Shown piece after piece: positions 1-64,000 of a DNA stretch of 64,000 nucleotides (positions are counted from its first letter, which is position 1; every line of letters starts with the position of its first letter). The position numbers and the translations under genes are program-made. The notes beneath the pieces were generated by a model that was not told the origin of the DNA, did not search any database, and saw nothing but the letters and a program-made list of their open reading frames with translations. The stretch is from an uncultured Acidimicrobiales bacterium (GTDB lineage: Bacteria > Actinomycetota > Acidimicrobiia > Acidimicrobiales > SZUA-35), in NCBI GenBank assembly GCA_938029215.1, contig CALHFG010000018.1, positions 4,632-68,631 of the forward strand, in the 5' to 3' direction.

Positions 1-189
1 GAGGTACCGCTCAAGTTCGGGACGTCGATCGGGGTCGGGACTCTCGGTCCGGTACCCCACCCGACGCGTCAGATCGTCCACGAACGCACCCGATTCGAAG
101 TACCGGTCGGACGCGGCCAGTGCCGTAGTGCGCATGAGTCAACTCTAGGTTGTGGTGTCCAACCGCGTCGTAGCTACAACAGGTCGTCG

Positions 190-1533
190 TCAGAAGGGTT
201 CTTCGTGGTGAATGGTGTGTCGTCTTCGCTGAGCGAGTGCCACTTGAGTCTTTCCCTTGTGGCAGGGGGTGCAGTAGAGACGCCCGTTTTCGGGGTTGGT
301 GTAGCCACCGTCTTGCCATTCGATTCGATGGTCGACCTGTTCACCGGGCCTATCGCAGCCGGGTGATCGGCAGGTCCGGTCTCGCAGGACCACCGCCATC
401 CGAGCAGCGCCGGTAAACAGGCGTTGGCTTCGCCCTAGCTCTACCTTTCGGGTTGCAGGGTCGAGAACGAATCGGGCGATTCGATGTTTGAGAGCAAGAC
501 GAAACGCTTCTCGGGGTAAGAGAGGTGTGCCCGTGGTGGTTTGGCATTGATATCCGGGACGGAAGACGTCGGTGGGGTCCGAAGCTGGGGCCCGTTCGGT
601 GGCGATCCACTCGGTGAACTTGTCGGCCTCCCGATCGAACGTCTCGACGTCCATGCAGATTGCAACCAGCGGCTCGGGAGACCTGCCGTCTTTGGGTGAA
701 GTATTGGCAAGCGTCGCGAGCAACCCGCAACCCCGTGCCATCCAGTACTTCTTGCCGCGGCGAACCACCGGCCGCAGGGTGTACTCAGAAAGATTGAGGT
801 GATCGTCCTCGGCTTTGATTTCGCTCCCGGATGTACCACCACCATCTTCAGCAGACTGGCGGGCCTGATCTACAAGTCGGAGGAGCCCCTGGCGGAGCAA
901 TTCGGCATCGCTGGTAAGCAGCAACCCCTTGATGGTGGTTGTCCCGTTCTTGTTATCGGTGAAACCGATCGTGAGATCTTTGTCTTCGGGGGCCTTGGCG
1001 TGAGGGTCGACATCCAAAGCTGCGAGGATCCACGCATCACACGCCAGGGCGAACTCGCTATAGGGCAGGTCTCGAGCCAGATCGACCAGCATCTTGTGGT
1101 CCCGTTCGAACAGTTCGGCTCGGGTACGAGTGCGGTTCCCAGGCAGGCACTGCCGAAACTTTTTGACGTGGGATTGGTTGAGCACACCTTCGGCAATGCC
1201 CTCCGCAATTGCATCAAATCGACGAGCGAGACGTCCCGTTGCCACGAGCCGATTACCTTCACTCTTTGCCATGTTGCACTCATGCGCCGCCCAGTTGGCA
1301 GGGTTGGAGTAGGGAGAGCCGGCAAGGCCGCCGTTGTCATCGTACTCGGCAATTTCACAACCGATAACTGCGGTTAGGTGCTCTCTTGCTTTGGTTAGAG
1401 CGGCGAGTCGTTCTGCACCAAGCGGGAGGGTTTCGGCGACATTTAGGAGTGCGATGATGTCTCCGATTTCCGCCATATATAAGTATAACAAGTGTTCGTA
1501 GATGTGCTCCTTAATGGCTCCAAAAGTTGCCAC
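190..1533 (-). CDS. HNH endonuclease-domain protein of the DUF222 / 13E12-repeat family (actinobacterial, multi-copy, mobile-like)
   Basis: 447-aa ORF with a C-terminal HNH motif CRSPGCDRPGEQVDHRIEWQDGGYTNPENGRLYCTPCH. The N-terminal region has the typical DUF222 architecture. Confidence 0.7.
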   Translation of the reverse strand: MATFGAIKEHIYEHLLYLYMAEIGDIIALLNVAETLPLGAERLAALTKAREHLTAVIGCEIAEYDDNGGLAGSPYSNPANWAAHECNMAKSEGNRLVATGRLARRFDAIAEGIAEGVLNQSHVKKFRQCLPGNRTRTRAELFERDHKMLVDLARDLPYSEFALACDAWILAALDVDPHAKAPEDKDLTIGFTDNKNGTTTIKGLLLTSDAELLRQGLLRLVDQARQSAEDGGGTSGSEIKAEDDHLNLSEYTLRPVVRRGKKYWMARGCGLLATLANTSPKDGRSPEPLVAICMDVETFDREADKFTEWIATERAPASDPTDVFRPGYQCQTTTGTPLLPREAFRLALKHRIARFVLDPATRKVELGRSQRLFTGAARMAVVLRDRTCRSPGCDRPGEQVDHRIEWQDGGYTNPENGRLYCTPCHKGKTQVALAQRRRHTIHHEEPF

Positions 1534-1722
1534 GATTCTCCCACATAATCCACGCTCCCCACAGCGGGCAAGCAGGTCAGCGGTGAGCGGTCAGCGGTGA
1601 CGGGTCTCCGGGGAGCGGTCCCCATCGGCCGGACAGGCGGTCGGACCTACAGTCGCCTCAGCCAGCATCCACAACTCGAAGGACAACTACTCGTGCTAAG
1701 TCCATCATCCCGAATCGCAATC

Positions 1723-2355
1723 ATGTTGACCTGCCTTATGTTGCTTGCCGCGTGCGGAAGTGGAGACGAACCTGCAGCAGATGCCGCCACTCCCAGCACG
1801 GAAGGCTCGACTACAACCCAGACACCGACAACCCAGACACCGACAACCCAGACGCCAACGACCGAAGCCCCTACGACAACCCAGCTGCCGACGACCGAGG
1901 CTCCGACCACGACAGCTCCTACTGATACCAGCGGCGAGGGTCCCAGCGAACCGGTCACGCAATCGGTGATGATCGGCGCGATGACGACCTTGCTGTCGCC
2001 CCAGTGCACCGTTCACCCCGAGTTCGGCACTGGGTCCGGACCGGCGTCGTTTGGTTCGGGTGCTCTGGGTCCCCTCGACGACTCGGACCCGCCGGTTGCA
2101 ATTACCGACGAAACGGTGCTGTGTTCTCGGGACGTCGAGAACGACACGGGCACCAGCTACTTTGCATTCGCAACCCAATCCGCTGGCGACGCTGCTGACC
2201 TGTCGGCCTGGTTCGCAACCAGTTCGTGCCGAGCGATGGCTGTAGTCGATTCATGGGTAATTGTCGCCGCGACCACCAGGGACGAACCAGCTGACAGCTC
2301 GTTTCTTGTCCTGACCGACTTGCTCGGTGGAGAGCTTACGCGGAACTGCGGTTAG
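1723..2355 (+). CDS. Secreted lipoprotein with a Thr/Pro-rich repeat linker, function unknown
   Basis: Internal Met of ORF 1597..2355 gives MLTCLMLLAACGSG, a lipobox signal. It is followed by a TQTPTTQTPTTQTPTTEAPTTTQLPTTEAPTTTAPT linker and a Cys-containing C-terminal domain. Confidence 0.5.
   Translation: MLTCLMLLAACGSGDEPAADAATPSTEGSTTTQTPTTQTPTTQTPTTEAPTTTQLPTTEAPTTTAPTDTSGEGPSEPVTQSVMIGAMTTLLSPQCTVHPEFGTGSGPASFGSGALGPLDDSDPPVAITDETVLCSRDVENDTGTSYFAFATQSAGDAADLSAWFATSSCRAMAVVDSWVIVAATTRDEPADSSFLVLTDLLGGELTRNCG
1813..1925 (+). repeat. Coding tandem repeat (15-bp unit acaacccagacaccg x3, then degenerate TTEAPTT units)
   Basis: Direct repetition is visible in the DNA at 1813-1857, continuing in degenerate form to about 1925. 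Confidence 0.6.
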
Positions 2356-2363
2356 TAAACCAG

Positions 2364-2882
2364 CTACTTGGCGATGAGGTCGAGTACGTCCTGTTCCAGA
2401 CTGCCGTACCCGGTTACCTCGAAGGTCCCGTCGTCGTTCAAGAGCACGTAGGTGCGCTGGCGAGTGACGCCAAATCGCTCCCACAACCCGCTGGTTTCGT
2501 CGGGGACATGTTCGAGGCTTTCAACGCCGGTGCGCTCGATGAACTCAAGCATCGACTCTTGGTCGGCAAGCCCGGGAACTCCTATGAAAGTGACCTGGTC
2601 ACCGTATTGCTGCTGCACCTCCACGACCGTGGGGGCTTCAGAACGTCAAAATGGTCACCACGGAGCCCACAGCCAGAGCACCACATCTTGCCCCTCGAGC
2701 GAACCAAGATCGACCGAGTTTCCTGCGAGGGAAGTGAACTCCCCGTCGAATGCAGACGCTGGCGGAGCTGTTGCTGGGGCCTGAGCCGACTCCCCCGTAG
2801 TGGATTCGGCACCGCACGCAGCCAGGGTCAACGCCAGACCGAGCCCTAGGGCGGCTCGTCGAAAGCGGTTGGAGCGGATCAT
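2364..2882 (-). CDS. TlpA/ResA/DsbE-family thioredoxin-fold thiol:disulfide oxidoreductase lipoprotein in which both active-site Cys codons are in-frame TGA. Either a candidate UxxU (SelL-like diselenide) selenoprotein or a pseudogene.
   Basis: ORFs 2655..3197 and 2364..2624 share one reading frame. Reading through gives MIRSNRFRRAALGLGLALTLAACG (lipobox) ... LEGQDVVLWLWAPW-TGA-PF-TGA-RSEAPTVVEVQQQYGDQVTFIGVPG... The TGAs are at 2655-2657 and 2646-2648 on the minus strand, exactly at the two Cys positions of the WAxWCxxCRxE motif. There is no other frame disruption. Confidence 0.5.
2618..2635 (-). promoter_or_regulatory. Candidate bacterial SECIS-like hairpin (CCCCCAC-GGUC-GUGGAGG) starting 10 nt after the second in-frame UGA
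   Basis: A 7-bp stem with one mismatch and a GGUC apical loop, located 10 nt after UGA2 and 19 nt after UGA1 on the mRNA strand. Confidence 0.3.
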
Positions 2883-3041
2883 GCAGGAGTGAACCGGCGA
2901 TTCACCGGACCTATTCCGAAAAGTACGTACGTTCTTCGACGAACCGACTGGGTGCCGGTGTCTACTATCGCGGTGGTGGAGAGTTACGGAAAGTCCAGCA
3001 CGGGATTCAAGTCGTTGGGAACCAGCCTCGAGCCGGACCAT

Positions 3042-4025
3042 ATGGACCTCGGAACGAACCGGACACCGGTGGAGAGCTTCTTCGTCTGTAGTGGTGCGCC
3101 TGCCCCGCTTCCGAGCGATTGGAGCCTCACGCTCGACGGCGACGCCGCTGGAGAGGTGAGAACCCTGACGCTCGCCGACCTTGAGGCACTGCCGCAACAG
3201 TCGGTTGACTCATGGCTCGAATGCGCGGGGAATGGCCGAGCGATGTATGAGCTCGTTGGTGGCTACCCCCGCCCTGAGGAGGCCAACGACACCGCCTGGA
3301 CTCTGGGCAGCATGGGTATGGCGACATGGACTGGCCCGCGTCTGTCCGACGTGATCAACCTGGCCCGTCCAACCGGAGATCTCGCCTGGATAGGTCCGAC
3401 CGGAATGGATGTGGAGAACCTCGAGGGAGAGCCCGTCCGGATGAGCCTGCCGGCCACAAAGGCGCTCCATCCGGACACGCTGGTTGCGCTTGGAATGAAC
3501 GATGAGCCATTGGTGCCAGCCCATGGCGCACCGGCCCGTCTGCTGGTGCCCGGCTGGATTGGCGCCTACTCGGTGAAATGGATCGACCGCTTGGAACTCT
3601 CAACCACGTGGGTTAGCTCCTACCGATCCGACGAGTACTACGTGAGGCGAACCGCTGACGGAACCAAGCTCGGGCCAGCGACCACACATCCGCTCAAATC
3701 GACGGTGGCGTTGCCATTCGGTGCCACCATCGCCGCTGGCCAAACCGAGACCTTGGGCTATGCGCGCGGTGGCGACGGCCCCATCGTGGAGGTGGAGTTC
3801 TCGGTTGATGACGGGGATTGGATGCCGTGCACCCTGCTGCCGCTCGCAAGTCCGTGGGCGTGGACCCCGTTTCGTTTCGAGTGGACCGCCGAGCCGGGTG
3901 AGCGACAGGTACGGACACGAGCGGTCACCGCGTCGGGTGAGACGCAGCCCGACACCGTTCCCTATAACCCTCACACGATCTTGTGGAATGCGGTGACCCC
4001 GCACCGAGTTCTGGTGCGAGCGTAG
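3042..4025 (+). CDS. Sulfite oxidase-family molybdopterin oxidoreductase (Mo domain plus dimerisation domain), no signal peptide
   Basis: Contains the LECAGNGR Mo-ligand cysteine motif and FFVCSGAP at the start of the Mo domain. The ORF opens at 2889 (GTG), but ATG 3042 (MDLGTNRTPVESFF) avoids overlap with the divergent gene, so the start is uncertain. Confidence 0.7.
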   Translation: MDLGTNRTPVESFFVCSGAPAPLPSDWSLTLDGDAAGEVRTLTLADLEALPQQSVDSWLECAGNGRAMYELVGGYPRPEEANDTAWTLGSMGMATWTGPRLSDVINLARPTGDLAWIGPTGMDVENLEGEPVRMSLPATKALHPDTLVALGMNDEPLVPAHGAPARLLVPGWIGAYSVKWIDRLELSTTWVSSYRSDEYYVRRTADGTKLGPATTHPLKSTVALPFGATIAAGQTETLGYARGGDGPIVEVEFSVDDGDWMPCTLLPLASPWAWTPFRFEWTAEPGERQVRTRAVTASGETQPDTVPYNPHTILWNAVTPHRVLVRA

Positions 4026-4066
4026 AACCTTCCTGTAAGCAGCATCCTCGATCTACGCTGGCGAAC

Positions 4067-5302
4067 GTGCCCGACCTCGATCTCGATTTCGTCCGTTCCC
4101 AATTTCCTGCCTTTTCCGAAGCCAGTCTCGACGGTTGGGCCTTCTTTGAAAATGCTGGTGGGTCCTACGCCAGCCGGCAGACGATCCAGAGATTGCACGA
4201 CTTCTATGTGAAAACCAAAGTGCAGCCCTACGCGCCTTACCCGGCTGCCTCCGAGGGCGGCCATCAGATGGATCTGGCGCACGCCCGCCTCGCCGGCCTC
4301 ATGAACGTGGCCGAAGATGAGCTTCACATCGGACCATCCACCAGCCAGAACACTTATGTCCTGGCTCACGCATTCCGTGCCGGTTGGTCTGAGGGCGACG
4401 AGATCATCGTCACCAATCAAGATCACGAAGCCAACTCGGGTGTCTGGCGACGGCTGGAATCCACCGGCATCGTTGTTCGGGAATGGACCGTCGACCCCGA
4501 GACCGGCGAGCTCAACGTAGGTGACTTGGAAGACCTGCTGTCCGCCCGAACCAAGCTCGTAGCGTTTCCCCACTGTTCGAACATCGTGGCCCACATCAAT
4601 CCGGTCAGCGAAATCTGTTCGCTCGTTCACGACGCTGGCGCGGTCGCGGTGGTTGATGGCGTCTCGGCGGCCCCGCATGGACTGCCCGACGTTGAGGCAC
4701 TTGGTGCCGACATCTACCTGTTCTCCGCCTACAAGACCTACGGACCTCATCAGGGGATCATGGTTGTTCGCCGTGCCATGGGCGATGCCCTACCGAATCA
4801 GAGCCACTGGTTCAATGATGGCCAGCCCCATAAGCGACTGGTGCCGGCAGGCCCCGACCACGCCCAAGTTGCGGCTTGCAACGGAATCGCCGACTACGTG
4901 GAAGCGCTTCACGACCATCATTTCGACTCCATAGCTGATGGCGCTGAGCGAGGCCGTCGGGTCCATGATCTGATGCGGAACCATGAGATAGAGCTGCTCG
5001 GTCCACTGGTGCAAATGCTCGATGACCGAAGCGACGTTCGAGTCCTCGGCCCGACCGACCCTCATACGCGGGTGCCGACGGTTGCGTTTGCGACCGAACG
5101 AGACGCCGGCGATGTTGTCCGTTCGCTGTCGGAAAGCAAGGTGATGGCGAGCTCGGGCCACTTCTATGCCCGCCGACTGGTAGAGGCTCTCGGCCAGCCA
5201 GCCAACCCGGGTGTGGTTCGGCTGAGCTTCGTGCACTACACCTCCGCCAGCGAAGTGGCCCAGGCAATGGACGCTCTAACCGGCGCGCTACATACGTCCT
5301 AG
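4067..5302 (+). CDS. Class-V aminotransferase-fold PLP enzyme of the SufS/CsdA (cysteine desulfurase) family lacking the catalytic Cys. Possibly a cysteine sulfinate desulfinase-like enzyme.
   Basis: Contains SAYKTYGP (the PLP-binding Lys region) and a C-terminus ASSGHFYARRL that aligns to SufS RTGHHCAMPL with Cys replaced by Tyr. The N-terminus VPDLDLDFVRSQFPAF resembles SufS starts. GTG 4067 is the chosen start; the ORF opens at 3983. Confidence 0.6.
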   Translation: MPDLDLDFVRSQFPAFSEASLDGWAFFENAGGSYASRQTIQRLHDFYVKTKVQPYAPYPAASEGGHQMDLAHARLAGLMNVAEDELHIGPSTSQNTYVLAHAFRAGWSEGDEIIVTNQDHEANSGVWRRLESTGIVVREWTVDPETGELNVGDLEDLLSARTKLVAFPHCSNIVAHINPVSEICSLVHDAGAVAVVDGVSAAPHGLPDVEALGADIYLFSAYKTYGPHQGIMVVRRAMGDALPNQSHWFNDGQPHKRLVPAGPDHAQVAACNGIADYVEALHDHHFDSIADGAERGRRVHDLMRNHEIELLGPLVQMLDDRSDVRVLGPTDPHTRVPTVAFATERDAGDVVRSLSESKVMASSGHFYARRLVEALGQPANPGVVRLSFVHYTSASEVAQAMDALTGALHTS

Positions 5303-5312
5303 GCTCACCCTC

Positions 5313-6365
5313 ATGAACAACTCCAGCGTGACGGTATCGCCATGGATCGCGGCCCTTCCCAAAGTTGAACTTCACGTCCACTTGGAGGGGTCAATGTCGG
5401 TCGCGACCGTTGAAGAACTCACCCGCCGGCACGGGATCGACCCAACCCCGGTGTGGCCCGACGGCCTACCGGAGCGGTTCTCCTTCGACGGCTTCCCCGA
5501 CTTCGCCAACCAGTTCTTCTACGGCCTCTCGCTTCTGCGCACAGGGGACGACCTCGCCACGGTTGTTGAAGACCTCGCCGTCAGCCTGGCCTCGCAGAAT
5601 GTCCGATACGCCGAAGTAACCACGACCGCCTACACCCACTTTCTCGGGCGCGGCGATCGAGTCGGGATGTCGGCAACTGAATACCGCGATGCTTTGAACG
5701 CGGGGCGTCGTCGGGCCCGCGACCACGGCGTGGAGATGGGTTGGGTGATCGACATCCCCCGCGATCTCGAGATGCCCGACAGCACGGTCACCATCGACTA
5801 CCTCGAGAGTGGTCTAACACCCGATGGCCTCGTCGCTCTCGGACTAGGCGGATACGAGGTTGGCTTCCCCGCAGGTCCGTACGCCGATCACTTTGCACGA
5901 GCCCGTGCCGTTGGACTTCATTCGGTTCCTCACGCCGGAGAAACCGAAGGCGCTCATTCCGTGCGTTCGGCTGTTGAAGACCTAGGCGCCGAGCGGATCG
6001 GCCACGGAGTCCGCTGTCTTGAAGATCCCGAACTCGTCGCCACTCTGGTCGATCAGCAGATCATGATGGAGGTCTGTCCCACATCGAATGATCTCCTTCA
6101 GGTGATCGAGCGGATCGAAGACCACGCGTTACCCGCCATGATGGCGGCCGGATTGCGAGTGTGCCTGAACACCGATGACCCTGGGTGGTTCGCTACCAAC
6201 TTGAACACAGAACTGGCGATCTCCAGCGCTTCGCTCGGGGTCACCGAAAGCCAACATCTCGCAATGCAGCTCGATGCGGTGGAGGCGTCTTTTGCCGAAC
6301 CGGTCGTGAAAGCCGCGATCCGGTCAGAACTTGCCGACGTCAGGCCGACGGACTCCAGAAATTGA
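5313..6365 (+). CDS. add: Adenosine deaminase
   Basis: Carries the PKVELHVHLEGS metal-binding signature and overall ADA-like sequence. A SufS-like gene and a sulfite oxidase gene sit immediately upstream on the same strand. Confidence 0.85.
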   Translation: MNNSSVTVSPWIAALPKVELHVHLEGSMSVATVEELTRRHGIDPTPVWPDGLPERFSFDGFPDFANQFFYGLSLLRTGDDLATVVEDLAVSLASQNVRYAEVTTTAYTHFLGRGDRVGMSATEYRDALNAGRRRARDHGVEMGWVIDIPRDLEMPDSTVTIDYLESGLTPDGLVALGLGGYEVGFPAGPYADHFARARAVGLHSVPHAGETEGAHSVRSAVEDLGAERIGHGVRCLEDPELVATLVDQQIMMEVCPTSNDLLQVIERIEDHALPAMMAAGLRVCLNTDDPGWFATNLNTELAISSASLGVTESQHLAMQLDAVEASFAEPVVKAAIRSELADVRPTDSRN

Positions 6366-6506
6366 TTGCCCGATACGTACGCTCGCCCACGGTGTGGTGT
6401 GCCGATGTTGTAGCCATAGTGTCCCCTTCTGACTGCTGCCTCTTTTCATAATAGCCACTGCGGTAATATGACAAGCAGTCAATTGGGGAGAAAAGTATGA
6501 GGCCGG

Positions 6507-7292
6507 CTACGGCTCCATCGTGAAGAAGCCGTCGGCAAGCGCTTGGCAGGCGATGCCATACAGGTTCCAATCGACCTTCTCGACCACAACCTCTTGCTTC
6601 GGCGGGCTGAATGCGGAGGTCGCATGGTTCGAAAGGCCATCGTTGAGAGCAATGATTGCGAGCACAAAGTGCTCCACAGTGACCCCCGGCTTTACCTTCA
6701 TTCCAAAGATGTCCGCGAACTCTTTGATCAGCTCTACATACGATGCAACGAGCCGATCGTGGCCCTCTTCAATGGCTGCGAGAATCTCAGGATCCGGAAC
6801 CGGCGCAGTATTTGCTGCCGCCACTAGACCGGTATAGAGACGCCACATTTCCGAATTGAGGCGATCATGGTTAAAGAATGCAACCGCCCGTATGACCTCG
6901 TCGCGAGCCCACCGTTTTCGATCGAGGTCGCCCGAGTTGATGTCGTCGCTGAGGTTGGCGAGCAATTCCAATGCCATCTCGCGGGTGGGACCGGCATTGT
7001 TTGCGGTGGTGGATTTCAGCAGGTGGAGAACCGTGGCGTGCCGAAGGTTCTCCTGCGGTGTCCGATCTGGATGCTCCCATGCTTCATAGGCGCTCCCCCG
7101 TGGCACTTCGGCCAGCACGAGAACTCGATCGATGCGGATGGCGTCGACGCCAAAGGACGTTCCGTTTGCCAGCAGTTCCTGGACCGATTGGTCGATCATG
7201 CGCGAGTGGACCTCGGCAGGTGCAAACTTCCGTTTCCGTCCAGCTCGTCGCTTTGGGGGCTCGGCCGGATCAGTTGTTGAATCTTCTACCAA
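6507..7292 (-). CDS. TetR-like transcriptional regulator (divergent N-terminal HTH)
   Basis: The N-terminus ...FGVDAIRIDRVLVLAEVPRGSAYEAW fits the TetR HTH pattern (T..IA..AGVS.G.LY.HF). The rest is helical with no other recognisable motif. Confidence 0.45.
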   Translation of the reverse strand: MVEDSTTDPAEPPKRRAGRKRKFAPAEVHSRMIDQSVQELLANGTSFGVDAIRIDRVLVLAEVPRGSAYEAWEHPDRTPQENLRHATVLHLLKSTTANNAGPTREMALELLANLSDDINSGDLDRKRWARDEVIRAVAFFNHDRLNSEMWRLYTGLVAAANTAPVPDPEILAAIEEGHDRLVASYVELIKEFADIFGMKVKPGVTVEHFVLAIIALNDGLSNHATSAFSPPKQEVVVEKVDWNLYGIACQALADGFFTMEP

Positions 7293-7349
7293 GACATTTC
7301 TCCACTCTGATCATAGACTTTTTCAGCTGAACAGCAGCTGAGCAGTGTT

Positions 7350-8108
7350 CTAGAGGCCACGTAGTACGAGCGGCACCCCTGCCATAACGAGCCCACCCGC
7401 GAGCAGCACCAGCACCGTTTGCGCTGAGAGCTTGCCTGCGCTGAGCGCACCAATACGTCCGCCAATGACGGCGCCGACGATGACGAAGGGTGCAAAGGAC
7501 CACCGCGGGTTGCCTGCCAAGGCATGGCCCACGGCCGCGGCAAGTCCAGAACTCGCTCCGATCAGCGTTGTGGTCGCAGCCGCTCGATGAGCCGACAACT
7601 GTTGCAGCCTGGCAATGAGCGGCACCGTCACAAGACCCGCTCCGACACCGAGCGCTCCTGACAGCACGCCGATCAACGCACCCGACCCGGTGAGCGCCAT
7701 CACCTTTGGTTCCTTGACCGCACCGTCGGATCGTCCCGGCGACGGACCAAAAACGACGAACACCGCTAGTGCGATAAGCAGAAAGCCGATGATCAGATCG
7801 AACGCTCGTTGCGGGATCCGACTAGCCAACCACGCAGCCGACAAAAACGACACCGGGATCGCTCCAATCACAAACCATCGAGCGGTTTGGCGATCGACCA
7901 TGCCCGAACGGTCATAGGTGTAGGCCCCGACCGCTTGGACAAACAGTGTCGTAATCACGCTGGTCCCGACGGCGGTCGCGCCACCTAGGTCGAAAAACAA
8001 CACCAGGCCCGACACCATAAGGAAGCCCCCACCGGCACCAATGATCGACCCGTAGACGCCAACCAAAAGGGCGAGGACAAAGAGCCCAGCGGCGGTTTCC
8101 ACGTTCAT
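7350..8108 (-). CDS. TauE/SafE (DUF81) family sulfite/sulfoacetate exporter-type membrane protein
   Basis: Gly-rich, ~8-TM protein with the internal duplication typical of the family (GSIIGAGGGFLMVSGLV ... GALGVGAGLVTVPLI). Confidence 0.75.
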   Translation of the reverse strand: MNVETAAGLFVLALLVGVYGSIIGAGGGFLMVSGLVLFFDLGGATAVGTSVITTLFVQAVGAYTYDRSGMVDRQTARWFVIGAIPVSFLSAAWLASRIPQRAFDLIIGFLLIALAVFVVFGPSPGRSDGAVKEPKVMALTGSGALIGVLSGALGVGAGLVTVPLIARLQQLSAHRAAATTTLIGASSGLAAAVGHALAGNPRWSFAPFVIVGAVIGGRIGALSAGKLSAQTVLVLLAGGLVMAGVPLVLRGL

Positions 8109-8180
8109 CGCGGCCGAGCGTAGATGACCAGCACCAACAATTCGGCCAAGGCAGCGAACCTCGCCCAGTAAATTGAACCG

Positions 8181-9821
8181 ATGAGCGCTGCGCCAGATCT
8201 ACGGGAAGAACGGGAAGCGCTCGAAGAGGCCCGGATTGCGGTTCAGGAGAAGTTGCGAGTTCTTGCCCAGGTCGAAGGCGGGGCAGCCGACGCACTTACC
8301 CAGGAATACATCGACTCGGTGGTTCGTGGTGCGGTCGAGAGGCTCCAGCAGGAGCTGGTCGTTTTCGGAAGAATCGATGACCCTCATCCGTGGAGAATCG
8401 GCTTGTACGGGATCGACCGGGCTGGGGACCAGTTGGTCGTCGATTGGCGAACGCCATTGGCCCGGACCTTCTATCAGGCTGGATTCGACGAACCGCTCGG
8501 GCTCACTCGACGGGTGACCTACGTCGGCACGATCGAGGACCTGTTCGTGGAGGACTATCTCACCGGCGAGGTCGCCGGTTCCTCGCCGCTCATGCGAGAA
8601 CTCAACCGAAGTCGAGGCCAACAGATGAGAGCGGCGGTGGCAACGCTTCAAAGCGAGCAGGACCAGCTCGTTCGTCTAGCGCCAACCAAGAAGCTGGTAC
8701 TTCGGGGCGGGCCAGGAACCGGCAAGACGGTCGTTGGCCTGCACCGCGCTGCCTGGCTCGTCTACAACGACACCCGACTCACCGCCGGCCGGATTCTCAT
8801 CATCGGGCCAAGCGACAAGTTCCTGCGATTCGTTGCAGCTGTCATGCCCACGTTGGGTGAAGCACGGATTGTGCAAACCACCTTCGACCGACTGCTCGGG
8901 CCATCAACGGCAGCTGGCAGCGATGAGCGTTGGCTCGGGATTCTCGATCGGTATGAGGCCAGCCTGCTCGACCCGCACGAGGTCATCGTGGGCTACACCC
9001 GTCTCCGAATCGATGTCATTACCGACGCAGTGGAGCGAGCGTCCAAGCGCTCACTGCCCTGGCGTGACAGACGCAAGGTCTTCAACCAGATCCTTGCCAA
9101 TGGTCGCGACCTCAAGATTGGTGACGTCAGCCAAGCGACCGCCAAGATCTGGCCTCCCCGATCGGCCCGGGCCGCAATGAAACAGCTCTCGCAGCGTTCC
9201 ACTCTGGAGCGACTAGGAGCGCCGAGCGATCTGATCGATGACTGGGTGTCGAACCCAACCGATGGCGCCCTCATCGACGAGGTGCGAGCGCGTTTTGAAG
9301 GGGTCCCATCGCTGTATGGCCATGTGATCGTCGACGAAGCTCAAGACCTCAACCTGCTTCAGTTGCGGGCCATACAGCGCCGCTCAACGGGCTTCACGCT
9401 CGTCGGCGACGACGCCCAGATGTCGGCGCCCAATGGCTTGGGACTGCGCGGTGCAGCCCGTCGGCTGGGAGTCGATGTCGAAGAGTTGGCTACCGCCTAC
9501 CGAATGTCCGCCGAGATCGCGGACTGGCTGAACAATTGGGCGCGCACGAGTGGAGTCGACGCCGTGGTGTTGCTGGGCATCCGGGCCAACGGCATAGAGG
9601 TCCGAGAGATCTCGGGCAACTCGACGGTGGTGGCGGACCATCTTGAACGGCTCAGCCGATCATGGACCAACGTTTCGCTGATAACCGCCGAGGACGCCTG
9701 GAGTCACAAGGGCGTTGAGTACGACGGAGTCGTCGTTGACACCACCGATATGACGCCGGCGCAGGTATACATCGCTGCATCTCGGGCCGCTCACGAGTTG
9801 GTCATCGTGCACCCAGGTTGA
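8181..9821 (+). CDS. helD: HelD-like (helicase IV / UvrD-like) ATPase, RNA-polymerase-associated in Actinobacteria
   Basis: A coiled-coil N-terminus is followed by Walker A VLRGGPGTGKTV, a UvrD-like 1A/2A layout and the C-terminal motif VYIAASRAAHELVIV. Confidence 0.7.
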   Translation: MSAAPDLREEREALEEARIAVQEKLRVLAQVEGGAADALTQEYIDSVVRGAVERLQQELVVFGRIDDPHPWRIGLYGIDRAGDQLVVDWRTPLARTFYQAGFDEPLGLTRRVTYVGTIEDLFVEDYLTGEVAGSSPLMRELNRSRGQQMRAAVATLQSEQDQLVRLAPTKKLVLRGGPGTGKTVVGLHRAAWLVYNDTRLTAGRILIIGPSDKFLRFVAAVMPTLGEARIVQTTFDRLLGPSTAAGSDERWLGILDRYEASLLDPHEVIVGYTRLRIDVITDAVERASKRSLPWRDRRKVFNQILANGRDLKIGDVSQATAKIWPPRSARAAMKQLSQRSTLERLGAPSDLIDDWVSNPTDGALIDEVRARFEGVPSLYGHVIVDEAQDLNLLQLRAIQRRSTGFTLVGDDAQMSAPNGLGLRGAARRLGVDVEELATAYRMSAEIADWLNNWARTSGVDAVVLLGIRANGIEVREISGNSTVVADHLERLSRSWTNVSLITAEDAWSHKGVEYDGVVVDTTDMTPAQVYIAASRAAHELVIVHPG

Positions 9822-9825
9822 CCAA

Positions 9826-11610
9826 CTACAGGTCCTCGGGTCGAACCGGGCGACCGAGGTAGTAGCCCTGCAAATATTCACAACCTCGGGCCTTCAACCA
9901 CTCGAACTGCTCGGCATCCTCGACCCCCTCAGCCAACGATGTGATGTCGAGCGTGGTGAGAAGGCGGATCACACCGAGAAGCAGCTGTTCGTGCCGAGGC
10001 GAGCCAATGCCCTGAACAAAGTGCTTGTCGATCTTGACGATGTCGAACGGCAAATCCCCCAGAAGTGCCAGTGAGGACTGGCCGACCCCGAAGTCGTCCA
10101 TCGCGATCCGAACGCCTGCCTCCCGAAGTCGTTCCAGGTTGCGACGCACGTTACGGCTGTTGTCGGCGACAGCGGTCTCGGTCATCTCTACCGTCAGCCG
10201 CTCGGGACGCAGATTGAAGCTGTCGAGACAGTCCAGAATCATGGCCGACAAGCCGCCCGAACCCAGCTGAAGCGGAGAAAGGTTCACGTTTACTGCGAGA
10301 TTGGCGGGCACCCGAAAGTCGGTCTGCCACTCGGCCAACTGGGCAAGAGCCTGCTCCACGATCCATTCTCCCACCGGCAAGATGAGCCCGGTCTGTTCCA
10401 GGTGAGGAAGGAAGCGGCCGGCCGGTTCCATTCCAGAGCCGTCTTCGGTTGGCATGCGCAACAGGGCCTCGACCGCCGCCAGCCGGGTAGTCCCGGCCGC
10501 GTAGATCGGCTGGTAGTAGAGCTCAAAATCTGTCTCTCGAACGGCTCGGCCCACTCGGTTCCGCATGTAGAGGCCCTCCTCAGCCTCCTTGAACATTTCG
10601 GGGCTGAAGACTTCGAATCGGTCCCGCCCGTTGGCCTTCGCCTCGTACATCGCGAGGTCGGCGTCTCGCAAGATGTCGGCCGGTTCGTTGTGGTGCTCAG
10701 CCCTTCGGGCAACACCGATCGAGGCGCTGCAGTACAGGTCGAGGTCCTCGACCACGATCGGCTTCCGAAATTCAACGACGAGCGTGTTGGCCAGCTGCTC
10801 GCTAATCAACACATTGTCACCAGTGATCAAGATGCCGAATTCGTCTCCGCCCAGGCGGGCGATCAGGCCAGCCGACGGGATCGTCTCGGTGAGTCTCCGA
10901 CCCACTGCCTGAACCACTCGATCACCGACTTCATGTCCTAACGAGTCGTTGATGACCTTGAACCCATCCAGATCTACGAAAAGGACGGTGAACTCTTGGT
11001 TGTCGGCGAAAAGGAGCCGCAGGGCTTGGTTGAGGCTACGGCGGTTTGGCAGACCCGTGAGCTCGTCGAGGGCTGCGTACTCGGCCAACTGCCGCGCCTT
11101 GACCTGAATCTCGCGAGACTTGCTGTATTCGTCGGTTACATCCTCTGAGATCCCGAAGATCCCGATGATGACGCCGTCCTCATCGGCGAACGGCCATCGA
11201 CTTGTCCGTAGCTGCCGTCGCTGGTCGTCGACACCAAACCGTTCCTCCAGCTGATCGAGCACAGGCTCCCCGGTTAGGAGGACACGCTTGTCCATTTCGG
11301 CGGAGGCTTCGAATTCCTCAGGAGTGAGAAAGTCGGCGTCGGTCTTTCCATGAATGTCCCGTGCACCTTCACATCCGAGACTGGTCAGAAACGATCCGTT
11401 TGCCCCCAGAAAGCGAAGGTCGGTGTCCTTCCAGTATGCGAAATACGGGGCCACCTCGATGATCGCCGACATGGTCGCGATGGTGCGCTCAGCGGCTGCC
11501 AATCCCCGAAGCAAGTCTCGGTTGTTGAGCCCGAAGTCGACCGGAGACACGGGGCTCTCCAAATCCGGGCGAACTGTCATGTTCTTGGATCGACGCCGAA
11601 GCCAGAGCAC
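9826..11610 (-). CDS. PAS-GGDEF-EAL signalling protein (diguanylate cyclase/phosphodiesterase)
   Basis: Contains GGDEFGIL (GGDEF), AVEALLRM (EAL) and an N-terminal PAS-like region. The true start may be the internal ATG near 11580. Confidence 0.8.
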   Translation of the reverse strand: MLWLRRRSKNMTVRPDLESPVSPVDFGLNNRDLLRGLAAAERTIATMSAIIEVAPYFAYWKDTDLRFLGANGSFLTSLGCEGARDIHGKTDADFLTPEEFEASAEMDKRVLLTGEPVLDQLEERFGVDDQRRQLRTSRWPFADEDGVIIGIFGISEDVTDEYSKSREIQVKARQLAEYAALDELTGLPNRRSLNQALRLLFADNQEFTVLFVDLDGFKVINDSLGHEVGDRVVQAVGRRLTETIPSAGLIARLGGDEFGILITGDNVLISEQLANTLVVEFRKPIVVEDLDLYCSASIGVARRAEHHNEPADILRDADLAMYEAKANGRDRFEVFSPEMFKEAEEGLYMRNRVGRAVRETDFELYYQPIYAAGTTRLAAVEALLRMPTEDGSGMEPAGRFLPHLEQTGLILPVGEWIVEQALAQLAEWQTDFRVPANLAVNVNLSPLQLGSGGLSAMILDCLDSFNLRPERLTVEMTETAVADNSRNVRRNLERLREAGVRIAMDDFGVGQSSLALLGDLPFDIVKIDKHFVQGIGSPRHEQLLLGVIRLLTTLDITSLAEGVEDAEQFEWLKARGCEYLQGYYLGRPVRPEDL

Positions 11611-11667
11611 TTAAGCGCGAGTAGGACATGCCTGCGCTCCCGACGCAACAGCGGCCACAATGGGTAC

Positions 11668-12885
11668 GTGAATCGGTCCGGGGTCCGCACGTGGGTGGGG
11701 GCGATGATGTTCGTGGGGATCGTCGTGTTGTTGCAAGCCTGCTCCTCAGACGCCTCCCCGCCGGTTCCTGCGGTCGTGGAGTCCGCGTCGGGCAATCAGA
11801 CAGCGCCGTTCCGAGACCGGATCCCCGTACTTCCCGATGAGCGGTTTGACTATCAGACACCGGTGCCCGATCACTTCATCGACGATGGCTCCGGCGTGTC
11901 CGTCCTCGACCTCGATCGGACCGGTGGAGAGCTGGACGACGCGGTGCTTACGGTTGGCCGCGTGCTGTTCTACGACGTCAACCTCAGTAACTCTCGCACC
12001 GTTCGCTGTGCATCCTGCCATGTGCAGGACGCATCCTTCGCCGACACCCAGACCCTCAGTCTCGGCGTACGGTCGGTAACCGACCGCCATTCCATGGCTC
12101 TGGCCAACGCGGTGTTTACGCCGAGCGGCCAGTTCTTCTGGGACAACCGGGCCGCCTCGCTTGAGGGTCAGATCGAAGAAGCGATCACGAGCCCGATCGA
12201 GATGGGCCTCACGCTCCCGCAGCTCGTACAGAGAGTGGAAGAGCGGCCGTTCTACCCGGCTTTGTTCAATGACGCCTTTGGGGATGACCGAATAACCGAC
12301 GAGAGAATCATCGGTGCAATCGCGGACTTTGTCCGAGGCATGGTCAGCGCAAACGCTCGCTACGACATCGGGAGGAGCGACGCCGACAATCCGTTGGAGC
12401 CGTTCTCCAACTTTACCGACCAAGAGAACCAGGGAAAGGAACTCTTCTTTACGCCAATTCGCGAAGGCGGAGGCAGTTGCTCGGCATGTCACACCGGTGA
12501 AGCCCAAATCGTTATTGGAGCCAAGAACAACGGACTGTCCGCGGACGACATCGATCAACTGGGCCGGCTCGACACCGGCGTGTTCCGGTCTACCGGAATC
12601 GAATCCGATCGCGGAACGTTCCGAGCACCGTCACTTCGCAACGTGAACGTGACCGAGCCGTACATGCACGACGGTCGATTCTTTACCTTGAAAGCGGTCG
12701 TAGAACACTACAACAACGGGATCGCCGACCACCCGCAACTGGATACCGAGTTGCGGGCGGACGACGGGAGACCGGTTCGGCTCGGGTGGAGTACCGAACA
12801 GGTGGATGCCGTGGTGTCGTTTTTGGAAACCTTGACCGACGAGACGTTCCTCACCGATCCACGGTTCGCCGACCCATTCCGGTGA
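11668..12885 (+). CDS. Di-haem cytochrome c peroxidase (CCP/MauG family) lipoprotein
   Basis: Two haem-binding motifs, CASCH and CSACH. A GTG start at 11668 gives MNRSGVRTWVGAMMFVGIVVLLQACSS, a lipobox signal. The ORF opens at 11350 but overlaps the upstream gene there. Confidence 0.75.
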   Translation: MNRSGVRTWVGAMMFVGIVVLLQACSSDASPPVPAVVESASGNQTAPFRDRIPVLPDERFDYQTPVPDHFIDDGSGVSVLDLDRTGGELDDAVLTVGRVLFYDVNLSNSRTVRCASCHVQDASFADTQTLSLGVRSVTDRHSMALANAVFTPSGQFFWDNRAASLEGQIEEAITSPIEMGLTLPQLVQRVEERPFYPALFNDAFGDDRITDERIIGAIADFVRGMVSANARYDIGRSDADNPLEPFSNFTDQENQGKELFFTPIREGGGSCSACHTGEAQIVIGAKNNGLSADDIDQLGRLDTGVFRSTGIESDRGTFRAPSLRNVNVTEPYMHDGRFFTLKAVVEHYNNGIADHPQLDTELRADDGRPVRLGWSTEQVDAVVSFLETLTDETFLTDPRFADPFR

Positions 12886-13644
12886 TTACTTGAACACGTG
12901 GGTTCCGTACCAGCCGTTGTCGGTGAGCACGATGCCTACACCAATCGTGGTGTAGTTGGCATTGGTCATATTCGCGTAGTGTCCGGGACTATCGATCCAG
13001 TTGGTATTGAATGTCTCGGCGGCCCATACGCCGGATTGGGACGTGTCGGACGCAAAGGCGATGTTCTCGCCATAGGGCGCGTCGCTGTGTTCGAAGTTGC
13101 CGGTTGATCCCATCTCGGCGCTCCAACTGCGAGCGAACTCGTCCATGGTGGTATCTCTAACCAGAGGCGTGAGGCCCAGCGACACTCGTAGCTCGTTCAG
13201 AAGTTGGAAGGACCGATCATCCGCGTCGGTCGCCGGTGGCGAGGTTACTGGCGCACTGGTCTCGGCGGGAGCGGATGTAACGGGCTGGGTCGTTTCGACC
13301 GGTGGATTGTCCGCCGGTGCGTTGTCGACCGGGGCGGCCGTGGTTGCGGGTGCCGCCGTTGTCGAGGTCTCAGCTGGCGGCACGTCGGTGGTGGTCGATT
13401 CGATCGAGCCTTCGTCATCGCTGGCCGGCTCCGCCACCGTAGTTGTTGTTTCGCTGGAGGTTGTTGTCTCGTCATCCAGTGCAAGCTGATCAGGGATTTC
13501 ATCCGATTGCGCGCCGATCGTTGGTCCCCCGCAGGCTGTGATAGCCATGGCGGAGACGGTAGCCAGGATGGTCAGTCGAAGTCTTGGGCCTCGAGTCGGT
13601 TGGGGCTCGGTCGAGTTGGATCCGAGGGTGGTTCGTCGAAACAT
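12886..13644 (-). CDS. CAP (SCP/PR-1/YkwD-like) domain lipoprotein with a Thr/Ala/Pro-rich linker
   Basis: Lipobox ...AMAITACGG followed by a low-complexity TTAAPATTAAP linker. The C-terminal CAP signature is GHYANMTNANYTTIGVGIV...GTHVF. Confidence 0.65.
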   Translation of the reverse strand: MFRRTTLGSNSTEPQPTRGPRLRLTILATVSAMAITACGGPTIGAQSDEIPDQLALDDETTTSSETTTTVAEPASDDEGSIESTTTDVPPAETSTTAAPATTAAPVDNAPADNPPVETTQPVTSAPAETSAPVTSPPATDADDRSFQLLNELRVSLGLTPLVRDTTMDEFARSWSAEMGSTGNFEHSDAPYGENIAFASDTSQSGVWAAETFNTNWIDSPGHYANMTNANYTTIGVGIVLTDNGWYGTHVFK

Positions 13645-13758
13645 GGATTCACTCCTTCACCGCCCAAGGGCGGGGTGGGGACGGAACCCAATGCATCGAC
13701 TTACTGCGCCCAAATCTTTAGGGCTTTTCACCTACGTCCCTGGTCCGATCGGCCCGGG

Positions 13759-14601
13759 TCAACCCTCCAACCGTTCCGTTGGAAGCGGCACATTGCCCGC
13801 CCCTCGTACCGTTTGATCGAAGTCGATCACTGTGCCGGTCATCATTCCGGCCTCGTCGCTCAAGACGAAGGCGATGGTATTCACGATCTCGTCGGTCTTC
13901 ACGAGTCGACCGAATGGCATCCGAGCCTCCGCTTCGGCCAGCCATGTGTCGCCACCATCGTGGAACGTGCGTTGGATCACATCCTCGCCGGGAGTGTCCA
14001 TCCAGCCGGGGTTGACGGCCACCACTCGGATTTGGTCGAACATCAACGCAAACGCCGCGTTCTTCGTCATGGACATCAGCGCGCCCTTGGCGGTTGAGTA
14101 AGCAAGGAGGTTTGGTGGCCCGCCCCAAGCGACCACGCTGCCAATATTGACCACCGACGCGGGAACCTTGGCCGCTCGCGCCATGTGAGCGACTCCCTGG
14201 ATGAGCTGGAAGGGTGCCCGCGTATTGACCGCCATCATCTTGTCGAAGAAGTCAGTGCTGGTGTCGAGGATGGTGCCGCGTTCGGTGAGTGCAGCACAGT
14301 TAGCTAAGTGGTGAACGACCCCGAACCGTTCCTGCGCTGCCCGAATGATCCCCTCAACACTCGCGGCATCGGACAGATCGGCTGCCACGAAAATGGCGTC
14401 ACATCCTCGCTCGGTGAGCGAAGCTACGACTTCGGCGCCCCGTTCGGCGTGGCGTCCGGTCACCACCGCACCCGAAAGTCCTTCATCGGCCATGCGTTCG
14501 AGCAGCGCCCGCCCCAACCCCTGGGTCGAACCGGTGACTATTGCGTTCCTGCCTGAGAATCTTCCCGTCATGCCTCTGATCCTAGATACAGCCCAACTCA
14601 A
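13759..14601 (-). CDS. Short-chain dehydrogenase/reductase (SDR)
   Basis: Contains GRNAIVTGSTQGLGRA (TGxxxGxG) and the NAG / YxxxK-type layout. Confidence 0.8.
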   Translation of the reverse strand: MSWAVSRIRGMTGRFSGRNAIVTGSTQGLGRALLERMADEGLSGAVVTGRHAERGAEVVASLTERGCDAIFVAADLSDAASVEGIIRAAQERFGVVHHLANCAALTERGTILDTSTDFFDKMMAVNTRAPFQLIQGVAHMARAAKVPASVVNIGSVVAWGGPPNLLAYSTAKGALMSMTKNAAFALMFDQIRVVAVNPGWMDTPGEDVIQRTFHDGGDTWLAEAEARMPFGRLVKTDEIVNTIAFVLSDEAGMMTGTVIDFDQTVRGAGNVPLPTERLEG

Positions 14602-14624
14602 CCGGTCATGACCCGCTCGAATGC

Positions 14625-15350
14625 CTACACCAGCAAGAGACCGAGGCGAACGGTGTATCCGCTCATCACGGTCCAGAACAGGATCGCGAACCGGTGTTCA
14701 CCGACACGTTCGTTGAGTGAGGATCCGGTCCAGGTTCCTAACGCCATAAGCGGGATCGCCGCCAGGGCCATGAAGACCGAACTCCGGCCCAACAGATCGG
14801 CCTCGGCGAAGATTGCCGTTTTGGTTGCGTCGCCGGCGAACGATGCCAGCGAGGCGGCGCCGACAAAGTGCCGTCGGTCCAGGTCGAGGTTACGAATAGC
14901 GACACCCTTCAGTGGGCCGCTGGTTCCCGAGAATCCGCTCGAGGCACCCGAGACGAGCGCGAGTAACGGGGCGAATCCTGTTCGTACCGTGGTCAGTTGG
15001 AGCCGTTCCGCGATCATGGTCGAGACGAACATGAAGATCACGCCGGCGGTCACAACGATGGTGGGAGCTTTCACAAGCAACGTCGAGCCCAATGCGGCGC
15101 CCAATGCAATCAGGATCACGATCGGCACGGCGGCTCGGAAGGGCAGCGTCTTTCTGTAGGCGATGATCTTGGCCATGTTGTTGCTGGCCAACAAGAGTCC
15201 GGCGAGCGCCACGCCTTCCTTGGTCCCCAAATACAACGCCAGGGTTGGAACGAGAACCAACGATCCGCCGAGACCGGCCGAAGCCGAAACGGCAAACGAC
15301 ACGAACACCAACACGAGCACGCCAACGATTGCAAGAATTTCCACTACCAC
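14625..15350 (-). CDS. TauE/SafE (DUF81) family membrane exporter, a second paralog
   Basis: Hydrophobic, Gly-rich protein (SASAGLGGSLVLVPTL ... SGASSGFSGTSGPL). It is a paralog of the gene at 7350..8108. Confidence 0.7.
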   Translation of the reverse strand: MVVEILAIVGVLVLVFVSFAVSASAGLGGSLVLVPTLALYLGTKEGVALAGLLLASNNMAKIIAYRKTLPFRAAVPIVILIALGAALGSTLLVKAPTIVVTAGVIFMFVSTMIAERLQLTTVRTGFAPLLALVSGASSGFSGTSGPLKGVAIRNLDLDRRHFVGAASLASFAGDATKTAIFAEADLLGRSSVFMALAAIPLMALGTWTGSSLNERVGEHRFAILFWTVMSGYTVRLGLLLV

Positions 15351-15392
15351 TCCTCTGCGTTGTTGCTTAGGTGTTACCCACCTAGCAACAAC

Positions 15393-18300
15393 TCACGCTC
15401 CGATGACCCCGGTACCTACATCTAGAAGGTTTCGGTTCATGTCGGCCACGTCAGCTGCAACGAACTGGTCCAAGAGCGCCAGCTGTTCATCAATTTGAGC
15501 GGAAAGCTTTTCGAATACCTCATAGGACTGCTTGGTGGGCGGCTTGTCGGCACTACTGACCACCGGAGGCAACCCGTTCAGCTTTTCGAACAACATGTTG
15601 CGGTAGTTCAGCGTGTCGCCAGCCGATGTGAACTCAGGCTGCACCAGCGCCAGCTCGATGGCCGTGAGCCCGCCGGAGACCTTTTCCAACTTGGTGCAGG
15701 TGGCCTCGTCGCTCACGCGTTCCTGGCACTCAGCCAACTGGGCCTTCATGGTGCGAATCGAGTTGACTCCGACCACAACCTCGTTCAGCTTCGACTGAAT
15801 CTTCAGCAGAAGGTCGAACTGCTCAGCCAGTTCTTCGTCGGTCGTGGTGACCCGGGGATCTTTGAATAACTCGAACGTCTGGCTCTGCTCCTTGCCGTCG
15901 ACCGTGAGAGTCACGGTGTAGGAACCAGGCTTGGCCAGCGGCCCCTTTGGCCGGCCGTGGAAGTTGGAGTCCTTCATCTTTTCGCCCGACGGGTAGAACA
16001 TCGGCCACTGGAAGCTATTCACCCCCTCGTCGGCTGTGATATACAAACCCGTCCTGTCCTCCTTGGTCTCGGGAATGTCGCTCGTGAACGTTTCAATGAC
16101 GGTGCCAGCGGAGTCCGCGAACGTAAGCGTTGCCCCCGCCTCTGGTTTGCTGGCTAGGAAGTAAGTAACTCGCACCCCTGGGTCGAGATCTTCGCCACCG
16201 TCGAGGACCCGCTTGGTTTTGTGCCCCGTTTCGTGCTCTTCGAGAATGAACGTGGCGTTTTGGCCCAGCGTGACGTGATAGTTCTTGCCGCCGGCGGCGC
16301 CCCAAAAGTCAGCAAACATGTCGGGCGGAACCCGAACGGTGTCGACGGGCTTGAAGAGATGATCGTCCGACTTCCCGACCGCAACAAGCTCGTCGTGAAT
16401 CTGATGCAGCTGTGTGAGGTCGTCGAGAATCCAGAACGATCGACCGTGCGTGGCGATGACGAGATCAGTGTCCTTCACGACGAAGTCATACACCGGGGTG
16501 ACAGGCAGGTTGGCCTGGATCGACTGCCAGTTGGCACCACTGTCGAACGAGGCGTAGATCCCCAGTTCGGTGCCCACATACAGAAGTCCCTTTCGGTTGG
16601 GATCTTCTCGGATCACCCGGCAGAAGTCGTCCTCTGGCAGGCCGTTGGTAATTGACGTCCACGTCTCGCCAAAGTCGGTTGTCACGAACACATAGGGGGC
16701 GTAGTCGCCTTCCTTGTGTCGGGCGACGGTCATGTACACCGTTCCCTCGTCATGTTCGGATTCTGCCAACATCGTGACCTGGGAGAACTTTGGTAGCCCG
16801 TCAGGCGTGACGTTCTTCCACTCTCCGCCGTTGTCGTGGCTCACGTGCACCAGACCGTCGTCGGACCCCGCCATGAGAACTCCCGGGCGGTGGGCCGAGG
16901 CCATGAACGAAAAGATCGTTGCGTACATTTCGGCGCCCGCGGTGTCCATGGTGAGGGGTCCGGAGACTCCCATGGTTTCCGGATCGGCGTAGGTGAGGTC
17001 GGGGCTGATGGCATCCCAACTGGCTCCCTCGTTCTCCGACTTGAAGACCTTGTTGCCACAGGCATACAGCACATTGGAGTCCTGCGGCGAGAACACGATC
17101 GGGTAGGTCCACTGGAATCGCACCTCGGCGGTGTTGCCGTCGTGGTATTCCTCGGGCCACACGCTTACCAGCTGCACCTGGTCGGTGGTTCGGTCATAAC
17201 GTTGGAGCGCGTCTCCTCCGCCCATCGATGATCCGATCGCCCCTACGTAGACGATGCTCGGGTCGCCTGGCTTCGGAGCGATGTAGCCGCTCTCCGCGGT
17301 ACCGGGCGGGTAACAATCGCCCCAGTTGATCGCTCCCTTTCCATTCTTGCTCGGGACCGCGATGCTGCTGTTGTCCTGTTGGGTTCCGTACACCAGGTAC
17401 GGGTACTGGTCATCGACCGCCACGTGATAGAACTGCGCCGTCAGCTGGTTGTACACCGACGACCATGTGGTGCCCTCGTTCATCGAAACCCAGGCCCCGC
17501 CGTCGTCACAGCCGATCATTCGCTTTGGGTTCTTGGGATCGATCCATAACGCATGATTGTCACCGTGAGGCGTGGACCATTCGGTGAACTCCTTGCCACC
17601 GTCGACCGACTTCCACGCCTTCATGTTCATCACGTAGACGGTCTCGGGATCGGTGGGGTGAGCGATCACATGTTGGTAGTACCAGGGCCGCCAGCACAGC
17701 TCGGGCTTGGACGACGTCTTGACCCAGGTATCGCCGTTGTCCTCGCTGCGATACAGACCACGTTTGCGCCCCTCGGCCTCGACAACAGCCCAGACTCTTC
17801 CCGACCGAGCCGGAGAGATGGCGACGCCCATCTTCCCCAGCGTTCCCGAAGGCAGACCTGGTGAGCGACTGATGTCCTCCCATGTGTCGCCGCCATCGCG
17901 TGATCGCCACAAGCCGCAATCCGGGCCGCCACTAGTCATCGACCAGAAATTCCGCCGGGCCTGCCAGATCGTGGCAAACAAGAGCCGCGGATTGTTGGGG
18001 TCCATGGAGATATCGACTGCGCCAGCGCCATCGCTCACATGCAGAACCTGTTCCCACGAGCCGCCACCATCGCTGGATCGGTAGACCCCTCGCTCGGGGT
18101 TGTCCTTTGCGGCGTGTCCCAATGCGGCCACGTAGACAAGGTCAGGGTTTGAAGGATGAACCCGGATCGCTCCGATATGACGGCTTTCCTTTAGACCCAC
18201 ATGGGTCCAATGAGCACCCGCGTCGGTCGATTTGTAGACACCGTCGCCATGGCTCACGTCGATACGGATCGTCGATTCGCCCGTGCCGGCGTAAATCACG

Positions 18301-18542
18301 TTCGGATCGGACTCGGCCACCGCAAGGGCTCCAATCGACCCGGTGGTCATCTGACCATCTGAGATGTTCTCCCAATAGGTGCCACAGTCATCGGACTTCC
18401 ACACGCCACCGGCGACAGAACCGAAATAAAAGGTGGCCTGATCGTTGGGGTCGGCCGCGACGGCAACCACTCGGCCAGCCCGGGTCGGACCAATACAGCG
18501 ATAGCGGACCTGGCGAAGAAGTTCTGGGTCTATTTGGGCCAT
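15393..18542 (-). CDS. Large BNR/Asp-box repeat protein (tandem beta-propellers, sortilin/Vps10- or GH74-like); no signal peptide detected
   Basis: Eleven or more S-x-D-x-G-x-T-W boxes, for example KSDDCGTYW, KSTDAGAHW, RSSDGGGSW, RSRDGGDTW, VSMNEGTTW and SFDSGANW. The protein is 1049 aa. Confidence 0.6.
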   Translation of the reverse strand: MAQIDPELLRQVRYRCIGPTRAGRVVAVAADPNDQATFYFGSVAGGVWKSDDCGTYWENISDGQMTTGSIGALAVAESDPNVIYAGTGESTIRIDVSHGDGVYKSTDAGAHWTHVGLKESRHIGAIRVHPSNPDLVYVAALGHAAKDNPERGVYRSSDGGGSWEQVLHVSDGAGAVDISMDPNNPRLLFATIWQARRNFWSMTSGGPDCGLWRSRDGGDTWEDISRSPGLPSGTLGKMGVAISPARSGRVWAVVEAEGRKRGLYRSEDNGDTWVKTSSKPELCWRPWYYQHVIAHPTDPETVYVMNMKAWKSVDGGKEFTEWSTPHGDNHALWIDPKNPKRMIGCDDGGAWVSMNEGTTWSSVYNQLTAQFYHVAVDDQYPYLVYGTQQDNSSIAVPSKNGKGAINWGDCYPPGTAESGYIAPKPGDPSIVYVGAIGSSMGGGDALQRYDRTTDQVQLVSVWPEEYHDGNTAEVRFQWTYPIVFSPQDSNVLYACGNKVFKSENEGASWDAISPDLTYADPETMGVSGPLTMDTAGAEMYATIFSFMASAHRPGVLMAGSDDGLVHVSHDNGGEWKNVTPDGLPKFSQVTMLAESEHDEGTVYMTVARHKEGDYAPYVFVTTDFGETWTSITNGLPEDDFCRVIREDPNRKGLLYVGTELGIYASFDSGANWQSIQANLPVTPVYDFVVKDTDLVIATHGRSFWILDDLTQLHQIHDELVAVGKSDDHLFKPVDTVRVPPDMFADFWGAAGGKNYHVTLGQNATFILEEHETGHKTKRVLDGGEDLDPGVRVTYFLASKPEAGATLTFADSAGTVIETFTSDIPETKEDRTGLYITADEGVNSFQWPMFYPSGEKMKDSNFHGRPKGPLAKPGSYTVTLTVDGKEQSQTFELFKDPRVTTTDEELAEQFDLLLKIQSKLNEVVVGVNSIRTMKAQLAECQERVSDEATCTKLEKVSGGLTAIELALVQPEFTSAGDTLNYRNMLFEKLNGLPPVVSSADKPPTKQSYEVFEKLSAQIDEQLALLDQFVAADVADMNRNLLDVGTGVIGA

Positions 18543-18595
18543 ACCCGAAACCTAACATCGTCTCTCGCACGGCAAGAACTTGACACAATGGGCTC

Positions 18596-19510
18596 ATGGA
18601 TCTCGATGCCTCACTCCGCACGATCATCGAGGCAATCGACCCCACAGCAACGATCAAACATCATGAGAAACTGTCGGGGGGTCTCTCCTACGAACTCCGC
18701 CGGATCGACACCGATCGAGGCCGGTTCGTGGTACGTGAAGCCAACAACATGCGGGCCGGCCGCTGGGGTCTGGCCCTGTCCGACGAGTATTCGTTGATCC
18801 AGCAACTCAACCAAACACCAATTCCCGCGCCTCAGGCCCGCCTCTTCGATGACTCTGGCACGGTTCTCAAACACCCGTTTGCGGTGTACGACTTCATCGA
18901 CGGGACACCGTTTCTTCACGCGAACGACCCGGCCTCGGTGGGAATCCACGTGGCGGAGGCGCTCGCCCAGATTCATGCGCTCTCGCTGACCTCCATCGAC
19001 ACCGCGTCGCTCCCGATGTGGAGCGAGTTTGCCGGATCGATAATCATGAACGACCCAACGGTCTTCGACGCCAATACCGATGAAGAGGTGGTGAGAAAGG
19101 CCCTCTCGGAACATTGGCCGCCCCCAGAGCCAGATCGCCTGTCACTCCTTCACGGAGACTTTTGGCCCGGCAACCTGATATCCAAGGACGATCGGATCGT
19201 TGGTGTGCTCGACTGGGAAAACGCGGCCGTCGGCGATCCCGTAGCCGACGTGGCTGTGGTCCGTCTCGACCTGCTGTGGTGTTTTGGTCCGACGGCGGCC
19301 GTCAGCTTCCTACGCCACTACCGAACGCTGTCGCCGATCGATCCCCAGATCTTGGCGGTGTGGGATCTCTTTGCCGCCCTTCGGCCGGCCGGTGACCTTC
19401 ACCAATGGGCGGCGGGCTACCCCAGCCTGGGCCGGCCTGACATCACGTTTGACACCATGCAGGCCGGGCATCGCTGGTTCGTGTCGCAGGCATTGGCCGC
19501 GCTGGCCTAG
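18596..19510 (+). CDS. Aminoglycoside phosphotransferase (APH)-family kinase
   Basis: Contains LLHGDFWPGNLI (the Brenner HGD motif) and VLDWENAAVGDPVADVA. Confidence 0.7.
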   Translation: MDLDASLRTIIEAIDPTATIKHHEKLSGGLSYELRRIDTDRGRFVVREANNMRAGRWGLALSDEYSLIQQLNQTPIPAPQARLFDDSGTVLKHPFAVYDFIDGTPFLHANDPASVGIHVAEALAQIHALSLTSIDTASLPMWSEFAGSIIMNDPTVFDANTDEEVVRKALSEHWPPPEPDRLSLLHGDFWPGNLISKDDRIVGVLDWENAAVGDPVADVAVVRLDLLWCFGPTAAVSFLRHYRTLSPIDPQILAVWDLFAALRPAGDLHQWAAGYPSLGRPDITFDTMQAGHRWFVSQALAALA

Positions 19511-19588
19511 CTGACCTTCCTTCGCGGTGGGTAGATCGACTTCCCACGAATACCGAAAGGTTGGCTCGATATATGCCGTTAGACCCAC

Positions 19589-21295
19589 ATGGCTGAATCT
19601 CAAATAATTTCACTGAGAAACGACCTCGATCGCTTTCGCCCGGATTGGCTTCGTACGAACGCCGCTGGCATCGTCCACGCCGTACTGCTCGCCATTCTGG
19701 CCGGATGGGTGTGGCTTGTTCGCCCTTCGATCACCATGACACTGGTGCTGGCCGGGCCACTAGTCATCGATTCGCTGATTCTTCGTCTGGCCGACGACCC
19801 AGCGCTAGGGCCGGTCTCGACGGTTGTCCAGTGGATCCGTGTCTTTATGGTTCCCGCCGCTCTGCTGTTCACCTTCGCCAGCGGTGTCGACAACGGACTG
19901 CTGTCCTTTCTTCTGGCGGCTCCGTGGATGGTCTTGAGCCTACGGATCCTCCTGGTCGCCGTCCTCCGCTTCCTCTCCCGACAATCGATGACCGAAACCA
20001 GCCTTGGGCTCGATGCTGCCGTCGCGGCTTTGGGGCTGGCGGGAGTGACTGCCGCAACCCACGTGATGGGCATCGGTGGTGATAGCTCGGCCAAGGCTGC
20101 GATTGCGCTCACGCTCTGTGGTGCCGGTCTGCCCGCGATCACCGCGGTACTCGCCACGATCCACGGATCTCCGCGCTTGGCCGTTTCGACTACGATGCTT
20201 GGCCTTGGATCGGCGATCATGTTCAGCCTGGGCGGGCCCACAGGACTGTTCGTGGGCGCGGTGTTTCTAAGCCTTATCGCCTTTCCGACGGTTCGCTCGC
20301 TGGTCGCGACCCAGACCGACGCCTTCCCGCTCGCCATCCAGAAAAGTGCGGCGTTGCCCATTGGGCTCGCTGCGATCGCCGGCCTGTATCACACGGCCTC
20401 AGAACGCTTCGATCTGGATCTGCCTGGAGAGGAGTGGCCGCTTCGCATCGGCGTGGGCTGCTTGCTCCTTGGAGTAACCCTGGCACTGGGTGCCGCCAAC
20501 TGGATCAGCCAACCTGGAAAGCATGAGGACGAGCTGCCATTGGTGCACACCAAGTTCCACTTCGGCCCGCGAAGCGAGACGCAGCTCGAACAGCTTCGAG
20601 CTGCTGCAGAGCGCTCAGAGGCAACCCCGGTGCCAGGCCTGCTCACCGGTGATCTTCGGGCCGGATACCGGGAGCGCTCGTGGTCTGCTCCGGTCGCTGA
20701 CTTTGAGAACTCTTGTGAAGCGCTCTGGGCCTGGGCCGGTCATGAACACGCGGGTATCTCTCTGCAGCCCGAACGTCCCCGGATCGCCGTTGGTGAGACG
20801 GTAGCCATGACCGTGCCGCTGGGACCCTTCACGATCTCGACCACCGTGCGCATTGTGAGCATTGTCGACGAGCCCGACCGCTACGGCTTTGTTTTCTGGG
20901 CGCTAGACCACCACGTCTTCACCGGTCAGGAGTCGTTCATCGTGCATCGCACCCCAAACGGTGCCAAGGCAACGATTACGACAATCTCCAAGCCATCCGT
21001 TCTCGCTACCAGCTTGCTTGCCCCACTGGCGCGAACGTTTGAAACCTCGATTGCGCTGAAGTGTTTGGAAGGCGTCGGAGAAGCCGAAGCTGCGGTCATT
21101 GACGAACGCATGACCACGCTCCTCTCCGATCTAGACCGTCAACAGTTCTCGATCAACCGTGAGCAAGTAATGAACGAACGGGTGGCATCTCTGCCGAGCG
21201 AGCCGGAAGAGATCGTTCCAGAACCGACCGAGCTAGAAAAGCTGTTTGCTCAGCCATTCGACTCCGCGGAGGACGACGGCGAGCTACCGGTCTAG
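19589..21295 (+). CDS. Integral membrane protein (~9 TM) with a ~250-aa C-terminal soluble domain, function unknown
   Basis: The N-terminal half is hydrophobic and the C-terminal half is hydrophilic. No recognisable motif. Confidence 0.4.
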   Translation: MAESQIISLRNDLDRFRPDWLRTNAAGIVHAVLLAILAGWVWLVRPSITMTLVLAGPLVIDSLILRLADDPALGPVSTVVQWIRVFMVPAALLFTFASGVDNGLLSFLLAAPWMVLSLRILLVAVLRFLSRQSMTETSLGLDAAVAALGLAGVTAATHVMGIGGDSSAKAAIALTLCGAGLPAITAVLATIHGSPRLAVSTTMLGLGSAIMFSLGGPTGLFVGAVFLSLIAFPTVRSLVATQTDAFPLAIQKSAALPIGLAAIAGLYHTASERFDLDLPGEEWPLRIGVGCLLLGVTLALGAANWISQPGKHEDELPLVHTKFHFGPRSETQLEQLRAAAERSEATPVPGLLTGDLRAGYRERSWSAPVADFENSCEALWAWAGHEHAGISLQPERPRIAVGETVAMTVPLGPFTISTTVRIVSIVDEPDRYGFVFWALDHHVFTGQESFIVHRTPNGAKATITTISKPSVLATSLLAPLARTFETSIALKCLEGVGEAEAAVIDERMTTLLSDLDRQQFSINREQVMNERVASLPSEPEEIVPEPTELEKLFAQPFDSAEDDGELPV

Positions 21296-21297
21296 GC

Positions 21298-21957
21298 CTA
21301 CCAGGCGGGCCAGTCTTCTTCGGGACGACCCAATTTCTTCAGCCGGTTTGTGCCCCATACCGGAATGCCGATCGACTCTCCTGCCAACGCGGTTTGCGCG
21401 AGCTCGGTGTCCTCGGCCCACACATGGCAGCTGTTGAGGTTGAACGACATCGCCTTCCGACGAGCCTCGATATCGTCTGCTTCCACGGTCACTGGGGCGT
21501 TCTCGGGGTCGATTTGACGCATACTCCACATGCTCTGCACAGCAACTGGAGCCATGGCCCGCAAGAGCGCCCCGATGTGGGTGCATCCCGAGGGTCCGCC
21601 AAATCGTTCGGTCAGCTGACGGTTGAAGCCACGAGCAATCGACAGTCCGATGAGACTCTCATAGCTCGTCTCGATCGTGGTGCAGTGGAGGTGCGGCGTT
21701 ACCTCCATGACGACGTCGACGTCGGCGATGGTGAGAGAGGGCACTTCGAGCACCAGGTCCACGACCATTTGATGAATCGGGAGCGGCTCGGGATCTTCGG
21801 GAAAGTACAGGCCGGGCGGCTTCTCGTCGAGGATTGCCCCGCGTAGGCGCATGAGTCCAGTGGCTTCGTAGTAGGCCCGCACGGTGTAGGTCCGCGTGTG
21901 CATCAAGGGACTATCGGGTTCGATTGGCAGACGACTCACCGCTAGATGATGCCTCAA
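21298..21957 (-). CDS. Conserved hypothetical protein (possibly DUF2889-like)
   Basis: 219-aa ORF with Cys/His-containing motifs (HLHCTT, GCTHIGALL) and good coding character. The family assignment is only a recollection. Confidence 0.35.
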   Translation of the reverse strand: MRHHLAVSRLPIEPDSPLMHTRTYTVRAYYEATGLMRLRGAILDEKPPGLYFPEDPEPLPIHQMVVDLVLEVPSLTIADVDVVMEVTPHLHCTTIETSYESLIGLSIARGFNRQLTERFGGPSGCTHIGALLRAMAPVAVQSMWSMRQIDPENAPVTVEADDIEARRKAMSFNLNSCHVWAEDTELAQTALAGESIGIPVWGTNRLKKLGRPEEDWPAW

Positions 21958-22017
21958 ACCTTCCGCAATACCCCAAAGGGCCTCGGGCTCGTCACCGATC
22001 CTTTCTAGGATCGAACG

Positions 22018-22896
22018 GTGTCAGCGGACTCGCCCCAGGCCGAAGTGGACCTCACCGAAGATTTGATACGCCGGCTCATAGCGACCCAGGCGCCGCATCT
22101 GGCCGAAAGGCCGGTCTCGTTCTTGGCCGAGGGGTGGGACAACGCCCAGTACCGCCTGGGCGCCGATCTCGTGGTTCGGGTGCCGCGCCGGCAGAAGGCA
22201 GTGGCATTGCTGGAGAACGAACAGCGGTGGCTTCCGAGACTCGTCGGAGCGTTGCCGCTGCCGGTTCCGGCTCCGGTCTTCCACGGTAAACCATCCCCAG
22301 GATTTCGCTGGCCCTGGTCGATCGTGCCGTTCATCGAGGGCCGGGATGCACTGACCCACCCGCTGCCGTCCTCACCACGGCTGGCTCATCAGATCGCGCA
22401 CTTCTTCACGGCGCTACACGTCCCCGCTCCCCCGGGCATGGACAAGAACCCCTTCCGTGGCGTGCCACTACAGGAACGTGCCGACAATCTGCTGACGGTG
22501 ATCCGACAGTCGTCGCTTCAAGCCGATGCGTTGGAACGTGCGCTAGCCAACGCGTTGGCAGCCGATCCGTACCAGGGGCCCGCGGTCTGGGTGCACGGCG
22601 ACCCTCATCCGGGCAACATCATCGCTCACCAGGGCCGCATCGTGTCGTTCATCGACTGGGGAGACATTACATCCGGCGAACCTTCGTCTGACCTGGGGCT
22701 GCTGTGGATGGTGTTGAACGCCAACGATCGCGCAGTGGCGATCGATCAGCTCGGAATGGACGAGCACGCGGTCAGCCGAGCTCGCGGCTGGGCGTTGAAC
22801 TTTGGGATGATGTTGGTTGCCAACTCTGCCGATCGGCCTGCGTACCTCGCACTCGGCCATCGGATTGTAGAAACGATCTTGGCCGAAGGCGTCTAG
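22018..22896 (+). CDS. Aminoglycoside phosphotransferase (APH)-family kinase, a second paralog
   Basis: Contains VHGDPHPGNIIAHQGRIVSFIDWGDITSGEPSSDLG. Confidence 0.7.
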   Translation: MSADSPQAEVDLTEDLIRRLIATQAPHLAERPVSFLAEGWDNAQYRLGADLVVRVPRRQKAVALLENEQRWLPRLVGALPLPVPAPVFHGKPSPGFRWPWSIVPFIEGRDALTHPLPSSPRLAHQIAHFFTALHVPAPPGMDKNPFRGVPLQERADNLLTVIRQSSLQADALERALANALAADPYQGPAVWVHGDPHPGNIIAHQGRIVSFIDWGDITSGEPSSDLGLLWMVLNANDRAVAIDQLGMDEHAVSRARGWALNFGMMLVANSADRPAYLALGHRIVETILAEGV

Positions 22897-23117
22897 TCGT
22901 CCTTCAACGCCACAGCATTGGGAGTGACGTTCATCTTGGGTTCGAACTCCGGAGCCACCGCGCTCTCGTCTCGCACACCAACGATTGATGACCGCAACGC
23001 CTCTGAGCATTCTTGGCACGGACCATAGAGACGTTCGCTGACCTCGGCTCCGCATCGCGGACATTCGAACGCAATGTCTTGGGGAATCTCCGCCATGTCC
23101 AACTGCAGATCTCGCAC
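22893..23117 (-). CDS. Small zinc-ribbon protein (CxxC...CxxC), hypothetical
   Basis: 74-aa ORF with ECPRCG and PCQEC pairs. It overlaps the APH stop by 4 nt in a convergent arrangement. Confidence 0.3.
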   Translation of the reverse strand: MRDLQLDMAEIPQDIAFECPRCGAEVSERLYGPCQECSEALRSSIVGVRDESAVAPEFEPKMNVTPNAVALKDD

Positions 23118-23156
23118 CGCCTGATAGTACCCCGGCAGGGTGAAGACCGAGGTCGG

Positions 23157-24449
23157 TCAGACCGAGACTTTGCCTGGGGCCGACGAAGCTAGTTCCTCCG
23201 CCGCATGTGATCCGCCTCGTTCAGAGACTGCGCCGTAGAGTGCCACAGCAGACGCGGCGACGCCGCCCATGATGACCAAGGTTGGTCGGAGTCCGATCAG
23301 CTCGGCCAACAGACCAAGAGGCAGAGCGGTCATGCCAAACCCGGCGAAGCCCAACTGCATGATCGACTGGACTCGGCCCTGGAACTCGTCTCGGGCCTCC
23401 CGCAAGGCCAGTGTGTTCGACAAGGTCTGGAAGGTGGTTGTTCCCATGCCCGCCAGCACCGCGATCACGACCGCCACCCAGAAGACCGGGGCTAGGCCGA
23501 GCGCGATCACCATCAGCCCAAAGAAGATGCCGGCCGCCGTCATGATTCCTTGAGCACGTTTGGAGTCGGCGAGTCCGGCAACCCAGAATCCTGCGACGAG
23601 CGCACCAAGCGACGATGCAGAGGTGAACAGGCCAACCTCGCGTTCGGACAGGCCGAACTCACCCTCCACAATCGCGGGCACGAAGCTCACGTAGCTGAAG
23701 GCAAACATCAGAACCGCGAACGCGGCGAACACAACGTTTCGAATCGCCGGGACCGAGTTGACGTAGCGAACTCCGGCAGCGATGTCAGTAAACGGATTGG
23801 ATCTTCCCGTGAGAGCTGCCGGACGATGAGGCAGGATTGCAGTGAGCAACAGACTCAGCGACGACATCGATGCCGACACGATGTAGGCGCCGCCGATGCC
23901 GAACAGCTGCCACCCCACCAATGCGCCAGCGAGGCTGGGCGCAAAAACTCGTGTTCCGTTCATCGCCAGGGACTGCAGGCTGATGGCGTTACCCAGGTTG
24001 TCGCGACCAACGATTTCCGACGCCATCGATACCCGGGCGGGACCAAAGAATCCGAACGCCGTTCCCTGAGCAACCGATGCGGCAAGCAGCATCCAGAATT
24101 CGACCCGCTCGGTCAGCACGGCGATACCCATACCGATCGCCGAGAATGCCAAAAGTGACAGCGAGGCCAGCATCACCGTGCGTTTAGGCAAACGATCGCT
24201 CGTGACGCCCCCCAAAGGCGTTGCGATAAGCAAGGCGACGCCGAAAACGAAGTAGACCAGACCAAGGGCTCCTTCGCGCTCGGTGAGATCCCACGCCAGA
24301 ATGCCTCGCAGGAAGAACTGCATTTGCACGCCCATAAAGCTGAACAGCCCACCCAACCACAGAACCCGGAAGTCTCGGTTGTGGAGGGCGGCAAAGCGTT
24401 CGGACATCGTGATGCCAACGTAACCCCACCACCGGTGCCAACCTTCCAT
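23157..24449 (-). CDS. MFS transporter
   Basis: 12-TM hydrophobicity pattern and the MFS loop motif LPKRTVMLASL/DR. 430 aa. Confidence 0.75.
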   Translation of the reverse strand: MEGWHRWWGYVGITMSERFAALHNRDFRVLWLGGLFSFMGVQMQFFLRGILAWDLTEREGALGLVYFVFGVALLIATPLGGVTSDRLPKRTVMLASLSLLAFSAIGMGIAVLTERVEFWMLLAASVAQGTAFGFFGPARVSMASEIVGRDNLGNAISLQSLAMNGTRVFAPSLAGALVGWQLFGIGGAYIVSASMSSLSLLLTAILPHRPAALTGRSNPFTDIAAGVRYVNSVPAIRNVVFAAFAVLMFAFSYVSFVPAIVEGEFGLSEREVGLFTSASSLGALVAGFWVAGLADSKRAQGIMTAAGIFFGLMVIALGLAPVFWVAVVIAVLAGMGTTTFQTLSNTLALREARDEFQGRVQSIMQLGFAGFGMTALPLGLLAELIGLRPTLVIMGGVAASAVALYGAVSERGGSHAAEELASSAPGKVSV

Positions 24450-24535
24450 CGAAAAGAACCTTGACCTATGACTTGTGTCGCAACACGGATGGAAAGGCCG
24501 ATCGGTCGCCGACGGTCCTGGCGTAGACTGGCCCC

Positions 24536-25783
24536 TTGACCACGACCGATACCCGATCGACCGATCGGCCGCAACGATCGGACCGACAGGTCATCGCGTA
24601 CCTCGCGTTCACGGGCATTCTGCTGGCCCTTGGTATCGATATTGCCCTCCCGGCATTCGACGAGATTCGGCCAGCGCTCGGACTGGCCGAAGGGTCGAAT
24701 CGCATTACCCAGGTCATCACCGTCTACTTCCTGGGCATGGGCCTTGGACAGTTGGTATGGGGCCCGGTTTCGGACCGGTTCGGCCGACAGCGGGCGATGC
24801 TCACTGGGGTCGGTCTCTATGTCGGGTGCGCTGTTGCTTCCGCACTCGCCCCGTCCTTCACCGTGCTCCTACTGGCTCGGTTCATCTGGGGACTCGGTGC
24901 AGCGGCGCCAACCGGCCTACGGCCAGCGATCGCACGCGATCTCTATCGCGGCGATCAGATGGCACGTGTCATGAGCATGGTTATGGCGATCTTCATGATC
25001 GGCCCCATTCTCGCTCCGTTGCTCGGTGAGGTGATCCTCAGCGTGGTGTCATGGCGGTACGTGTTTGTGTTCTGCGCTCTCGCTGGAGCCGGACAGATGG
25101 CCTGGACGGTCCAGTTTGGCGAAACCCTCCCGAAGGATCAGCGTCAGCCGTTGGAGTTCCGCACCACCGGCCGTGCGTTCGTTCGGGTCGTGACAACCCG
25201 ACAGACCATCGCCTACACCTTGGCCCTGGCGTTCGCCTATAGCGGGTTCTACGTCTACCTTGCCAGCACTCAACCGATCATGGACACCATCTACGGGCGG
25301 GCGAATCAGTTCGCGATCGTGTTCGGTGCATCGGGAATTCTCATGGCTGGAGCCTTCGTTCTGTCCAATCGCCTCTTCGCTCGAATCGGCACCGCCGCGA
25401 CCGTGAATGCGTCGGCGGTGGTCTTTATCGCACTGGCCACCGCTCAGCTCGCTCTCGTTCTGTCCGCGGGGGGTACACCATCGTTCTGGCCGTGGATCGC
25501 ACTGGTCACCGCAGCAAACCTGGTTGGCGCTCCATTAGGTCCTGCCGCATTCACTCTCGGCCTCGAACCAATGGGTGATTTGGCAGGCACCGCAGCCGGT
25601 GTGATGGGCTTTCTTTCCATGACGATCGCATCGGGCCTGTCCGCGATCGTGAACTCACAGATCGACCTCACCGTTACGCCAATGGCCCTCGGCTACGGCC
25701 TTTTCGGACTGCTGTCGCTGCTCGCCCTCATCCTTGCTCAGCGCCCTGGTCCAAAGGAACTGCGCAACACCGTCGACCCCTAG
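24536..25783 (+). CDS. MFS transporter, Bcr/CflA-like drug-resistance subfamily
   Basis: Contains VYFLGMGLGQLVWGPVSDRFGRQ (motif A region). 12 TM. Confidence 0.75.
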   Translation: MTTTDTRSTDRPQRSDRQVIAYLAFTGILLALGIDIALPAFDEIRPALGLAEGSNRITQVITVYFLGMGLGQLVWGPVSDRFGRQRAMLTGVGLYVGCAVASALAPSFTVLLLARFIWGLGAAAPTGLRPAIARDLYRGDQMARVMSMVMAIFMIGPILAPLLGEVILSVVSWRYVFVFCALAGAGQMAWTVQFGETLPKDQRQPLEFRTTGRAFVRVVTTRQTIAYTLALAFAYSGFYVYLASTQPIMDTIYGRANQFAIVFGASGILMAGAFVLSNRLFARIGTAATVNASAVVFIALATAQLALVLSAGGTPSFWPWIALVTAANLVGAPLGPAAFTLGLEPMGDLAGTAAGVMGFLSMTIASGLSAIVNSQIDLTVTPMALGYGLFGLLSLLALILAQRPGPKELRNTVDP

Positions 25784-28700
25784 GGTTCGTCGGACTCGGC
25801 ACGAGTCTTTGCCGCGGTCGATGCCAGAAGATCAATCGCCCGAGCCGCAAGCGGATCTTGCATCTCCAACGCCCCCGAAACTTTCTCGATCGCTTCAATC
25901 AATCGATCCAAATCACCGCTCGAGTGCGGTTTGGTTGCTTCGGCCGGGCCGCCAGAAGATGGCGCGACGCCGAATCCTTGCCCCATCGAGGTGCTGACAC
26001 CCTCGATTGCCGCTACCACCCTGGTGACGGGATCGCTGTCGCCGCCACCCAGTCGTTGCCGACGGTTGAACGTGTCCAAGATCTCATCCCAACGCACCCG
26101 TTGCTCATCGGTCATCCGGCCCCGGAGGTCTGCGAGTTTCAGCAGGTTCGCCTCGGCGGCGCCGGTCAGACTTTGACTCTCGGCGATGTAGTGGTCGTCT
26201 AGTAGTTGCTGGACTTCCTCCTCGGTCATCGCAGGAACAATCTTGGAGGCCAATCGGGCCATGTTGCGGTAGGAACCCTGGAGTAAGAAAGGCGGCTCGG
26301 TTCGGTAGGAATCTTCAGTTGCAGCCGACGCTATGTACTGTCGATTGACCGCCAACACCGTCTGCTGAGTGGTAATGAGGTGCCTCAACGCAGCGATCAT
26401 CTCGTTGATCTCCGCACTGCTGTATGAGCCGGCCAGTGTCGACTCTGGAAGAGGTTCGCCCGCAGCCGCACGAAGGAACGCATTGAAGTCTTCCGGTGCG
26501 CTACCTGCTAACGGCGCAAGAACAGGATTCGCGGTCAACGCATTCTCGAGATAGCTCCTGGCGAACACTTCGTCATTGCCGCCCACGACATCGCCAAGGT
26601 TGTAGGTGTCGGCTCGGTTGGCCAACATGTCGGGGATCTGGAAGCGTTCGCCGCTCTCGGTGTAAGGATTTCCCGCCATGATGACAGCGAAGCGTTTGCC
26701 CCGAAGGTCAAAAGTTCGACTCTCGCCGTTCCAGACACCCTCGATTCGCCGTTGCCCATCGGTCAGGGAAATGAACCGCTGCAGGAACTCCGGGTTTGTG
26801 TGCTGAATGTCATCGAGGTACAGAATGACGTTGGTGCCAACAGCAAACGACAGGTTGATCCGATCGATCTCGCGAGCTGCGGTGGCGCTGGGAGCCTGAC
26901 CCGGATCCAGCGACGTCACGTCGTGACCCAAACCAGGGCCCGAGACCTTTACCAACGCCATGCCCAGACGATCCGCCAGATACTCCACCAGCGTGGTCTT
27001 TCCATAGCCTGGCGGCGAGAGCAACATCAACAGCCCGGACCGAGCGCCGGTGCGATCTTCGACCGTGCCGATCTGGCGAGCCAGGTTGTCACCAATGAGC
27101 GGCAGGTACACCTTGTCGATCAGTTGGTTGCGAACAAAACCCTCCGGAACCGAGGGCTCGAGGTCGTCGATGCGCAGTCGTTTCCGGAGATCTTCCAGCG
27201 TGCTACGCCGGGCCTCTCCGAACCGCCGATGCGCAGGAACGACCCTGGCAACGTGGTCGGAGACCACGGCAAAGACGTCATCGACGCGCCCTTCAAGTGA
27301 CCCTCCCACAAGCGTGGGGTGCTGACCAATGAGGCCGGAGGCAACGAAACCTAGATCGGCGTCGTAGGTCCGTCGAGGAAGATCTGGCGTGAGCAGAGCA
27401 ACGGCAACTTCGTCAACGAATGGAAGCTCGTTGGGTTGCGCTGTTCTCTGCAGGAAGTCGGTGAGAACGACGCTTGCAGCTTCGGTATCGTCGCCGATGC
27501 GCTCGAGAAGCTCTGCGACCGCACGGTTCTTGCGCATCGACTGGGTCAGCCCAGCCGCGCCTGGAGTGGTAGCAAAGCCCAAACCCTTCGGGTGCGTGAG
27601 CTCGGACATGAGGTAGCGAGCCGCAGCTGCTGAGAGGTTGAAATCATCGCCGACCTCGACCGACAGCGCCGATGACACCGCTGCCGACACCGACAAGGCT
27701 TCGGCTGCTGTTCCTCGATCGATCCACTGCTGGCGTTTCGAGTCGTCGGCTGCGGCCCACGCCAGAATCGCCCGACCACGTTCGGCGCCACTGGTCACCA
27801 GCGGGCCAGCGGCCAGAAGAGCCGGGCCCGCGGCTTCAGCGATCTTGGCAGCGTCCACATCATGAACGCCACGGTCATATCCCTCGTCCAAACGGTTATC
27901 GACCTCGGACTGCATTATGGGCATGACCCGATCAGCGATCGTCTCGGTGGCGCCGGGCCCGGGTGCGGTGAAGAGCCGCTCCATCTGGTCGCGGTCGCTC
28001 ATGAGTCCCGCCATCACATCGAACGCCAGGAAGGTCGATCGGTACAGATCGGCGGTTTCGGAAGCAAAGGGCTGACTCCAGAGATCCTTCGCTCCGTCCA
28101 GTTCGTCTGAGTGCACCGGCAACCGCAGTTCGGTGCCTGTCAGGACTGCGTCTAGCTGATCTTCACTGGGCACGATGGTGAGTTCGCGGGAACGGCGATC
28201 CACGCTGAACCGATGTCGGCCCAGCTTTACCGCATCACCGTCATACAGGTCCTGTCGATCGCGAAGGCTACGGGCCGCGCCATCCCGGGCAGCTCCCAAA
28301 CGAGATCCCAGTTCATCAGCCCGCACGGGCTCACCAAGTTCACGGAGGTCTTCGACCAGTTTCCGGATCCGACCCACCATTGGATCGGCAGCGAAGAACC
28401 CGTTGATTTCGTCGGCAGAGCCCAACTGGGACGCCCGTTGAATAACTCGATCGAGGGTCCGGGTCGCAGCAGAAACCAGCCGTTCACTCCGTTGCTGCCG
28501 GTCATCGACGAGTTGTTGACGCTTTCCGCTCAGCGCCTCGGACACCTGATCGCGGCGCGATGCCAGTTCGTCAAGTTGTGCGTCGGTGCGTGGTCCGGCG
28601 GTTTCCAGCTGTTCCAACTGCAGCAGCAAACGAGCAAGCGCCTCATCACACTCTTCGGGAGTTCCTGCCCGACCAACCGCGGTGGCGATCGACTGTCCGA

Positions 28701-30813
28701 ACAGACCCAGTTCAGTGGCGAAGGCGGCACCTGTCTCGGACTCAATGAGCTCAGTGCGTCTCCCCTCTACACCGGCCCGAACCCGGTTCAGTTCGGCAAG
28801 CACACCGCTGACTTGCTCGAGCACATTGGTTCGGACGCGAGGATCATCGACAACGAGATCACTTACGGTTCCAGCGACCACGTCCATTGATCCCGCCACC
28901 GCGTCGACCTGTTCGAGCAGGTCGTTGGCCGTTACGGACGAGTCGGCTGTGGGAATCTGTGCTTCGATCGCAACCAGGCGATCGTGGTAGGGAGAAAAGG
29001 CGCCCTCACTGGCGAGGTGAGCCGCGGCCGTCTGCGCAAGAGCGTTGTAAGAACCCTCGGCGTCTTCGATCAGTTCATCCACCCGGTCGGTGTCGATCTG
29101 GCGTCGCTCGCGAACCGTGTGCAGATGACCGATCTCGGTGCGAACGGCGGCAAGGCCGTCGATAAAGGCCTCGGTTGTGCGAGGTGGGCTTATACGGAGG
29201 TCTTCGAGAACTCGCGATACCGAGTCTTCCGCTTCAGCCAGAGCCGAGCCCGCCGCACTCTGGATCTCCAGCATGCGCTCAAACTCGTCGATGACCTGCT
29301 CGGCCGCAAGACGAATGTTCTTAGCTGGGTCGGCCAGATCGCCTACTTCGGTGTCACTGGACCAGTGGTGAGCATCCACGAAGCGGCCGGCCGAGGTGAG
29401 CAGGTCGCCGTACACCTCCGAACTTGGCTCGACTGCTTCGACCAGGCGAGTGAGCGCCAACGCGTCGGCGATTCCTCGAACCAGGGCTGCGTTACCAATT
29501 CGATCCAGTTCGCTGGTCGAACGCGGTTGTGCCTCGTACCACTCGACGGTCGAGAAGGGGGTTGACCAAATTTGGATTGGATGAATTCTTGTCGGTTCGG
29601 CCTCTTCGCGGAACACCACCATGGTCCCGTCCTCGAAGAAGGTGTGGCCGTGACAGGTGATTGGGGCAGTAACTTCCTGACGCACAACGTTGTAGGGCAT
29701 CAAGATGCTCACACCGGTCTCGCGCTCATGGAACACATACAACACGTCTTCACCATTAGGTGAACGCTGGACTTCGAGCAGCTCCATGTTGGCCGGATCG
29801 AGATCAAAGGTGCGGACCTCACCGGTCTTCAAATACACCCCGGAGGGAAAGATGATCCCTTGACCGTCTGGCAACTGGCGGAAGGCTTGTCCTAGATCGT
29901 CGAGCCGAACCGCGGAGTGGGTTAGCAGGTTGATCACGTAGTAGCGATGGTGCAGTTCGCCGTAGGGCAAGACGTCGAGAATGATGAAGTCGCCGCCCGC
30001 CTTGGCCCAGCTGATCTGGCAATCCGCCAGAGATTGATCAGCATGCTCCATCGGGTCAGAGAGCAGTTCGGTGCCCTCTCCCCCGTCGTCAAACAGAATC
30101 TGCAGAGTGCCCTGGAGGGGGTTAATCACAATCCGGTCATCGATCGCCACGTGCGTGGCGCCCACGTGGTCAGCGCGGGTGGTCATCGTCCATTCGGCGT
30201 CGTGGTGTGCGGGAAACTTGTGGTCCCGCTCCCCTCGGGCGTCGAGATAGCGAAGCGTCTTGTTGACCTCAATCTGCCACCGCAACACGCGAATGTCGTT
30301 CTTGGCGCTACCGGTGCGAAACACAGCCAGGAGACGGTCCTGACGGCGATACAGCTGTTGGAGTTGGCTCTCCTTGAAATAGGTGTGAAGTTCGCCGAAA
30401 TCGCGATGAAACTGGTCGTCGTCGAGGGCGGAACCGGTGAGACCTTCAGGGTTCGGATTGAGGATGACGGTCCGCGGGTCGCTGGTGTCACGCTCGTAGT
30501 GATGCACCGCGAACACGTCTTCGCTCCGGATCTCGCTCTTGATCCCTGCTGCAACGTTGTATGCGAAGACCATCTGGTCACCGACCGTGGCGACATCTCG
30601 AGGGACGGCGTTGGCCTCGGTGCGGACCCGCTCGGTCCCCAACAGCTCGAGCTGAGAGGCACCGAAGGTTTCGAGGCGTCGCTCGTTCAGCGCATTTGCT
30701 CGGTCGGCCAAGTCCGCAGCCGCGGCTTCAAGCCGCCCACGCAACAGGTCATAGGTCGATTGTGAGACCGCTTGGTTCTCAGACACTGTTCGGTTGCCTT
30801 TGCTCGTTCTCAA
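25780..30813 (-). CDS. Giant (1677-aa) uncharacterised protein with a single AAA+ (AAA_5/MoxR-like) ATPase module in its C-terminal third and long predicted coiled-coil/helical regions
   Basis: Walker A LLSPPGYGKTT at about 26990-27012, Walker B ILYLDDIQ and a sensor-1-like AVIMAGNP. The N-terminal ~1250 aa has no motif I recognise. It starts at TTG 30813 (SD GGAGGG 12 nt upstream), or alternatively GTG 30789. It lies 212 nt downstream of flotillin on the same strand. Confidence 0.6.
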   Translation of the reverse strand: MRTSKGNRTVSENQAVSQSTYDLLRGRLEAAAADLADRANALNERRLETFGASQLELLGTERVRTEANAVPRDVATVGDQMVFAYNVAAGIKSEIRSEDVFAVHHYERDTSDPRTVILNPNPEGLTGSALDDDQFHRDFGELHTYFKESQLQQLYRRQDRLLAVFRTGSAKNDIRVLRWQIEVNKTLRYLDARGERDHKFPAHHDAEWTMTTRADHVGATHVAIDDRIVINPLQGTLQILFDDGGEGTELLSDPMEHADQSLADCQISWAKAGGDFIILDVLPYGELHHRYYVINLLTHSAVRLDDLGQAFRQLPDGQGIIFPSGVYLKTGEVRTFDLDPANMELLEVQRSPNGEDVLYVFHERETGVSILMPYNVVRQEVTAPITCHGHTFFEDGTMVVFREEAEPTRIHPIQIWSTPFSTVEWYEAQPRSTSELDRIGNAALVRGIADALALTRLVEAVEPSSEVYGDLLTSAGRFVDAHHWSSDTEVGDLADPAKNIRLAAEQVIDEFERMLEIQSAAGSALAEAEDSVSRVLEDLRISPPRTTEAFIDGLAAVRTEIGHLHTVRERRQIDTDRVDELIEDAEGSYNALAQTAAAHLASEGAFSPYHDRLVAIEAQIPTADSSVTANDLLEQVDAVAGSMDVVAGTVSDLVVDDPRVRTNVLEQVSGVLAELNRVRAGVEGRRTELIESETGAAFATELGLFGQSIATAVGRAGTPEECDEALARLLLQLEQLETAGPRTDAQLDELASRRDQVSEALSGKRQQLVDDRQQRSERLVSAATRTLDRVIQRASQLGSADEINGFFAADPMVGRIRKLVEDLRELGEPVRADELGSRLGAARDGAARSLRDRQDLYDGDAVKLGRHRFSVDRRSRELTIVPSEDQLDAVLTGTELRLPVHSDELDGAKDLWSQPFASETADLYRSTFLAFDVMAGLMSDRDQMERLFTAPGPGATETIADRVMPIMQSEVDNRLDEGYDRGVHDVDAAKIAEAAGPALLAAGPLVTSGAERGRAILAWAAADDSKRQQWIDRGTAAEALSVSAAVSSALSVEVGDDFNLSAAAARYLMSELTHPKGLGFATTPGAAGLTQSMRKNRAVAELLERIGDDTEAASVVLTDFLQRTAQPNELPFVDEVAVALLTPDLPRRTYDADLGFVASGLIGQHPTLVGGSLEGRVDDVFAVVSDHVARVVPAHRRFGEARRSTLEDLRKRLRIDDLEPSVPEGFVRNQLIDKVYLPLIGDNLARQIGTVEDRTGARSGLLMLLSPPGYGKTTLVEYLADRLGMALVKVSGPGLGHDVTSLDPGQAPSATAAREIDRINLSFAVGTNVILYLDDIQHTNPEFLQRFISLTDGQRRIEGVWNGESRTFDLRGKRFAVIMAGNPYTESGERFQIPDMLANRADTYNLGDVVGGNDEVFARSYLENALTANPVLAPLAGSAPEDFNAFLRAAAGEPLPESTLAGSYSSAEINEMIAALRHLITTQQTVLAVNRQYIASAATEDSYRTEPPFLLQGSYRNMARLASKIVPAMTEEEVQQLLDDHYIAESQSLTGAAEANLLKLADLRGRMTDEQRVRWDEILDTFNRRQRLGGGDSDPVTRVVAAIEGVSTSMGQGFGVAPSSGGPAEATKPHSSGDLDRLIEAIEKVSGALEMQDPLAARAIDLLASTAAKTRAESDEP

Positions 30814-31025
30814 ACAACAAGTCTTCCCTCCGAACCCTCAACGACTCGCCATGAGCGAGGGACCGAGGTTGCCGCCGCGCCAGCAAGGCAGCACGCAACG
30901 ACACCAAGACTGTTTGAGCGGAGCGAGTCCGGAGCGACCCGACCTGATCAATGTCGAACGAGCCCGGGAACGGTTCCGGAAAGAGAGCGTTCGCCACGGT
31001 CCGCTTGAGGCGAGCGAAGGCAATG

Positions 31026-32975
31026 TCACTGTCCGAGGCGCTTCATGAGGTCGGCTACGGAAAGGTCACGTATGCCTTCGGCTCCCAAACCACTGATCGC
31101 GTCGGCGATCTTGGCGATGAGATCCTCATCGCCGTTGGTGTAGCGCTCAGCGATCGCCGACAACGTGTCCGACTTCTCGATCATGCCGTCGACCTGCTTG
31201 CCCTGGCCAATGGAGCCCATGAGCTTGTCGACGAACATGTCGGATCCGCCGACGATGTCGATGTTGGCCGCTTCGAGGCCGGCCTTCATTGCGCTGGCCT
31301 GAGCGGTCGCGACGCCAACCTGGGCTTCGACCTCGGCCAAACGAACCGACGTGTCGGCTTCGAGCCGGCGAATGAACTCTTCGTGTTCCTGCCCAACGCC
31401 TTCGAGCTCTCGCATGGCAGCTGCCTTGTCGGTGAGACCCTTGGCCTCGCCCTTCAGCTTGGCTTCGGTGACCTCGGCTTCGGCAAGTCCTGCATCACGA
31501 AGGGTGGATGCCTCGGCTTCGCCCAGTTCACGGACCGCGACGGCTCGAGCCTTGTCGATGTTCACCTGAGCGAGACCGAGTTTCTCATCGGCCCGTGCTC
31601 GGGCCTCCATTACTTCCACCTGAGCAAGTCCAGTGGCTGCGCTCTCGGCTTGGTTACCTTCGGCGAGACGGATCTTGGCCTGGGCCTCGAGCTGGCTCGA
31701 TTCCAGTTCGGCCTTGGCCATACGGACCTGTTCAGCCGCACGGTGTTCTGCCGCGGCCTCGGCTGCTTCGGCTGCTTTGATGTCCTTCACCAACGCCGCC
31801 TGAGCATCTCCCTCGGCCAGGATGACTGCAGCATCCTTCTGACGGTTCGCTTCTTCGACCACCCGAAGGCTGGCGATTTCTTCTTCTTGCTCGGCCACGG
31901 TTTTCTCGACCGCAACTCGGCTGCGGCGAAGATCGGCTATTCCCGCCAACTCTTCTTCCAACGCTTTCTCGGCTGCAAGCGTCTCGACCTTTCGGCTCAT
32001 GTCTTCAAGTTCGGCCGCCTTGCGAACACGCTCGGACTCGACCGCGAGTACCCGCTCGCGGTTCTTGGCTGCAACGGCGACTTCTCGTTCGAGGTTCTCG
32101 CGCTCAATACCAAGCTTTTGATCCACCTCAAGAGCTGCCATTTCAGCCTTCAGACGTTCCTCGGACCGAATCGCCTCTGTGGTGGCTTCTTCGCGGGCCT
32201 TAACGGTTTCGACCTCTCGGCTCTGACGGGCCTCCGCATCAGCTTGCTGACGCTCTAGTTCCAGCACCGCCTCACGAGTCTCAACGTTTTTCGCCGTGAT
32301 CATCTTGCGCTCATCGTTCTGAGCATTATTGGTGGCCACGTGTTCGGTAGCGGTCAGTTCGGTGATCTTTCGGATTCCCTGGGCGTCCAGGATGTTGTTG
32401 GAGTCCAGCGCACTAAGAGGCGTCTGCTCCAGGTAGTCGATGGCGACATCTTCAAGGCTGTAGCCGTTGAGGTCGGTTCCGATGACCTCGATGATCCGGT
32501 CACGGAAGTTGGCGCGCTCGGTGTAGAGCGAGATGAAATCCATCTGCTTGCCAACGGTCTTCAATGCCTCAGAGAACTTGGCCGCGAAGAGTTCCTCGAG
32601 CGTTGCGATGTTGCTGGCTCGTTCACAACCGATGGCCTGGGCCACCTTGATCACGTCCTCCTTCGCTTTGTTCACACGAACGAAGAAGTTCACCTTGATG
32701 TCGGCCCGAATGTTGTCCTGGCAGATGAGGCCCTCGGTGTTGCGGCGGTCGATCTCGATCGTCTTGACCGAGATGTCCATGGTCTCAGCCTTGTGAATCA
32801 CTGGCAGAACCATTTGGCCGGTAAAGGTGACATCGACCTTCTTCTGGCCACTGACCACGAGCGCGTAGCCCTGCGGGACCTTGCGATAGAAGCTGGCGAA
32901 GAGCAAGCCCACGACAACTGCCAGCAGCAGAAAGGCGACGACGACCGCTATCGCTACGAAGATGATGGTTTCCAT
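31026..32975 (-). CDS. Flotillin (SPFH/band-7 family, YqiK/FloT-like)
   Basis: An N-terminal membrane anchor and SPFH domain (MVLPVIHKAETMDISVKTIEIDRR...ADIKVNFFVRV), followed by a long Ala/Glu-rich coiled coil (EAEARQSREVETVKAREEA...). Confidence 0.8.
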   Translation of the reverse strand: METIIFVAIAVVVAFLLLAVVVGLLFASFYRKVPQGYALVVSGQKKVDVTFTGQMVLPVIHKAETMDISVKTIEIDRRNTEGLICQDNIRADIKVNFFVRVNKAKEDVIKVAQAIGCERASNIATLEELFAAKFSEALKTVGKQMDFISLYTERANFRDRIIEVIGTDLNGYSLEDVAIDYLEQTPLSALDSNNILDAQGIRKITELTATEHVATNNAQNDERKMITAKNVETREAVLELERQQADAEARQSREVETVKAREEATTEAIRSEERLKAEMAALEVDQKLGIERENLEREVAVAAKNRERVLAVESERVRKAAELEDMSRKVETLAAEKALEEELAGIADLRRSRVAVEKTVAEQEEEIASLRVVEEANRQKDAAVILAEGDAQAALVKDIKAAEAAEAAAEHRAAEQVRMAKAELESSQLEAQAKIRLAEGNQAESAATGLAQVEVMEARARADEKLGLAQVNIDKARAVAVRELGEAEASTLRDAGLAEAEVTEAKLKGEAKGLTDKAAAMRELEGVGQEHEEFIRRLEADTSVRLAEVEAQVGVATAQASAMKAGLEAANIDIVGGSDMFVDKLMGSIGQGKQVDGMIEKSDTLSAIAERYTNGDEDLIAKIADAISGLGAEGIRDLSVADLMKRLGQ

Positions 32976-33140
32976 TCCGGTTGTTTCCTTTCAGAAGAAA
33001 CGTTGGTAGTAAATCGGCTGTGTTCAGGGAGTACTTAGCCAACGGACGGCGAGGCCGATCCGAGGGACCCTGGCGAGAACATTTTGTTGTTTTGGGCGAG
33101 TTGAGGCGAGATCAGTGATTGACCTCATCGGTGAAAGTCG

Positions 33141-33788
33141 TCAGCTGACCGCTTCCACGTCCGGCGAGATTTGAAACAGCCCGTCGCCGTCAACGGTGAC
33201 GATGAGGGCTTGAGATCCTTGGCGAAGCTCGTTGGCTTGTTCGCATCGAACCTGAATCAGATGGCTTCCGTGTTCGGAGTCCACAACCTCGGCTTGGCCA
33301 AAGGTGGAACTGACCGATCCGGTCTGAACAATACAGATCCGTCCAATGAGATCGTCCCGGCCAGGGGCTGGGTTGGGAGCAAACACCGGGCGTAGCGCTT
33401 GGCCAATGCGTCCGGTAATCAACCCGGAGACGATCAGAGCGCCAAGAAAGATAGCGAGAGCGGGAAGGAAGGACGCACTGCCGCTATCGGTCGTCAACGA
33501 AGTGGCGATCACGCTCACCGCCCAGCCAAACAGGCTGAGCAGCGTAAATGTGAGCGACAGCGGAATGTGATGAAGGTGGAACGTACGGAGCAGACCGCTC
33601 AGCCCGGTGCCGACATCGCTTTCGAGTTCCAGATCCAAATCGAGATCAACATCAAGATCCAGGTCAAGACCGTCGCCGCCTCCCCCGCCGAGAAGCGTGG
33701 TAAGAAGCCAGTAGCCGACCGAGATCAGAAGGAGCGTGGTGAAGATGACCGTTGGAAACCCAAACGAAACTTCGAGAACTCTGCCCAC
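33141..33788 (-). CDS. NfeD/YqiJ-like membrane protein (the usual flotillin partner), with a DLDLDVDLDLDLE acidic repeat
   Basis: Two hydrophobic segments and a C-terminal OB-fold-like region (GQAEVVDSEHGSHLIQVRCEQ...ALIVTVDG). It sits immediately upstream of the flotillin gene on the same strand. Confidence 0.65.
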   Translation of the reverse strand: MGRVLEVSFGFPTVIFTTLLLISVGYWLLTTLLGGGGGDGLDLDLDVDLDLDLELESDVGTGLSGLLRTFHLHHIPLSLTFTLLSLFGWAVSVIATSLTTDSGSASFLPALAIFLGALIVSGLITGRIGQALRPVFAPNPAPGRDDLIGRICIVQTGSVSSTFGQAEVVDSEHGSHLIQVRCEQANELRQGSQALIVTVDGDGLFQISPDVEAVS

Positions 33789-34132
33789 TAATCCCTTTCT
33801 GCAAGTGCTGAGTGTTTTCTAGCCTTGCGTTCGACTGTTATGCAAATAACGTCGGACCGTAGGGGTCGGTTCCTGAGCAAGAACACCCAAACACTGCCGC
33901 CCCGACCCGTGTCGGCCACGATCAGTCGAGACGTTCGGAAAGAGACTCGATGGAAGACTGTCCGAACCGCCGCGGGTCGGACAATCCTTCCATCGATGCG
34001 TCGTCATGCCGGACGACCGCCTCTAGAGCCGCAAGCTCCTGTTGTAGACCGTAACGGCAGGTTGAAAGTCGACCTGAATACCTCGTGCGGGATACACCAA
34101 AGTTGATACGTGCCCATTGCGTGAGCGATGAA

Positions 34133-34990
34133 CTAACCGACATCCCGACGCTCGAAGACCGCCACTGCGACGACGGTCACCAGTCCGCAGATGAACAGCA
34201 ACAGCGCCAGGTTGTCCCATTGCCATCCTTCCCGCAGCGGAAACTGGCCAAGTGCCTGGTAGTAGAGCGAAAACATCTTGAACGGTTCAAGCCAAGAGAC
34301 CAACCCGCCCAGGCCGTTCAGTAGATACCCCGCCGCGAACAACACCGTTGCCGCCCCTACGGCTGAGCCGCGACGACCGGTCATCGCTCCAACCAGCAGC
34401 GCCACGAGACCGTGGACCACTACCAACAATGAAACAGCGAGAACGGTTGCCGCGAGAGACGTCCAGTCGATGTCCAACGCAACAAATCCATTCGCCACCA
34501 GGACGACCAGGCCTGGCACCGACGCCAGTCCCAGTGTGGTGACGCCGAGCGACAAGGCCTTCTCCACAACAACTCTCCAGCGACGGATCGGGTTGGCGAG
34601 AAGCAGGTCCATCGTGCCGTCGTGTTGCTCGCTCCCCATGCTTGCACCAAATCCGATCGCCCAGATAGACAACAGCAGCGGCAGGACAAGGTTGAAGAGC
34701 TCAGCGGACAGGTATCCCGTCCCGCTGGTGAGATCAAACGCGTCTTCGCCTCCCAAGAACTCCTTCAGCGCGTCCGGGTATTCTTCGGCCGCCTGCGCGA
34801 ACCCCGCGGAATCTCGGATGGTCGGGAACAGGGAAACGATCAGGACGGTGTAGACCAACAACCCAATCGCCCAGACCGCCATCGATCGCCAACGGTCGAG
34901 CACAAAACGCTCGGTCAGAGCCAGTGGGCTGCGGCGCTGTTCGACAAGGCCCGGAAGCGCAGTACCGATGCCCGATGCCTTGATATCCAC
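34133..34990 (-). CDS. ABC-2 type transporter permease
   Basis: A 6-TM permease whose start overlaps the stop of the upstream ABC ATPase (translational coupling). Confidence 0.6.
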   Translation of the reverse strand: MDIKASGIGTALPGLVEQRRSPLALTERFVLDRWRSMAVWAIGLLVYTVLIVSLFPTIRDSAGFAQAAEEYPDALKEFLGGEDAFDLTSGTGYLSAELFNLVLPLLLSIWAIGFGASMGSEQHDGTMDLLLANPIRRWRVVVEKALSLGVTTLGLASVPGLVVLVANGFVALDIDWTSLAATVLAVSLLVVVHGLVALLVGAMTGRRGSAVGAATVLFAAGYLLNGLGGLVSWLEPFKMFSLYYQALGQFPLREGWQWDNLALLLFICGLVTVVAVAVFERRDVG

Positions 34991-35928
34991 TACTGCCCCA
35001 CCTTCTGAATTTCTCGGCCGGTGCGATCAAAGGACTGCAGAAATACGTCCTCAAGCGACGCCGGCTGGCTGATGACATCGAGCACTCTGAACCGAGCGAG
35101 CCGCCGAACCAGATGTTCAAAGGACCCAGTTACTTGAAGCTCGAAGATGGTCTGCCCCACTACCGAGGGGACAACCTGTACCGCACCGACCCCATCGAGC
35201 CCGGCAATCTCCTCTGCCTGCACGACCTCATCGAGAACAAGGCGAACGCTGCGGTGGTGTAGCTCTGCAAGATCCGCGATCGCACGAACGCTTTCCAGGC
35301 GACCCTCGAGCACGGTTCCGACTCGATCGCAGACGTCCTGCACCTCGGAGAGTTCGTGCGAGGATACGAAAACCGTGGCCCCGAGTGCGGTCGTTTCATG
35401 GACCACCGAACGGAACTCACGCCGCACCACTGGGTCGAGGCCCGACGTGGGTTCGTCCAGAATCAGAAGGCTCGGACGATGACTGAACGCTTGAATCAAG
35501 CCAACTTTCTGTTGGTTCCCGGTGGAGAGCTCTCCAATTGGGCGGTGCGGGTCCAGCGCGAATCGTTCAATGAGCTCGTCGGTGAACGAGGCATCGTGGC
35601 GTCCACGAAGTCGACCGAGCCAGTCGAAGAATTCATCCGCAGTCAGACCCTCATAGAGCCGAATGTCGGAGGGCAGGTAGCCGGTGTGGGTGTGGATTTC
35701 CACGTTGGAGTGTCGAACGTTGCGTCCGAAAATTCGTGCCGATCCCGATGTGGGACGAATGAGATCGAGAAGCAGCCGGATCGTGGTGGTCTTTCCCGCC
35801 CCGTTGGGGCCGATCAAGCCGAACACCTCTCCAGCAAAGACCTCGAGGTCCAGGTCCTCGACGCCTCGCGATTGGCCGTATCGCTTCGTGAGTCGGCAGG
35901 TCTCAATTGCTGTTCCCACGTCCACCAC
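34990..35928 (-). CDS. ABC transporter ATP-binding protein
   Basis: Walker A GLIGPNGAGKTT, ABC signature LSTGNQQKV and Walker B LILDEPTSGLD. Confidence 0.85.
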   Translation of the reverse strand: MVDVGTAIETCRLTKRYGQSRGVEDLDLEVFAGEVFGLIGPNGAGKTTTIRLLLDLIRPTSGSARIFGRNVRHSNVEIHTHTGYLPSDIRLYEGLTADEFFDWLGRLRGRHDASFTDELIERFALDPHRPIGELSTGNQQKVGLIQAFSHRPSLLILDEPTSGLDPVVRREFRSVVHETTALGATVFVSSHELSEVQDVCDRVGTVLEGRLESVRAIADLAELHHRSVRLVLDEVVQAEEIAGLDGVGAVQVVPSVVGQTIFELQVTGSFEHLVRRLARFRVLDVISQPASLEDVFLQSFDRTGREIQKVGQ

Positions 35929-36782
35929 TACTCCGGTACGACAACGGTGACTGACGTCGGATGATGAGCGAGTGAGGTTGTGGTTGAGCCAAGCAAGAGA
36001 TGCGCGACTCCACGGTGACCTCGGGCCCCGATCACCAGCGCGTCGGCGTGCTGTGCCGCCCTTCGTAGCTCGAGCCTCGGGTCGCCGATATGGGCATCAA
36101 CCTCGATGATGTTCTCGATCTCCTCGGTGGTAGCGACATCGTGAACCGTTCGCTCGGCGACTGCGGTGAGCTCGGCAATCAGCTCGGAGTCGGGAGGGCT
36201 CGGGACACCAAAGGCGTGAACGATCCGCATGAAAGTCGCCATGACGACGACCGTTCCGCCGGGTTCAACGTGATCCAGCGCCCACCTCAGGGCAGCCTTG
36301 GAGTTCTGAGAGCCATCGACCCCGACGATGAGGCGAGACAAGCCACCGGAGGAACGATCGGGCGGGATTAGGGCAACCGGAACCTTCGAGTGCTTGACGC
36401 AATGGGAGCCGGTCGAACCGAGAACGGCTTCGGCGAGAGCGTTTCGAGACCGACATCCAACGACCAGTAGGTCGGCACCGAGTGCGGCATCGACCAAGGT
36501 GCGCCCGGCCGAGCCCTGCACGGTCCGGTGTTGCTTCGCAAGGGAGGGGTCAGTCGAGGAGAGCAGCACCATCGCTCGCGCCTCAGCTGATTCACGAAAC
36601 ACGTCCGGGTTGTAGGCAACAGATGTGGCCATTCCGAAACCATCGAAGATTGGCCCGACCGAAAACGCCGTCAGCGTGCGTACCTGTCCGACCTGCTTTT
36701 CGTTGCGAAGGGCCCATTCCAGGGCCTGGCGCGACGCCGCCGATCCATCAATCCCAACAACTACGTGGCTCTTTGTGGTCAT
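35928..36782 (-). CDS. Universal stress protein (tandem UspA domains)
   Basis: Two VVVGIDGS...LLVVGCRSR...GSTGSHCVKH repeats. Confidence 0.7.
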   Translation of the reverse strand: MTTKSHVVVGIDGSAASRQALEWALRNEKQVGQVRTLTAFSVGPIFDGFGMATSVAYNPDVFRESAEARAMVLLSSTDPSLAKQHRTVQGSAGRTLVDAALGADLLVVGCRSRNALAEAVLGSTGSHCVKHSKVPVALIPPDRSSGGLSRLIVGVDGSQNSKAALRWALDHVEPGGTVVVMATFMRIVHAFGVPSPPDSELIAELTAVAERTVHDVATTEEIENIIEVDAHIGDPRLELRRAAQHADALVIGARGHRGVAHLLLGSTTTSLAHHPTSVTVVVPE

Positions 36783-36927
36783 ACCTCATGGTGCTGGTAC
36801 GCCCAGCTTCCCCGGCAGGGCCCTTGGTCACTTCTGGTCCCGACGTTTTCTCATCGACCTATCAGAATTAGGGCGATCTCAACCGCGCCGCGACCTCAAC
36901 CACTCGCTGATCGTCAATATTCTGTGA

Positions 36928-37448
36928 CGATGACCACGATGCGCGGCGGCCTGCCTACTTCCGGGGACTTGTTTGCCTCCGGCGGCATGTTAGATTCCGG
37001 GGAGCCACTAGGCTCTCGCCCCAGTCGACAGTCAACGACCGAAGCCTCGCTGCGCGGCGCGCTAGGCGCAGAGCTCGCCAACATCGGCGGCGGACGAACC
37101 CAACTGTCAAGGTGGCTCGACGGTCGGGTCGCTCAAGACCAAATCGGCGACATCGTGCTCGTGTTCAGCGAACTTCTTACCAACGCGGTCGACGCGGCGC
37201 CGGCCGAGACCGAGGTGGCATATTTTGCTGCCGCCACGGCGCAACAGATCAAGCTCACCGTCGTGAATTCCCGATCGGAGCTGGGACCTGTCCTTCCCGT
37301 TGCGATGCCCAACCCTGAAGCAGAGTGTGGGCGAGGTCTGGCCCTGGCCGAGGTCTACTCCGACAAGTTGGAGATCCTCATGAACCTCGACGTCATCGAG
37401 GTGTGCGCAACCTTCATGCTTCCTTCGAAGGATCACTTCGCCGGCTAG
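36928..37448 (+). CDS. GHKL/HATPase_c-like anti-sigma regulatory factor (RsbW-like) protein
   Basis: Contains SELLTNAVDAA ... ECGRGLALAEVYSD. An internal ATG (MTTMRGG) was chosen because the ORF opening at 36765 overlaps the divergent Usp. Confidence 0.45.
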
Positions 37449-37616
37449 CAGCCAAGACCGGGCAACATCACCTGGTGGTGCCCGATAGCGCATCAAGCGA
37501 AGTGACCAAGGTCCGTTCCCGTGACCGTCAGGCAAACATTAGGTTCCAACGATCGAGGAGCCGACACGAATGCCTAACCCAACCACTCTCGCTGATGCGA
37601 ACAGCACGACCTTCGG

Positions 37617-38546
37617 ATGATCGCCCTGTGGTTGGTCCTGCTTGTGGTCTGTGTCGCCGGCACTGCCTTCGCGAGCCGGAGGGCGGTGGATGCGGCTCTA
37701 CAGGTGGTTGAGGCGACGCCGTTCTCGCCTGCGCTGGTAGGCCTAACCGTGATGTCGATCGGTACCGATCTTCCCGAGATCGCCAACAGCATCGTCAGCA
37801 CTGCAGGCGGCCATGGCGACATCAACGTCGGAGACTCGATGGGCTCGACTCTTACCCAAATCACTCTGGTTCTCGGGCTGCTCTGCTTTACGAGCACAAA
37901 ACTGTCAGCCAACCGAAACTTCGTCGTCGGCGTCGGTTCAGCAACGTTCTTTGCCTCCGTGATCGTGTGGGTTTTTGTTCAGGATGGCTACATCAGCCGG
38001 TTTGATGCCGCAGTCCTGGTTGTGTTTTGGCTCGTGGGCACGGCGCTCTTCGGTCAGTCAGAACTGCGACCGCGGGAAGCGGTCACCCTGGGCACCAGCG
38101 ACGTCTGGCGAAGCATCGGCCAGTCGCTCCTCTGGCTGGGCGCAGTCGGTGGTTTAGCCATCGGCGTCGTCGAGTCCTTTCTGGCCCTGGCCGAGGCTTT
38201 TGGAATTCCAGAGTTCATCGGCAGTTTTGTGGCCTTGTCACTGGGTACGTCTCTTCCTGAGCTAGCTGTTGATTGGACAGCAATTCGGAAAGGGGCCGCA
38301 TCGATGGCAGTGGGTGACATCTTCGGCTCGTCGTTCGTGGACGCCACCCTGTCGCTCGCTGCCGGACCGCTCATTTTCGGCTCGCTCGTATCATCCGATG
38401 TCCAGGTCGGGGTGGCTCTCGCTGCGGCCGCCGTCGCGGTGGCAACAATTCTTACCGCTCGCAGCAGTCATCGGCTTGATTGGAGGGTTGGTCTGGGACT
38501 TATTGCCGTCTATGCGTCGGTTCAAACCATGGTCGCGATTGCGTAA
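37617..38546 (+). CDS. CaCA-family Na+/Ca2+ (cation/Ca2+) exchanger, YrbG-like
   Basis: Two alpha-repeat motifs, GTDLPEIANSIV and GTSLPELAVDW. 10 TM. Confidence 0.7.
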   Translation: MIALWLVLLVVCVAGTAFASRRAVDAALQVVEATPFSPALVGLTVMSIGTDLPEIANSIVSTAGGHGDINVGDSMGSTLTQITLVLGLLCFTSTKLSANRNFVVGVGSATFFASVIVWVFVQDGYISRFDAAVLVVFWLVGTALFGQSELRPREAVTLGTSDVWRSIGQSLLWLGAVGGLAIGVVESFLALAEAFGIPEFIGSFVALSLGTSLPELAVDWTAIRKGAASMAVGDIFGSSFVDATLSLAAGPLIFGSLVSSDVQVGVALAAAAVAVATILTARSSHRLDWRVGLGLIAVYASVQTMVAIA

Positions 38547-38615
38547 CCGACCCTACCGAGGCCAAAGGACCGAAGACTCTACCGAGGCGCTTGGTGCGCC
38601 CTGAATACTCAAAGC

Positions 38616-38897
38616 ATGAGCAACACACCGAGCCCCCGCCCACGGGCTGAAACGCCGTGGGAGTTCTACCCCGATGATGATCTTCGGGAAGAGCCGGGAG
38701 AAGCCCCAGAAGATGAAGCCATGCATGTGGAGTTCGTCGACAAGGGCCCGAAGCTTCCAGATGCGCCTCCCGTCGTCGTCCACTACCTCGACGACGAAGA
38801 ACCCGAGGTACCTGATGTAAGTCAGCCCCGCGAGACCAGCGACGTCACACCCGAGGTCGACGCGCTGCTCATCCAGCAGCATTACCTCGACGAGTGA
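38616..38897 (+). CDS. Small acidic hypothetical protein
   Basis: 93-aa ORF that is strongly Asp/Glu/Pro-rich. Coding status is uncertain. Confidence 0.3.
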   Translation: MSNTPSPRPRAETPWEFYPDDDLREEPGEAPEDEAMHVEFVDKGPKLPDAPPVVVHYLDDEEPEVPDVSQPRETSDVTPEVDALLIQQHYLDE

Positions 38898-38940
38898 CCA
38901 TTGTGCCCACCCGCCATTCCCACTATCCAGAGGAGATGAG

Positions 38941-39195
38941 ATGACCAAGGCAGACAACAGCCGACCGGGTTATGACCAGGCCGTAGACCAGTTGGTCGAA
39001 GCACTGGATCACGGCACGATCCCAGAGGAGCGGGCAGCCGAGATTCGCCGTGAGGTACTGGGGCTGAAACAGGGCGACACGCCCGAGCAGCGGAACCGAC
39101 TACTGGTAGCGCTCGAACGGTTCGAGGGAGAACACCCCAAGCTCACCAGAGTCATCAATGACGTCGCCTACTACCTCAGCGGATCCGGCGTTTGA
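38941..39195 (+). CDS. Small hypothetical protein
   Basis: 84-aa helical ORF preceded by GGAGATGAG and then ATG. Confidence 0.35.
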   Translation: MTKADNSRPGYDQAVDQLVEALDHGTIPEERAAEIRREVLGLKQGDTPEQRNRLLVALERFEGEHPKLTRVINDVAYYLSGSGV

Positions 39196-39419
39196 TCCAA
39201 CTAGGGACTTTGTCCTCTATTGGGGCCGGTCCAGGTCGTAAAGACTGAAGCCGAACCCGAGGCAACACGAGTCCACTTCCCGCTCGATGCCTCCACAGCT
39301 GGCGCCTCGACCGCCGCGATGTGGCCGTCCAGGCTCGGACACCGATGGCAGTCCATCGGGCCACGATCGTCGAGGCGCCCTCTCGATGGGCTCGGCTTCG
39401 GCCGGGCCCATCGGCCGGT

Positions 39420-40808
39420 TCAGGATGAACCGGAAGCGTGCGCCAGCTGGGTCCAGGCGGCGTATCCGCCGAGGATGTCAGACACATCGCTGAACCCCGC
39501 ATGACGGAGAAGGCTCGCCCCCACCGATGACCGGTAACCGCCGGCGCAGAACACCACCGTGGGCGCCGCAGGGTCGAGTTCGTTCAGTCGGTCCCTCAAC
39601 TGGCTAACAGGAATCGACTCCGCTCGATCGATCGATCCCAGTGCGTGCTCGCCCGGGTTCCGAATGTCGATGAGCTGCAGTCCGGCCACCCCATCCCGGC
39701 GGCTGTCAAACTCGATCGCAGTCATGCGCGATGCTCTCCGGACCTTCTCGGGGTTGCTCGCCAACACTGCCAGAGGGGCCTGAAGAAAGCCGACGACTCG
39801 GTCGAATCCGATGCGGGCGAGCCGATTCTTCGCCTCTCGTTCAAATCCCTCGTCAACAACAAGAACGATGTCCGTGTCGGATGGAACCGTCGAGCCAGCG
39901 AATTCGGCGTAACGACCGTTGAGACCGACATTCACCGATCCAATCAGATGGCCGGCGGCAAAGTCTTCAGGATCGCGCCCGTCGAGCAGAACGGCTCCGC
40001 TGGACATGAGACCTTCGACTGCGGTGAGGGTCAGGGCTCGCGGTTGCCCATGTTCGTCGAGCAGGTCTCGGTCCTTGCGGTTGAGGATCGCGTCGTACAC
40101 GAAGTAGCTCGGCGCTGGTGGCTGCCCCTCGGTAACCATCTCGATGAACGCTTCCTTAGTGGGGGCCATGAGCGCATAGTTCGTCAACCGCTGCTCACCG
40201 ATCGTGGACGACGTTTCTGTGGAGAGATTCTTTCCGCACGCCGATCCAGCACCATGTCCAGGGAACACTCTGGTGGCATCGGGTAGACGAAGAAGCTTGT
40301 TGTGCAAGCTGTCATACAGCTTCTCGGCGAGTTCGTCCTGGGTAAAGCCGATGGAGGCCAGCAAATCTGGCCGGCCGACGTCTCCGATGAATAGGGTGTC
40401 GCCGGTGAGAACCGCGTACGGAGTTTTATCGGATGCATCTTCGAACACGACGATGCTGAGCGATTCGGGCGTATGGCCCGGGGTATGAAGGATCTCGAGC
40501 TCCACCGATCCCAGCGAAATGCGTTCACCGTCACGGAGTTTCCGAGACCGAAACTCGGTCTCGGCAACTTCTGAGTACGCGATGTCGGCACCTGTAGCGG
40601 CTGCCAACTCGAGGTGACCAGATAAGAAGTCGGCATGGAAGTGCGTTTCGATCACGAGCTCGATCGTGAGACCGTGGTCTGCAGCGTCAGTGACGTACTC
40701 GTCGATATCTCGGCGTGGGTCAACAACCACGGCACGACCTGTGGTTTGATCGCCGATGAGGTACGACGCTTGGGAGAGGCAATCTAAGTAGTACTGCGTG
40801 AATTTCAC
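39420..40808 (-). CDS. MBL-fold metallo-hydrolase fused to two rhodanese domains (persulfide dioxygenase-rhodanese fusion, CstB/Blh-like)
   Basis: The N-terminus has ETHFHADF...HTPGHTPES (a metallo-beta-lactamase fold). The C-terminus has the rhodanese active-site loop VVFCAGGYRSS. Confidence 0.75.
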   Translation of the reverse strand: MKFTQYYLDCLSQASYLIGDQTTGRAVVVDPRRDIDEYVTDAADHGLTIELVIETHFHADFLSGHLELAAATGADIAYSEVAETEFRSRKLRDGERISLGSVELEILHTPGHTPESLSIVVFEDASDKTPYAVLTGDTLFIGDVGRPDLLASIGFTQDELAEKLYDSLHNKLLRLPDATRVFPGHGAGSACGKNLSTETSSTIGEQRLTNYALMAPTKEAFIEMVTEGQPPAPSYFVYDAILNRKDRDLLDEHGQPRALTLTAVEGLMSSGAVLLDGRDPEDFAAGHLIGSVNVGLNGRYAEFAGSTVPSDTDIVLVVDEGFEREAKNRLARIGFDRVVGFLQAPLAVLASNPEKVRRASRMTAIEFDSRRDGVAGLQLIDIRNPGEHALGSIDRAESIPVSQLRDRLNELDPAAPTVVFCAGGYRSSVGASLLRHAGFSDVSDILGGYAAWTQLAHASGSS

Positions 40809-40834
40809 CGTGTGGTCCTTTCAGGATGTGTTTG

Positions 40835-41419
40835 TCAAACAGCCGATCGCTGCAGTTGTTGAATGACTCCGGCAACGTCGCACGTGTCGGTTTGGTTGTA
40901 CGGAAGCTTGGAGAGGACCGCTGCCATTGCACACGTGTTGCTCGCCGCCGAGTAGGTCAACCCGGCCGCCACGCCGCCAGCGATCCACTTCGCTCCGGGG
41001 ACAACGGTGCTGGCTACCACCCCAGCGAGGGCGATCGACCCTGCCGCGAACCGTACTTGACGGTCCATCGCCCAACGTTCGTTGTCGCCGCGTATGACCT
41101 CGCCGCCCGCAGCTTCCCACGACGCCATTCCTCCTTCGAGAATGTGCAGTGCGTCCTTTCCGACTGCAACGAGCTTGTCGTGAGCTTGAGTCGCCCGATT
41201 GCCGCTCTGACAGACCAGTACGACTGGATGATCGACCGCTGCAAGATCGCGAGCGTGCTCCCCCAAGGTGTCGAGAGGAACGTTGTACGAACCCGGGATG
41301 TGAACCGATTCGAATTCTCCGCCGGTCCGGACGTCGAGTATCCGAACGTCAGGGTCCTCGGACCGAAGTCGACGAAGCTCGGCAATGGTGATGGTGTCGG
41401 TGGTCGGAATGGTTGTCAT
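40835..41419 (-). CDS. Rhodanese-domain protein with a C-terminal YgaP-like (DUF2892) membrane segment
   Basis: Contains VVLVCQSGNRA (the rhodanese Cys loop) and C-terminal hydrophobic helices. An internal Met start was chosen to avoid overlap with SulP. Confidence 0.65.
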   Translation of the reverse strand: MTTIPTTDTITIAELRRLRSEDPDVRILDVRTGGEFESVHIPGSYNVPLDTLGEHARDLAAVDHPVVLVCQSGNRATQAHDKLVAVGKDALHILEGGMASWEAAGGEVIRGDNERWAMDRQVRFAAGSIALAGVVASTVVPGAKWIAGGVAAGLTYSAASNTCAMAAVLSKLPYNQTDTCDVAGVIQQLQRSAV

Positions 41420-41427
41420 GACGCCTC

Positions 41428-43191
41428 CTATACGGCGAGTTGTTCTGAGTTGTTCCATGGGATGAGATCGCTGCGTTCGTCGATGCCGTGACGGCGCTGA
41501 TCAGCGGGACCTGGCCGCTTGGACGCAATGGCAACCAGGGCATCGCTCGTGGACGTGTGAACCCTGTCCCCCAGTGCTTGCCAGATTCCGCTGGCCCAGA
41601 GCACGTCGCGCACCGGACCCTTGACGTCGGTCATGTGGAAGGCAACGCCTTGATCATCGACTTCCATTAGCACCTCGTGCAGCATCTCGGCGCCGGTCGC
41701 ATCTAGGTCGTTGACACCGGATGCGTCGAAGACCAGCGCCCGCGGCTCTAGGACGAGTTCGGCCGCGTGTCTCAGGATCAACTTCTTGACGTTCACGGCA
41801 TTCACGAACGAGAGCGCCGCATCGATTCGAAGGATATGGACCCCGTCGACAACCTGAGCTTCGGGAAAGCGGGCGAGGTTGCGGTAGCTGGTTGTGCCCG
41901 CCACATGGCCAAGGACGGCCGAATGAGGCGTTGACATCCGAGCAAAGACGACCAGCATCGAGGCGACGACCGCCACGAGAATTCCGAGCTCAATTCCGAG
42001 GGCAAGTGTGGCACCGAACGCCACAACCAAACCGATGAGATCGCTCCGCTTAACCTTCGCAATGTGACGCATCTCGGCAACGTCGACAAGACCAACGACG
42101 GCCATGATGATGATCGCCCCCAATGCAGCACGTGGAAGCGATGCAAAGAATGGGGTGAGGAAGGCGATTGTGGACAGAACGATCGCGGCGGTAATCAGCG
42201 AAGCGAGCGGGGTCTTGGCTCCGGCGGTGTCATTGACCGCCGTACGAGAGAAACCACCAGTGACGGGGTAGCCCCCAAAAAGGCCGGCTGCGATGTTCGC
42301 AGCGCCCAAGCCGAGGAGTTCGTTGTTGGGATCAAGCTCGTAGCGGTGACGGCGGGCGTAGACCTTCGCGACAGCGATCGATTCCATAAACCCAACGGCC
42401 GTGATCACCAGGGCCGTCGTGGCGAGATTGCTCAGGAGAGAACCGCTAAAAGCCGGCAGTCCAAAGCCGGGCAATGAGTCGGGGATGTCACCGACAACGC
42501 TGACACCACGGTCCTCGAGCCGAAACAGTTCGACAACTCCGATTGATGCGACCACGACCACCAGCGCTGCGGGAAGGCGAGGCGCCAGCCGCTTGATGGC
42601 GAAGAGGGTCGCCATGGAGACACCTCCCACGACAAGCGTGGCTGGGTTCGTGTCTGGAAGGTTCCGAGCGACCTCGAGAACGGTCTGGTAGAAGTGTTCC
42701 TTGCGGTCAGTGTCGATGCCAAAAAGGTGCTTGGCTTGCGAGAACCCGATGATGATGGCTGCCGCCGCCGTGAAGCCCACCAGCACCGAGTGAGACAGCA
42801 CATTCACCAGGAAGCCCAGGCGCCCAAGGCCCAGAACGACGTGGAGCACACCAACCATCAAAGCCAACAGCGCAGCAGCCGCCACGTAGTCGCTACCGCC
42901 CTCGCTCACAAGGGGACCAAGAGCCGACGCGGTAAGCAGCGAGACGATGGCAACCGGCCCAACCGCCAGCTGGCGCGACGTACCAAAAAGCGCGTACACC
43001 ACCACCGGAACGGTTGCCGCGTAGAGACCAATCTCGGGTGGAAGGCCGGCAAGCAGCGCGTACGCCATCCCTTGTGGCACGAGCATCGCTCCGACGGTCA
43101 GGCCGGCGGCGAGGTCGCTCCGCAGGTTCCGACGGTCATAGTGACGGACCCAACTAACGATCGGCATGTACCGCTCAAGAGGCGTCATCAC
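41428..43191 (-). CDS. SulP-family sulfate/anion permease with a C-terminal STAS domain
   Basis: Contains LAAGLTVGAMLVPQGMAYALLAGLPP plus a STAS-like C-terminus. Confidence 0.8.
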   Translation of the reverse strand: MMTPLERYMPIVSWVRHYDRRNLRSDLAAGLTVGAMLVPQGMAYALLAGLPPEIGLYAATVPVVVYALFGTSRQLAVGPVAIVSLLTASALGPLVSEGGSDYVAAAALLALMVGVLHVVLGLGRLGFLVNVLSHSVLVGFTAAAAIIIGFSQAKHLFGIDTDRKEHFYQTVLEVARNLPDTNPATLVVGGVSMATLFAIKRLAPRLPAALVVVVASIGVVELFRLEDRGVSVVGDIPDSLPGFGLPAFSGSLLSNLATTALVITAVGFMESIAVAKVYARRHRYELDPNNELLGLGAANIAAGLFGGYPVTGGFSRTAVNDTAGAKTPLASLITAAIVLSTIAFLTPFFASLPRAALGAIIIMAVVGLVDVAEMRHIAKVKRSDLIGLVVAFGATLALGIELGILVAVVASMLVVFARMSTPHSAVLGHVAGTTSYRNLARFPEAQVVDGVHILRIDAALSFVNAVNVKKLILRHAAELVLEPRALVFDASGVNDLDATGAEMLHEVLMEVDDQGVAFHMTDVKGPVRDVLWASGIWQALGDRVHTSTSDALVAIASKRPGPADQRRHGIDERSDLIPWNNSEQLAV

Positions 43192-43823
43192 TCAGAGTCG
43201 GGAGCGTCCGCGTAGCGGAGGTACGGCTTTAGTTCTTCAACGTTCGAAAACCGAACCTTGGCATCGTCGGTCGTCATACCCGGCGGGACGATGACTCGAT
43301 CTCCGGGAGTCCAATCCGCTGGCGTCGCCAGTGTGTGCATCGACGTGAGCTGCAAGCTGTCAAGCACCCGAAGGATTTCGTCGAAGTTTCGGCCCGTCGA
43401 TTTTGGATATGTCAGTGACAGCCGGATCTTGTTGTCCTCATCGATGATGAACACCGACCGAACCGTGGATGTATCGCCTTCACCAGGGTGGATCATGTCG
43501 TACAAGTGAGAAACAACCTTGTCCTGGTCGGCGATGATTGGAAAATTGAGTGCGGTGCCCGACATTTCCCCAATATCGGGAGCCCACGCTCGATGGTCCT
43601 CAATCGAGTCGACCGAGAGGGCGATGAGGCTGGTGTTCCGCTTCTCGAACTCGGGCCGCAGCGCCGCCGCTCGGCCGAGCTCGGTAGTGCACACCGGGGT
43701 GAAATCGGCCGGGTGACTGAAAAAGACGGTCCACTTACCAGCCTTCCAGTCGTGAAACGATATTTCGCCATCGGTGGTGTCGACGGTGAAATTGGGAGCG
43801 ATGTCTCCAAGGTGCAGTGCCAT
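43188..43823 (-). CDS. 1-Cys peroxiredoxin (Prx6-like)
   Basis: Contains HPADFTPVCTTE, the peroxidatic Cys motif. Confidence 0.85.
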   Translation of the reverse strand: MALHLGDIAPNFTVDTTDGEISFHDWKAGKWTVFFSHPADFTPVCTTELGRAAALRPEFEKRNTSLIALSVDSIEDHRAWAPDIGEMSGTALNFPIIADQDKVVSHLYDMIHPGEGDTSTVRSVFIIDEDNKIRLSLTYPKSTGRNFDEILRVLDSLQLTSMHTLATPADWTPGDRVIVPPGMTTDDAKVRFSNVEELKPYLRYADAPDSE

Positions 43824-44095
43824 GATCTAGTCCTTTGCGTATGGCCCGGACGCCAGTCGAGGGTCAAGTCCGTATGTCCGTACATTTACCCTACCACTCA
43901 CCCCACCGGGCGGACAAGGACCTTCGTCACACCCGAGTACTCGCGGTCGAAACCGCGCTGGCGGCAAGGCCGACTTCATCTTTCCACTCGCCTTGGTCCT
44001 TATGGCAACCGGGGCTGCACTGACCCCTCTCGCCCTTGGATTGATCCTCTACGGAACTGCCGGGGGTACGCGTGAGACGGATGGACCGATGACGT

Positions 44096-45427
44096 TCAGT
44101 CGGCCCCAAACGATGGTTGCCGAGTAGTCTGCACCACTCGATTCCACGTGGCGCCCCCAGGATCTAGTTGGCGTCGGCTACGTGTTGCAGCCTTCAGCGG
44201 GACGATGGTGAACTGCTGGTTCCAGTGCCCAACCATCACGTCGGTGAATCCCGCCATGCCTGCGTGCACGGCGTGTTGTCCCAAGGCGAGGCAGTACTCG
44301 CCGTCCACGGCGTTCGCTGGTCCACCTCGAACCAGGTAACTGGGATCGATGTAGCGAACGTGTGCGGAAAGATCCGACGTTTGAAAGTGGTCTTTGATGG
44401 CGTCGCGCAGGTATGTCCCGATGTCGCCCAGTTTCTGGTTGCCGGATGGGTCGGTGCCCGCTGCGGCCACCAGGTGCTGCCCGGACCCTTCGGCAACAGC
44501 AAGCACGCAATGTCCTGAGCGCGTAAGCCGTTCTTCTAGAAACATAAACAGACCATTGGGTCCATCGAGATGGAACGGAACTTCAGGCACGAGACAGACG
44601 TTGCAGTCGGGATTCGCCAATGTTGCATGGGCTGCTATGAAGCCGGAATGTCGACCCATGAGCTTCACGATGGCTATGCCGTTTCGTGCACCCCGGGCTT
44701 CGTTGTGGGCGACCGCGATCGTTTCGGCGGCAACGCCCACCGCGGTGGCAAAGCCAAAACTCTTGTCAACCCACTGCAGATCGTTGTCGATCGTCTTCGG
44801 TATTCCGATCACGGCGAGCTTGACCGATCGTTTCTGAGCTGCCTCTGCCAAGGCCGACGCTCCCCGAAAGGTACCGTCACCTCCGATACAGAAAAGTATC
44901 GAGATTTGCCGGCGAACAAGATTGTCAAGCATTGCTTCGACGTCTTGATGGCCCCGGCTCGAGCCCAGCAGCGTTCCACCGTGTTCGTGGATCGCATCGA
45001 CAACCTCATGGCTGAGCTCTAGCGGTTCGGGTCCGATACCAGCAACTCCGGCATAGCCATAACGAAACCCCTCCACGGTCGACACCCCGTAGAGATACCG
45101 CAGCGTGAACGTGATACTCCGAATGACATCGTTCAAGCCAGGGCAGAGACCGCCACATGTGACGATGCCAGCGCGAATCGAAGAAGGCTCAAACGCCAGC
45201 TGACCGCGGGGTCCGGCCCTGACGAATGCAGGCGGCTCTGCTCCCGCGGCAGAGAAACGGCGCACCGACTCGAGCGATGCTTCGGCCAATACATCGGGGG
45301 CGTCGGTCGCCACGATCCCCGACTGAGAAAGCGCCGATGGGAGGAGCGCCTCAACGCCGGTCAGTCGACGCGGAATCAGATCCTCCGCCGCTGGTAGTGG
45401 GACAGAGCTCTTGTCGGTTTCAGCCAC
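44096..45427 (-). CDS. 6-phosphofructokinase (ATP- or PPi-dependent, group III)
   Basis: Contains GIVTCGGLCPGLNDVIRS, GSSRG and a PFK fold. Confidence 0.8.
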   Translation of the reverse strand: MAETDKSSVPLPAAEDLIPRRLTGVEALLPSALSQSGIVATDAPDVLAEASLESVRRFSAAGAEPPAFVRAGPRGQLAFEPSSIRAGIVTCGGLCPGLNDVIRSITFTLRYLYGVSTVEGFRYGYAGVAGIGPEPLELSHEVVDAIHEHGGTLLGSSRGHQDVEAMLDNLVRRQISILFCIGGDGTFRGASALAEAAQKRSVKLAVIGIPKTIDNDLQWVDKSFGFATAVGVAAETIAVAHNEARGARNGIAIVKLMGRHSGFIAAHATLANPDCNVCLVPEVPFHLDGPNGLFMFLEERLTRSGHCVLAVAEGSGQHLVAAAGTDPSGNQKLGDIGTYLRDAIKDHFQTSDLSAHVRYIDPSYLVRGGPANAVDGEYCLALGQHAVHAGMAGFTDVMVGHWNQQFTIVPLKAATRSRRQLDPGGATWNRVVQTTRQPSFGAD

Positions 45428-45535
45428 TCTTCCAGTGTGGACTGCGGAACTCTATTTGGTCAGGGCCCAAAGTCAAACGAGCGCTGTGATCTAAGGCCCT
45501 AGGAAAAGCGTAGTGATGAAGTCACAATCAAGACT

Positions 45536-46858
45536 GTGAATCCAATCCAGGGTCCCCTGCGTACGCTCTCACCGAAACGTGGCGAGCCGCTCGGCGTCTC
45601 CGACCTCGCCGATCGATTGATCGAGTGCATGCCACCGGGCGCGAATCTCGTTGTCCCAATCGCCAACGGGGAACCCGTGGCGCTGCTGGATGCCATCGAA
45701 CATCGAGCCACGGCATTAAAGGACGCCCGTATTCACCAGATGCATGCGCTGCGCGACCGACCGTACATCCGAGGTGAATTTCGAGGGCATCTAGAACACG
45801 TTTCATGGTTCCTGTCCGGAATTACTCGGAAGGCCTACCTGGCCGGACAGTGCGATTTTTCTCCAGCAAACTTCAGCGAAGTGCCCCAATTCATGGCCGA
45901 CAAGGACCCGGTCGCCGTCCTGGCGGCAGCCAGTCCGCCGGATCGGCACGGATACTTTTCCCTGGGGTTGGGAGCAGACTACGCCGCAGCTCTCATTGGC
46001 AAGGTCCCGTTCGTGCTCGAGGTCAACCCACTGATGCCGCGAACCCACGGGGCCAATCGCCTTCACCTCCACGACGTCGCTGCGTGGTGTGAGGCGTCGA
46101 ACGAACTCATCGAGGTTCCACCTCCCGAACCCTCAGATCTCGACCGCGTGATCGCAAGCCACATCGTCGATCGGATTCGGAACGGGTCCACCATTCAGCT
46201 CGGTATCGGCGGCATCCCCTCTGCGGTGGCGACATTTCTTGGTGATCACAAGAACCTGGGTGTGCACACCGAACTGCTTTCGGACTCGGTGGTGGACCTC
46301 GTGGAACGTGGGGCCGTTAACGGGTTGGCCAAGAAGACCAATCGAGGACATGTGGTCACCACGTTCGCCCTGGGCACGAAACGTCTCTACGAATTTGTGG
46401 ACAACAATGATCTCGTGAAGTTCCTCCCGGTAGATGAGGTGAACGACCCCCGCAACATCGGGCAGGAAGACAACTTTGTTTCGATCAACGCAACCCTCCA
46501 AGTGGATCTCTTTGGCCAGTGCGCGTCCGAGACACTAGGAACCAGTTACTACTCCGGGAGTGGCGGGCAGGCCGACTTCGCCCGCGGGGCCCAGTACTCT
46601 GCCGGGGGGCAAGGGTTCGTGGTGTTGAGCTCCACCGCGAAGGATGGCTCGATCTCCAAGATCGTCCCCACGTTGTCGGCAGGGTCGGTCGTGACAACCC
46701 AAAAGAACACCGTCGACAAGGTGGTGACCGAATACGGGATTGCCGAACTCCAAGGCCGCACGATACGCCAGCGGGCTCGCGCCCTGATCGACATCGCCCA
46801 CCCAGCCCACCGGGATGCACTGGAGGCTCAGGCGCGAACGAGCGGCATTCTGGTCTAA
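45536..46858 (+). CDS. Acetyl-CoA hydrolase/transferase family protein (4-hydroxybutyrate/succinyl-CoA:acetate CoA-transferase-like)
   Basis: Contains ...GIGGIPSAV... and a C-terminal SGSGGQADFARGA... typical of the family. Confidence 0.75.
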   Translation: MNPIQGPLRTLSPKRGEPLGVSDLADRLIECMPPGANLVVPIANGEPVALLDAIEHRATALKDARIHQMHALRDRPYIRGEFRGHLEHVSWFLSGITRKAYLAGQCDFSPANFSEVPQFMADKDPVAVLAAASPPDRHGYFSLGLGADYAAALIGKVPFVLEVNPLMPRTHGANRLHLHDVAAWCEASNELIEVPPPEPSDLDRVIASHIVDRIRNGSTIQLGIGGIPSAVATFLGDHKNLGVHTELLSDSVVDLVERGAVNGLAKKTNRGHVVTTFALGTKRLYEFVDNNDLVKFLPVDEVNDPRNIGQEDNFVSINATLQVDLFGQCASETLGTSYYSGSGGQADFARGAQYSAGGQGFVVLSSTAKDGSISKIVPTLSAGSVVTTQKNTVDKVVTEYGIAELQGRTIRQRARALIDIAHPAHRDALEAQARTSGILV

Positions 46859-46881
46859 CGCGGGCCGGTTGCTGTGACGAT

Positions 46882-47436
46882 CTATGGCCTTTGGGTCAGC
46901 CGGTCCGGTAACGACGCAATCGCACGCTTGTAGGCCGCCGTCTTGCCGCTGGTCGACGCGATCACCATGCCACCCTCGATCGCAGCAACCGCGTCCATCG
47001 CCGCCACCTCGGCCTGTGCCTTGGTGAGGCCCGCGTCCCGGGCAATGTGGGTTAACGCTTCGGCCCACGAATCCAGACAACTTCCGGCCGTGGACCGGTT
47101 TTCTTCGTCAGAAACGCTCAGTGCCACTACCAAGCACGACTGAGTACCGCCCTTGTAGTAGTCATCAAGACCCTTGGCCACCTGGCGGGCTCGCTCGACG
47201 GGCGGGCCGTCGGCGAACGCCGGAGCTAGCGCCACGCGGTAACGTTCGATGGCCCGCTCGACAATCGCCTCAACCATCTGGTCCTTTCCCCCCGGGAAAC
47301 GGTGATAGAGGCTGGCCCTGCCGAGACCAGTTGCCTTCGACAAGAGGTTGATGCTCGCTCCTGCGTACCCGTAACGGCTGAACACTTCGGCGACTGCATC
47401 GGCGAGGCTTACGTCATCGATTGTGCGGGGAGGCAT
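46882..47436 (-). CDS. TetR-family transcriptional regulator
   Basis: The HTH motif ASINLLSKATGLGRASLYHRF is present. Confidence 0.8.
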   Translation of the reverse strand: MPPRTIDDVSLADAVAEVFSRYGYAGASINLLSKATGLGRASLYHRFPGGKDQMVEAIVERAIERYRVALAPAFADGPPVERARQVAKGLDDYYKGGTQSCLVVALSVSDEENRSTAGSCLDSWAEALTHIARDAGLTKAQAEVAAMDAVAAIEGGMVIASTSGKTAAYKRAIASLPDRLTQRP

Positions 47437-47513
47437 AGAAATGAACTGTACCGAACGTTCGATTACAGACCGATTTCGGCAGTGCGGACTGTGTCTCGGC
47501 TATCTGGTCTCGG

Positions 47514-48548
47514 CTATATGCGTCTCGGCTCTCTGTCCTCGAGCGTGAAGATGGTATTACGAACCTCGGCTATACAGCTGTCGATCTCGGCGACGGCCGC
47601 TGCGCCTGCATCCTGCAGCCGTTTTGGGTCTGATCCGGCCGCCTGCAGTCGAATGCCGGCAGCGAACAGCCGTTGGATCACACTGTCTTGAAGTCGCCGA
47701 GCAATCCGCTCCCGCTCTTGAGCGAGACCAAGCTGTGCCTCGCGTGCGTTGCGACGCTCCACCTCTCGTGCCATTTCGTGTTGCTGTCTCTTTCGCTCAG
47801 CGGTTCGACGGGCCAGCGCGATCAACGACCCCCGTCCGAACGCGATCCCGTCGACCCGCTCCACAAGAACCTCTACCTCCGTTCGAGGGACTCCCGGCCC
47901 ATGGTGAATGGCGTCGTAGGTTACGACGGCCCGCTCCCCGCTGCGGAGTAGTTCGAGCATCTCCAACAACGGCACCGCGCCTGTCGGCTGTGAGACGTCA
48001 AGAAAGGACAGTCCCGAGGACAACTCGACCGAAGGGCGACCGATCTGTTCCTGAGCGGCACGGTTCGTATACCAAAGTCCGAACGTCTCGGAGTCGAACA
48101 TGAATACCGCCTCTGCGACCGAGTCGAGCGCTAGACGAATGGAGCGGTCATCGATCTCCTTTGCCCTCCGTAGAGAGATGTCTCGAACAATGGCAAGCAC
48201 CGAGAACTCCTTGCCCGTTCCGACCGGACTCAGACTGATTTCGGCTAGGAACTCAGAGCCATCGCTTCGAAGCGCAACCAGGTCGCCCGGTCGTTCGCCC
48301 ATGAACGCCGCATGCGGCTGGTCCTTGTATCGGTCGTGGTGGCCCTGATGGACAGAGCGAAGCCGCTCCGGAACAAGTGCATCCATCGTTACGTCTGCAA
48401 ACGACTTCGCCGAGTAGCCGAAAAGCGACGCTGCCGCGGGGTTGGCCCAGTTGATCTTGCCTTCAGTGCCGAAGACGATCATTGCATCGGGAGCCTCAAG
48501 AAGATGGGGCAGCGTTGCGGTCGTCATGGCGTCGGAGCCGGTGAACAA
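47514..48548 (-). CDS. PAS-PAS-HisKA_3-like protein lacking an HATPase domain, with Gln in place of the phospho-acceptor His (degenerate sensor-kinase fragment)
   Basis: Two PAS regions are followed by ERERIARRLQDSVIQRLFAAG (compare LHD in the kinase at 52722). The ORF ends 20 aa later and no ATPase domain follows. Confidence 0.55.
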   Translation of the reverse strand: MFTGSDAMTTATLPHLLEAPDAMIVFGTEGKINWANPAAASLFGYSAKSFADVTMDALVPERLRSVHQGHHDRYKDQPHAAFMGERPGDLVALRSDGSEFLAEISLSPVGTGKEFSVLAIVRDISLRRAKEIDDRSIRLALDSVAEAVFMFDSETFGLWYTNRAAQEQIGRPSVELSSGLSFLDVSQPTGAVPLLEMLELLRSGERAVVTYDAIHHGPGVPRTEVEVLVERVDGIAFGRGSLIALARRTAERKRQQHEMAREVERRNAREAQLGLAQERERIARRLQDSVIQRLFAAGIRLQAAGSDPKRLQDAGAAAVAEIDSCIAEVRNTIFTLEDREPRRI

Positions 48549-48554
48549 CGTTGA

Positions 48555-48974
48555 TTAGAGGGGTCGGCCCGGGAGGACCCGACCGGTAATCGCGTCGGTC
48601 TCGATCCGAAGAAATCGGCTCTTCACGCCCGCGGCCCAGGGCTCTACCTCGAGGTCATCGGCGAACATAAGATCGTCCAGACGCTCGAGTTCGTGGGCCT
48701 GTCCTCTCACCACGATGCTCCAACCAAACTTGCGGCGTTCGTCCACGGCGTCGACTTCGAACGCAACGTTGGGGTTAAGCACCGCGGCAGCGAGCTTCAA
48801 CCCTGGTGCGGTCTGCAAGTAGATCTCCCGTTCCCACACCTTGTAGTTGACGGGAAAGATGTCCGGTGTGTTGTTGATCACGACCGCTAGGCGCCCTACC
48901 GACTTCGCTGGCAGTAGCTCCCAGCACTCCTCTTCGGTCAGAGGCTCCAGTGATGACTTGAGGAATTCGCTCAT
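48555..48974 (-). CDS. Pyridoxamine 5'-phosphate oxidase-like (PPOX class, FMN/F420-binding split-barrel) protein
   Basis: Contains GRLAVV...PVNY...FEVD...WSIVVRG, the split-barrel signature. It resembles Rv0080-type dormancy proteins. Confidence 0.65.
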   Translation of the reverse strand: MSEFLKSSLEPLTEEECWELLPAKSVGRLAVVINNTPDIFPVNYKVWEREIYLQTAPGLKLAAAVLNPNVAFEVDAVDERRKFGWSIVVRGQAHELERLDDLMFADDLEVEPWAAGVKSRFLRIETDAITGRVLPGRPL

Positions 48975-49114
48975 ATTTCAACCTTCAACCCGTTGAGCGA
49001 GGTTCATCTAGGGCATTTGGTCCTGGCGTCGCGATGGAGAGACAAAGGTCCCTAGTCCAAAGCCCGTCACGGAGGGACGCTCAATTCAGAGAAGGACAAC
49101 CAAAGGAGCCGACC

Positions 49115-49948
49115 GTGTTCAATCGAATTCTCGTCCCCCTGGACGACACAAATACCTCACTGCGAGCCCTGAAGCCAGCGGAAGCATTCGCAAAAGCCAC
49201 CGGTGCCGAGCTCGTGGTCGCGACGGTGCTGTTTGCCGAGGTAATCGATGCCAACGAGCGAGCCGAAGCGCTCAAAGACCGAGTGAAGCGGTATGGCGTC
49301 GAGCCCGATCGCGCCGAAGTCAGGGTGAGCCCAGTTTCGGTTGAGGAAGGCATCGCCGACCTCATCGACGCAGACACGTTGGTCGTGATCGGCAGCGTGG
49401 GACACCCTCACACCCAGAAGCCATTTGGAAACGTTTCAGAACAGATCATCCATAGTCGCCGTGACGGGCTCAGTGTTGTCGTCGGCCCCAAGGTCGATGT
49501 GGACAACTACACCTTGGCCGGGCCGGTATTCGCCGCCATCGACCCGGCCGCGCCTTCGGATGAGTTGCTCGCCGCATTTACACGAATTTCCCAGGAACTT
49601 GGGATGGCTCCATGGCTTGTCTCGGTGGTCCAGGAGATCAAGGTTCCCGCGGGCATCGGCGGTCTCCCCGGCTATGACGTGCCACTCGAAACCAATCAAC
49701 TCAGGCAGTTAGCTCACCGAGTGGAGGCCCGAGGGACCGGCACCGTGAACTACGAGGTGCTTCATCACGCCAATGCGGCAAAGGAGGTCAACCGCTTCGC
49801 AAAGGACTGGAACGCGTCACTCATCGCAGTTGCGACCCGGGAACGCGGCGGCCTCAGCCGACTCGTGTTCGGCAGCGTGGCAATTGACATCATCCGCAAG
49901 TCGGCGGCACCGGTGCTCGCCGTACACACAGACAGGACAAAGAAATGA
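49115..49948 (+). CDS. Universal stress protein (tandem Usp domains)
   Basis: A GTG start is preceded by AAAGGAG with a 6-nt spacer. The sequence contains ILVPLDDTNTSLRAL ... LIAVATRERGGLSRLVFGSV. Confidence 0.7.
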   Translation: MFNRILVPLDDTNTSLRALKPAEAFAKATGAELVVATVLFAEVIDANERAEALKDRVKRYGVEPDRAEVRVSPVSVEEGIADLIDADTLVVIGSVGHPHTQKPFGNVSEQIIHSRRDGLSVVVGPKVDVDNYTLAGPVFAAIDPAAPSDELLAAFTRISQELGMAPWLVSVVQEIKVPAGIGGLPGYDVPLETNQLRQLAHRVEARGTGTVNYEVLHHANAAKEVNRFAKDWNASLIAVATRERGGLSRLVFGSVAIDIIRKSAAPVLAVHTDRTKK

Positions 49949-50415
49949 ACAGAAAGATCGTCGTAGCAGTCGATGACTCGACCCGAGCCAACGCCGTGCT
50001 GTCGTGGGCTTTGGATCACGCCAACCCGACCGATGAAGTTGTCGCTCTCGCGGTTTGGAACCTCGGTTTGGCCGGAGGCTTCGAGAATCCGTTCTCAAGT
50101 CTCAATGAAGCCCAAATCAAGGCCACGACCCGAGTGAACAGCCTGATCGAGCGGGCGACACGAGGCCGATGGGCTGATGGCGAACCCAGTGTGTCAGTTC
50201 ACGCCGACGTGCGGCACGGCGACACGGCTACCGAACTCGTGGACGCGTCGGACGGGGCAGACCTCCTGGTGCTTGGGAACTGCCACTACAACAGGCCGGG
50301 TCAGTTGGGTTCGGTTGCCAAAGCGACGCTCTATGGCGCCAAGTGCGCCGTCGTCCTGGTGCCCGTACAGGTGGATGCTGACGCCGAGACTGGCACGATG
50401 ACGGCGACCATCTGA
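49945..50415 (+). CDS. Universal stress protein (single domain)
   Basis: Contains IVVAVDDSTRAN ... LLVLGNCHYN. Its ATGA overlaps the upstream Usp stop. Confidence 0.7.
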   Translation: MNRKIVVAVDDSTRANAVLSWALDHANPTDEVVALAVWNLGLAGGFENPFSSLNEAQIKATTRVNSLIERATRGRWADGEPSVSVHADVRHGDTATELVDASDGADLLVLGNCHYNRPGQLGSVAKATLYGAKCAVVLVPVQVDADAETGTMTATI

Positions 50416-50435
50416 CCCCTATATCCACCGGCCAT

Positions 50436-52115
50436 CTACGGGCTACGCCTCGACAGATGCTCTCGATAGTGGGCAACGGCGGCATTGATCGTTGGGTGAA
50501 TTGATTGCCGACCCAGGCGGTCGATCATGCCGCTGCGACTCAGCACGTCGAGTACATCTGGGTTGGGTCGGGCAAAGGCGATGGTGACGCCCCGATCGGT
50601 GAGCGTCTCATGAAGTTCGAGAAGGTGATCCGCTGCGGTCGCATCGATGGAACCCACCCCCTCCATGTCGAGGATCATGTGGTGCTCCTCGCCCGGCTGG
50701 TGTTCGGCGAGATCGAACAGGGTCGACCGGTAATGCTCCGCGTTGGCGAAGAACAGTGGGGCATCGAACCGGTAGACCAATAGGCCTACCTCGGGCGACG
50801 CTCGAGGGTCGGTCTTGTCGATCCAGCCGGCCAAACCCTCTGCTGCGCCGAGGGCTGCATGGGCAGGGCGAGCAATCCGTGCCATCGCCATCAAAATCGC
50901 CAACGCCACTGCAATCAGGACTCCAAGCAACAGGTCGGTCGTGATCACGGCAAGGCACGTCACCCCCGCCAGCGCAGCTTCCTGACCGTTGATTGCCACG
51001 AGGTCACGAAATCCGCGGAGGTCGATGACGGCAACGGCAGCGGCGACAATCACCGCCGCCAGTGCTGGCCGGGGAATCTCGGCAAGAACCGACGTCCCCA
51101 CCAAGAGGAACACCACGACGGTTACGAACGTCACGATGCTGGACATCTGTGACCGGCTCCCGATGGTCGCCGGCACGATCGATCGGGACGCGCTGGATGA
51201 CATCGGGAAGCCGCCCGTGAAGGCAGCCGCAAGATTGATGGCTCCGAGCGAACCGAGTTCTCGGTTTGCGTCGATGGCGTAGCGCTTCTTGGACGCGATA
51301 GCCCGAGCCGTCAAGACGTTGTCGGTAAAGCCGATCAGGGTCAGTCCGAACGCGGCGGGAACCAACGACCGGACGTCCTCCGCACTTACTCCAGGCATCG
51401 AAAACGATGGCAGGGCGGCGTCGATCTCTCCAACAAGAGCAACATCGAGATCGAGCAGTCGAACGGCGACCACGGCAACGGACAGCGCTATCAGCGCCCC
51501 GGGCAGCGCGGGCCGAAGTCGCCGTAGCCCCAAGATGATCGCTAAAGCTGCGATGCCAAGGCTGGTAGACGTCGGATCGATCTCTCCGAGCTGCGTCACG
51601 AACTGCCAAGATCGCGGAAAAAAGCTGTCAGCGGTGATGCCGACACCGGTGAAACTTCGCAGCTGGCTGCTGAGGAGCGTGAGACCAACACCGCTGATGT
51701 AGCCGACAAGGACCGGTTTCGAAAGTAGATCGGCGACGAACCCCAACCGCAAAACGCCGCCTACCGCCGCGAGCAGCCCCACCATTCCCGCCAGCAAAGC
51801 CATGAGCTCGAGATAGCGCTGAGGGTCCCCGTCGGCCAATGGAGCGATCGAAAGCGCTGCCAAGACCGCGGTCCCCGGCTCTGGGCCGACCCCGAGATGG
51901 CGACTGGTGCCAACGAGGGCATACACCGGCAGGGCAACGAGCGCGGCTCGGAACCCGGCCGACGGCGGCAAGCCGCCCAATTCGGCGTACGCCATCGCCT
52001 GTGGAACCAACATTGCCGCCACGGTGAGTCCCGCAAGTACATCGGGCTTGCACCAATGGGCGCGGTAGGTACGGGACCGTAGATCTTGGGGAAGTGAGGA
52101 CGCTGGAGTGGACAC
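50436..52115 (-). CDS. SulP-family anion permease with STAS domain (second paralog)
   Basis: Contains VLAGLTVAAMLVPQAMAYAELGGLPP and a C-terminal STAS-like domain. Confidence 0.8.
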   Translation of the reverse strand: MSTPASSLPQDLRSRTYRAHWCKPDVLAGLTVAAMLVPQAMAYAELGGLPPSAGFRAALVALPVYALVGTSRHLGVGPEPGTAVLAALSIAPLADGDPQRYLELMALLAGMVGLLAAVGGVLRLGFVADLLSKPVLVGYISGVGLTLLSSQLRSFTGVGITADSFFPRSWQFVTQLGEIDPTSTSLGIAALAIILGLRRLRPALPGALIALSVAVVAVRLLDLDVALVGEIDAALPSFSMPGVSAEDVRSLVPAAFGLTLIGFTDNVLTARAIASKKRYAIDANRELGSLGAINLAAAFTGGFPMSSSASRSIVPATIGSRSQMSSIVTFVTVVVFLLVGTSVLAEIPRPALAAVIVAAAVAVIDLRGFRDLVAINGQEAALAGVTCLAVITTDLLLGVLIAVALAILMAMARIARPAHAALGAAEGLAGWIDKTDPRASPEVGLLVYRFDAPLFFANAEHYRSTLFDLAEHQPGEEHHMILDMEGVGSIDATAADHLLELHETLTDRGVTIAFARPNPDVLDVLSRSGMIDRLGRQSIHPTINAAVAHYREHLSRRSP

Positions 52116-52134
52116 CTAGCTTGAACTGTACGTG

Positions 52135-52563
52135 CTAGGTGATTCGCCGTCCGGTGATCTTGGCGGGCACGATGCGTACCCAGCGATTCTGACCCGGATC
52201 CTCTGCCCACGGCCGGAGCCCAAGGTTCTCCGCCGTCTCGAAACCGGCGTGATCTTCGATTTCCTCGGCTTGCCCCACGACGAGAACGCTCCAGCCGGTG
52301 CGACTATCACGGTCCCACCGATCTACTTCGAACGCAATGTTCTGGTCAGAGGCGACGGCGTGGAGTTTGCGCCCTGCCGAGGTGCGGAACACGATCGTGT
52401 CGTCGACGAATCGATAGTTCACCGGCAAAATATGCTGTTCTCCAGCAAAGCTGAACCCAATTCTTCCTACCGGGGTACGTAAAAGAAGTGACTTGCACTC
52501 GCTTACTGTTAGCTCGCCCAGAGCGGTCGGTCCCGAAGTAGTGGGGGTGGCGGGTACAGCCAT
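52135..52563 (-). CDS. PPOX-class split-barrel (pyridoxamine 5'-phosphate oxidase-like) protein, second paralog
   Basis: Contains GRIGF...PVNY...FEVD...WSVLVVG. An internal Met start (MAVPATP) is likely. Confidence 0.6.
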   Translation of the reverse strand: MAVPATPTTSGPTALGELTVSECKSLLLRTPVGRIGFSFAGEQHILPVNYRFVDDTIVFRTSAGRKLHAVASDQNIAFEVDRWDRDSRTGWSVLVVGQAEEIEDHAGFETAENLGLRPWAEDPGQNRWVRIVPAKITGRRIT

Positions 52564-52721
52564 GCTGAACTCCTTTGGTTCGCGGGAGAGGCTCTTTCTC
52601 CCTAGATCCATCCTGTTCTGTTCGTTTGTCTCGTTCTAGGGTCCTTAGTCCTCTGAGCTCGCTGTGCAGTCAAAGAGCTAGCATGTGGCCCTGAACTTGG
52701 CGACCGTGCGGAGGACTGACC

Positions 52722-54488
52722 GTGGACAACTTTGACGGCACCGAGACCGAACGTGCCGCATGGGCCATGGTGGAAAGCTCCCCCGATGGCATGCTCCTCG
52801 CCGATGAACAGGGTCAGATTCTGCTCGTCAACACCCAAGTTGAAGAACTCTTTGGGTACACACGCGCCGAGCTGCTGGGGCTGAGCATCGAGGTGTTGGT
52901 GCCGGAACGGCTACGGAAAGTGCATTCCGCGCACCGAACCCGATACCGAGTCGACCCGAAGCCTCGCTCGATGGGCGGAGACCTCGACCTTCGGGCACTC
53001 CGCAAAGACGGAACAGAGTTCCCGGTCGAAGTGTCACTCAGTCCGCTCCAGACCGGAAGCGAGACCCGTGTGATCGCCACGATTCGTGACGTCACGTTGC
53101 GGTATGAAGCCGAGGCCGAGTCGCACGCCGTGCTTCACACCATGAACGCCACTCGCGATGGCGTATTCATGTTCGACCCCGACACTTTGGCCTTTACCTA
53201 TGTAAACGAAGGTGCCGTGCGGCAACTCGGCTACACGAGGGACGAACTCCTCGGCATGACCCCACTTCACATCAAACCGATGTTCGATGAAGGGTCGTTT
53301 CGAGAGCTGTTGCGACCCCTTGTTTCCGACGAAGTGAAATCTCATGTCTTTACGACAAGTCATCGACGCAAAAGCGGTGAAGACGTCCCTGTCGAGATCA
53401 TCCTCGAATACCCAGAGGCAGTAGATGCGGGTCGCAGTCGCCGGCTGGTGGCCATCGTCCGAGACATCTCAGAGCGAGTCCAGGCCGATCTGGCGTTGGC
53501 CACGAGCGAGGAAGCATTCCGCACCGCGTTTGACTCCGCCCCGGTCGGCATGGCGCTGGTGGACTTCAATGATCCGGTACGACGCCCGATCACCCGGGTG
53601 AATCAAGCTCTTTGTGAGTACTTGGGTTATGAAGCCGACCAGCTTTTGACGATGGGGTTCGCAGAACTCACCCATCCCGATGATGCCGAAGTCAGCGATC
53701 AACAAGCGCTTCGAGCCGTCGATGGAAAAGCGTCCCAGTTTGCGGTAGAGAAGCGATACCTGCACGCCGATGGACATGCCGTTTGGGCGTGGGTCCACTC
53801 GGCGGTGCTCGATAACGGCATCGACTCCCCTACCAGCGTGCTGGTACACGTTGCGGACATGACCGAAGCACGCCGAGCTCAGCAGGATGAGGCTCGTCTT
53901 CGGATCCTGGAGGACCGAGAGCGGCTCGCTGAAGACCTCCATGATCTCATCATCCAACGACTGTTTGCAGCAGGAATGGGTCTGCAGTCGCTGCAGACCC
54001 GCGTTACCGACCCGATCACCGCCGACCGTCTGGCCCGTACCGTCGACGAGTTGGACCACACCATCGCGGATCTCCGGAACGCCATTTTCCGCCTGCACTC
54101 TCCGTTTGAATCAAGCGTGCGGCACGACATCGAAGAGGCGGTCCACAATGCCAATCGCTCACTTGGGTTCACGCCTCAGCTCACCTTTGAAGGCGACCCC
54201 AGTCAGATCGCAGCTCCGGTAGCCGAACAACTGATGCCAGTTCTGTCAGAGGCACTCATGAATATTGCCAAACATGCTGATGCAACCGCCGCCGCGGTAT
54301 CGCTCGCAATCGACGAGCGGGTGGAGCTCACAATCCGCGACAACGGCTGCGGGTTCGTCGAGCAGCGTACGGGAGGTCATGGGATCAATAACATGCGCTC
54401 CCGAGCCGAGCGACTTGGTGGCACTGTCGCCCTCGAGTCACCCGCCGACGGCGGCACACAGTTGGTGTGGACCGCCGTCAACCGCTAG
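52722..54488 (+). CDS. Multi-PAS sensor histidine kinase (HisKA_3 + HATPase_c; DevS/DosS-like partner of a NarL-family regulator)
   Basis: Three PAS regions, the H-box RERLAEDLHDLIIQRLFAAG, and N/G boxes (...GHGINNMRSRAERLGGTVALESPADGGTQ). Confidence 0.8.
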   Translation: MDNFDGTETERAAWAMVESSPDGMLLADEQGQILLVNTQVEELFGYTRAELLGLSIEVLVPERLRKVHSAHRTRYRVDPKPRSMGGDLDLRALRKDGTEFPVEVSLSPLQTGSETRVIATIRDVTLRYEAEAESHAVLHTMNATRDGVFMFDPDTLAFTYVNEGAVRQLGYTRDELLGMTPLHIKPMFDEGSFRELLRPLVSDEVKSHVFTTSHRRKSGEDVPVEIILEYPEAVDAGRSRRLVAIVRDISERVQADLALATSEEAFRTAFDSAPVGMALVDFNDPVRRPITRVNQALCEYLGYEADQLLTMGFAELTHPDDAEVSDQQALRAVDGKASQFAVEKRYLHADGHAVWAWVHSAVLDNGIDSPTSVLVHVADMTEARRAQQDEARLRILEDRERLAEDLHDLIIQRLFAAGMGLQSLQTRVTDPITADRLARTVDELDHTIADLRNAIFRLHSPFESSVRHDIEEAVHNANRSLGFTPQLTFEGDPSQIAAPVAEQLMPVLSEALMNIAKHADATAAAVSLAIDERVELTIRDNGCGFVEQRTGGHGINNMRSRAERLGGTVALESPADGGTQLVWTAVNR

Positions 54489-54494
54489 AGGCGC

Positions 54495-54944
54495 TCAGTC
54501 GGCGTCTTCCTTCACGACCAAGACCGAGCAGTGAGCATGATGAATAACCTTGGTGGAGACGCTTCCGTGTAGCAGCCGCTTCGCCGGGCCTTCGCCTCGA
54601 GATCCGACGACGATCAAATCAGCTCCCGTCGCATCGGCAACGTCGAGAATCCCGTCCGCTGGATCGGCACCCATCATGTGAGTAACGGGGTCAACGTCAG
54701 CAAGCTTGCAGATACTGATCGCTTTGGTGATGCGTTCCTCGCCGAAGTAGTCGGCGTGTAACTGCGGCCAAAACTCCGATGGCAGCGCCTTCTTCAGCTC
54801 ATAGAGCTGTCCCGGGGTCAGCGGACGGATGGCCGTAACGATATGGAGCTTCGCACCCTGTTCGGCGGCGATCCGAGCAGCTGCGGTAACCGCCTTTTCG
54901 GCGTTTGTTGAGCCGTCGGTTGCGGCGACGATTGTCTTGAACAT
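54495..54944 (-). CDS. Universal stress protein
   Basis: Contains MFKTIVAATDGSTNA...LIVVGSRGEG...HHAHCSVLVV. Confidence 0.75.
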   Translation of the reverse strand: MFKTIVAATDGSTNAEKAVTAAARIAAEQGAKLHIVTAIRPLTPGQLYELKKALPSEFWPQLHADYFGEERITKAISICKLADVDPVTHMMGADPADGILDVADATGADLIVVGSRGEGPAKRLLHGSVSTKVIHHAHCSVLVVKEDAD

Positions 54945-55144
54945 AGTGACCTCCTGTAGATGGGCTCCCTTTCAGCATGCGTCGCCTTGGGCACTCCTCG
55001 GAAGGGCCCAAGGTCCCTCGGTCACGACACCTGCGGTGAAGGTTCGGTATCGACCATCGGTGACCTACGGCCCTTCTACCGCTGTCGTATACCGACGAGG
55101 GTGGAGGTGAGCACCAAAGCTGTGCCAATAACGAAGGAGAGCCA

Positions 55145-56566
55145 ATGCCGGATGGAAGAGTTCACCGCATCGACCCCGACACCGAGTCGGTATACATCAT
55201 TCGCCGAGGTCGCACCTACCGAGCACCCCTGAACGAAGTCGAGGCTGCAGCCCGGGTTCCGAGCGCTCGCGTGCAGTTCGGTCTGCGCAGGCGCAACGGC
55301 GAAGAAAGCGCCGAAGGCGTGACCTTGCGTCGAGGCACGCGCACCAACAAGCGTCACCGCCGGTTCGGCGACCTCACCGGAGCCGCCCGTCCCGGCGCCA
55401 AGACTCGAACCCGGACCCAGCAAGACTTCGGAATCGATGTCACGACACAGCCGCGCCGAGTCGCGGAGGCATGGGTGAACGCTATGAATACCGCGGACTT
55501 CGACGGCGCAGCCTCGCTGTACTTGCCCGAGGCCAAAGTTCACACCGATGCCGGCACCATTTCTGGACGCCGCAAGGTTCGGGCCGCCCTCGAAGACTGT
55601 GGATGGGAAGTTGGGCAATCTGATGTCACGTTCCACGTCGACGATCGCTTCGTGGACATCCATCACGGCGGTTCGGCCCACGAGCTGGATTCTTCGCTCA
55701 TGATCAGCAAAGGTGCGATCGTTGAGCACTGGTTCGGACCCAGCTATGAAAGCGGTGCCGAGAAAGAGGACGATCAGCCTGTCATCGAGGTTGTAAACCG
55801 AACCGGTGTCAGCGCCGTAGCGGTCACGAATGCCGAGGAACGAATGTCGACGGTGATCGCCGGCATTCCGGAGAAGGTTTTGTCGGCGCGCATCAAATTG
55901 GCACTCGCTCCGAAACCACGGTCCATGCTTGCCGCCCACGTCGAAACAACGTTCGAACTGGAGAACGGCGGTGTCATTCGCGTCCACGCCGGCGCAACAA
56001 CGCTTTCCGAGGCGATCGACCAGGCGCTCTCAAAGTTCGCCGCAAAGCTGGAACGCACACGCGATCGAGATCGACACAACCCGACGGGCGTAGCTCCGAA
56101 CCCCAACCAATGGCGTCACGCCAACCGGCCAAGCGACGGGCTTCCCTATTTCGATCGACCTCCGGAAGAACGGGAAATCGTTCGCCACAAGACAGTCGCG
56201 GCAGCGCAGATGACGATCGAGGAGGCCGCATGGGACGCCGATCTCATGGCGTTTGACTTCTTCCTCTTCGAGGAGATCTCCACCGGTCATGATTGCCTCC
56301 TCGAACGCAATGACGACGCATACGTCGTGTACGGCATGGGACTGGGAGTCCAGACCATCCCCAGCGCGATGGGAGATCTCAACACCAGCGATGCGACCGT
56401 TCCCACAGAACGGCTGAGTGCTGCGATCGAGATACTCCATGGTTCCGGAGCGCCGTACCACTTCTTCATTAACGAAGCGACCGGCAGAGGGAACGTGATC
56501 TATCGACGACTAGACGGCCACTACGGCTTGATCACGCCTCGGGTCAGCGTCACTCGTACCGACTGA
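55145..56566 (+). CDS. Long ribosome hibernation-promoting factor (HPF/RafH-like) with an extra ~230-aa N-terminal NTF2/SnoaL-like region and a duplicated C-terminal domain
   Basis: The mid-section ...VIRVHAGATTLSEAIDQALSKFAAKLERTRDRDR matches the HPF N-domain tail. Two HPF-CTD-like segments follow: DLMAFDFFLFEEISTGHDCLLERNDDAYVVYG and YHFFINEATGRGNVIYRRLDGHYGLITP. A strong SD (AAGGAGAG) precedes the ATG. Confidence 0.55.
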   Translation: MPDGRVHRIDPDTESVYIIRRGRTYRAPLNEVEAAARVPSARVQFGLRRRNGEESAEGVTLRRGTRTNKRHRRFGDLTGAARPGAKTRTRTQQDFGIDVTTQPRRVAEAWVNAMNTADFDGAASLYLPEAKVHTDAGTISGRRKVRAALEDCGWEVGQSDVTFHVDDRFVDIHHGGSAHELDSSLMISKGAIVEHWFGPSYESGAEKEDDQPVIEVVNRTGVSAVAVTNAEERMSTVIAGIPEKVLSARIKLALAPKPRSMLAAHVETTFELENGGVIRVHAGATTLSEAIDQALSKFAAKLERTRDRDRHNPTGVAPNPNQWRHANRPSDGLPYFDRPPEEREIVRHKTVAAAQMTIEEAAWDADLMAFDFFLFEEISTGHDCLLERNDDAYVVYGMGLGVQTIPSAMGDLNTSDATVPTERLSAAIEILHGSGAPYHFFINEATGRGNVIYRRLDGHYGLITPRVSVTRTD

Positions 56567-56593
56567 GCACAAGGAGCGGGTGTTCGGTCCCAC

Positions 56594-57280
56594 TCACTCG
56601 TACCGTTTGCGAGCCCGTTCATCGAGACGGGCCGCAAATGCGGCGGCCTCGGTTCGGCGGGTCATCCCCAGCTTCGCCAGGAGATTCGACACGTAATTCT
56701 TGACCGTCTTTTCGGCAAGGAACATCTCATCAGCGATCTGACGGTTAGACCTTCCCTCACCGATGAGGTCGAAGATCCGGTGTTCTTGCGGGGTCAACGT
56801 GGAGACCAGGCCTTCTTCGCTGTCCTTGAGCCGTCCCATCGCCATCCGAACCGTGGCCGCATCGAGCAATGCAGCGCCCGAAGAGACTTTTCTGATCGAC
56901 TCGACCAAATCATTGCTCCGAATTTGCTTCAGCACATATCCAGCGGCCCCCGCGAACGAGGCATCGACTATGGCGTGGTCATCTGCAAACGACGTGAGAA
57001 TCAAGCAGGCGATCTCGGGAAACTGTGAGCGAATATCGCGGCAGACCTCGATCCCGTTGCCATCTTCGAGTCGCACATCGAGGACTGCGACATCGGGCTG
57101 GCACCGCTCGACCTCGCGCAATGCCTCGGTGGCTCCGGCTGCCTCGCCAACAACGACGATGTCGGGTTCGGCCTCGAGGAGGTCGGCAACTCCGCGGCGA
57201 ACAATCTCGTGGTCGTCGAGAAGAAAGACCCGGATCGAGTCGGTCGAGCTAGTGGGTGTCACGTCGTCTGCGCTCATCAT
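56594..57280 (-). CDS. NarL/LuxR-family response regulator (DevR/DosR-like)
   Basis: A REC domain (IRVFLLDDHEIVRRGVADLL...VAVLDVRLEDGNG) is followed by a LuxR HTH (SNRQIADEMFLAEKTVKNYVSNLLAKLG). An internal start was chosen because the ORF opening at 57379 overlaps the upstream Usp. Confidence 0.8.
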   Translation of the reverse strand: MMSADDVTPTSSTDSIRVFLLDDHEIVRRGVADLLEAEPDIVVVGEAAGATEALREVERCQPDVAVLDVRLEDGNGIEVCRDIRSQFPEIACLILTSFADDHAIVDASFAGAAGYVLKQIRSNDLVESIRKVSSGAALLDAATVRMAMGRLKDSEEGLVSTLTPQEHRIFDLIGEGRSNRQIADEMFLAEKTVKNYVSNLLAKLGMTRRTEAAAFAARLDERARKRYE

Positions 57281-57356
57281 CTTTTCCATTGTCTCGACAA
57301 CTGCCATAGCTGCCATGGTGCCCACCGATGGTAGGCGCCGGTAGGGACCAACGTCC

Positions 57357-58238
57357 CTATCCGAGCTCCCTTGCAACATCAGGTAGCACGACCGTCACCA
57401 ACGACGGCTGGTGGGTGAGAGCGGTGGCGACCGACCCGAGCAGTAGATAGGCGACACCACGAGTACCCCGGGCACCGAGAACGAGAGCGTCAGCACCCTG
57501 GGCCACCTTTGGCAGTTCCGATCGAGGATCACCCGGAACAACCACGATCTCCACCAACTGTTCCGCTTCGTCGTGGGACGCCACCGACGCGACGATCTGA
57601 CGGACCTCTTCGGTTGTCGATCGATGAAGGTCTGACTCAACCGATCGGCCGGCGCTATAGGAATAGGCCAGCGAAGCAAAGGTCGATGCCGCTACGACGG
57701 TGCCGTCCTTGGCTACGCGGTCCAACGCCCATCGAAGGGCGCGTTTTGAATTCGGCGATCCGTCGATGCCTACTACTAGTCTCCGAAGCGGTCCACGAAC
57801 ACCAGCGCTCGAGGGCACGATCGCAACCGCTGACTGCGCGTGCTTTACGCAGTGGGACCCCGTTGACCCGAGCAAGGCGCTCGCGAGCCCACCGCGCCCG
57901 CGACACCCGACCACGAGCAGATCGGCGGTCATCGAGGCTTCAACGAGCATCTGTCCCGCGTAGTCGGCCGCAACGACATGAGAAGACAACAAGCCAGGGT
58001 CCACGGCCTCGATGACTGCAGCAGCACGCCGCTCTGCGACCTTTCGGAATATCTCAAGATCGATGGGCTGGGGCGGCGGACCCAGCCCATCGAATGTGGG
58101 GCCGATGCTGTAGGCAGTGGACACGCAGACGGTGCCGAGCTGTTTCTCAGGATCCGTGGCCCACTCGAGGGCAAGTCGAGACTCATCGGAACCATCCACG
58201 CCTACGACCACGGTGCACTTACGGTCCGGTATGTCCAT
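57357..58238 (-). CDS. Universal stress protein (tandem Usp domains)
   Basis: Contains VVVGVDGSDESRLALEWA...LLVVGCRGRGG and a second VVGIDGSPNSKRAL...LVLGARGTRG. Confidence 0.7.
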   Translation of the reverse strand: MDIPDRKCTVVVGVDGSDESRLALEWATDPEKQLGTVCVSTAYSIGPTFDGLGPPPQPIDLEIFRKVAERRAAAVIEAVDPGLLSSHVVAADYAGQMLVEASMTADLLVVGCRGRGGLASALLGSTGSHCVKHAQSAVAIVPSSAGVRGPLRRLVVGIDGSPNSKRALRWALDRVAKDGTVVAASTFASLAYSYSAGRSVESDLHRSTTEEVRQIVASVASHDEAEQLVEIVVVPGDPRSELPKVAQGADALVLGARGTRGVAYLLLGSVATALTHQPSLVTVVLPDVARELG

Positions 58239-58274
58239 GTGATCTGCTCGCTGACCCGGTTCCGCGTGGCCCGG

Positions 58275-58637
58275 TTAGACCGTGGCCTCGAACTGGTGCA
58301 TGTGAAACTGCTCGAGCGCTTCTAGCGCTTCGGATCCGTACACGGCGGCCGGTCCGCCTCCCATCAGAATGGCAACACCGACGGCCTCTTTGATCTCTGG
58401 CGGGGTAGCTCCAGCTTTCAGCGCGTCATAAGTGTGGAGTGCGATGCACCCATCGCAGTGACTGGTGATGCCAATCGCCAGGGCAATGAGTTCCTTGGTC
58501 TTGGTGGAGAGCTCGCCTTCGGCCATCGACTGGCGGTGCAGCTCACCAAACCCAGCCATTACCTCAGGCAACTCGTTTCCTAGATTCCGAATTCCCTTCA
58601 GAAGATCGTCTCGGCGGTGTATGAACTTGGTTGCCAT
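58275..58637 (-). CDS. Carboxymuconolactone decarboxylase / AhpD-like family protein
   Basis: Contains KELIALAIGITSHCDGCIALH, the AhpD-core CxxC motif. An internal ATG (MATKFIHRRDD) is the likely start; the ORF opens at 58940. Confidence 0.7.
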   Translation of the reverse strand: MATKFIHRRDDLLKGIRNLGNELPEVMAGFGELHRQSMAEGELSTKTKELIALAIGITSHCDGCIALHTYDALKAGATPPEIKEAVGVAILMGGGPAAVYGSEALEALEQFHMHQFEATV

Positions 58638-58800
58638 GGGCCCCTCATTTCGGTTAGGTGATGCTCTCATTGAAGGCGGTAGCCGTCGCGGTCCCCAGAG
58701 TCCTTGGTCCCAACTGCGGTATTGACCAAAGCCTCTAGCCCGATGTGTGCCGCGCACATAGGTTCGTGTCAGCCAACTCGGTCGAAAGAAAGGCCATCCG

Positions 58801-59625
58801 ATGACACATGCAACCGCGGGAAGCCCCCCATCACTCATTGGTGATCGAACAATCTTCGAGATCGCCCTGCCGGTCACGTTCACATCAGCAGACGACCGAG
58901 TCCGCACGTTCGCCATCGAGCTATGCCGAAGGTGGAGCATTCCCCTCCGGCTGATCTACGTCTCTGACTCGATTGAGCCGTCGATACCGCAGCTCGAAGA
59001 TCTGGCCGCGCATATCAGGCGGCGCCACGAGGCGCTGACGGTAAAGACCAGCCATGTCTATGGTCACGACGCCGCGGTCGGGATTTGTTCCACCGTGTTC
59101 CCTCGATCCTTGGTTCTGATGCCCACCGACCACGCTGACGAGTGGAAGATGAAGGGATCGGTGGCCGAGATCGTCGTGATGTCGGCCGGGGTTCCCGTGC
59201 TCCTGTTTGGGCCCAACGTCGGCACGTTCCGACCCGGCGCAGACATCGTTGTTGGTCTCGATGGTTCAGCCTCTGCCGAGGCAGTGCTGCCCGCCGCCCT
59301 CGGGCTGGCACAGGCATTCGACGCCCAACTCTGGCTTGTTCAAGTCGTTCCGGTTGGCGTTGACGACGAAATCAACGTGGACATCGCAACCTACATCCAG
59401 GATCAGGCGGCGGTGATCGAGATCCCTCATCATCGAACCGGCTGGGAACTCATTCACAGCAACAACCCTGTGTCGGCGCTCGCCTCGTTCGCCGAGGCCC
59501 GCAATGCATCGATGATCCTTGCCGGTGCTCGCGGTCGTACCGATCCTCACCGTCAATCGATGGGGAGCATAAGCATGGGTTTGGTGTCGACCGGCACCGT
59601 GCCGGTGCTGACCCTTGCGGTGTAG
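58801..59625 (+). CDS. Usp-domain protein (divergent N-domain plus a canonical C-terminal Usp domain)
   Basis: The C-terminal domain reads IVVGLDGSASAEAVLP...MILAGARGRTDPHRQSMGSISMGLVS. Confidence 0.55.
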   Translation: MTHATAGSPPSLIGDRTIFEIALPVTFTSADDRVRTFAIELCRRWSIPLRLIYVSDSIEPSIPQLEDLAAHIRRRHEALTVKTSHVYGHDAAVGICSTVFPRSLVLMPTDHADEWKMKGSVAEIVVMSAGVPVLLFGPNVGTFRPGADIVVGLDGSASAEAVLPAALGLAQAFDAQLWLVQVVPVGVDDEINVDIATYIQDQAAVIEIPHHRTGWELIHSNNPVSALASFAEARNASMILAGARGRTDPHRQSMGSISMGLVSTGTVPVLTLAV

Positions 59626-59630
59626 ATCGG

Positions 59631-60338
59631 TCAGAACTGACTGGCGTTGGTAACGCTCTGCCAGTCAGCGGCCACATTGCCCTTGTCCGGAAAGCCGCCC
59701 ATGTCCTTCAGAATCTTTGCCTGGTGCATGAGGTTCCAGGCCATGATCGTGGTGTTCCGGTTGGTGAAGTCGTTGTCGAAACCAAACGGACGACCGGTAT
59801 CAGGGTCGGCATCACCGTAACTCGGCCCCGGGCCGGCTTCGCCGATCCATCCGCAGTCCGCCTGCGGTGGCACCACATAACCAATGTGCTGGAAGGCATA
59901 CAGCAGTTCCATACTTACCGCCTTAACACCGTCTTCGTTGCCGGTGACGATGCACCCCGCGGTCTTCCCATAGTAGAGATACTGCCCCTTGGCGTTCTTC
60001 TCGCCACTGGACGCGTACATGCGCTCGATTGCCAAGGTCGCCAAGCTGCTCTTTACTCCGAGCCAAATTGGGCTGCCGATCACCAGAATGTCCGCTGCCA
60101 TGATCTTTGCTTGAATCGAGGGCCACTCATCGGCTTCGGCCCCGTTGTCGGCAACCGCGTCGGTAACCATGCCGAATCCAATGCGATGATCCAGCATGTG
60201 GATGAGTTCGACGTCGACACCTTCCGAGCGCATGATTCCGGCGCTCTTTTCCATCAATTTCCTCGTGTGCGAATCGGCTGCATGGCGCTGAAGCGACGCA
60301 TTGAGGTAGACAGCGGACAATCCTTCGAATTCGGGCAT
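59631..60338 (-). CDS. Flavodoxin-like fold NAD(P)H-dependent FMN reductase / multimeric flavodoxin (WrbA-like)
   Basis: Contains ADILVIGSPIWLGVKSSLATLAIERM, the FMN-binding loop pattern. Confidence 0.6.
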   Translation of the reverse strand: MPEFEGLSAVYLNASLQRHAADSHTRKLMEKSAGIMRSEGVDVELIHMLDHRIGFGMVTDAVADNGAEADEWPSIQAKIMAADILVIGSPIWLGVKSSLATLAIERMYASSGEKNAKGQYLYYGKTAGCIVTGNEDGVKAVSMELLYAFQHIGYVVPPQADCGWIGEAGPGPSYGDADPDTGRPFGFDNDFTNRNTTIMAWNLMHQAKILKDMGGFPDKGNVAADWQSVTNASQF

Positions 60339-60416
60339 TCGTTCGTTTTAGTCGATCAGCGCGACGCAAGCTCCATCGCGACCTCCCTTCGGGCGATCCA
60401 CAGCTAGTCTCAAGCC

Positions 60417-60959
60417 GTGGACGCTGAGGGCTACACCGACGACCCTGGATGGTTCGTCGATACCCGACTAGGCAGGATGATCATCTCGCTGATCGGCATC
60501 GGCTTTATCTACTTCCTGGTGATCTGGAATTTGCCGGAGAGCGCCGTGCGCGACGAACTGCGTCCGGGGCTCGCTCCCATCATTCGCCCCATGGGAATCG
60601 CTCAAGACTGGGGGGTCTTTGCGCCCAACCCTGTCAGCACGTCGTACCGGGTTGAGGCCGACGTGGAAATGGCTGATGGGACCGTCGTTCGCTACATGTT
60701 TCCCGATGGGGACCCTTACCTCGGGGCCTATCGAGAATTCCGGTGGCGAAAGTATGAGAGCCGGATCCGCAAGGACGAGAATCGGCGTCGATGGCGACCC
60801 ACCGCCGAATGGATTCGGGATCAGTTCCCCGACGGCGAGGTCCGGACGATCGATCTGATCCGACGAACCCGACCCGTCCCCGAACCCGGTACCAACGAGA
60901 CCTCTCAATGGGACGAAGAGTCGATCTTCAGCGTTACGTTCCCTGTGGGGTCCCCATGA
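60417..60959 (+). CDS. Single-pass membrane protein, DUF5819-like (the usual partner of HTTM proteins)
   Basis: An N-terminal TM segment (MIISLIGIGFIYFLVIW) and the motif IAQDWGVFAPNP. Its stop overlaps the ATG of the downstream HTTM gene (ATGA). Confidence 0.4.
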   Translation: MDAEGYTDDPGWFVDTRLGRMIISLIGIGFIYFLVIWNLPESAVRDELRPGLAPIIRPMGIAQDWGVFAPNPVSTSYRVEADVEMADGTVVRYMFPDGDPYLGAYREFRWRKYESRIRKDENRRRWRPTAEWIRDQFPDGEVRTIDLIRRTRPVPEPGTNETSQWDEESIFSVTFPVGSP

Positions 60960-61903
60960 TCTTCCGACGGATCGCCACCGCGTGGAGCAGCTTCTGGTTT
61001 TCTCCGCACTCGACGATCAACATCACTTGGATTCGAATCCTCCTGGGGGCTACCTCGCTCGTATGGGGTCTTGCGCTCATTCCCGACTTCGAAACCTTCT
61101 ACTTCGATGACGGCTTGTTTGCCGAGCCCCGTTACGGCGCCTATCACACCGGCGTGTTGCAGTGGCTCCGGCAGGACTGGGCCGCTGTCGCTGTCTTGGG
61201 TGTTCTTCTGGCGAGTTCTTTGCTTGTCACATTCGGGTATCTGGTCCGACTGGCGGCCCCCATTCTCTTCTATGCACTGATGTCTCTGCAGCAAGACATT
61301 CCGGTCTTGATGAACGCCAGCGACAACCTGCTGCGCATCATCGCCATGTACTTCGCCGTGTTCGCCTTGCTGACCCCCTCTCGATATCTCTCGCTCGGGC
61401 CGCGGGGAATCAAGAGGGAAGACCAAAGTCGACGGTGGCCTGTCGGTCCGGCGTGGATTCTTCGAATCCTTCAGTTGCAGCTCACCATCATCTATTTGGA
61501 TACCGCAATTGAGAAATCGACGGGAAGCAGATGGCACAACGGCACCGCGGCGTCGATCGCACTGGGCCTGGAAGAGTTCGAACGGTTCTACGTACCCGAG
61601 TTCGTGCGAACGAACTTGATCATGGGCAATATCGGAACATGGCTCGCCATCGGTTTGGAGGCAACCCTTCCGTTGCTCCTTTGGAATCGTAGAACCCGGC
61701 TGATCGGCGTGGTGCTTGGGGTCGGTATGCACTTTGTGTTCGACTACGCGATGCGGCTTGGATACTTCTTCCCCGGCATGTTCATCGCGTACATCGCGTT
61801 CATGAGGCCAGGCGACTGGGCCAAGATAAAGGCACTTCCCGGTAGGGTGCTCCGGCGGCGGGCCGCAACTCCGGCCGACCCGCTTCTTCCAAAACCTGCC
61901 TAG
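60956..61903 (+). CDS. HTTM-domain (vitamin-K-dependent gamma-carboxylase-like) integral membrane protein
   Basis: Internal ATG of ORF 60791..61903. The sequence MIFRRIATAWSSFWFSPHSTINITWIRILLGATSLVWGLALIPDFETFYFDDGLF fits the HTTM N-terminus. There are multiple TM helices. Confidence 0.55.
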   Translation: MIFRRIATAWSSFWFSPHSTINITWIRILLGATSLVWGLALIPDFETFYFDDGLFAEPRYGAYHTGVLQWLRQDWAAVAVLGVLLASSLLVTFGYLVRLAAPILFYALMSLQQDIPVLMNASDNLLRIIAMYFAVFALLTPSRYLSLGPRGIKREDQSRRWPVGPAWILRILQLQLTIIYLDTAIEKSTGSRWHNGTAASIALGLEEFERFYVPEFVRTNLIMGNIGTWLAIGLEATLPLLLWNRRTRLIGVVLGVGMHFVFDYAMRLGYFFPGMFIAYIAFMRPGDWAKIKALPGRVLRRRAATPADPLLPKPA

Positions 61904-61938
61904 ATCCCGCACCCCGTCCTGGTCGTTTCGAGCACGTG

Positions 61939-63012
61939 CTACCAGCCAATCACCCAGCCGCTGCGCTCCTTTAAGATCTGCCGGACAACAAGCGCGAGGC
62001 CAAGACTTGTCAGCACCACGATGGACGTCGTGATGAGCCAGCGGAGTGGTTCTGGGCCGTACATCATGGACGTACCCACGGAACCGCCAAGATACGCGAG
62101 CGACGCCTCCGCACCCCAGATCACCCACGGATGCAGAAAGAAGATGGGAAAACTCGCCGACGCCAATGTCTCCAGGGTTCGATTAGGACGATCCTCAAAG
62201 CGATCTAGCAACACCATGAAGAACAGGCAGAGAAGCACCTTCTGTACCAAGAGAACATCTGGCAGCGCCGCCTGAAAGGCTGGTTTTTGGAGATTGCCAA
62301 ACGTTGGGTACGCATAGGCCTGAACCAGCGCAAGGACGCCGATAGACAACCCGAGGTGAGCCTCTCGCCCTTTCAGGCGAGCCAGAATCTCGGGGCGATG
62401 GAGCGATGAGAGCGTTCCGAGTAGAAACACGGGCATGAAGTATGCGACCGATTGCCAGACATCACCGTTGGCCACGGGGCGCTGTAGGGCAAGCGAGAAG
62501 AGCAAGCTGACCGTCACGATCATGATCCGAAACGGCGCACTCAGTCCAAGAAAGCGAATCACGAGCGGCGAGAGCACAAACACCACGCAAATGAACGGGA
62601 TGTACCAGTAGCCGGTGAGGATCTTCCCAGTCCACACATACGACGCAACCGGCTCCAGACTCGAGGCTGCGAACAACCCTTGTTCCCCTGTACGAACCGT
62701 TCCGCCTCGGGGCGCAGCACCTTCGATCAGTACCCGGTAAAGCACGAGCGGCACCGACAGAACCAAGTACGGCACCAAGACTCTTTTGCACTTGTTGGTG
62801 AGAAAGCTCCGGTAGTCAAAGCTTGCCGCATGAACGTGATGGAACAGGTAGCCCGATATGAACACAAAGAGGGCTGTCCCGCCGACCACCAGGTTGGCGA
62901 CCCACTTGTCGGCAACCGTATCGACCGTCCAACCGGATACAGAGAGGCAGTGTCCGGCCACGATAAGCACGATGGCGATACCGCGGAACTGCTTCAGTGA
63001 TTGAAGATACAA
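61939..63012 (-). CDS. Acyltransferase family 3 (OpgC/OatA-like) membrane protein
   Basis: Contains LKQFRGIAIVLIVAGHC...FVFISGYLF, the acyltransferase_3 N-terminal signature. 10 TM. Confidence 0.75.
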   Translation of the reverse strand: MYLQSLKQFRGIAIVLIVAGHCLSVSGWTVDTVADKWVANLVVGGTALFVFISGYLFHHVHAASFDYRSFLTNKCKRVLVPYLVLSVPLVLYRVLIEGAAPRGGTVRTGEQGLFAASSLEPVASYVWTGKILTGYWYIPFICVVFVLSPLVIRFLGLSAPFRIMIVTVSLLFSLALQRPVANGDVWQSVAYFMPVFLLGTLSSLHRPEILARLKGREAHLGLSIGVLALVQAYAYPTFGNLQKPAFQAALPDVLLVQKVLLCLFFMVLLDRFEDRPNRTLETLASASFPIFFLHPWVIWGAEASLAYLGGSVGTSMMYGPEPLRWLITTSIVVLTSLGLALVVRQILKERSGWVIGW

Positions 63013-63080
63013 GGGTCACACACCTGCCGTCGCCCAGGAGGTGCCTGTGACCTGGTGATCCTAGCTCACCACAACCGCAG

Positions 63081-63243
63081 CGTTCGCCACGCACCACGAA
63101 GGCGAGCAAAGCGCAAGTCACCGCCAAAGGCCAGCGAAGCGACCCGCCACAATCAGACAACAGCCCCCTCAACCGGGCCCAAAACAACCAAACCGTTCGC
63201 CACGCACCACCAAGGCGAGCAAAGCGCAAGTCACGGCCGAAGG
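63081..63243. repeat. Two copies of a ~50-bp imperfect direct repeat (cgttcgccacgcaccacSaaggcgagcaaagcgcaagtcacSgccgaagg) separated by ~63 bp
   Basis: Copy 1 at 63081-63130 and copy 2 at 63194-63243, about 90% identical. They lie in the convergent intergenic region and the 3' end of the partial MDR gene. Confidence 0.5.
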
Positions 63244-64000
63244 AAGACCTTTCCTCGGGGGTCTTTCAGGACTTCAGGCAGTTGTTCTATGGCTTCGCCG
63301 ATGGAGAGTGTGGCGCCCACGTCGGTGGCCCAGTGGCCGTCGCTGAATCGGCGTTGTACGTCGCCGAACACGGCGAGCTTTTCATCAAGAGATTTGGAGC
63401 CCAACCATGGGGTGAGCCAAAAACCGCCGATGGTTTTGTTGAGGAAGATGAGCTCGCCCGGGTTGGACAGCGGCGGGAGTTCAGGGCTGAGCGATCCATA
63501 GATCATCCAGTGGCTGTTCTTTCCCATCGCGTTGAACACTTGGGTGCTGACCGAGTCGACTACCGCATCGATGAAGAAGCTTGGTTTGTGCTCCTTCATA
63601 GTGGTGGCCAGTTTGGAGGCAAAATCATCATCGGTCTGGTTGAGGATCACGCTCGCACCCAAGCCTGTGAGCGTGTCGTTATGCACGTCCCGCCGCACGA
63701 TACAGATGGCCTCCAGTCCGGCGTCTCTGGCAAGGGCAACGATGAACTTGCTGACCTGGCTTGCTCCCGCGGTAAGAACGACCCCGGGCGACCCCGTTGC
63801 CTTTACCTCTTCGAACATTGCGGCCGCCGTCAGCGGGTTGACGATGAAGCCTGCTGCGTTGGGGTCTGAGACCGTGTCGGGTTGAGGGATGCAGAGCATG
63901 GACTCGGCGACCGCGTGGGTGGCCCAGGTTCCGGTGCCCTTCGGTGTGGCGGCAAAGCTGACTCGTTGCCCCATAAGGGACAGCGAGTATTCATCGTCTC
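63231..64000 (-). CDS. MDR-superfamily (zinc-type alcohol dehydrogenase / quinone oxidoreductase-like) protein. Only the C-terminal part is present; the N-terminus lies beyond the window edge.
   Basis: A Rossmann nucleotide-binding region (GSPGVVLTAGASQVSKFIVALA) and the C-terminus ...KVFLRP. The ORF is open to the window end. Confidence 0.65.
   Translation of the reverse strand, partial: DDEYSLSLMGQRVSFAATPKGTGTWATHAVAESMLCIPQPDTVSDPNAAGFIVNPLTAAAMFEEVKATGSPGVVLTAGASQVSKFIVALARDAGLEAICIVRRDVHNDTLTGLGASVILNQTDDDFASKLATTMKEHKPSFFIDAVVDSVSTQVFNAMGKNSHWMIYGSLSPELPPLSNPGELIFLNKTIGGFWLTPWLGSKSLDEKLAVFGDVQRRFSDGHWATDVGATLSIGEAIEQLPEVLKDPRGKVFLRP

What the first reader, a model, noticed from the sequence alone, without database searches (positions are those of the whole stretch)
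2364..2882. Thioredoxin-fold (TlpA/DsbE-type) lipoprotein with TGA at both active-site Cys positions: a candidate UxxU diselenide selenoprotein
What the sequence shows. The two ORFs 2655..3197 and 2364..2624 on the minus strand are in the same reading frame. They are separated only by two TGA codons 9 nt apart. Reading through gives a canonical lipoprotein: MIRSNRFRRAALGLGLALTLAACG..., then ...LEGQDVVLWLWAPW-[TGA]-P-F-[TGA]-RSEAPTVVEV..., then ...FIGVPG...YVLLNDDGT.

Motif placement. This is the WAxW-C-x-x-C-RxE redox motif of TlpA/ResA/CcmG-family thiol:disulfide oxidoreductases. The two stops fall exactly where the two catalytic cysteines should be, and there is no other frame disruption.

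Why selenocysteine is plausible. Two independent nonsense mutations hitting precisely both catalytic codons would be an unlikely way to make a pseudogene. Recoding both as Sec would instead give a UxxU motif. A diselenide UxxU thioredoxin-fold protein (SelL) has been described in aquatic animals, with homologs reported in marine bacterial metagenomes. A bacterial, lipoprotein-anchored TlpA-type UxxU protein would be a notable find.
Basis: partly seen in the sequence, partly recalled or inferred. Interest (0 to 1): 0.9.

Follow-up and report, generated by a model that had tools for sequence, protein, structure and literature searches.

The report
Double-selenocysteine (UxxU) DsbE/DsbF-like surface lipoprotein
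This is very probably a real gene for a cell-surface redox protein in which both active-site cysteines are replaced by selenocysteine; it belongs to a sizeable group in marine actinobacteria that public annotation cuts into two "hypothetical" fragments, and it is a new variant of a known kind of selenoprotein rather than a new kind.

Summary
A 172-codon minus-strand gene (2882→2364) encodes a lipoprotein with a thioredoxin-fold domain. The only interruptions are two in-frame TGA codons, at the two catalytic positions (WAPW-U-PF-U-R).

It is not a pseudogene or a sequencing error:
- An independent assembly carries the same two TGAs.
- Eleven further distinct relatives are TGA/TGA, and those with a complete domain form one clade.
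- More than 40 relatives are TGA/TGY. Mycobacterium-type homologues (DsbE/DsbF, best PDB matches) are Cys/Cys.
- The reading frame downstream of the second TGA is under purifying selection (dN/dS 0.17–0.54).
- TGA is an ordinary stop in 16 of 46 genes in the window.

A hairpin with a GGUC loop follows in every Sec form. It shows compensatory changes at synonymous sites and meets all four bacterial SECIS criteria for both UGAs (26 and 17 nt spacing).

New here: every UxxU member has lost the near-universal cis-proline of the thioredoxin fold. It carries Arg or His there instead, the arrangement found in peroxiredoxins.

Not testable here: Sec machinery in the same genome, and selenium incorporation.

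UxxU is already known in SelL-like "Prx-like" proteins, and UxxC in TlpA-like proteins. Verdict: new variant of a known kind.

The parts
2364..2882 (-). Complete coding sequence of the selenoprotein: 172 codons, ATG 2882 to stop TAG 2366-2364.
   Evidence: for the sequence and frame. Pfam Redoxin and AhpC-TSA pass their cut-offs; best PDB matches are Mtb DsbF 3IOS (1.1e-22) and DsbE/MPT53 1LU4 (5.2e-19).
2814..2882 (-). Lipoprotein signal peptide, residues 1-23: a positively charged n-region (R3, R6, R8, R9), a hydrophobic core, and the lipobox L-A-A-C with Cys23 at 2814-2816.
   Evidence: Read directly from the translation. Relatives L002, L023, L026, L091, L092 and L096 have comparable lipobox-like signals...AATAC...TAAAC...LVAAC...VLSAC...ITTAC...VAAAC. 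No signal-peptide predictor was run.
2655..2657 (-). First in-frame TGA (codon 76), at the N-terminal active-site position. Read as selenocysteine.
   Evidence: This position is TGA in all 52 distinct Sec-form sequences aligned in A2 and in L090-L096. It is TGC/TGT in the Mycobacterium-type homologues and in L003.
2646..2648 (-). Second in-frame TGA (codon 79), at the C-terminal active-site position. Read as selenocysteine.
   Evidence: TGA in 12 distinct sequences: the window (L090 is nearly identical), L001, the L018 group, L024, L026, L027, L028, L070, L091, L092, L094 and L096. TGT/TGC in more than 40 UxxC relatives. The seven UxxU sequences included in the tree form one clade.
2615..2636 (-). 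Bacterial SECIS-type hairpin GCCCCCAC-GGUC-GUGG-A-GG-U-GC. The upper stem is 2621-2624 paired with 2629-2632, and the apical loop GGUC is 2625-2628. The loop starts 26 nt after UGA1 and 17 nt after UGA2.
   Evidence: free energy -10.7 kcal/mol; the upper stem is paired in 50 of 50 distinct sequences, with pair types UA/GC/CG and GC/AU/GU; covariation score 0.231 against 0.130 in shuffles (0 of 500 reach it) and at most 0.10 in slid controls; meets the published bSECIS criteria. The motif is absent from the Cys-form homologues.
2454..2456 (-). Codon for Arg143, at the position of the conserved cis-proline of the thioredoxin fold (N-terminus of beta-strand 3).
   Evidence: aligned to the Pro of FGVTQQPAYAF in Mtb DsbF; this position is Pro in 42 of 44 UxxC and 10 of 10 CxxC relatives, and Arg or His in all UxxU sequences; the same holds in further loci and in the C-terminal fragments; a weak hhalign places it on the catalytic Arg of the window's own peroxiredoxin.

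Best explanation
The gene encodes a selenoprotein. It is a membrane-anchored, extracytoplasmic lipoprotein whose thioredoxin-fold domain belongs to the actinobacterial DsbE/DsbF branch of the TlpA-like (Redoxin) family, and both residues of the CxxC redox motif are selenocysteine (U76-P-F-U79).

Decoding. Both UGA codons are recoded by a single SECIS hairpin that lies inside the coding sequence. This hairpin is what forces the conserved peptide EAPTVVEV. Its GGUC apical loop is the presumed SelB binding site. The ribosome meets UGA1 with the loop 26 nt ahead, and three codons later meets UGA2 with the loop 17 nt ahead.

Chemistry. The mature protein would cycle between a diselenol and an intramolecular diselenide at the N-terminus of helix alpha-1.

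History. In the UxxU clade the second Sec arose once from a UxxC ancestor and has been kept. It always comes with replacement of the fold's cis-proline by Arg or His next to the active site. This argues that the chemistry has shifted away from plain DsbE/F-type protein thiol-disulfide exchange.

Shown here: the gene structure, the family, conservation of both TGAs, the hairpin and its covariation, purifying selection, and the Pro-to-Arg/His association.

Inferred: Sec rather than another residue at the UGAs, one hairpin serving both codons, diselenide formation, export and lipidation, and the substrate.
For: 1. Both TGAs sit on the catalytic Cys positions of homologues with solved structures.

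2. There is a graded series: Cys/Cys, TGA/Cys (more than 40 distinct sequences) and TGA/TGA (12 distinct sequences). The seven UxxU sequences with a complete domain form one clade nested among UxxC forms.

3. An independent ENA assembly (L090) has the same two TGAs, with 2 differences in 650 nt.

4. The roughly 84 codons after UGA2 are open in every lineage. dN/dS is 0.17-0.54 at dS of about 0.7-1.9.

5. The hairpin's upper stem is paired in 50 of 50 distinct sequences, with compensatory changes at a synonymous third position and a coupled Thr/Val to Ala/Ala amino-acid switch. Covariation is 0.231 against 0.130 in shuffles (0 of 500) and at most 0.10 in slid controls.

6. The hairpin meets all four published bSECIS criteria: a 4-nt loop, G at loop positions 1-2, an upper stem of at least 4 bp, spacing of 26 and 17 nt (allowed range 16-37), and -10.7 kcal/mol (limit -7.5).

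7. TGA terminates 16 of 46 predicted genes in the window, so the genetic code is standard.

8. The relatives that carry an organism name are Acidimicrobiales or unclassified Actinomycetota MAGs. A preprint reports selA, selB, selC and selD in all 84 complete genomes of Actinomarina, a genus of the same class.

9. The cis-Pro position is Arg or His in all UxxU members, against Pro in 52 of 54 others.
Against: - No selA, selB, selC or selD gene, and no tRNA-Sec, was found in the 64-kb window or in any fetched flank. Their presence in this genome is unverified.
- There is no experimental evidence of selenium incorporation.
- One hairpin serving two UGAs 9 nt apart is an inference. From my own knowledge, in E. 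coli the UGA-to-SECIS spacing is rather strict, so two insertions from one element may be inefficient.
- One of the two scan patterns for the metagenome search (R[SA]EAP[TA]V[VA]E) encodes the hairpin itself. The absence of Cys forms among the metagenome hits is therefore partly ascertainment bias.
- Gene neighbourhood is not conserved and gives no functional clue.
- The copy in L001 appears to lack a signal peptide.
Confidence: 0.78

Rival explanations
1. The gene is a decaying pseudogene. Two nonsense mutations happened to hit the two catalytic codons, and nothing full-length is made.
For: There are two in-frame stops, no Sec machinery is visible in the window, and public gene callers split the gene into two short ORFs.
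Against: - The same two TGAs are kept in 12 distinct sequences that differ by about one synonymous substitution per site, with no further stops or frameshifts.
- dN/dS downstream of the second TGA is 0.17-0.54.
- The first TGA is kept in more than 50 distinct sequences.
- A hairpin with covariation follows the motif.
Confidence: 0.02
2. One or both TGAs are sequencing or assembly errors, for example TGC misread as TGA.
For: The window comes from a single assembly of unknown quality, and each TGA is one base away from a Cys codon.
Against: - An independent ENA assembly (L090) has both TGAs.
- So do NCBI MAGs, JGI contigs and Logan assemblies from other samples.
Confidence: 0.01
3. The UGAs are recoded through the hairpin, but one or both are read as cysteine rather than selenocysteine. 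This could happen through a SelB-dependent Cys-inserting tRNA (tRNA-ReC / SelC*), or under selenium limitation. The protein would then be UxxC, CxxU or CxxC.
For: A 2026 in-silico study of UxxU-type [NiFeSe] hydrogenases found tRNA-ReC-like genes in about 56% of UxxU-carrying genomes, against about 2.3% of other Sec-type genomes. It notes that either UGA might then be read as Cys. Nothing in the sequence distinguishes Sec from Cys insertion.
Against: A TGA read as Cys gives no advantage over TGC, which is one mutation away. Yet the second TGA is retained in every verified lineage of the clade, which argues for selection on what UGA delivers. No tRNA of any kind was found near the gene. The rest of the genome could not be searched.
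Confidence: 0.08
4. Sec is inserted only at UGA1, where the family's hairpin spacing evolved. Translation then mostly terminates at UGA2, so the main product is a 78-residue lipopeptide.
For: UGA2 lies only 9 nt after UGA1. The hairpin is the same one that serves the single UGA of the UxxC forms. Bacterial Sec insertion is known to be inefficient (my own knowledge).
Against: The C-terminal two thirds of the thioredoxin fold lie after UGA2 and are under purifying selection in all UxxU lineages. The 17-nt spacing from UGA2 to the loop is within the published 16-37 nt range. A 78-residue fragment would not contain a fold.
Confidence: 0.03
5. Rival at the level of function: loss of the cis-proline turns the diselenol site into a metal-binding site (Cu, Hg or an Fe-S type centre). 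The protein would then be a metallochaperone or detoxifier rather than a redox enzyme.
For: - The Trx-fold atlas cites evidence that the conserved cis-proline prevents metal binding by the CxxC thiolates.
- Two clade members have His at the cis-Pro position.
Against: Most members have Arg at that position, which is not a metal ligand. There is no conserved metal-related gene neighbourhood. The family's characterised relatives are oxidoreductases.
Confidence: 0.1

Closest known systems
Mycobacterium tuberculosis DsbF (Rv1677, PDB 3IOS) and DsbE/MPT53 (Rv2878c, PDB 1LU4)
   Same: These are the best matches among solved structures (E 1.1e-22 and 5.2e-19). They share the single TlpA-like thioredoxin domain, the WAPW-CxxC-x-x-EAP motif (CPTC in DsbF, CPFC in DsbE), an actinobacterial origin and an extracytoplasmic location. 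Both fold reduced hirudin oxidatively in vitro and do not reduce insulin.
   Different: They have Cys/Cys instead of Sec/Sec, no SECIS hairpin, and they keep the cis-proline (QP) where the window protein has Arg143. Sequence identity is only moderate (the tblastn matches to Mycobacterium-type homologues were 32-40%).
[quoted passage not shown]
   Same: Same family, same lipoprotein architecture, same hairpin at the same place, and the same first Sec. One GOS read, JCVI_READ_1091141091063 (...VVLWFWAPYUTTCMREAYRP), looks like a UxxC member of this family or a close relative. Published catalogues list such UxxC TlpA-like and Redoxin selenoproteins with one Sec.
   Different: They have one Sec only and keep the cis-proline in 42 of 44 cases. 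Whether the catalogue entries are exactly this family was not tested.
SelL (animals) and the bacterial 'Prx-like 2' / 'Prx-like thiol:disulfide oxidoreductase' UxxU forms
   Same: They have a thioredoxin-fold domain with a UxxU motif. The two Sec are two residues apart and are served by a single SECIS element. A diselenide in SelL is reported in the title of Shchedrina et al. 2007, which is cited; the paper itself could not be read here.
   Different: They belong to a different family. The GOS sequences read ...HYFATQGUAGuT...RFGxLN... and resemble the N-terminal region of selenoprotein P. The window protein has no such Pfam hit at E of 0.01 or better and instead has strong homologues in sequenced actinobacteria. 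SelL uses a eukaryotic SECIS in the 3'-UTR (my own knowledge).
Peroxiredoxins (TxxC / TxxU)
   Same: The nucleophile sits at the C-terminal position of the CxxC-equivalent motif, and an Arg occupies the position of the Trx-fold cis-proline. The UxxU clade has Sec at that C-terminal position and Arg or His at the cis-Pro position. A weak hhalign against the window's own 1-Cys Prx superposes CPFC on TPVC and R143 on the Prx Arg.
   Different: The first motif position is Sec rather than Thr. The sequence is a TlpA/DsbE-type protein, not a Prx: the hhalign probability is about 1% and E is 0.05. By my own reading of the motif, the Prx PxxxT proline is not present. No peroxidase activity has been shown.

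Membership tests
Bacterial selenoprotein (UGA recoded as Sec) | The in-frame UGA aligns with Cys in homologues. | tested here: met
   Both TGAs align with the CxxC cysteines of Mtb DsbF and DsbE and of other Cys-form homologues.
Bacterial selenoprotein (UGA recoded as Sec) | A bSECIS stem-loop lies downstream: loop of 3-9 nt, G in loop position 1 or 2, upper stem of 4-16 bp, 16-37 nt from the UGA to the loop, and MFE of -7.5 kcal/mol or lower. | tested here: met
   The loop is GGUC. There is a 4-bp upper stem plus 2+2 further pairs. The spacing is 26 nt from UGA1 and 17 nt from UGA2. The free energy is -10.7 kcal/mol. Covariation supports the stem. bSECISearch itself was not available.
Bacterial selenoprotein (UGA recoded as Sec) | The reading frame downstream of the UGA is conserved and under purifying selection. 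| tested here: met
   dN/dS is 0.17-0.54 for the roughly 84 codons after UGA2 in 21 pairs of UxxU sequences. The frame is open in all of them.
Bacterial selenoprotein (UGA recoded as Sec) | The genome encodes selA, selB, selC (tRNA-Sec) and selD. | not testable with these tools
   None are present in the window or in any fetched flank. The only support is at the level of the class, from the Actinomarina preprint.
Bacterial selenoprotein (UGA recoded as Sec) | Selenium is found in the protein. | not testable with these tools
   This needs 75Se labelling or mass spectrometry.
TlpA-like / Redoxin thiol:disulfide oxidoreductases (Pfam PF08534; cd02966) | The domain model is matched above its curated threshold. 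| tested here: met
   Redoxin scores 48 bits (cut-off 26.6), AhpC-TSA 40.9 (26) and Thioredoxin_8 36.3 (27). No NCBIfam equivalog passes: TlpA scores 47 bits against a cut-off of 230, and ResA 40.8 against 170.
TlpA-like / Redoxin thiol:disulfide oxidoreductases (Pfam PF08534; cd02966) | A CxxC-type redox motif at the N-terminus of helix alpha-1, preceded by W-x-x-W. | tested here: met
   The motif is WAPW-U-PF-U, aligned to WAPWCPTC of DsbF. The structural position is inferred from the alignment, not from a model.
TlpA-like / Redoxin thiol:disulfide oxidoreductases (Pfam PF08534; cd02966) | [quoted passage not shown] | tested here: not met
   Arg143 occupies this position. It is Arg or His in all UxxU members and Pro in 52 of 54 UxxC and CxxC relatives. 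The importance of this proline is described.
Actinobacterial DsbE/DsbF (Mtb Rv2878c / Rv1677) | They are the closest relatives by sequence, and the protein is extracytoplasmic. | tested here: met
   They are the top two PDB matches. The Mycobacterium homologues form the Cys branch of the tree. The signal peptide and lipobox are read from the sequence.
Actinobacterial DsbE/DsbF (Mtb Rv2878c / Rv1677) | Oxidase activity (oxidative folding of hirudin) with a DsbD/CcdA-type membrane partner. | not testable with these tools
   The activity is known for the Mtb proteins. No DsbD/CcdA-like gene is adjacent in the window or in other loci.
SelL / 'Prx-like 2' UxxU selenoproteins | Homology to the SelL / SelP-N-like Prx-like 2 family (weak PF04592 similarity; motif ...GUxxU...RFGxL). 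| tested here: not met
   There is no PF04592 hit at E of 0.01 or better. The GOS Prx-like 2 UxxU sequences have an unrelated motif context. Only the UxxU spacing is shared.
Peroxiredoxins | A nucleophile at the C-terminal position of the motif, plus Arg at the cis-Pro position. | tested here: met
   The window protein has Sec79 and Arg143.
Peroxiredoxins | Family-level sequence membership (PxxxTxxC motif, Prx-type profile match) and peroxidase activity. | tested here: inconclusive
   The AhpC-TSA Pfam model is matched, but TlpA-like proteins generally match it too. hhalign against the window's own Prx gives E 0.05 and probability 1%. The first motif position is Sec rather than Thr. Activity cannot be tested here.

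The most novel reading that the evidence does not exclude
The UxxU clade is not a DsbE/F-type protein oxidase with selenium added. It is a peroxiredoxin-like, selenium-based peroxidase that arose inside the TlpA/DsbE ('cytochrome maturation protein') lineage.

Gain of Sec at the C-terminal motif position, together with replacement of the cis-proline by Arg or His, recreates the peroxiredoxin catalytic geometry. Sec79 would be the peroxidatic residue, Arg143 its activator, and Sec76 the resolving residue that forms the diselenide.

That would make this clade a living analogue of the thioredoxin-to-peroxiredoxin transition proposed by Copley and colleagues. It would also be a natural case of one bacterial SECIS serving two UGAs at 26 and 17 nt.
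Probability: 0.25. Interest if true: 0.8.

Novelty: new variant of a known kind. Interest (0 to 1): 0.6.

Why it matters
1. Annotation. The gene and dozens of relatives are stored in public databases as two unrelated short "hypothetical proteins" of about 75 and 86 residues. A whole clade of double-Sec proteins in marine actinobacteria is therefore invisible to standard annotation. No NCBIfam model passes its cut-off for it.

2. Sec decoding. The family offers a clean natural system for asking how one bacterial SECIS hairpin can serve two UGA codons 9 nt apart. The same hairpin serves one UGA in the UxxC sister forms and two in the UxxU forms.

3. Enzyme evolution. The second Sec is strictly associated with loss of the cis-proline, a residue described as more conserved across the thioredoxin fold than the CxxC itself. 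The replacement is Arg or His, the residue arrangement of peroxiredoxins. This is a concrete, testable lead on how active-site chemistry changes within the fold and on what a natural diselenide is used for.

4. Ecology. It adds to the evidence that marine Acidimicrobiia invest in selenium at the cell surface.

Tried and rejected
- tRNA and Rfam scans of the window found nothing: no tRNA-Sec and no SECIS family. Rfam has no general bacterial SECIS model, so this negative result says little.
- ARAGORN on 75 related loci found no tRNA-Sec.
- I looked for sel genes and for a second selenoprotein in the window by reading ORF translations, by Pfam/NCBIfam scans of 20 ORFs, and by a scan for TGA-bridged frames and GGUC hairpins. 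None was found.
- Synteny: the window's neighbours have no counterparts next to the gene in other loci. Neighbourhoods in L001, L023, L091, L092, L094, L095 and L096 differ. Context therefore gives no functional clue.
- A longer structure pairing UGACC with GGUCA about 60 nt downstream appeared in single-sequence folds. It is not supported across the alignment and was dropped.
- The first word-indexed protein search found only one homologue. A profile search was needed.
The position of Arg143 relative to the Sec residues therefore rests on alignment only.
- The SelL paper (Shchedrina et al. 2007) is not held in the library.
- The AhpD/CMD-like gene near the L091 copy was checked as a possible second selenoprotein. 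It has Cys and no in-frame TGA.
- The promoter and terminator scan around the gene found nothing.
- Genome-wide reassignment of TGA was considered and rejected, because TGA ends 16 of 46 genes in the window.
Full report
**Observation**

On the minus strand an ATG at 2882 opens a 172-codon frame that ends at TAG 2366-2364. The only interruptions are TGA at 2657-2655 (codon 76) and TGA at 2648-2646 (codon 79).

The product starts with a lipoprotein signal, MIRSNRFRRAALGLGLALTLAAC|G. It continues through ...GQDVVLWLWAPW-U-PF-U-RSEAPTVVEV... to ...YVLLNDDGTFEV...LIAK.

With Cys written at the two stops, the protein passes the Pfam thresholds for Redoxin (48 bits, cut-off 26.6) and AhpC-TSA (40.9, cut-off 26).

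Its best matches among solved structures are:
- M. tuberculosis DsbF, 3IOS, E 1.1e-22;
- M. tuberculosis DsbE/MPT53, 1LU4, E 5.2e-19.

In those alignments WAPWCPFC lies on WAPWCPTC and WTPWCPFC. The one correction is that the gene starts at ATG 2882, not at the TTG at 3197 of the mechanical ORF.

**Not an error, and not a recoded genome**

A contig from an independent ENA assembly (L090, ERZ6864290) differs from the window at 2 of 650 aligned bases and has the same two TGAs.

In the window itself, 16 of 46 predicted genes end in TGA. These include genes whose products match full-length profiles, such as the adenosine deaminase that ends at 6363-6365. TGA is therefore an ordinary stop in this organism.

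**What relatives have at the two positions**

A scan of one genome per species found:
- an Acidimicrobiales MAG with WAPW-TGA-PH-TGA (L001);
- another Acidimicrobiales MAG with TGA-PT-TGT (L002);
- Acidimicrobiia, Mycobacterium, Mycolicibacterium and Segniliparus homologues with TGC/TGC.

A metagenome scan returned 72 loci. In all but one that could be read (L073 was not checked), the first position is TGA, and the second is TGA or TGY.

Following four short "hypothetical protein" fragments back to their contigs gave four more TGA/TGA genes: L091 (GCA_039028435.1), L092 (GCA_020629375.1), L094 and L096.

Twelve distinct sequences are TGA/TGA in total, and more than forty are TGA/TGY. In a neighbour-joining tree of the domain, the seven UxxU sequences with a complete domain form one clade nested among UxxC forms. 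The Cys/Cys mycobacterial proteins form a separate branch. The second Sec therefore arose once and has been kept.

One caveat applies. One of the two scan patterns (R[SA]EAP[TA]V[VA]E) encodes the hairpin peptide. The lack of Cys forms among the metagenome hits is therefore partly ascertainment.

**The region after the second TGA is translated**

Among the seven complete UxxU sequences, the roughly 84 codons beyond the hairpin are open in every case. Pairwise dN/dS is 0.17-0.54, with dS between about 0.7 and 1.9. An untranslated tail would not stay open and constrained at that divergence.

**The SECIS element**

Directly after the motif, every Sec form has GAAGC-CCCYRC-GGUC-GYRGAGG. In the window this is G2636 to C2615, with the loop GGUC at 2628-2625.

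Results on 50 distinct sequences:
- The four upper-stem pairs are formed in 50, 50, 50 and 49 of them.
- One pair occurs as U-A (37), G-C (7) and C-G (6). It links the synonymous third position of a Pro codon to the third position of a Val/Ala codon.
- The next pair occurs as G-C (37), A-U (12) and G-U (1). It couples a Thr-to-Ala change to a Val-to-Ala change.
- The covariation score is 0.231, against 0.130 in shuffles (0 of 500 reach it) and at most 0.10 when the partners are slid.

The hairpin alone folds at -10.7 kcal/mol. The Cys-form homologues do not have the motif.

Measured against the published consensus, every criterion is met for both UGAs:

| Criterion | Published range | Observed |
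|---|---|---|
| Apical loop | 3-9 nt | 4 nt (GGUC) |
| G in loop position 1 or 2 | required | GG |
| Upper stem | 4-16 bp | 4 bp, plus 2+2 further pairs |
| UGA to loop | 16-37 nt | 26 nt (UGA1), 17 nt (UGA2) |
| Free energy | -7.5 kcal/mol or lower | -10.7 kcal/mol |

The hairpin sits at the same place in UxxC and UxxU forms. The simplest reading is that one element serves both codons. A recent in-silico study of UxxU hydrogenases suggested the same arrangement. This remains an inference.

**What could not be shown**

The only support is taxonomic:
- The relatives that carry an organism name are Acidimicrobiales or unclassified Actinomycetota MAGs.
- A preprint reports selA, selB, selC and selD in all 84 complete Actinomarina genomes, which belong to the same class.

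Sec insertion rather than SECIS-dependent Cys insertion by a tRNA-ReC also cannot be decided from sequence.

The thioredoxin fold has a cis-proline at the start of beta-strand 3. It contacts the CxxC motif and is described as more conserved across the fold than the CxxC itself.

In this family it is the P of ...TSQPAFVFINDDG, aligned to FGVTQQPAYAF of DsbF. At this position:
- 42 of 44 UxxC sequences and 10 of 10 CxxC sequences have Pro;
- every UxxU sequence has Arg or His (window R143 in TRQRTYVLLNDDG; QRVY, QHTY, RHRMY in others);
- so do almost all of about 30 C-terminal fragment clusters with the clade's signatures;
- the UxxC pair that is sister to the clade has Ser.

[quoted passage not shown] The UxxU clade has acquired exactly these two features while keeping the N-terminal Sec.

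A profile comparison with the window's own 1-Cys peroxiredoxin (43188-43823, minus strand) is statistically weak (E 0.05). It nevertheless superposes CPFC on TPVC and R143 on the Arg of tvRsvfiid.

This points to a shift in chemistry. The alternatives are a Prx-like selenoperoxidase with a resolving Sec, a site that has become able to bind metal after losing the proline, or a diselenide-based thiol oxidase. I cannot decide among them.

**Comparison with what is known**

- UxxC selenoproteins of the TlpA-like/Redoxin type have been catalogued since the Sargasso Sea and GOS surveys. One GOS read (...VVLWFWAPYUTTCMREAYRP) looks like a UxxC member of this family or a close relative.
- UxxU is known in animal SelL, in the bacterial "Prx-like 2" or "Prx-like thiol:disulfide oxidoreductase" family, in a putative mercuric-reductase metal-binding protein, in FmdB-like proteins and in hydrogenases.
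- The GOS UxxU sequences (...HYFATQGUAGuT...) belong to a different family from this one. The window protein has no similarity to the SelP N-terminal Pfam model at E of 0.01 or better.
- Current catalogues list the TlpA-like and Redoxin entries with one Sec only.
- No paper in the searchable library describes a UxxU DsbE/DsbF-type protein.
- No NCBIfam model passes its cut-off for it.
- Public gene calls split it into two fragments of about 75 and 86 residues labelled hypothetical.

I therefore rate it a new variant of a known kind. It is a real selenoprotein of a familiar class, with a double-Sec motif and a correlated active-site change that appear not to have been described for this family.

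**Verdict**

My confidence is about 0.78 that both UGAs are recoded and the full-length protein is made. Pseudogene and error explanations are effectively excluded.

The remaining uncertainties are the Sec machinery in this genome, Sec versus Cys at each UGA, the efficiency of double insertion, and the substrate. Interest is moderate to high (0.6). The result is solid and testable and carries an unexpected structural correlate, but it lies within a known category.

Noticed in passing
window 2454-2456 (Arg143); L001, L018, L024, L026-L028, L091, L092, L094, L096: Every UxxU family member has Arg or His where the thioredoxin fold's conserved cis-proline should be. 52 of 54 UxxC and CxxC relatives keep Pro. 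This is the residue arrangement of peroxiredoxins.
   Followed up: yes
L023 and L042 (contig Ga0209187_1000096); L025 and L045 (contig ORXT01000238): The same contig carries a UxxU copy and a UxxC paralogue about 16 kb apart. Some genomes therefore keep both forms.
   Followed up: partly
window 2889-5302 (+), 7350-8108 (-): Several sulfur-related genes lie close to the selenoprotein gene. Diverging from it are a SorT/SoxC-like molybdenum sulfite dehydrogenase and then a cysteine-desulfurase-like class V aminotransferase (TIGR01976 family, 283 bits against a cut-off of 352). By eye, a TauE-like permease follows nearby; its NCBIfam hits are weak. A desulfurase of this type could act on selenocysteine, but the arrangement is not conserved at other loci.
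   Followed up: partly
window 1597-2355 (+): A convergent neighbour encodes a lipoprotein of unknown function with a Thr/Pro-rich linker and several Cys in its mature part. Its only family hit is weak (E 4e-4): the N-terminal part of the NCBIfam model 'Rcas_1661 family thioredoxin-like (seleno)lipoprotein'. It is present next to the gene in L090 too, but not at other loci.
   Followed up: partly
window 39420-43823 (-), 50436-52115 (-): By eye, a cluster of sulfur and redox genes: a metallo-beta-lactamase plus rhodanese fusion that resembles a persulfide dioxygenase (Pfam Lactamase_B and Rhodanese), two SulP-type permeases, and a 1-Cys peroxiredoxin (FTPVCTTE, TVRSVFIID).
   Followed up: no
window 190-1533 (-): A DUF222/HNH endonuclease gene lies just downstream of the selenoprotein gene. 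L028 has a weak relative near its own copy (tblastn E 1.4e-7).
   Followed up: no
window 25780-30813 (-): A very large ORF (1677 aa) with DUF3686 (Pfam description 'ATPase involved in DNA repair', E 1.5e-153), DUF7902 and an AAA_5 domain. The two ORFs beside it (30951-32258 and 32340-33038) have no Pfam match.
   Followed up: no
window 47514-59625: By eye, an unusual density of universal-stress-protein-like genes (at least six), PAS-domain histidine kinases, a LuxR-type response regulator and a long hibernation-factor-like protein (S30AE domains). This looks like a stress or dormancy regulon.
   Followed up: no
L001 9851-10390: The UxxU copy in Acidimicrobiales MAG-142 has no recognisable signal peptide or lipobox upstream of the domain, unlike the other members. 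It could be a cytoplasmic variant, a mis-assembled 5' end or a different start.
   Followed up: partly
P0027-P0076, P0084-P0090 (protein database entries): Dozens of database proteins of 71-100 residues, unnamed or labelled hypothetical protein and mostly 85-86 residues long, are C-terminal halves of this family. Most begin at the GTG inside the 3' arm of the SECIS hairpin (M/V-EVQQQYGDQ...). This is a systematic annotation artefact.
   Followed up: yes
PMC2398784 supplementary file 3, part 32: In the GOS selenoprotein sequence file, one read with the motif WFWAPYUTTC, apparently of this TlpA/DsbE-like family, appears in a stretch otherwise made up of SelL-like 'Prx-like 2' sequences. The section heading it falls under was not checked.
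   Followed up: partly

What the first reader, a model, noticed from the sequence alone, without database searches (positions are those of the whole stretch)
2612..2645. SECIS-like hairpin immediately downstream of the two in-frame UGAs
On the mRNA strand, 10 nt after the second UGA, the sequence CCCCCAC-GGUC-GUGGAGG can form a 7-bp stem (one C/A mismatch) capped by a GGUC loop.

The apical loop sits about 17-20 nt from UGA2 and 26-29 nt from UGA1. That is within the spacing range used by bacterial SelB-dependent SECIS elements, and the loop carries the G/U content seen in fdhF-type apical loops.

One element serving two closely spaced UGAs would itself be unusual.
Basis: inference. Interest (0 to 1): 0.5.

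Follow-up and report, generated by a model that had tools for sequence, protein, structure and literature searches.

The report
Selenocysteine insertion hairpin, two UGAs
The hairpin is a genuine, evolutionarily conserved bacterial selenocysteine-insertion (SECIS) signal inside a secreted thioredoxin-like lipoprotein gene of an Acidimicrobiia bacterium, and in this lineage it apparently serves two UGA codons nine bases apart, a rare arrangement that has been reported in other selenoprotein families.

Summary
On the minus strand, the hairpin G-CC-C-CCAC[GGUC]GUGG-A-GG-U (2636..2617) lies 26 nt after UGA1 (2657-2655) and 17 nt after UGA2 (2648-2646). The 172-codon gene (2882..2364) encodes a DsbE/DsbF-like redoxin lipoprotein whose CxxC site reads U-P-F-U.

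One sequence proves little. The fold z-score is -1.3, and 18% of all TGAs in the window are followed by a hairpin that passes the generic model.

Comparison settles it. I collected 84 distinct UGA-containing homologues without constraining anything downstream of the UGA.
- 78 keep GGUC at the same position.
- The stem is 85% paired, against 26-53% in shifted controls.
- Four stem pairs show double changes, including synonymous wobble-wobble covariation.
- Twelve Cys homologues lack the hairpin, including one with the same peptide.

Layout and loop match the E. coli fdhF SECIS. Most relatives are UxxC. The UxxU form is one clade of 8 distinct sequences (47-63% identity), all with intact reading frames.

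This is a new member of a known kind: UxxU motifs, and a single SECIS proposed to serve both UGAs, have been described in other families. No sel genes or tRNA-Sec lie in the sequence held, so Sec versus SECIS-dependent Cys insertion is untested.

The parts
2364..2882 (-). Selenoprotein gene of 172 codons. It has a lipoprotein-type signal peptide (lipobox L-A-A-C, Cys23 codon at 2816-2814) followed by a thioredoxin-fold Redoxin/DsbE-DsbF-like domain with active site W-U-P-F-U-R.
   Evidence: Translation. Pfam Redoxin 48 bits and AhpC-TSA 40.9 bits. PDB M. tuberculosis DsbF 3IOS E=1e-22 and DsbE/Mpt53 1LU4 E=5e-19. NCBIfam TlpA/ResA-like, below the equivalog cut-offs. The reading frame stays open and conserved for 97 codons after UGA1 in all 8 distinct UxxU homologues.
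2655..2657 (-). UGA1, in place of the first Cys of CxxC. It is the ancestral recoded codon of the family, present in all 84 homologues because the scan required it. It lies 26 nt upstream of the apical loop.
2646..2648 (-). UGA2, in place of the second Cys of CxxC. It is found only in one clade (8 distinct sequences); the other family members have UGY (Cys) here. It lies 17 nt upstream of the apical loop.
   Evidence: (column 12: A 8, T 26, C 50).
2617..2636 (-). Conserved SECIS core of 20 nt. Lower stem: G.U, C-G, C-G (2636-2634 with 2617-2619). C.A mismatch: 2633/2620. Upper stem of 4 bp: CCAC/GUGG (2632-2629 with 2624-2621). Apical tetraloop GGUC: 2628-2625.
   Evidence: Fold: (-8.5 kcal/mol). 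Covariation. RNAalifold on the 8 UxxU sequences recovers it independently. Absent in Cys homologues.
2625..2628 (-). Apical loop GGUC. G31 and U32 (numbered from the U of UGA1) are invariant in 84 of 84 sequences. G30 is kept in 78 of 84 and C33 in 77 of 84. Both of these are third codon positions, and they have the lowest entropy of all wobble sites in the segment.
   Evidence: The E. coli fdhF SECIS has the same tetraloop.

Best explanation
**What it is.** The hairpin at 2636-2617 (minus strand) is a bacterial selenocysteine insertion sequence (bSECIS) embedded in the coding region of a DsbE/DsbF-like redoxin lipoprotein gene of an Acidimicrobiia bacterium.

**Proposed mechanism (inferred by analogy with E. 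coli fdhF).**
1. The exposed G-U of the GGUC tetraloop, on a 4-bp upper stem interrupted by a mismatch, is bound by the C-terminal domain of SelB.
2. This tethers the SelB.GTP.Sec-tRNA(Sec) complex so that it can deliver Sec when a UGA enters the ribosomal A site.
3. In most family members the element recodes one UGA (UGA1, the first Cys of CxxC), 26 nt upstream of the loop.
4. In the clade that contains this window, the second active-site Cys codon has also become UGA (UGA2). It lies 17 nt from the loop, almost the fdhF spacing of 18 nt.
5. The same hairpin is the only conserved local structure, so it most likely serves both codons. One SelB complex would act at UGA1, and a second would rebind the still-folded hairpin during the next three elongation cycles and act at UGA2.
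6. The product would be an exported thiol-disulfide oxidoreductase with a U-x-x-U (diselenide-capable) active site.

**What is shown.** The hairpin is present, it is selected at the RNA level, it is linked to UGA, and the two-UGA gene is under purifying selection.

**What is inferred.** SelB binding, Sec rather than Cys at each UGA, and reuse of one element for both codons.
For: **1. Unbiased comparative set.** The metagenome scan required only W-x-W-A-P-W-UGA-CC, with nothing downstream constrained. It gave 84 distinct in-frame homologues, and 78 have GGUC at nt 30-33.

**2. Stem covariation.**
- Stem 22-29/34-41 is 85.0% paired, against 25.9-53.2% for partners slid by 1-3 nt.
- The covariation score is 0.310 against at most 0.112 in the slid controls, and 0 of 500 shuffles reach it.
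- Pairs 24-39, 26-37, 27-36 and 28-35 each show double changes, for example C-G/G-C/G-U, U-A/C-G and G-C/A-U.

**3. Selection at the RNA level.**
- Pair 27-36 joins two third-codon positions and covaries synonymously.
- With Pro at codon 9 and Ala at codon 12, the counts are CCU..GCA 30, CCC..GCG 10 and CCG..GCC 1.
- With Pro and Val, the counts are CCU..GUA 6 and CCC..GUG 5.
- Loop wobble sites have the lowest entropy, 0.37 and 0.50 bits against 0.8-1.9 elsewhere.

**4. Link to UGA.**
- The energy of the fixed hairpin has a median of -7.4 kcal/mol in the UGA forms, and -8.5 in the window. It is at least +1.9 in all 11 stretches taken from the Cys loci L003-L013, one of which (L009) is a mis-picked, out-of-frame stretch.
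- The Cys homologue L138 has the identical peptide EAPAVVEV. It uses GCC and GUC codons, which lose the first loop G (GGUC becomes CGUC) and break a stem pair, giving -1.3 kcal/mol.
- 62 of 81 UGA forms pass the generic bSECIS model, against 1 of 12 Cys forms and an 18% background.
- All 120 best protein-database relatives are CxxC, and their peptide at this site is variable, for example APGMAAA, APDVVEA and APTIAEA.

**5. Published model.** All criteria of the bSECIS model quoted in PMC13188914 are met for both UGAs.

**6. Resemblance to fdhF.** The layout is 2-3 bp, an interruption, 4 bp and a GGUC loop. This equals the fdhF minimal SECIS, whose sequence I verified in 5419 of 5426 E. coli genomes.

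**7. The UxxU clade.** It is monophyletic in a neighbour-joining tree and only 47-63% identical, with both UGAs and the frame intact. RNAalifold finds this hairpin as its only conserved local structure.

**8. The Sec trait in the class.** Sec machinery occurs in the class Acidimicrobiia, as reported for Actinomarinales (bioRxiv 10.64898/2026.04.03.716425).
Against: - **No machinery in the sequence held.** There is no tRNA-Sec and no selA, selB or selD in the window or in the ~0.85 Mb held in all, i.e. the window plus the 137 fetched loci. The Sec trait of this organism is therefore not shown.
- **Weak single-sequence evidence.** The thermodynamic z-score is not significant, and generic SECIS-like hairpins are common in this G+C-rich DNA.
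- **No match to a curated family.** No Rfam family matches.
- **Spacing.** The UGA1-to-loop spacing of 26 nt differs from the 18 nt of E. coli. Use of one element for two UGAs is inferred only from the absence of a second conserved hairpin.
- **Limits of the counts.** Counts are per sequence, not per evolutionary event. The coding constraint on the same bases cannot be fully separated from RNA selection, except at the synonymous sites.
- **Variant hairpins.** About a quarter of family members use a differently placed or differently shaped hairpin, so the element is not uniform.
Confidence: 0.8

Rival explanations
1. The hairpin is a SECIS and recruits SelB, but one or both UGAs are decoded as cysteine by a selC*-type tRNA (tRNA-ReC, a tRNA-Sec-like tRNA charged with Cys) rather than as selenocysteine. 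The mature protein would then be CxxC, UxxC or CxxU.
For: PMC13582414 reports that tRNA-ReC-like tRNAs are significantly more frequent in genomes with UXXU motifs (~56% against ~2.3% in other Sec-type genomes). The paper notes that either or both UGAs may then be read as Cys. Nothing in the window or the loci identifies the tRNA.
Against: No such tRNA was found in the ~0.85 Mb held, although the tRNA genes need not be linked to this gene. The family has kept UGA at position 1 across very divergent members, which is most simply explained by an advantage of Sec. The related order Actinomarinales carries canonical selC, selA and selD (bioRxiv 10.64898/2026.04.03.716425).
Confidence: 0.1
2. The hairpin is the SECIS for UGA1 only, which is its ancestral job. 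UGA2 would be decoded by another route (near-cognate read-through, or an unrecognised second signal), or it would largely terminate translation.
For: Across the family the element evolved with a single UGA at 26 nt. Rebinding of a second SelB complex within three codons is untested. In E. coli, SECIS function is sensitive to spacing (own knowledge, not checked here).
Against: - UGA2 sits at 17 nt from the loop, 1 nt off the fdhF spacing of 18 nt and inside the 16-37 nt range of the model.
- No second conserved local hairpin exists in the UxxU clade.
- UGA2 and the 93 downstream codons are conserved across 8 distinct sequences that are only 47-63% identical. That argues against termination or leaky read-through.
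- Family members function with the loop 34-35 nt from the UGA, so the spacing tolerance in this lineage is wide.
Confidence: 0.08
3. The stem-loop is a by-product of amino-acid and codon-usage constraints on helix alpha-1 after the active site (A-P-A/T-V-A/V-E-V) and has no RNA function. On this reading the gene is a pseudogene, or it is read through by an altered genetic code.
For: The bases are all coding. The single-sequence z-score is insignificant. Related sequences can exceed shuffle controls without any structure, as the count of structure pairs itself warns.
Against: - Covariation is synonymous between two wobble positions, and the loop wobble bases are near-invariant.
- Cys homologues with variable peptides, or even the identical peptide, lack the hairpin.
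- The slid-partner controls, which preserve relatedness, are far lower.
- The ORFs are intact and under purifying selection, so this is not a pseudogene.
- The window's other long ORFs that gave Pfam domain matches were read with TGA counted as a stop.
Confidence: 0.02

Closest known systems
E. coli fdhF SECIS (minimal 17-nt SelB-binding hairpin GGUUGCAGGUCUGCACC)
   Same: - It lies in the coding region just 3' of the recoded UGA.
- It has the identical GGUC tetraloop on a 4-bp upper stem, then an interruption, then 2 more pairs.
- UGA2 is 17 nt from the loop, against 18 nt in fdhF.
   Different: - The interruption is a C.A 1x1 mismatch, or a 5' bulge in some relatives, instead of the bulged U17.
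- UGA1, the family's main recoded codon, is 26 nt from the loop.
- The fdhF lower helix reaching back to the UGA has no conserved counterpart here: pairs 17-19/43-45 are only 12-64% paired.
- The stem sequences are unrelated.
- SelB binding is untested.
Prx-like thiol:disulfide oxidoreductase and Redoxin-family selenoproteins (PF00578 with UxxC/UxxU; PF08534 with UxxC), as catalogued in PMC13188914 and PMC9312934
   Same: It is a thioredoxin-fold protein that matches both Pfam families above their cut-offs. Sec replaces the Cys of the CxxC redox motif. The UxxU variant with two Sec is already listed for the PF00578 family.
   Different: - I could not compare directly with the catalogue's representative sequences (WP_010940744.1, HEU0032618.1).
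- The present family is specifically DsbE/DsbF-like and comes from Acidimicrobiia, with a lipoprotein signal.
- For the PF08534 entry, only UxxC is listed in the review.
SelL (Prx-like selenoprotein with a UxxU diselenide, found in fish, invertebrates and marine bacteria)
   Same: The UxxU motif sits at the CxxC position of a thioredoxin fold. A diselenide bond has been demonstrated for SelL (PMC2397514). From memory of Shchedrina et al. 2007, which the library does not hold, bacterial SelL uses one in-frame SECIS for both UGAs.
   Different: It is not a SelL family member by sequence: NCBIfam SelL_rel_redox scores 18.5 bits against a cut-off of 120. The fold subgroup differs (DsbE/TlpA-like rather than Prx-like 2), and this protein is exported as a lipoprotein.
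UXXU-type Group 4 [NiFeSe] hydrogenases (PMC13582414)
   Same: There are two UGAs separated by two codons, and one conserved downstream SECIS with G in the first loop positions. The authors propose that a single element controls both UGAs.
   Different: - The protein is unrelated, and there the Sec residues are Ni ligands.
- In that family the common single-Sec form is CXXU, so the added UGA lies upstream.
- Here the ancestral form is UxxC, and the added UGA lies closer to the SECIS.
Mycobacterium tuberculosis DsbF (PDB 3IOS) and DsbE/Mpt53 (PDB 1LU4)
   Same: These are the closest solved structures, at E = 1e-22 and 5e-19. They are actinobacterial extracytoplasmic thioredoxin-fold proteins with the same W-C-P-x-C active-site context.
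   Different: They are Cys proteins with no UGA and no SECIS. Mycobacterial homologues at the DNA level lack the hairpin.

Membership tests
Bacterial SECIS (consensus model as quoted in PMC13188914) | Stem-loop in the coding region immediately downstream of an in-frame UGA | tested here: met
Bacterial SECIS (consensus model as quoted in PMC13188914) | Apical loop of 3-9 nt on an upper stem of 4-16 bp | tested here: met
   4-nt loop and 4-bp upper stem.
Bacterial SECIS (consensus model as quoted in PMC13188914) | G in one of the first two loop positions, usually followed by G or U | tested here: met
   The loop is GGUC. G31 and U32 are invariant in 84 of 84 sequences, and G30 is kept in 78 of 84.
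Bacterial SECIS (consensus model as quoted in PMC13188914) | [quoted passage not shown] | tested here: met
   26 nt for UGA1 and 17 nt for UGA2.
Bacterial SECIS (consensus model as quoted in PMC13188914) | Minimum free energy of -7.5 kcal/mol or lower | tested here: met
   -8.5 kcal/mol for the 20-nt core and -11.8 for the 34-mer.
Bacterial SECIS (consensus model as quoted in PMC13188914) | Conserved and covarying in Sec-containing orthologues, and absent from Cys orthologues | tested here: met
Bacterial SECIS (consensus model as quoted in PMC13188914) | Bound by SelB and required for Sec insertion | not testable with these tools
   This needs a binding assay, a reporter assay or 75Se labelling.
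Bacterial SECIS (consensus model as quoted in PMC13188914) | Host genome encodes selA, selB, selC and selD | tested here: inconclusive
   None were found in the window or in the 137 fetched loci. These genes need not be linked to the selenoprotein gene, and the whole genome was not available.
fdhF-type SECIS of E. coli | GGUC tetraloop with exposed G23/U24 on a 4-bp stem | tested here: met
fdhF-type SECIS of E. coli | Single bulged U (U17) below the upper stem | tested here: not met
   There is a C.A 1x1 mismatch at the equivalent place. In the family this position is mostly C.A (45 of 84), sometimes paired and sometimes a 5' bulge.
fdhF-type SECIS of E. coli | Fixed spacing: 11 nt from the UGA to the hairpin base and 18 nt to the loop | tested here: not met
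   For UGA2 the values are 9-10 nt to the base and 17 nt to the loop. For UGA1 they are 18-19 nt and 26 nt.
Rfam SECIS families | Match to a curated covariance model | tested here: not met
   There were no hits at gathering score and none at E <= 10 on 2560-2700. Bacterial SECIS elements are poorly represented in Rfam (bioRxiv 10.64898/2026.04.03.716425).
SelL / SelL-related redox proteins | Sequence membership (NCBIfam NF040769) | tested here: not met
   18.5 bits against a cut-off of 120.
Thioredoxin-fold Redoxin/AhpC-TSA selenoproteins (UxxC/UxxU) | Pfam PF08534 or PF00578 domain with Sec at the CxxC position | tested here: met
   48 and 40.9 bits against cut-offs of 26.6 and 26. The UGAs align with the Cys of CxxC in 120 of 120 homologues.
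Actinobacterial DsbE/DsbF extracytoplasmic oxidoreductases | Sequence similarity to DsbF/DsbE plus an export signal | tested here: met
   PDB 3IOS E = 1e-22 and 1LU4 E = 5e-19. A lipobox is seen by eye in the window protein and in most UxxU relatives. Activity was not tested.

The most novel reading that the evidence does not exclude
Both UGAs are read as selenocysteine through the single fdhF-like hairpin. The product would be an exported DsbE/DsbF-type lipoprotein with a U-x-x-U (diselenide) active site, an extracytoplasmic diselenide oxidoreductase in Actinomycetota.

The family as a whole would also be a natural spacing series for one SelB/SECIS system. The loop lies 17, 26 and 34-35 nt from a recoded UGA in different members. 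This would show that SelB can reload on an intact SECIS within three codons, and that it tolerates a twofold range of distance.
Probability: 0.55. Interest if true: 0.5.

Novelty: new member of a known kind. Interest (0 to 1): 0.4.

Why it matters
**Annotation.** Standard gene callers split this gene at the UGAs, and all 120 best protein-database relatives are Cys forms. A widespread selenoprotein family of aquatic and soil Acidimicrobiia is therefore probably under-annotated.

**Mechanism.** The family offers a ready-made natural experiment on how far from a UGA a SECIS can act, with spacings of 17, 26 and 34-35 nt. It also bears on whether one SECIS can serve two UGAs nine bases apart, a question raised but not settled for UXXU hydrogenases (PMC13582414).

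**Biochemistry.** An exported UxxU thioredoxin-fold protein would be a new setting for a diselenide redox centre.

Tried and rejected
1. **Rfam.** Neither the gathering-score search of the whole window nor the E <= 10 search of 2560-2700 gave a SECIS hit; only spurious lncRNA matches appeared.
2. **Thermodynamic significance of the single hairpin.** It is not significant. I rejected this as a criterion because fdhF fails it too.
3. **Extension of the stem by a lower helix (17-19 with 43-45), as in the single-sequence fold.** It is not conserved: 12%, 36% and 64% paired.
4. **A second hairpin dedicated to UGA2.** None is conserved in the UxxU clade.
5. **A long-range helix pairing UGGUGACCN (which contains UGA1) with the Y-G-D-Q codons ~55 nt downstream.**
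   - It is 89% paired in UxxU forms and 68% in UxxC forms, against at most 54% in slid controls.
   - The 5' side was fixed by my search pattern, however.
   - The only variable synonymous pair does not covary: Pro-wobble A stays opposite Tyr-wobble C.
   - I treat it as a coding by-product.
6. **Other selenoprotein genes with the same GGUC hairpin, sought in the ~0.85 Mb held.** The 6 candidates are all spurious or are gene junctions. In-frame TGA candidates in the window were also unconvincing.
7. **tRNA-Sec and selA, selB, selD in the window and loci.** None were found. The one SelB-like hit, in L086, is a generic GTPase domain in an unrelated locus.
8. **Conserved gene neighbourhood.** There is none.
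9. **First protein search with the single sequence.** It found only one relative, because of the word-index limit. A profile search was needed.
11. **The SelL paper (Shchedrina et al. 2007).** The library does not hold it.
Full report
**What is at the coordinates.** The relevant strand is the minus strand.
- An ORF starts at ATG 2882 and ends at TAG 2366-2364. It is interrupted by two in-frame TGA codons at 2657-2655 (UGA1) and 2648-2646 (UGA2).
- Read through both codons, it gives a 172-residue protein: MIRSNRFRRAALGLGLALTLAAC... WAPW-U-PF-U-RSEAPTVVEVQQQYGDQ....
- The N-terminus looks like a lipoprotein signal peptide (lipobox LAAC, seen by eye).
- The rest matches Pfam Redoxin (48 bits) and AhpC-TSA (40.9 bits).
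- The nearest solved structures are the M. tuberculosis extracytoplasmic oxidoreductases DsbF (3IOS, E = 1e-22) and DsbE/Mpt53 (1LU4, E = 5e-19).
- The two UGAs occupy exactly the two Cys positions of the CxxC redox motif.
- It has a C.A mismatch (2633/2620) and an extra G.U pair (2636/2617).
- It lies 10 nt after UGA2. The loop is 17 nt from UGA2 and 26 nt from UGA1.
- RNAfold gives it as the minimum-energy and centroid structure (-11.8 kcal/mol for 2612-2645; -8.5 kcal/mol for the 20-nt core).

**Is one sequence enough? No.**
- The z-score against dinucleotide-preserving shuffles is -1.34.
- In this 60% G+C window, 18% of all TGA trinucleotides are followed by a hairpin that satisfies the generic bacterial SECIS model.
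- As a positive control, I verified the E. coli fdhF SECIS sequence in 5419 of 5426 E. coli genomes.
- The fdhF element also scores only z = -0.91.

**Comparative evidence: the sequence set.**
- A genome scan found two Acidimicrobiales MAG loci with UGA at the active site. L001 reads U-PH-U and L002 reads U-PT-C.
- L001 has the identical hairpin.
- L002 has CCCCUGC-GGUC-GCAGAGG, which is two compensatory pair changes with the loop and the mismatch kept.
- I then scanned metagenomes with a pattern that specifies only W-x-W-A-P-W-UGA-CC and leaves everything downstream free.
- With the window and the two MAG loci, these give 84 distinct in-frame segments. They align without gaps as alignment A1.

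**Comparative evidence: the counts.**
- GGUC is at nt 30-33 (U of UGA1 = 1) in 78 of 84 sequences. G31 and U32 are invariant.
- For the stem 22-24/39-41 plus 26-29/34-37, 85.0% of cells are paired. The figure is 25.9-53.2% when the 3' partners are slid by 1-3 columns.
- The covariation score is 0.310 against at most 0.112, and 0 of 500 shuffles reach the observed values.
- Four of seven pairs show changes on both sides.
- RNAalifold on its own predicts the three central pairs, all with compensatory changes.

**Separating RNA selection from protein selection.**
- Pair 27-36 joins the wobble base of codon 9 to the wobble base of codon 12, and it covaries synonymously.
- With Pro and Ala at these codons the combinations are CCU..GCA (30), CCC..GCG (10) and CCG..GCC (1), against 4 non-pairing. 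With Pro and Val they are CCU..GUA (6) and CCC..GUG (5).
- The two loop bases that are third codon positions (columns 30 and 33) have the lowest entropy of all wobble sites in the segment, 0.37 and 0.50 bits.

**Comparison with Cys-containing homologues.**
- In all 11 stretches taken from the Cys loci L003-L013, the same hairpin register has positive energy, at least +1.9 kcal/mol. One of these, L009, is a mis-picked out-of-frame stretch. The median is -7.4 in the UGA forms.
- Only 1 of 12 Cys forms has any model-like hairpin, against 62 of 81 UGA forms.
- A profile search of the protein database returned 120 best relatives, all CxxC. Their peptide at this place is variable (APGMAAA, APDVVEA, APTIAEA and others), including Met, Ile or Leu where all 84 UGA forms have Val (GUC).
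- One Cys homologue (L138) happens to encode the same peptide, EAPAVVEV. It uses GCC and GUC codons, which lose the first loop G (GGUC becomes CGUC) and break a stem pair, giving -1.3 kcal/mol.
- The hairpin is therefore selected at the RNA level and is tied to the presence of UGA.

**Variants within the family.** These calls show the following.
- Some members replace the C.A mismatch by a pair or by a one-base 5' bulge.
- L072, L081, L109 and L136 carry a perfect six- or seven-pair hairpin displaced 9 nt (three codons) downstream. Its loop is GGUC (GGCC in L136) and lies 35 nt from UGA1.
- A subfamily with ...APGVAQLAR... uses a different 7-bp hairpin with an AGUUG-type loop, 34 nt from UGA1.
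- A few members fold with a GUU triloop.
- The lower helix suggested by the single-sequence fold is not conserved.

**The two-UGA form.**
- Column 12 of the alignment is A in only 8 of the 84 distinct sequences; the rest have UGY.
- These 8 (window, L001, L026, L041, L045, L083, L090, L129) form one clade in a neighbour-joining tree (no support values were computed).
- They are 47-63% identical to each other. All keep both UGAs and an open frame for 96-97 further codons, and most keep a lipobox.
- This is purifying selection on a gene with two UGAs, not decay.
- RNAalifold on this clade finds the same hairpin as the only conserved local structure.
- There is no separate element for UGA2.
- UGA2 lies 17 nt from the loop, 1 nt off the fdhF value of 18 nt. 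UGA1 lies 26 nt from the loop, the spacing used by the whole family.

**Comparison with what is known.**
- The review PMC13188914 quotes the bacterial SECIS model: a loop of 3-9 nt, an upper stem of 4-16 bp, G in the first two loop positions, 16-37 nt from the UGA, and MFE of -7.5 kcal/mol or lower. All of these are met for both UGAs.
- The layout of 2-3 bp, an interruption, 4 bp and a GGUC loop is that of the fdhF minimal element. Here, though, there is a 1x1 mismatch instead of the bulged U, and the spacing for UGA1 is different.
- Thioredoxin-fold selenoproteins with UxxC are a well-known class. UxxU is already listed for the Prx-like thiol:disulfide oxidoreductase family (PMC13188914, PMC9312934). 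It was also seen in GOS sequences (PMC2398784).
- SelL has a demonstrated diselenide (PMC2397514).
- A single SECIS controlling both UGAs of a UXXU motif was recently proposed for Group 4 [NiFeSe] hydrogenases. The same paper cautions that tRNA-ReC could insert Cys instead (PMC13582414).
- The present protein is not SelL by sequence: NF040769 scores 18.5 bits against a cut-off of 120.
- Sec machinery has been reported in another order of the class Acidimicrobiia (bioRxiv 10.64898/2026.04.03.716425).

**What remains open.**
- No tRNA-Sec and no selA, selB or selD were found in the window or in the ~0.85 Mb held in all.
- The organism's Sec trait, the identity of the inserted residue at each UGA, and SelB binding are therefore all inferred.
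- The gene has no conserved neighbourhood.

**Verdict.** The 'one element, two UGAs' aspect is probable, is uncommon, and has precedent. I class it as a new member of a known kind, of moderate interest.

Noticed in passing
window 27548 (minus strand) and ~25 nt downstream, inside ORF 25780-30837: A TGA that is out of frame with the 1685-aa ORF is followed, at nearly the family spacing, by GUGCGGUCGCAG. This is the same UGC-GGUC-GCA core as the family SECIS consensus. It is probably a chance match.
   Followed up: no
window 2659-2653 and 2595-2589 (minus strand): GGUGACC, which contains UGA1, is complementary to GGUCACU about 55 nt downstream.
- More generally, the W-U-P codons can pair with the Y-G-D-Q codons (89% paired in UxxU forms and 68% in UxxC forms, against at most 54% in slid controls).
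- This would enclose both UGAs and the SECIS in a larger stem.
- There is no covariation at the one informative synonymous pair, and the 5' side was fixed by my scan pattern.
   Followed up: partly
L072, L081, L109, L136; and L056, L058, L071, L082, L098, L113, L128, L130, L019, L043: Family members differ in SECIS placement or shape. In the first group the GGUC hairpin is moved 9 nt downstream, so the loop is 35 nt from the UGA. In the second group there is a different 7-bp hairpin with an AGUUG-type loop, 34 nt from the UGA.
   Followed up: partly
window 2889-8198 and 39420-52115: The surroundings are rich in sulfur-related genes.
- A sulfite-oxidase-type molybdopterin oxidoreductase lies divergent from the selenoprotein gene (2889-4025 +).
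- A class-V aminotransferase, of the cysteine desulfurase / selenocysteine lyase type, is at 3983-5302 +.
- A TauE/SafE exporter is at 7350-8198 -.
- A metallo-beta-lactamase plus rhodanese protein is at 39420-40820 -.
- Two SulP permeases are at 41428-43191 - and 50436-52115 -.

This arrangement is not conserved next to the gene in other loci.
   Followed up: partly
window 190-1533 (minus strand): An HNH endonuclease with a DUF222 domain, a type common in Actinomycetota, lies just downstream of the selenoprotein gene. The 252-aa plus-strand ORF at 1597-2355 between them has no Pfam match.
   Followed up: no
window 2882-2814 (minus strand): The signal peptide MIRSNRFRRAALGLGLALTLAAC contains an R-R pair ahead of the hydrophobic stretch. 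Tat rather than Sec export of the selenoprotein is therefore conceivable. This rests on inspection only.
   Followed up: no
protein database: None of the 120 best database relatives of the family carries U or is a UGA form. The UGA forms are evidently missing or split in public gene calls, so the family is probably under-annotated.
   Followed up: partly

What the first reader, a model, noticed from the sequence alone, without database searches (positions are those of the whole stretch)
2889..8108. A compact 'organic sulfur to sulfite to sulfate/export' module: Cys-less SufS-like enzyme, sulfite oxidase and TauE/SafE
Adjacent on the plus strand are a sulfite-oxidase-family Mo enzyme (LECAGNGR) and a SufS/CsdA-family PLP enzyme that lacks the catalytic cysteine. 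A TauE/SafE sulfite-exporter-type protein sits 2 kb away, with a second TauE/SafE at 14.6 kb and SulP permeases at 41 and 50 kb.

A Cys-less SufS homolog cannot form a persulfide. It can still act as a desulfinase, for example cysteine sulfinate to alanine plus sulfite. That reaction would feed sulfite to the neighbouring sulfite oxidase or to the exporter. This is a coherent, testable pathway hypothesis.

The module sits right next to the candidate selenoprotein, and the selenocysteine-lyase/SufS family is the one that mobilises selenium, so the neighbourhood is worth noting.
Basis: inference. Interest (0 to 1): 0.55.

Follow-up and report, generated by a model that had tools for sequence, protein, structure and literature searches.

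The report
Lineage-specific molybdoenzyme and PLP-enzyme operon
The genes are really there as described, but the proposed "organic sulfur to sulfite to sulfate" pathway has little support: the gene pair is kept together only in three close relatives, and the "sulfite oxidase" lacks two of the three arginines that bind sulfite.

Summary
A sulfite-oxidase-fold Mo enzyme (about 2976-4025, LECAGNGR) is followed 41 nt later by a SufS-like PLP enzyme (4067-5302). That enzyme has Tyr where SufS has its catalytic Cys. An adenosine deaminase comes next, and a TetR-like/TauE pair lies convergent on the other strand. The second TauE and both SulP genes are also real.

The pathway reading is weak.
- The PLP enzyme belongs to a very large, highly conserved family that has no invariant Cys (best match TIGR01976). 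Its nearest solved relatives are fungal Fgm3 (a retro-aldolase) and UstD (a decarboxylative aldolase), not CsdA.
- In 80 genome loci of this family, none has a sulfite-oxidase homolog, TauE1 or the deaminase within 10 kb.
- Of 55 loci holding homologs of the Mo enzyme, only one close relative has the PLP gene.
- The arrangement Mo enzyme, PLP enzyme, TetR-like, TauE occurs only in three lineages with 75-100% identical proteins.
- The Mo enzyme keeps the Mo-ligand Cys, R190 and Y322. It has an invariant Cys in place of the central arginine (chicken R138) and has no R450.
- TauE is a generic permease in a separate transcription unit.

Desulfination remains chemically possible but untested. Interest is modest.

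The parts
2976..4025 (+). Cytoplasmic two-domain sulfite-oxidase-fold molybdoenzyme, about 349 aa. The longest ORF starts at 2889. The Mo-ligand Cys codon is at 3222-3224. A clade-invariant Cys at 3087-3089 replaces chicken SO R138.
   Evidence: PF00174, 144 bits. SorT 135.8 bits against a cut-off of 570, and MsrP 28.6 against 207. PDB sequence hits to chicken SO, SorT and plant SO. AF2 model pLDDT 82, with TM 0.8 to chicken SO and SorT but 0.42 to YedY. Start and invariant residues come from alignment A2. No signal peptide is visible at the N-terminus.
4067..5302 (+). Class-V (NifS/SufS-fold) PLP enzyme without the catalytic Cys, 411 aa. It is TIGR01976-like and Fgm3/UstD-like. Tyr367 (codon 5165-5167) sits at the SufS Cys position.
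   Evidence: PF00266, 158 bits. TIGR01976 282.6 bits (cut-off 352), SufS 138.5 (cut-off 475), CsdA 100.6 (cut-off 494). PDB hits: Fgm3 9x4u E 7.7e-55 (37% identity), UstD 7mkv 9.5e-37, SufS about 1e-27, CsdA 1e-19. Family alignment A1. AF2 model has TM about 0.8 to SufS and UstD.
5313..6365 (+). Adenosine deaminase, starting 10 nt after the PLP gene. It is present only in the window's own lineage.
   Evidence: PF00962, 240.7 bits; TIGR01430 240.8 bits against a cut-off of 216.55. Absent between the PLP and TetR-like genes in L092 and L093.
6507..7292 (-). 261-aa protein with a basic N-terminus and a weak TetR C-terminal match. It is probably a regulator, and lies downstream of TauE on the same strand.
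   Evidence: Only PF13977, E 0.009; no NCBIfam hit. Conserved next to TauE in L011, L092 and L093 at 76-100% identity.
7350..8108 (-). TauE/SafE (TSUP/DUF81) family membrane permease, convergent to the Mo-enzyme/PLP operon.
   Evidence: PF01925, 142 bits. Conserved in L011 and L092. No homolog found near the PLP gene in 80 other genomes.

Best explanation
This is a lineage-specific operon in a marine Acidimicrobiales-type actinobacterium. It joins two enzymes that each depart from the family they are named after, and it is not a demonstrated sulfite module.

The PLP enzyme belongs to a very widespread, strongly conserved family with no invariant Cys, related to fungal Fgm3 and UstD. It most likely binds an L-amino acid as an external aldimine. 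It then breaks the bond between C-beta and a beta- or gamma-substituent (C-C, C-SO2- or C-Se) without any enzyme persulfide. This gives the PLP-alanine enamine, which is protonated and released as alanine. Its physiological substrate is unknown.

The Mo enzyme is a cytoplasmic, heme-less, two-domain SO-fold oxidoreductase. Its substrate pocket is remodelled: the central Arg is replaced by an invariant Cys, and there is no R450. It therefore probably does not act as a classical sulfite oxidase.

Shown: family assignments, the missing or changed catalytic residues, gene order, and its narrow phylogenetic spread. The Mo-enzyme gene appears to have been placed between an M20 peptidase gene and the PLP gene in the common ancestor of three close lineages.

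Inferred: co-transcription (gaps of 41 nt and 10 nt), the reaction type, and the lack of an obligatory functional link between the two enzymes or with TauE.
For: - PLP family assignment and missing Cys.
- Published chemistry of the relatives: Fgm3 retro-aldol on a hydroxylated arginine; UstD enamine, decarboxylative aldol and alanine by-product.
- Variable context of the PLP gene: M20 and PhyH; acuI, GntR and dmdEF-like; amidohydrolases and a BMP transporter; coxSLM-type hydroxylase plus DinB/MDMPI; photolyase and CFA-synthase-like in about 40 Rhodobacterales.
- No SO homolog, adenosine deaminase or TauE1 in 80 loci.
- Mo enzyme residues: R138 to Cys, R190 and Y322 kept, R450 absent.
- Mo enzyme contexts: between nuoN and nuoA in 8 loci; next to an MFS transporter; next to DHquinase and TauD.
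- The pair occurs only in L011, L092 and L093.
- The M20 gene abuts the PLP gene in L001/L002, abuts the Mo-enzyme gene in L092, and its N-terminus lies at window 1-135.
Against: - The two genes are co-directional with a short gap in all three lineages that have them, so selection for co-expression cannot be excluded.
- One Mo-enzyme homolog (61% identity) is followed by a TauD-family gene, scoring 228 bits against a cut-off of 313 for taurine dioxygenase. Another has a Cys/Met-metabolism PLP gene 1.8 kb away. These are faint hints of a sulfur connection for the clade.
- New clade-invariant arginines (R225, R272 and R323 in A2 numbering) might rebuild an anion site.
- No residue-level structural analysis was possible, because model coordinates are not exposed.
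- No experiment exists for any bacterial member of either clade, as far as my searches show.
Confidence: 0.5

Rival explanations
1. The Cys-less PLP enzyme desulfinates cysteine sulfinate (or a related sulfinate) to alanine plus sulfite. The adjacent Mo enzyme oxidises the sulfite to sulfate in the cytoplasm, and TauE exports sulfite or sulfate.
For: - Operon-like pair kept in three lineages together with TauE.
- Loss of a beta-SO2- group is mechanistically equivalent to the beta-decarboxylation done by the relative UstD.
- From my own knowledge, Cys-to-Ala NifS homologs keep sulfinate activity (pmid 10739946, listed).
- The overall fold of the Mo enzyme is that of true sulfite dehydrogenases, not YedY. 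R190, Y322 and the Mo-ligand Cys are kept.
- A TauD-family gene lies next to one homolog.
Against: - The pair is absent from 80/80 PLP-family loci and 54/55 loci of the Mo-enzyme clade.
- The counterparts of R138 and R450 are missing. From my own knowledge, mutating the central Arg in human SO, SorA and SorT strongly impairs sulfite turnover; PDB entries of such mutants are listed.
- Scores lie far below the SorT, SorA and SoxC cut-offs.
- CsdA is a more distant relative than Fgm3 or UstD.
- TauE is convergent and generic.
- An unrelated adenosine deaminase is the third gene of the operon.
- No cysteine dioxygenase or other sulfinate source was found in the 64 kb surveyed.
Confidence: 0.12
2. 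The PLP enzyme works with the neighbouring M20 metallopeptidase. The peptidase or deacylase frees an unusual amino acid from a dipeptide or an N-acyl or N-carbamoyl conjugate, and the PLP enzyme then cleaves it to alanine plus a small fragment. The Mo-enzyme gene is a later, unrelated insertion.
For: - The same M20 orthologue (PRK07079 type, 75% identity) is divergently adjacent to the PLP gene in L001/L002 and to the Mo-enzyme/PLP pair in L092.
- Its N-terminus is at window 1-135.
- Amidohydrolase and M20 genes also lie near the PLP gene in L004.
Against: The M20 neighbour is confined to this one Acidimicrobiales subclade and is absent from the 80 genome loci at E<=1e-8. It may therefore be inherited synteny. 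In the window, 2.8 kb of inserted genes now separate the two.
Confidence: 0.13
3. The PLP enzyme is functionally tied to molybdoenzymes in general. It follows a coxSLM-type Mo hydroxylase plus a DinB/MDMPI gene in sister lineages and an SO-fold Mo enzyme here. It could process a product of these enzymes, or supply or remove a sulfur or selenium species for them.
For: Co-directional, tightly spaced coxS-L-M, MDMPI and PLP genes occur in L005/L006, L007/L008/L012, L009/L010 and L013; L014 is partial. A second, unrelated Mo enzyme sits at the same upstream position in the window clade.
Against: - There are only two arrangements, both inside one order.
- Most family members (Rhodobacterales and others) have no Mo enzyme nearby.
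- A Cys-less enzyme cannot act as a classical Moco sulfurase.
- From my own knowledge, SO-family enzymes need no terminal sulfido ligand.
Confidence: 0.08
4. Selenium reading. The Cys-less enzyme acts as a selenocysteine beta-lyase that recycles selenium, and is linked to the adjacent two-TGA redoxin gene.
For: - From my own knowledge, Cys-to-Ala NifS homologs keep selenocysteine lyase activity (pmid 10739946, listed).
- The divergent neighbour has TGA at both CxxC positions, followed by a hairpin with a GGUC loop.
Against: - The redoxin, a lipoprotein gene and an HNH/DUF222 gene are an insertion specific to the window lineage. L092 has the M20 gene at that place.
- The PLP family is far more widespread than this neighbour.
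- SclA scores 68.7 bits against a cut-off of 525.
- No selA, selB, selD or tRNA-Sec gene was found among the ORFs scanned, and no tRNA gene of any kind was found in the window.
Confidence: 0.05

Closest known systems
Fgm3 (Fusarium graminearum, PDB 9x4u) and UstD (Aspergillus flavus, PDB 7mkv): Cys-less 'cysteine desulfurase-like' PLP enzymes
   Same: They are the best sequence matches among solved structures: E 7.7e-55 (37% identity) and 9.5e-37. They share the same type-II NifS fold. They share the motifs NAGGS, DHExN, HCSN, DGVxxAPH, FSxYKxYGPH and GHF(Y/F)xxR, and they have no Cys at the SufS position. Both work through the PLP-alanine enamine at C-beta.
   Different: They are fungal secondary-metabolism enzymes. 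The window protein belongs to a bacterial family that is present in hundreds of species and is 55-80% identical across phyla, which suggests a core or catabolic role. The Tyr that the cited authors propose as the Fgm3 base (K-x-Y) is Tyr or Trp in the bacterial family. The substrate is unknown.
TIGR01976 (VC1184 family, 'cysteine desulfurase-like protein', function unknown)
   Same: It is the best NCBIfam match over the full length, 282.6 bits. JGI names several 70-76% identical homologs as members of this family.
   Different: The score is below the curated cut-off of 352.35, so the protein is a sister clade rather than a certified member. The family itself has no assigned function.
CsdA / SufS (CsdB): type-II cysteine desulfurases with cysteine-sulfinate desulfinase and selenocysteine lyase side activities
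   Same: Same fold, PLP lysine and acid-base histidine.
   Different: The catalytic Cys is replaced by Tyr. The scores are 100-139 bits against cut-offs of 475-494. There is no SufE, CsdE or SufU partner gene nearby.
Sulfite-oxidizing enzymes of the SO family (chicken/human SO, plant SO, SorA, SorT, Thermus SOE)
   Same: Two-domain fold with TM about 0.8. The Mo-ligand Cys in CAGN, R190, Y322 and the PGxxGxxSVKW motif are kept.
   Different: The central Arg (chicken R138, SorA R55, SorT R78) is an invariant Cys. His140 and R450 are not kept. There is no signal peptide, heme domain or cytochrome partner. Scores are 106-136 bits against cut-offs of 420-600. Its closest homologs sit beside nuo genes, not sulfur genes.
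TauE/SafE (PF01925, TSUP family)
   Same: Clear family membership at 142 bits.
   Different: From my own knowledge, the family name reflects a few sulfonate operons, and members transport diverse anions. Here the gene forms a unit with a TetR-like gene on the opposite strand.

Membership tests
SufS/CsdA type-II cysteine desulfurase | PLP-binding lysine and active-site histidine | tested here: met
   K223 in SAYKTYGPH and H120 in QDHEAN are invariant in A1 and align with SufS.
SufS/CsdA type-II cysteine desulfurase | Catalytic persulfide-forming Cys in the GHHC(A/S)QP loop | tested here: not met
   The loop reads SGHFYARR, with Tyr at codon 5165-5167. No Cys is invariant in the family.
SufS/CsdA type-II cysteine desulfurase | Curated HMM cut-offs (TIGR01979, TIGR03392, NF006791) | tested here: not met
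   138.5 against 475.1; 100.6 against 493.6; 107.5 against 661.
SufS/CsdA type-II cysteine desulfurase | Sulfur-acceptor partner (SufE, CsdE or SufU) or suf genes nearby | tested here: not met
   None among the annotated genes of 1-16 kb or the rest of the window.
Cysteine sulfinate desulfinase activity | Release of sulfite and alanine from L-cysteine sulfinate | not testable with these tools
   This needs an enzyme assay. Only the chemical plausibility can be argued.
TIGR01976 / Fgm3-UstD-like Cys-less class-V enzymes | Best full-length similarity to this group, with no Cys at the SufS position | tested here: met
   TIGR01976 is the top NCBIfam hit. Fgm3 and UstD are the top PDB hits. The loop is GHF(Y/F) in both.
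TIGR01976 / Fgm3-UstD-like Cys-less class-V enzymes | Curated cut-off of TIGR01976 | tested here: not met
   282.6 bits against 352.35.
Sulfite oxidase family (SO fold) | Moco-binding domain with the Mo-ligand Cys, plus the C-terminal dimerisation-type domain | tested here: met
   PF00174 at 144 bits, with the Cys in LECAGNGR. The alignment to chicken SO runs through the C-terminal domain. TM is 0.8 to two-domain SOs. PF03404 itself scores only 18 bits against 22.7.
Sulfite-oxidizing enzymes (SorA, SorT, SoxC, animal and plant SO) | Sulfite-binding pocket: R138, R190, R450, Y322 (chicken numbering) | tested here: not met
   R190 and Y322 are kept. R138 is an invariant Cys (FFVC[SN], codon 3087-3089). 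R450 aligns to His or a variable residue.
Sulfite-oxidizing enzymes (SorA, SorT, SoxC, animal and plant SO) | Curated HMM cut-offs | tested here: not met
   SorT 135.8 against 570; SoxC 131.4 against 420; SorA 105.7 against 600.
MsrP/YedY methionine-sulfoxide reductase | Single-domain YedY fold and HMM cut-off | tested here: not met
   28.6 bits against 207. TM is 0.42 to YedY (1xdq/1xdy), against 0.8 to SO.
TauE/SafE | PF01925 membrane domain | tested here: met
   142 bits for 7350-8108 and 63 bits for 14625-15350, against a cut-off of 32.6.
TauE/SafE | Sulfite or sulfoacetate export linked to a sulfonate- or sulfinate-degrading operon | tested here: inconclusive
   The gene is convergent to the operon and paired with a TetR-like gene. 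It is kept near the pair in only three close lineages. Transport specificity cannot be read from sequence.
   0 of 80 PLP loci and 1 of 55 Mo-enzyme loci. Present only in L011 (99%), L092 (75-79%) and L093 (75-80%).

The most novel reading that the evidence does not exclude
The SO-fold enzyme with an invariant active-site Cys in place of the central arginine, together with the Cys-less NifS-like enzyme, forms a new cytoplasmic route for an organosulfur or organoselenium compound. In this reading, the PLP enzyme releases a sulfinate- or seleninate-type or persulfide-type fragment, and the remodelled Mo site captures it on its Cys and oxidises it. The clade of Mo enzymes with this Cys would then be a functionally new branch of the sulfite oxidase family.
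Probability: 0.08. Interest if true: 0.65.

Novelty: new member of a known kind. Interest (0 to 1): 0.3.

Why it matters
It would also describe a cytoplasmic way of dealing with sulfite.

My results instead separate two questions that are each worth asking:
1. What does this highly conserved family with no invariant Cys do in bacteria? So far its chemistry is known only from two fungal natural-product enzymes.
2. What is the substrate of a sizeable clade of SO-fold enzymes that carry Cys where all studied sulfite oxidases have their key arginine?

The locus itself gives no strong lead on either question, because the juxtaposition is recent and narrow.

Tried and rejected
- Rfam scan of 1-16 kb: no riboswitch (for example a Moco riboswitch) or other RNA.
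- Promoter and terminator consensus scan of 2300-8400: not above the shuffled background, so not informative.
- tRNA scan: none, so no tRNA-Sec in the window.
- Search for Moco-biosynthesis, Sec-machinery, cysteine dioxygenase or suf genes among the window's ORFs: none found.
- Literature: no paper found on a bacterial member of the PLP family, on TIGR01976/VC1184 function, or on the Mo-enzyme clade carrying the active-site Cys.
  - Rv3778c (PDB 3cai) is a relative that lacks the PLP lysine and is thought to be non-catalytic, so it is not a model here.
  - The roseobacter dmdR/dmdA/acuI paper does not mention the PLP gene, although that gene lies downstream of acuI-like genes in 31 of 80 loci. 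In Ruegeria lacuscaerulensis the neighbours are miaA and pyrH instead. I treat this as inherited synteny.
- C-DES cystine lyase as a model: it is not among the PDB hits at E<=1e-5.
- The in-frame stop in the L092 Mo-enzyme gene: it is TAG at a Trp codon in a contig with 1.3x coverage. It is a likely sequencing error or pseudogene, not Sec.
- Fold search against AFDB50: library unavailable.
- Measuring active-site distances in the AF2 models was not possible, because coordinates are not exposed.

Full report
**What is in the sequence**

Region 2.3-8.3 kb holds the following genes.
- A redoxin-fold lipoprotein gene on the minus strand (2879 to 2364).
- A plus-strand run of three genes:
  - an SO-fold Mo enzyme (longest ORF 2889-4025);
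  - a class-V PLP enzyme (3983/4067-5302);
  - an adenosine deaminase (5313-6365; TIGR01430 240.8 bits against a cut-off of 216.55).
- A minus-strand pair: TauE (7350-8108) followed by a 261-aa TetR-like gene (7292 to 6507).
- A UvrD-like helicase gene (8181-9821).

Homologs of the Mo enzyme are about 350 aa and start at '(M/V)ESYGK', and the stretch before the first ATG is conserved (K14, S25, L26, E27 are invariant). The start is therefore GTG 2973/2976. There is no signal or TAT sequence, so the protein is cytoplasmic.

A gene call in a 99%-identical metagenome contig (L011) puts the PLP start at GTG 4067. That leaves 41 nt after the Mo-enzyme stop codon. The second TauE (14625-15350) and two SulP-STAS permeases (41428-43191 and 50436-52115) are confirmed.

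**The PLP enzyme**

- Its best NCBIfam match is TIGR01976 ('cysteine desulfurase-like protein', function unknown): 282.6 bits, below the cut-off of 352.
- SufS, CsdA, NifS, IscS and SclA models score 40-139 bits against cut-offs of 475-660.
- Among solved structures the order is Fgm3 (9x4u, E 7.7e-55, 37% identity over 380 columns), UstD (7mkv, 9.5e-37), then true desulfurases (1e-32 to 1e-27), then CsdA (1e-19).
- An AF2 model (pLDDT 77) superposes on SufS, UstD and Rv3778c with TM about 0.8.
- Where SufS reads GHHC, this protein reads GHFY (Tyr codon 5165-5167). In twelve family members spanning 63-80% identity, F366, Y367 and R370 are invariant and no Cys is invariant. The PLP lysine (K223) and the QDHEAN histidine are kept.

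The characterised relatives act on C-C bonds at C-beta. Fgm3 performs a retro-aldol cleavage of a hydroxylated arginine. UstD decarboxylates to a PLP-enamine that either adds to an aldehyde or is protonated to alanine. Loss of SO2 from cysteine sulfinate is the same type of step. From my own knowledge, Cys-to-Ala mutants of E. coli CsdA, CsdB and IscS keep sulfinate and selenocysteine activity (Mihara et al. 2000, pmid 10739946, seen in a reference list). Desulfination is thus plausible chemistry, but it is one option among several.

**The PLP family and its contexts**

The family is very large. At least 8000 database clusters score E<=1e-20, which is the scoring cap. Members occur in Rhodobacterales (Ruegeria, Sulfitobacter, Roseovarius and others), Rhodospirillales, Kiloniellaceae, Chloroflexota and Acidimicrobiia, at 55-74% identity to the window protein.

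Its neighbours vary.
- M20 peptidase and a PhyH-type dioxygenase (L001).
- A dmdF/dmdE/GntR/acuI-like set (L003).
- Amidohydrolases and a BMP-type ABC transporter (L004).
- A coxSLM-type Mo hydroxylase plus a DinB/MDMPI gene in several Acidimicrobiales (L005-L010, L012-L014).
- In about 40 Rhodobacterales, a photolyase, a CFA-synthase-like gene, a NUDIX gene and a cysteine-synthase-like gene downstream.

A tblastn screen of the 80 best genome loci (10-kb flanks) gave zero hits for the window's Mo enzyme, adenosine deaminase, TauE1 and TetR-like protein. Of these loci, 74 have at least 1.3 kb upstream.

**The Mo enzyme**

- Pfam PF00174 is clear at 144 bits.
- SorT, SoxC and SorA models score 106-136 bits against cut-offs of 420-600. 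MsrP scores 29 against 207.
- The AF2 model (pLDDT 82) matches chicken SO, SorT, SorA, plant SO and Thermus SOE with TM about 0.8. It matches YedY only at 0.42. It is therefore a two-domain SO-type protein, not a YedY/MsrP-type one.

Alignments of the single sequence and of a 14-member profile to chicken SO agree on the active-site residues.
- The Mo ligand C185 is kept.
- R190 is kept.
- Y322 is kept.
- The 'FFTRNH' segment reads 'FFVC(S/N)x', so R138 is replaced by a Cys that is invariant down to 39% identity (codon 3087-3089). H140 is lost.
- R450 aligns with a variable position (His in the window).

From my own knowledge, the central Arg (human R160, SorA R55, SorT R78) is the residue whose mutation most damages sulfite turnover. 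Structures of exactly these mutants appear in the hit list. New clade-invariant arginines exist (R225, R272, R323), so an anion site cannot be excluded. Even so, calling this protein a sulfite oxidase is not justified.

**Synteny from the Mo enzyme's side**

A profile scan of metagenome contigs gave 55 loci. Only L093 (Mo enzyme 75%, PLP enzyme 80% identical) carries the PLP gene, again followed by the TetR-like gene. Twelve loci with at least 50% identity had enough downstream sequence to show a partner.

- Eight homologs at 54-60% identity lie between nuoN and nuoA/B/C.
- One is fused in an operon with an MFS transporter and has a Cys/Met-type PLP gene 1.8 kb away.
- One is followed by a type-II dehydroquinase and a TauD-family dioxygenase, which scores 228 bits against a cut-off of 313 for taurine dioxygenase.

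The last two are weak sulfur-flavoured hints, not a pattern.

**History of the locus**

Three lineages share the order Mo enzyme, PLP enzyme, TetR-like (minus strand), TauE (minus strand), helicase.
- The window and L011 (99-100% identity).
- L092 (75-79% for these four proteins, 90% for the helicase).
- L093 (75-80%, a short contig).

L092 and L093 lack the adenosine deaminase, so that gene is a recent addition to the operon.

In L092 an M20 peptidase (PRK07079 type) is divergently adjacent to the Mo-enzyme gene. In L001/L002 (PLP enzyme 75% identical) the orthologous M20 gene is divergently adjacent to the PLP gene itself, with no Mo enzyme present. The first 135 bases of the window encode the N-terminus of that same M20 on the minus strand.

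The simplest history has three steps:
1. M20 and PLP were adjacent.
2. The Mo-enzyme gene was then placed between them.
3. In the window lineage, an HNH/DUF222 gene, a Thr/Pro-rich lipoprotein gene and the two-TGA redoxin gene were inserted between M20 and the Mo-enzyme gene.

**Verdict on the pathway**

It is conserved only over a phylogenetic distance at which gene order is normally retained by descent, and not beyond.
- The Mo enzyme lacks two of the three sulfite-binding arginines.
- TauE belongs to a broad permease family. It sits in another transcription unit with its own putative regulator.
- The SulP genes lie among Usp, PAS-kinase, LuxR-regulator and hibernation-factor genes. They sit next to a persulfide-dioxygenase/rhodanese fusion (39420-40808), which is a better-precedented sulfite source than anything in the flagged region.

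My preferred reading, at about 0.5, is a lineage-specific operon of two enzymes with unknown and not necessarily linked substrates. The remaining probability is split among an M20-linked amino-acid route, a general link between the PLP enzyme and Mo enzymes, and a selenium role.

**Novelty and interest**

Both proteins are members of known folds and families. The PLP family is already catalogued (TIGR01976-like), and its missing Cys has precedent in Fgm3 and UstD. I found no description of the Arg-to-Cys clade of SO-fold enzymes, but my literature access is limited.

The module as proposed is not established. The locus is of modest interest (0.3), mainly as a pointer to two uncharacterised enzyme clades.

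Noticed in passing
window 2364-2879 (-), TGA codons at about 2654-2656 and 2645-2647: This redoxin/thioredoxin-fold lipoprotein gene (PF08534 when Cys is substituted) has TGA at BOTH positions of the CxxC motif: WAPW-TGA-PF-TGA-RSEAP. A homolog reads WAPWCSQCQREAP. A hairpin with a GGUC apical loop starts about 9 nt (10th base) after the second TGA. This would be a rare UxxU selenoprotein candidate. No Sec machinery or tRNA-Sec is present in the window.
   Followed up: partly
window 1-2880: The first 135 bases encode, on the minus strand, the N-terminus of an M20 peptidase. Its orthologue directly abuts the Mo-enzyme gene in L092 and the PLP gene in L001/L002. The HNH/DUF222 gene (190-1533), the Thr/Pro-rich lipoprotein gene (1597-2355) and the two-TGA redoxin gene therefore look like an insertion specific to this lineage.
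   Followed up: partly
window 39420-43191 (-): A metallo-beta-lactamase (persulfide dioxygenase-type) plus rhodanese fusion (462 aa) lies next to a SulP-STAS permease, with a 221-aa ORF of no known family between them. This resembles known sulfide-detoxification units that make sulfite or thiosulfate. It is a more conventional sulfur module than the flagged one.
   Followed up: no
window 3087-3089; alignment A2; loci L095-L102, L110, L150: A clade of cytoplasmic two-domain SO-fold proteins (down to 39% identity) has an invariant Cys where studied sulfite oxidases have the central Arg (FFVC[SN] instead of FFxRNH). In eight metagenome loci and one MAG the gene sits between nuoN and nuoA.
   Followed up: partly
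L005, L007-L010, L012-L014: In sister Acidimicrobiales, the PLP orthologue is the last gene of a co-directional coxS-coxL-coxM-type Mo hydroxylase plus DinB/MDMPI cluster. The PLP gene thus follows two unrelated kinds of molybdoenzyme in related lineages.
   Followed up: partly
L092 1966-1968: The Mo-enzyme orthologue in this contig has an in-frame TAG at a conserved Trp codon. The contig has 1.3x coverage, so this is probably a sequencing error, or possibly a pseudogene.
   Followed up: yes
L003, and 31 of the 80 loci L012-L091: In many Rhodobacterales the PLP gene lies downstream of an acuI-like reductase gene. In 19 loci it also lies downstream of a dmdA-like gene. In Limibaculum it lies next to dmdF/dmdE/GntR-like genes, that is, beside the DMSP demethylation/acrylate locus described in PMC12992908. 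That paper does not mention the PLP gene.
   Followed up: partly
window 25780-30813 (-): A 1677-aa protein with DUF3686 ('ATPase involved in DNA repair'), DUF7902 and AAA_5 domains. It might belong to a defence or repair system.
   Followed up: no
window 35928-58238: A cluster of three tandem-Usp genes, two PAS histidine kinases (HisKA_3), a LuxR-type response regulator and a hibernation-factor fusion surrounds the SulP genes. It looks like a dormancy or hypoxia-type stress regulon.
   Followed up: no
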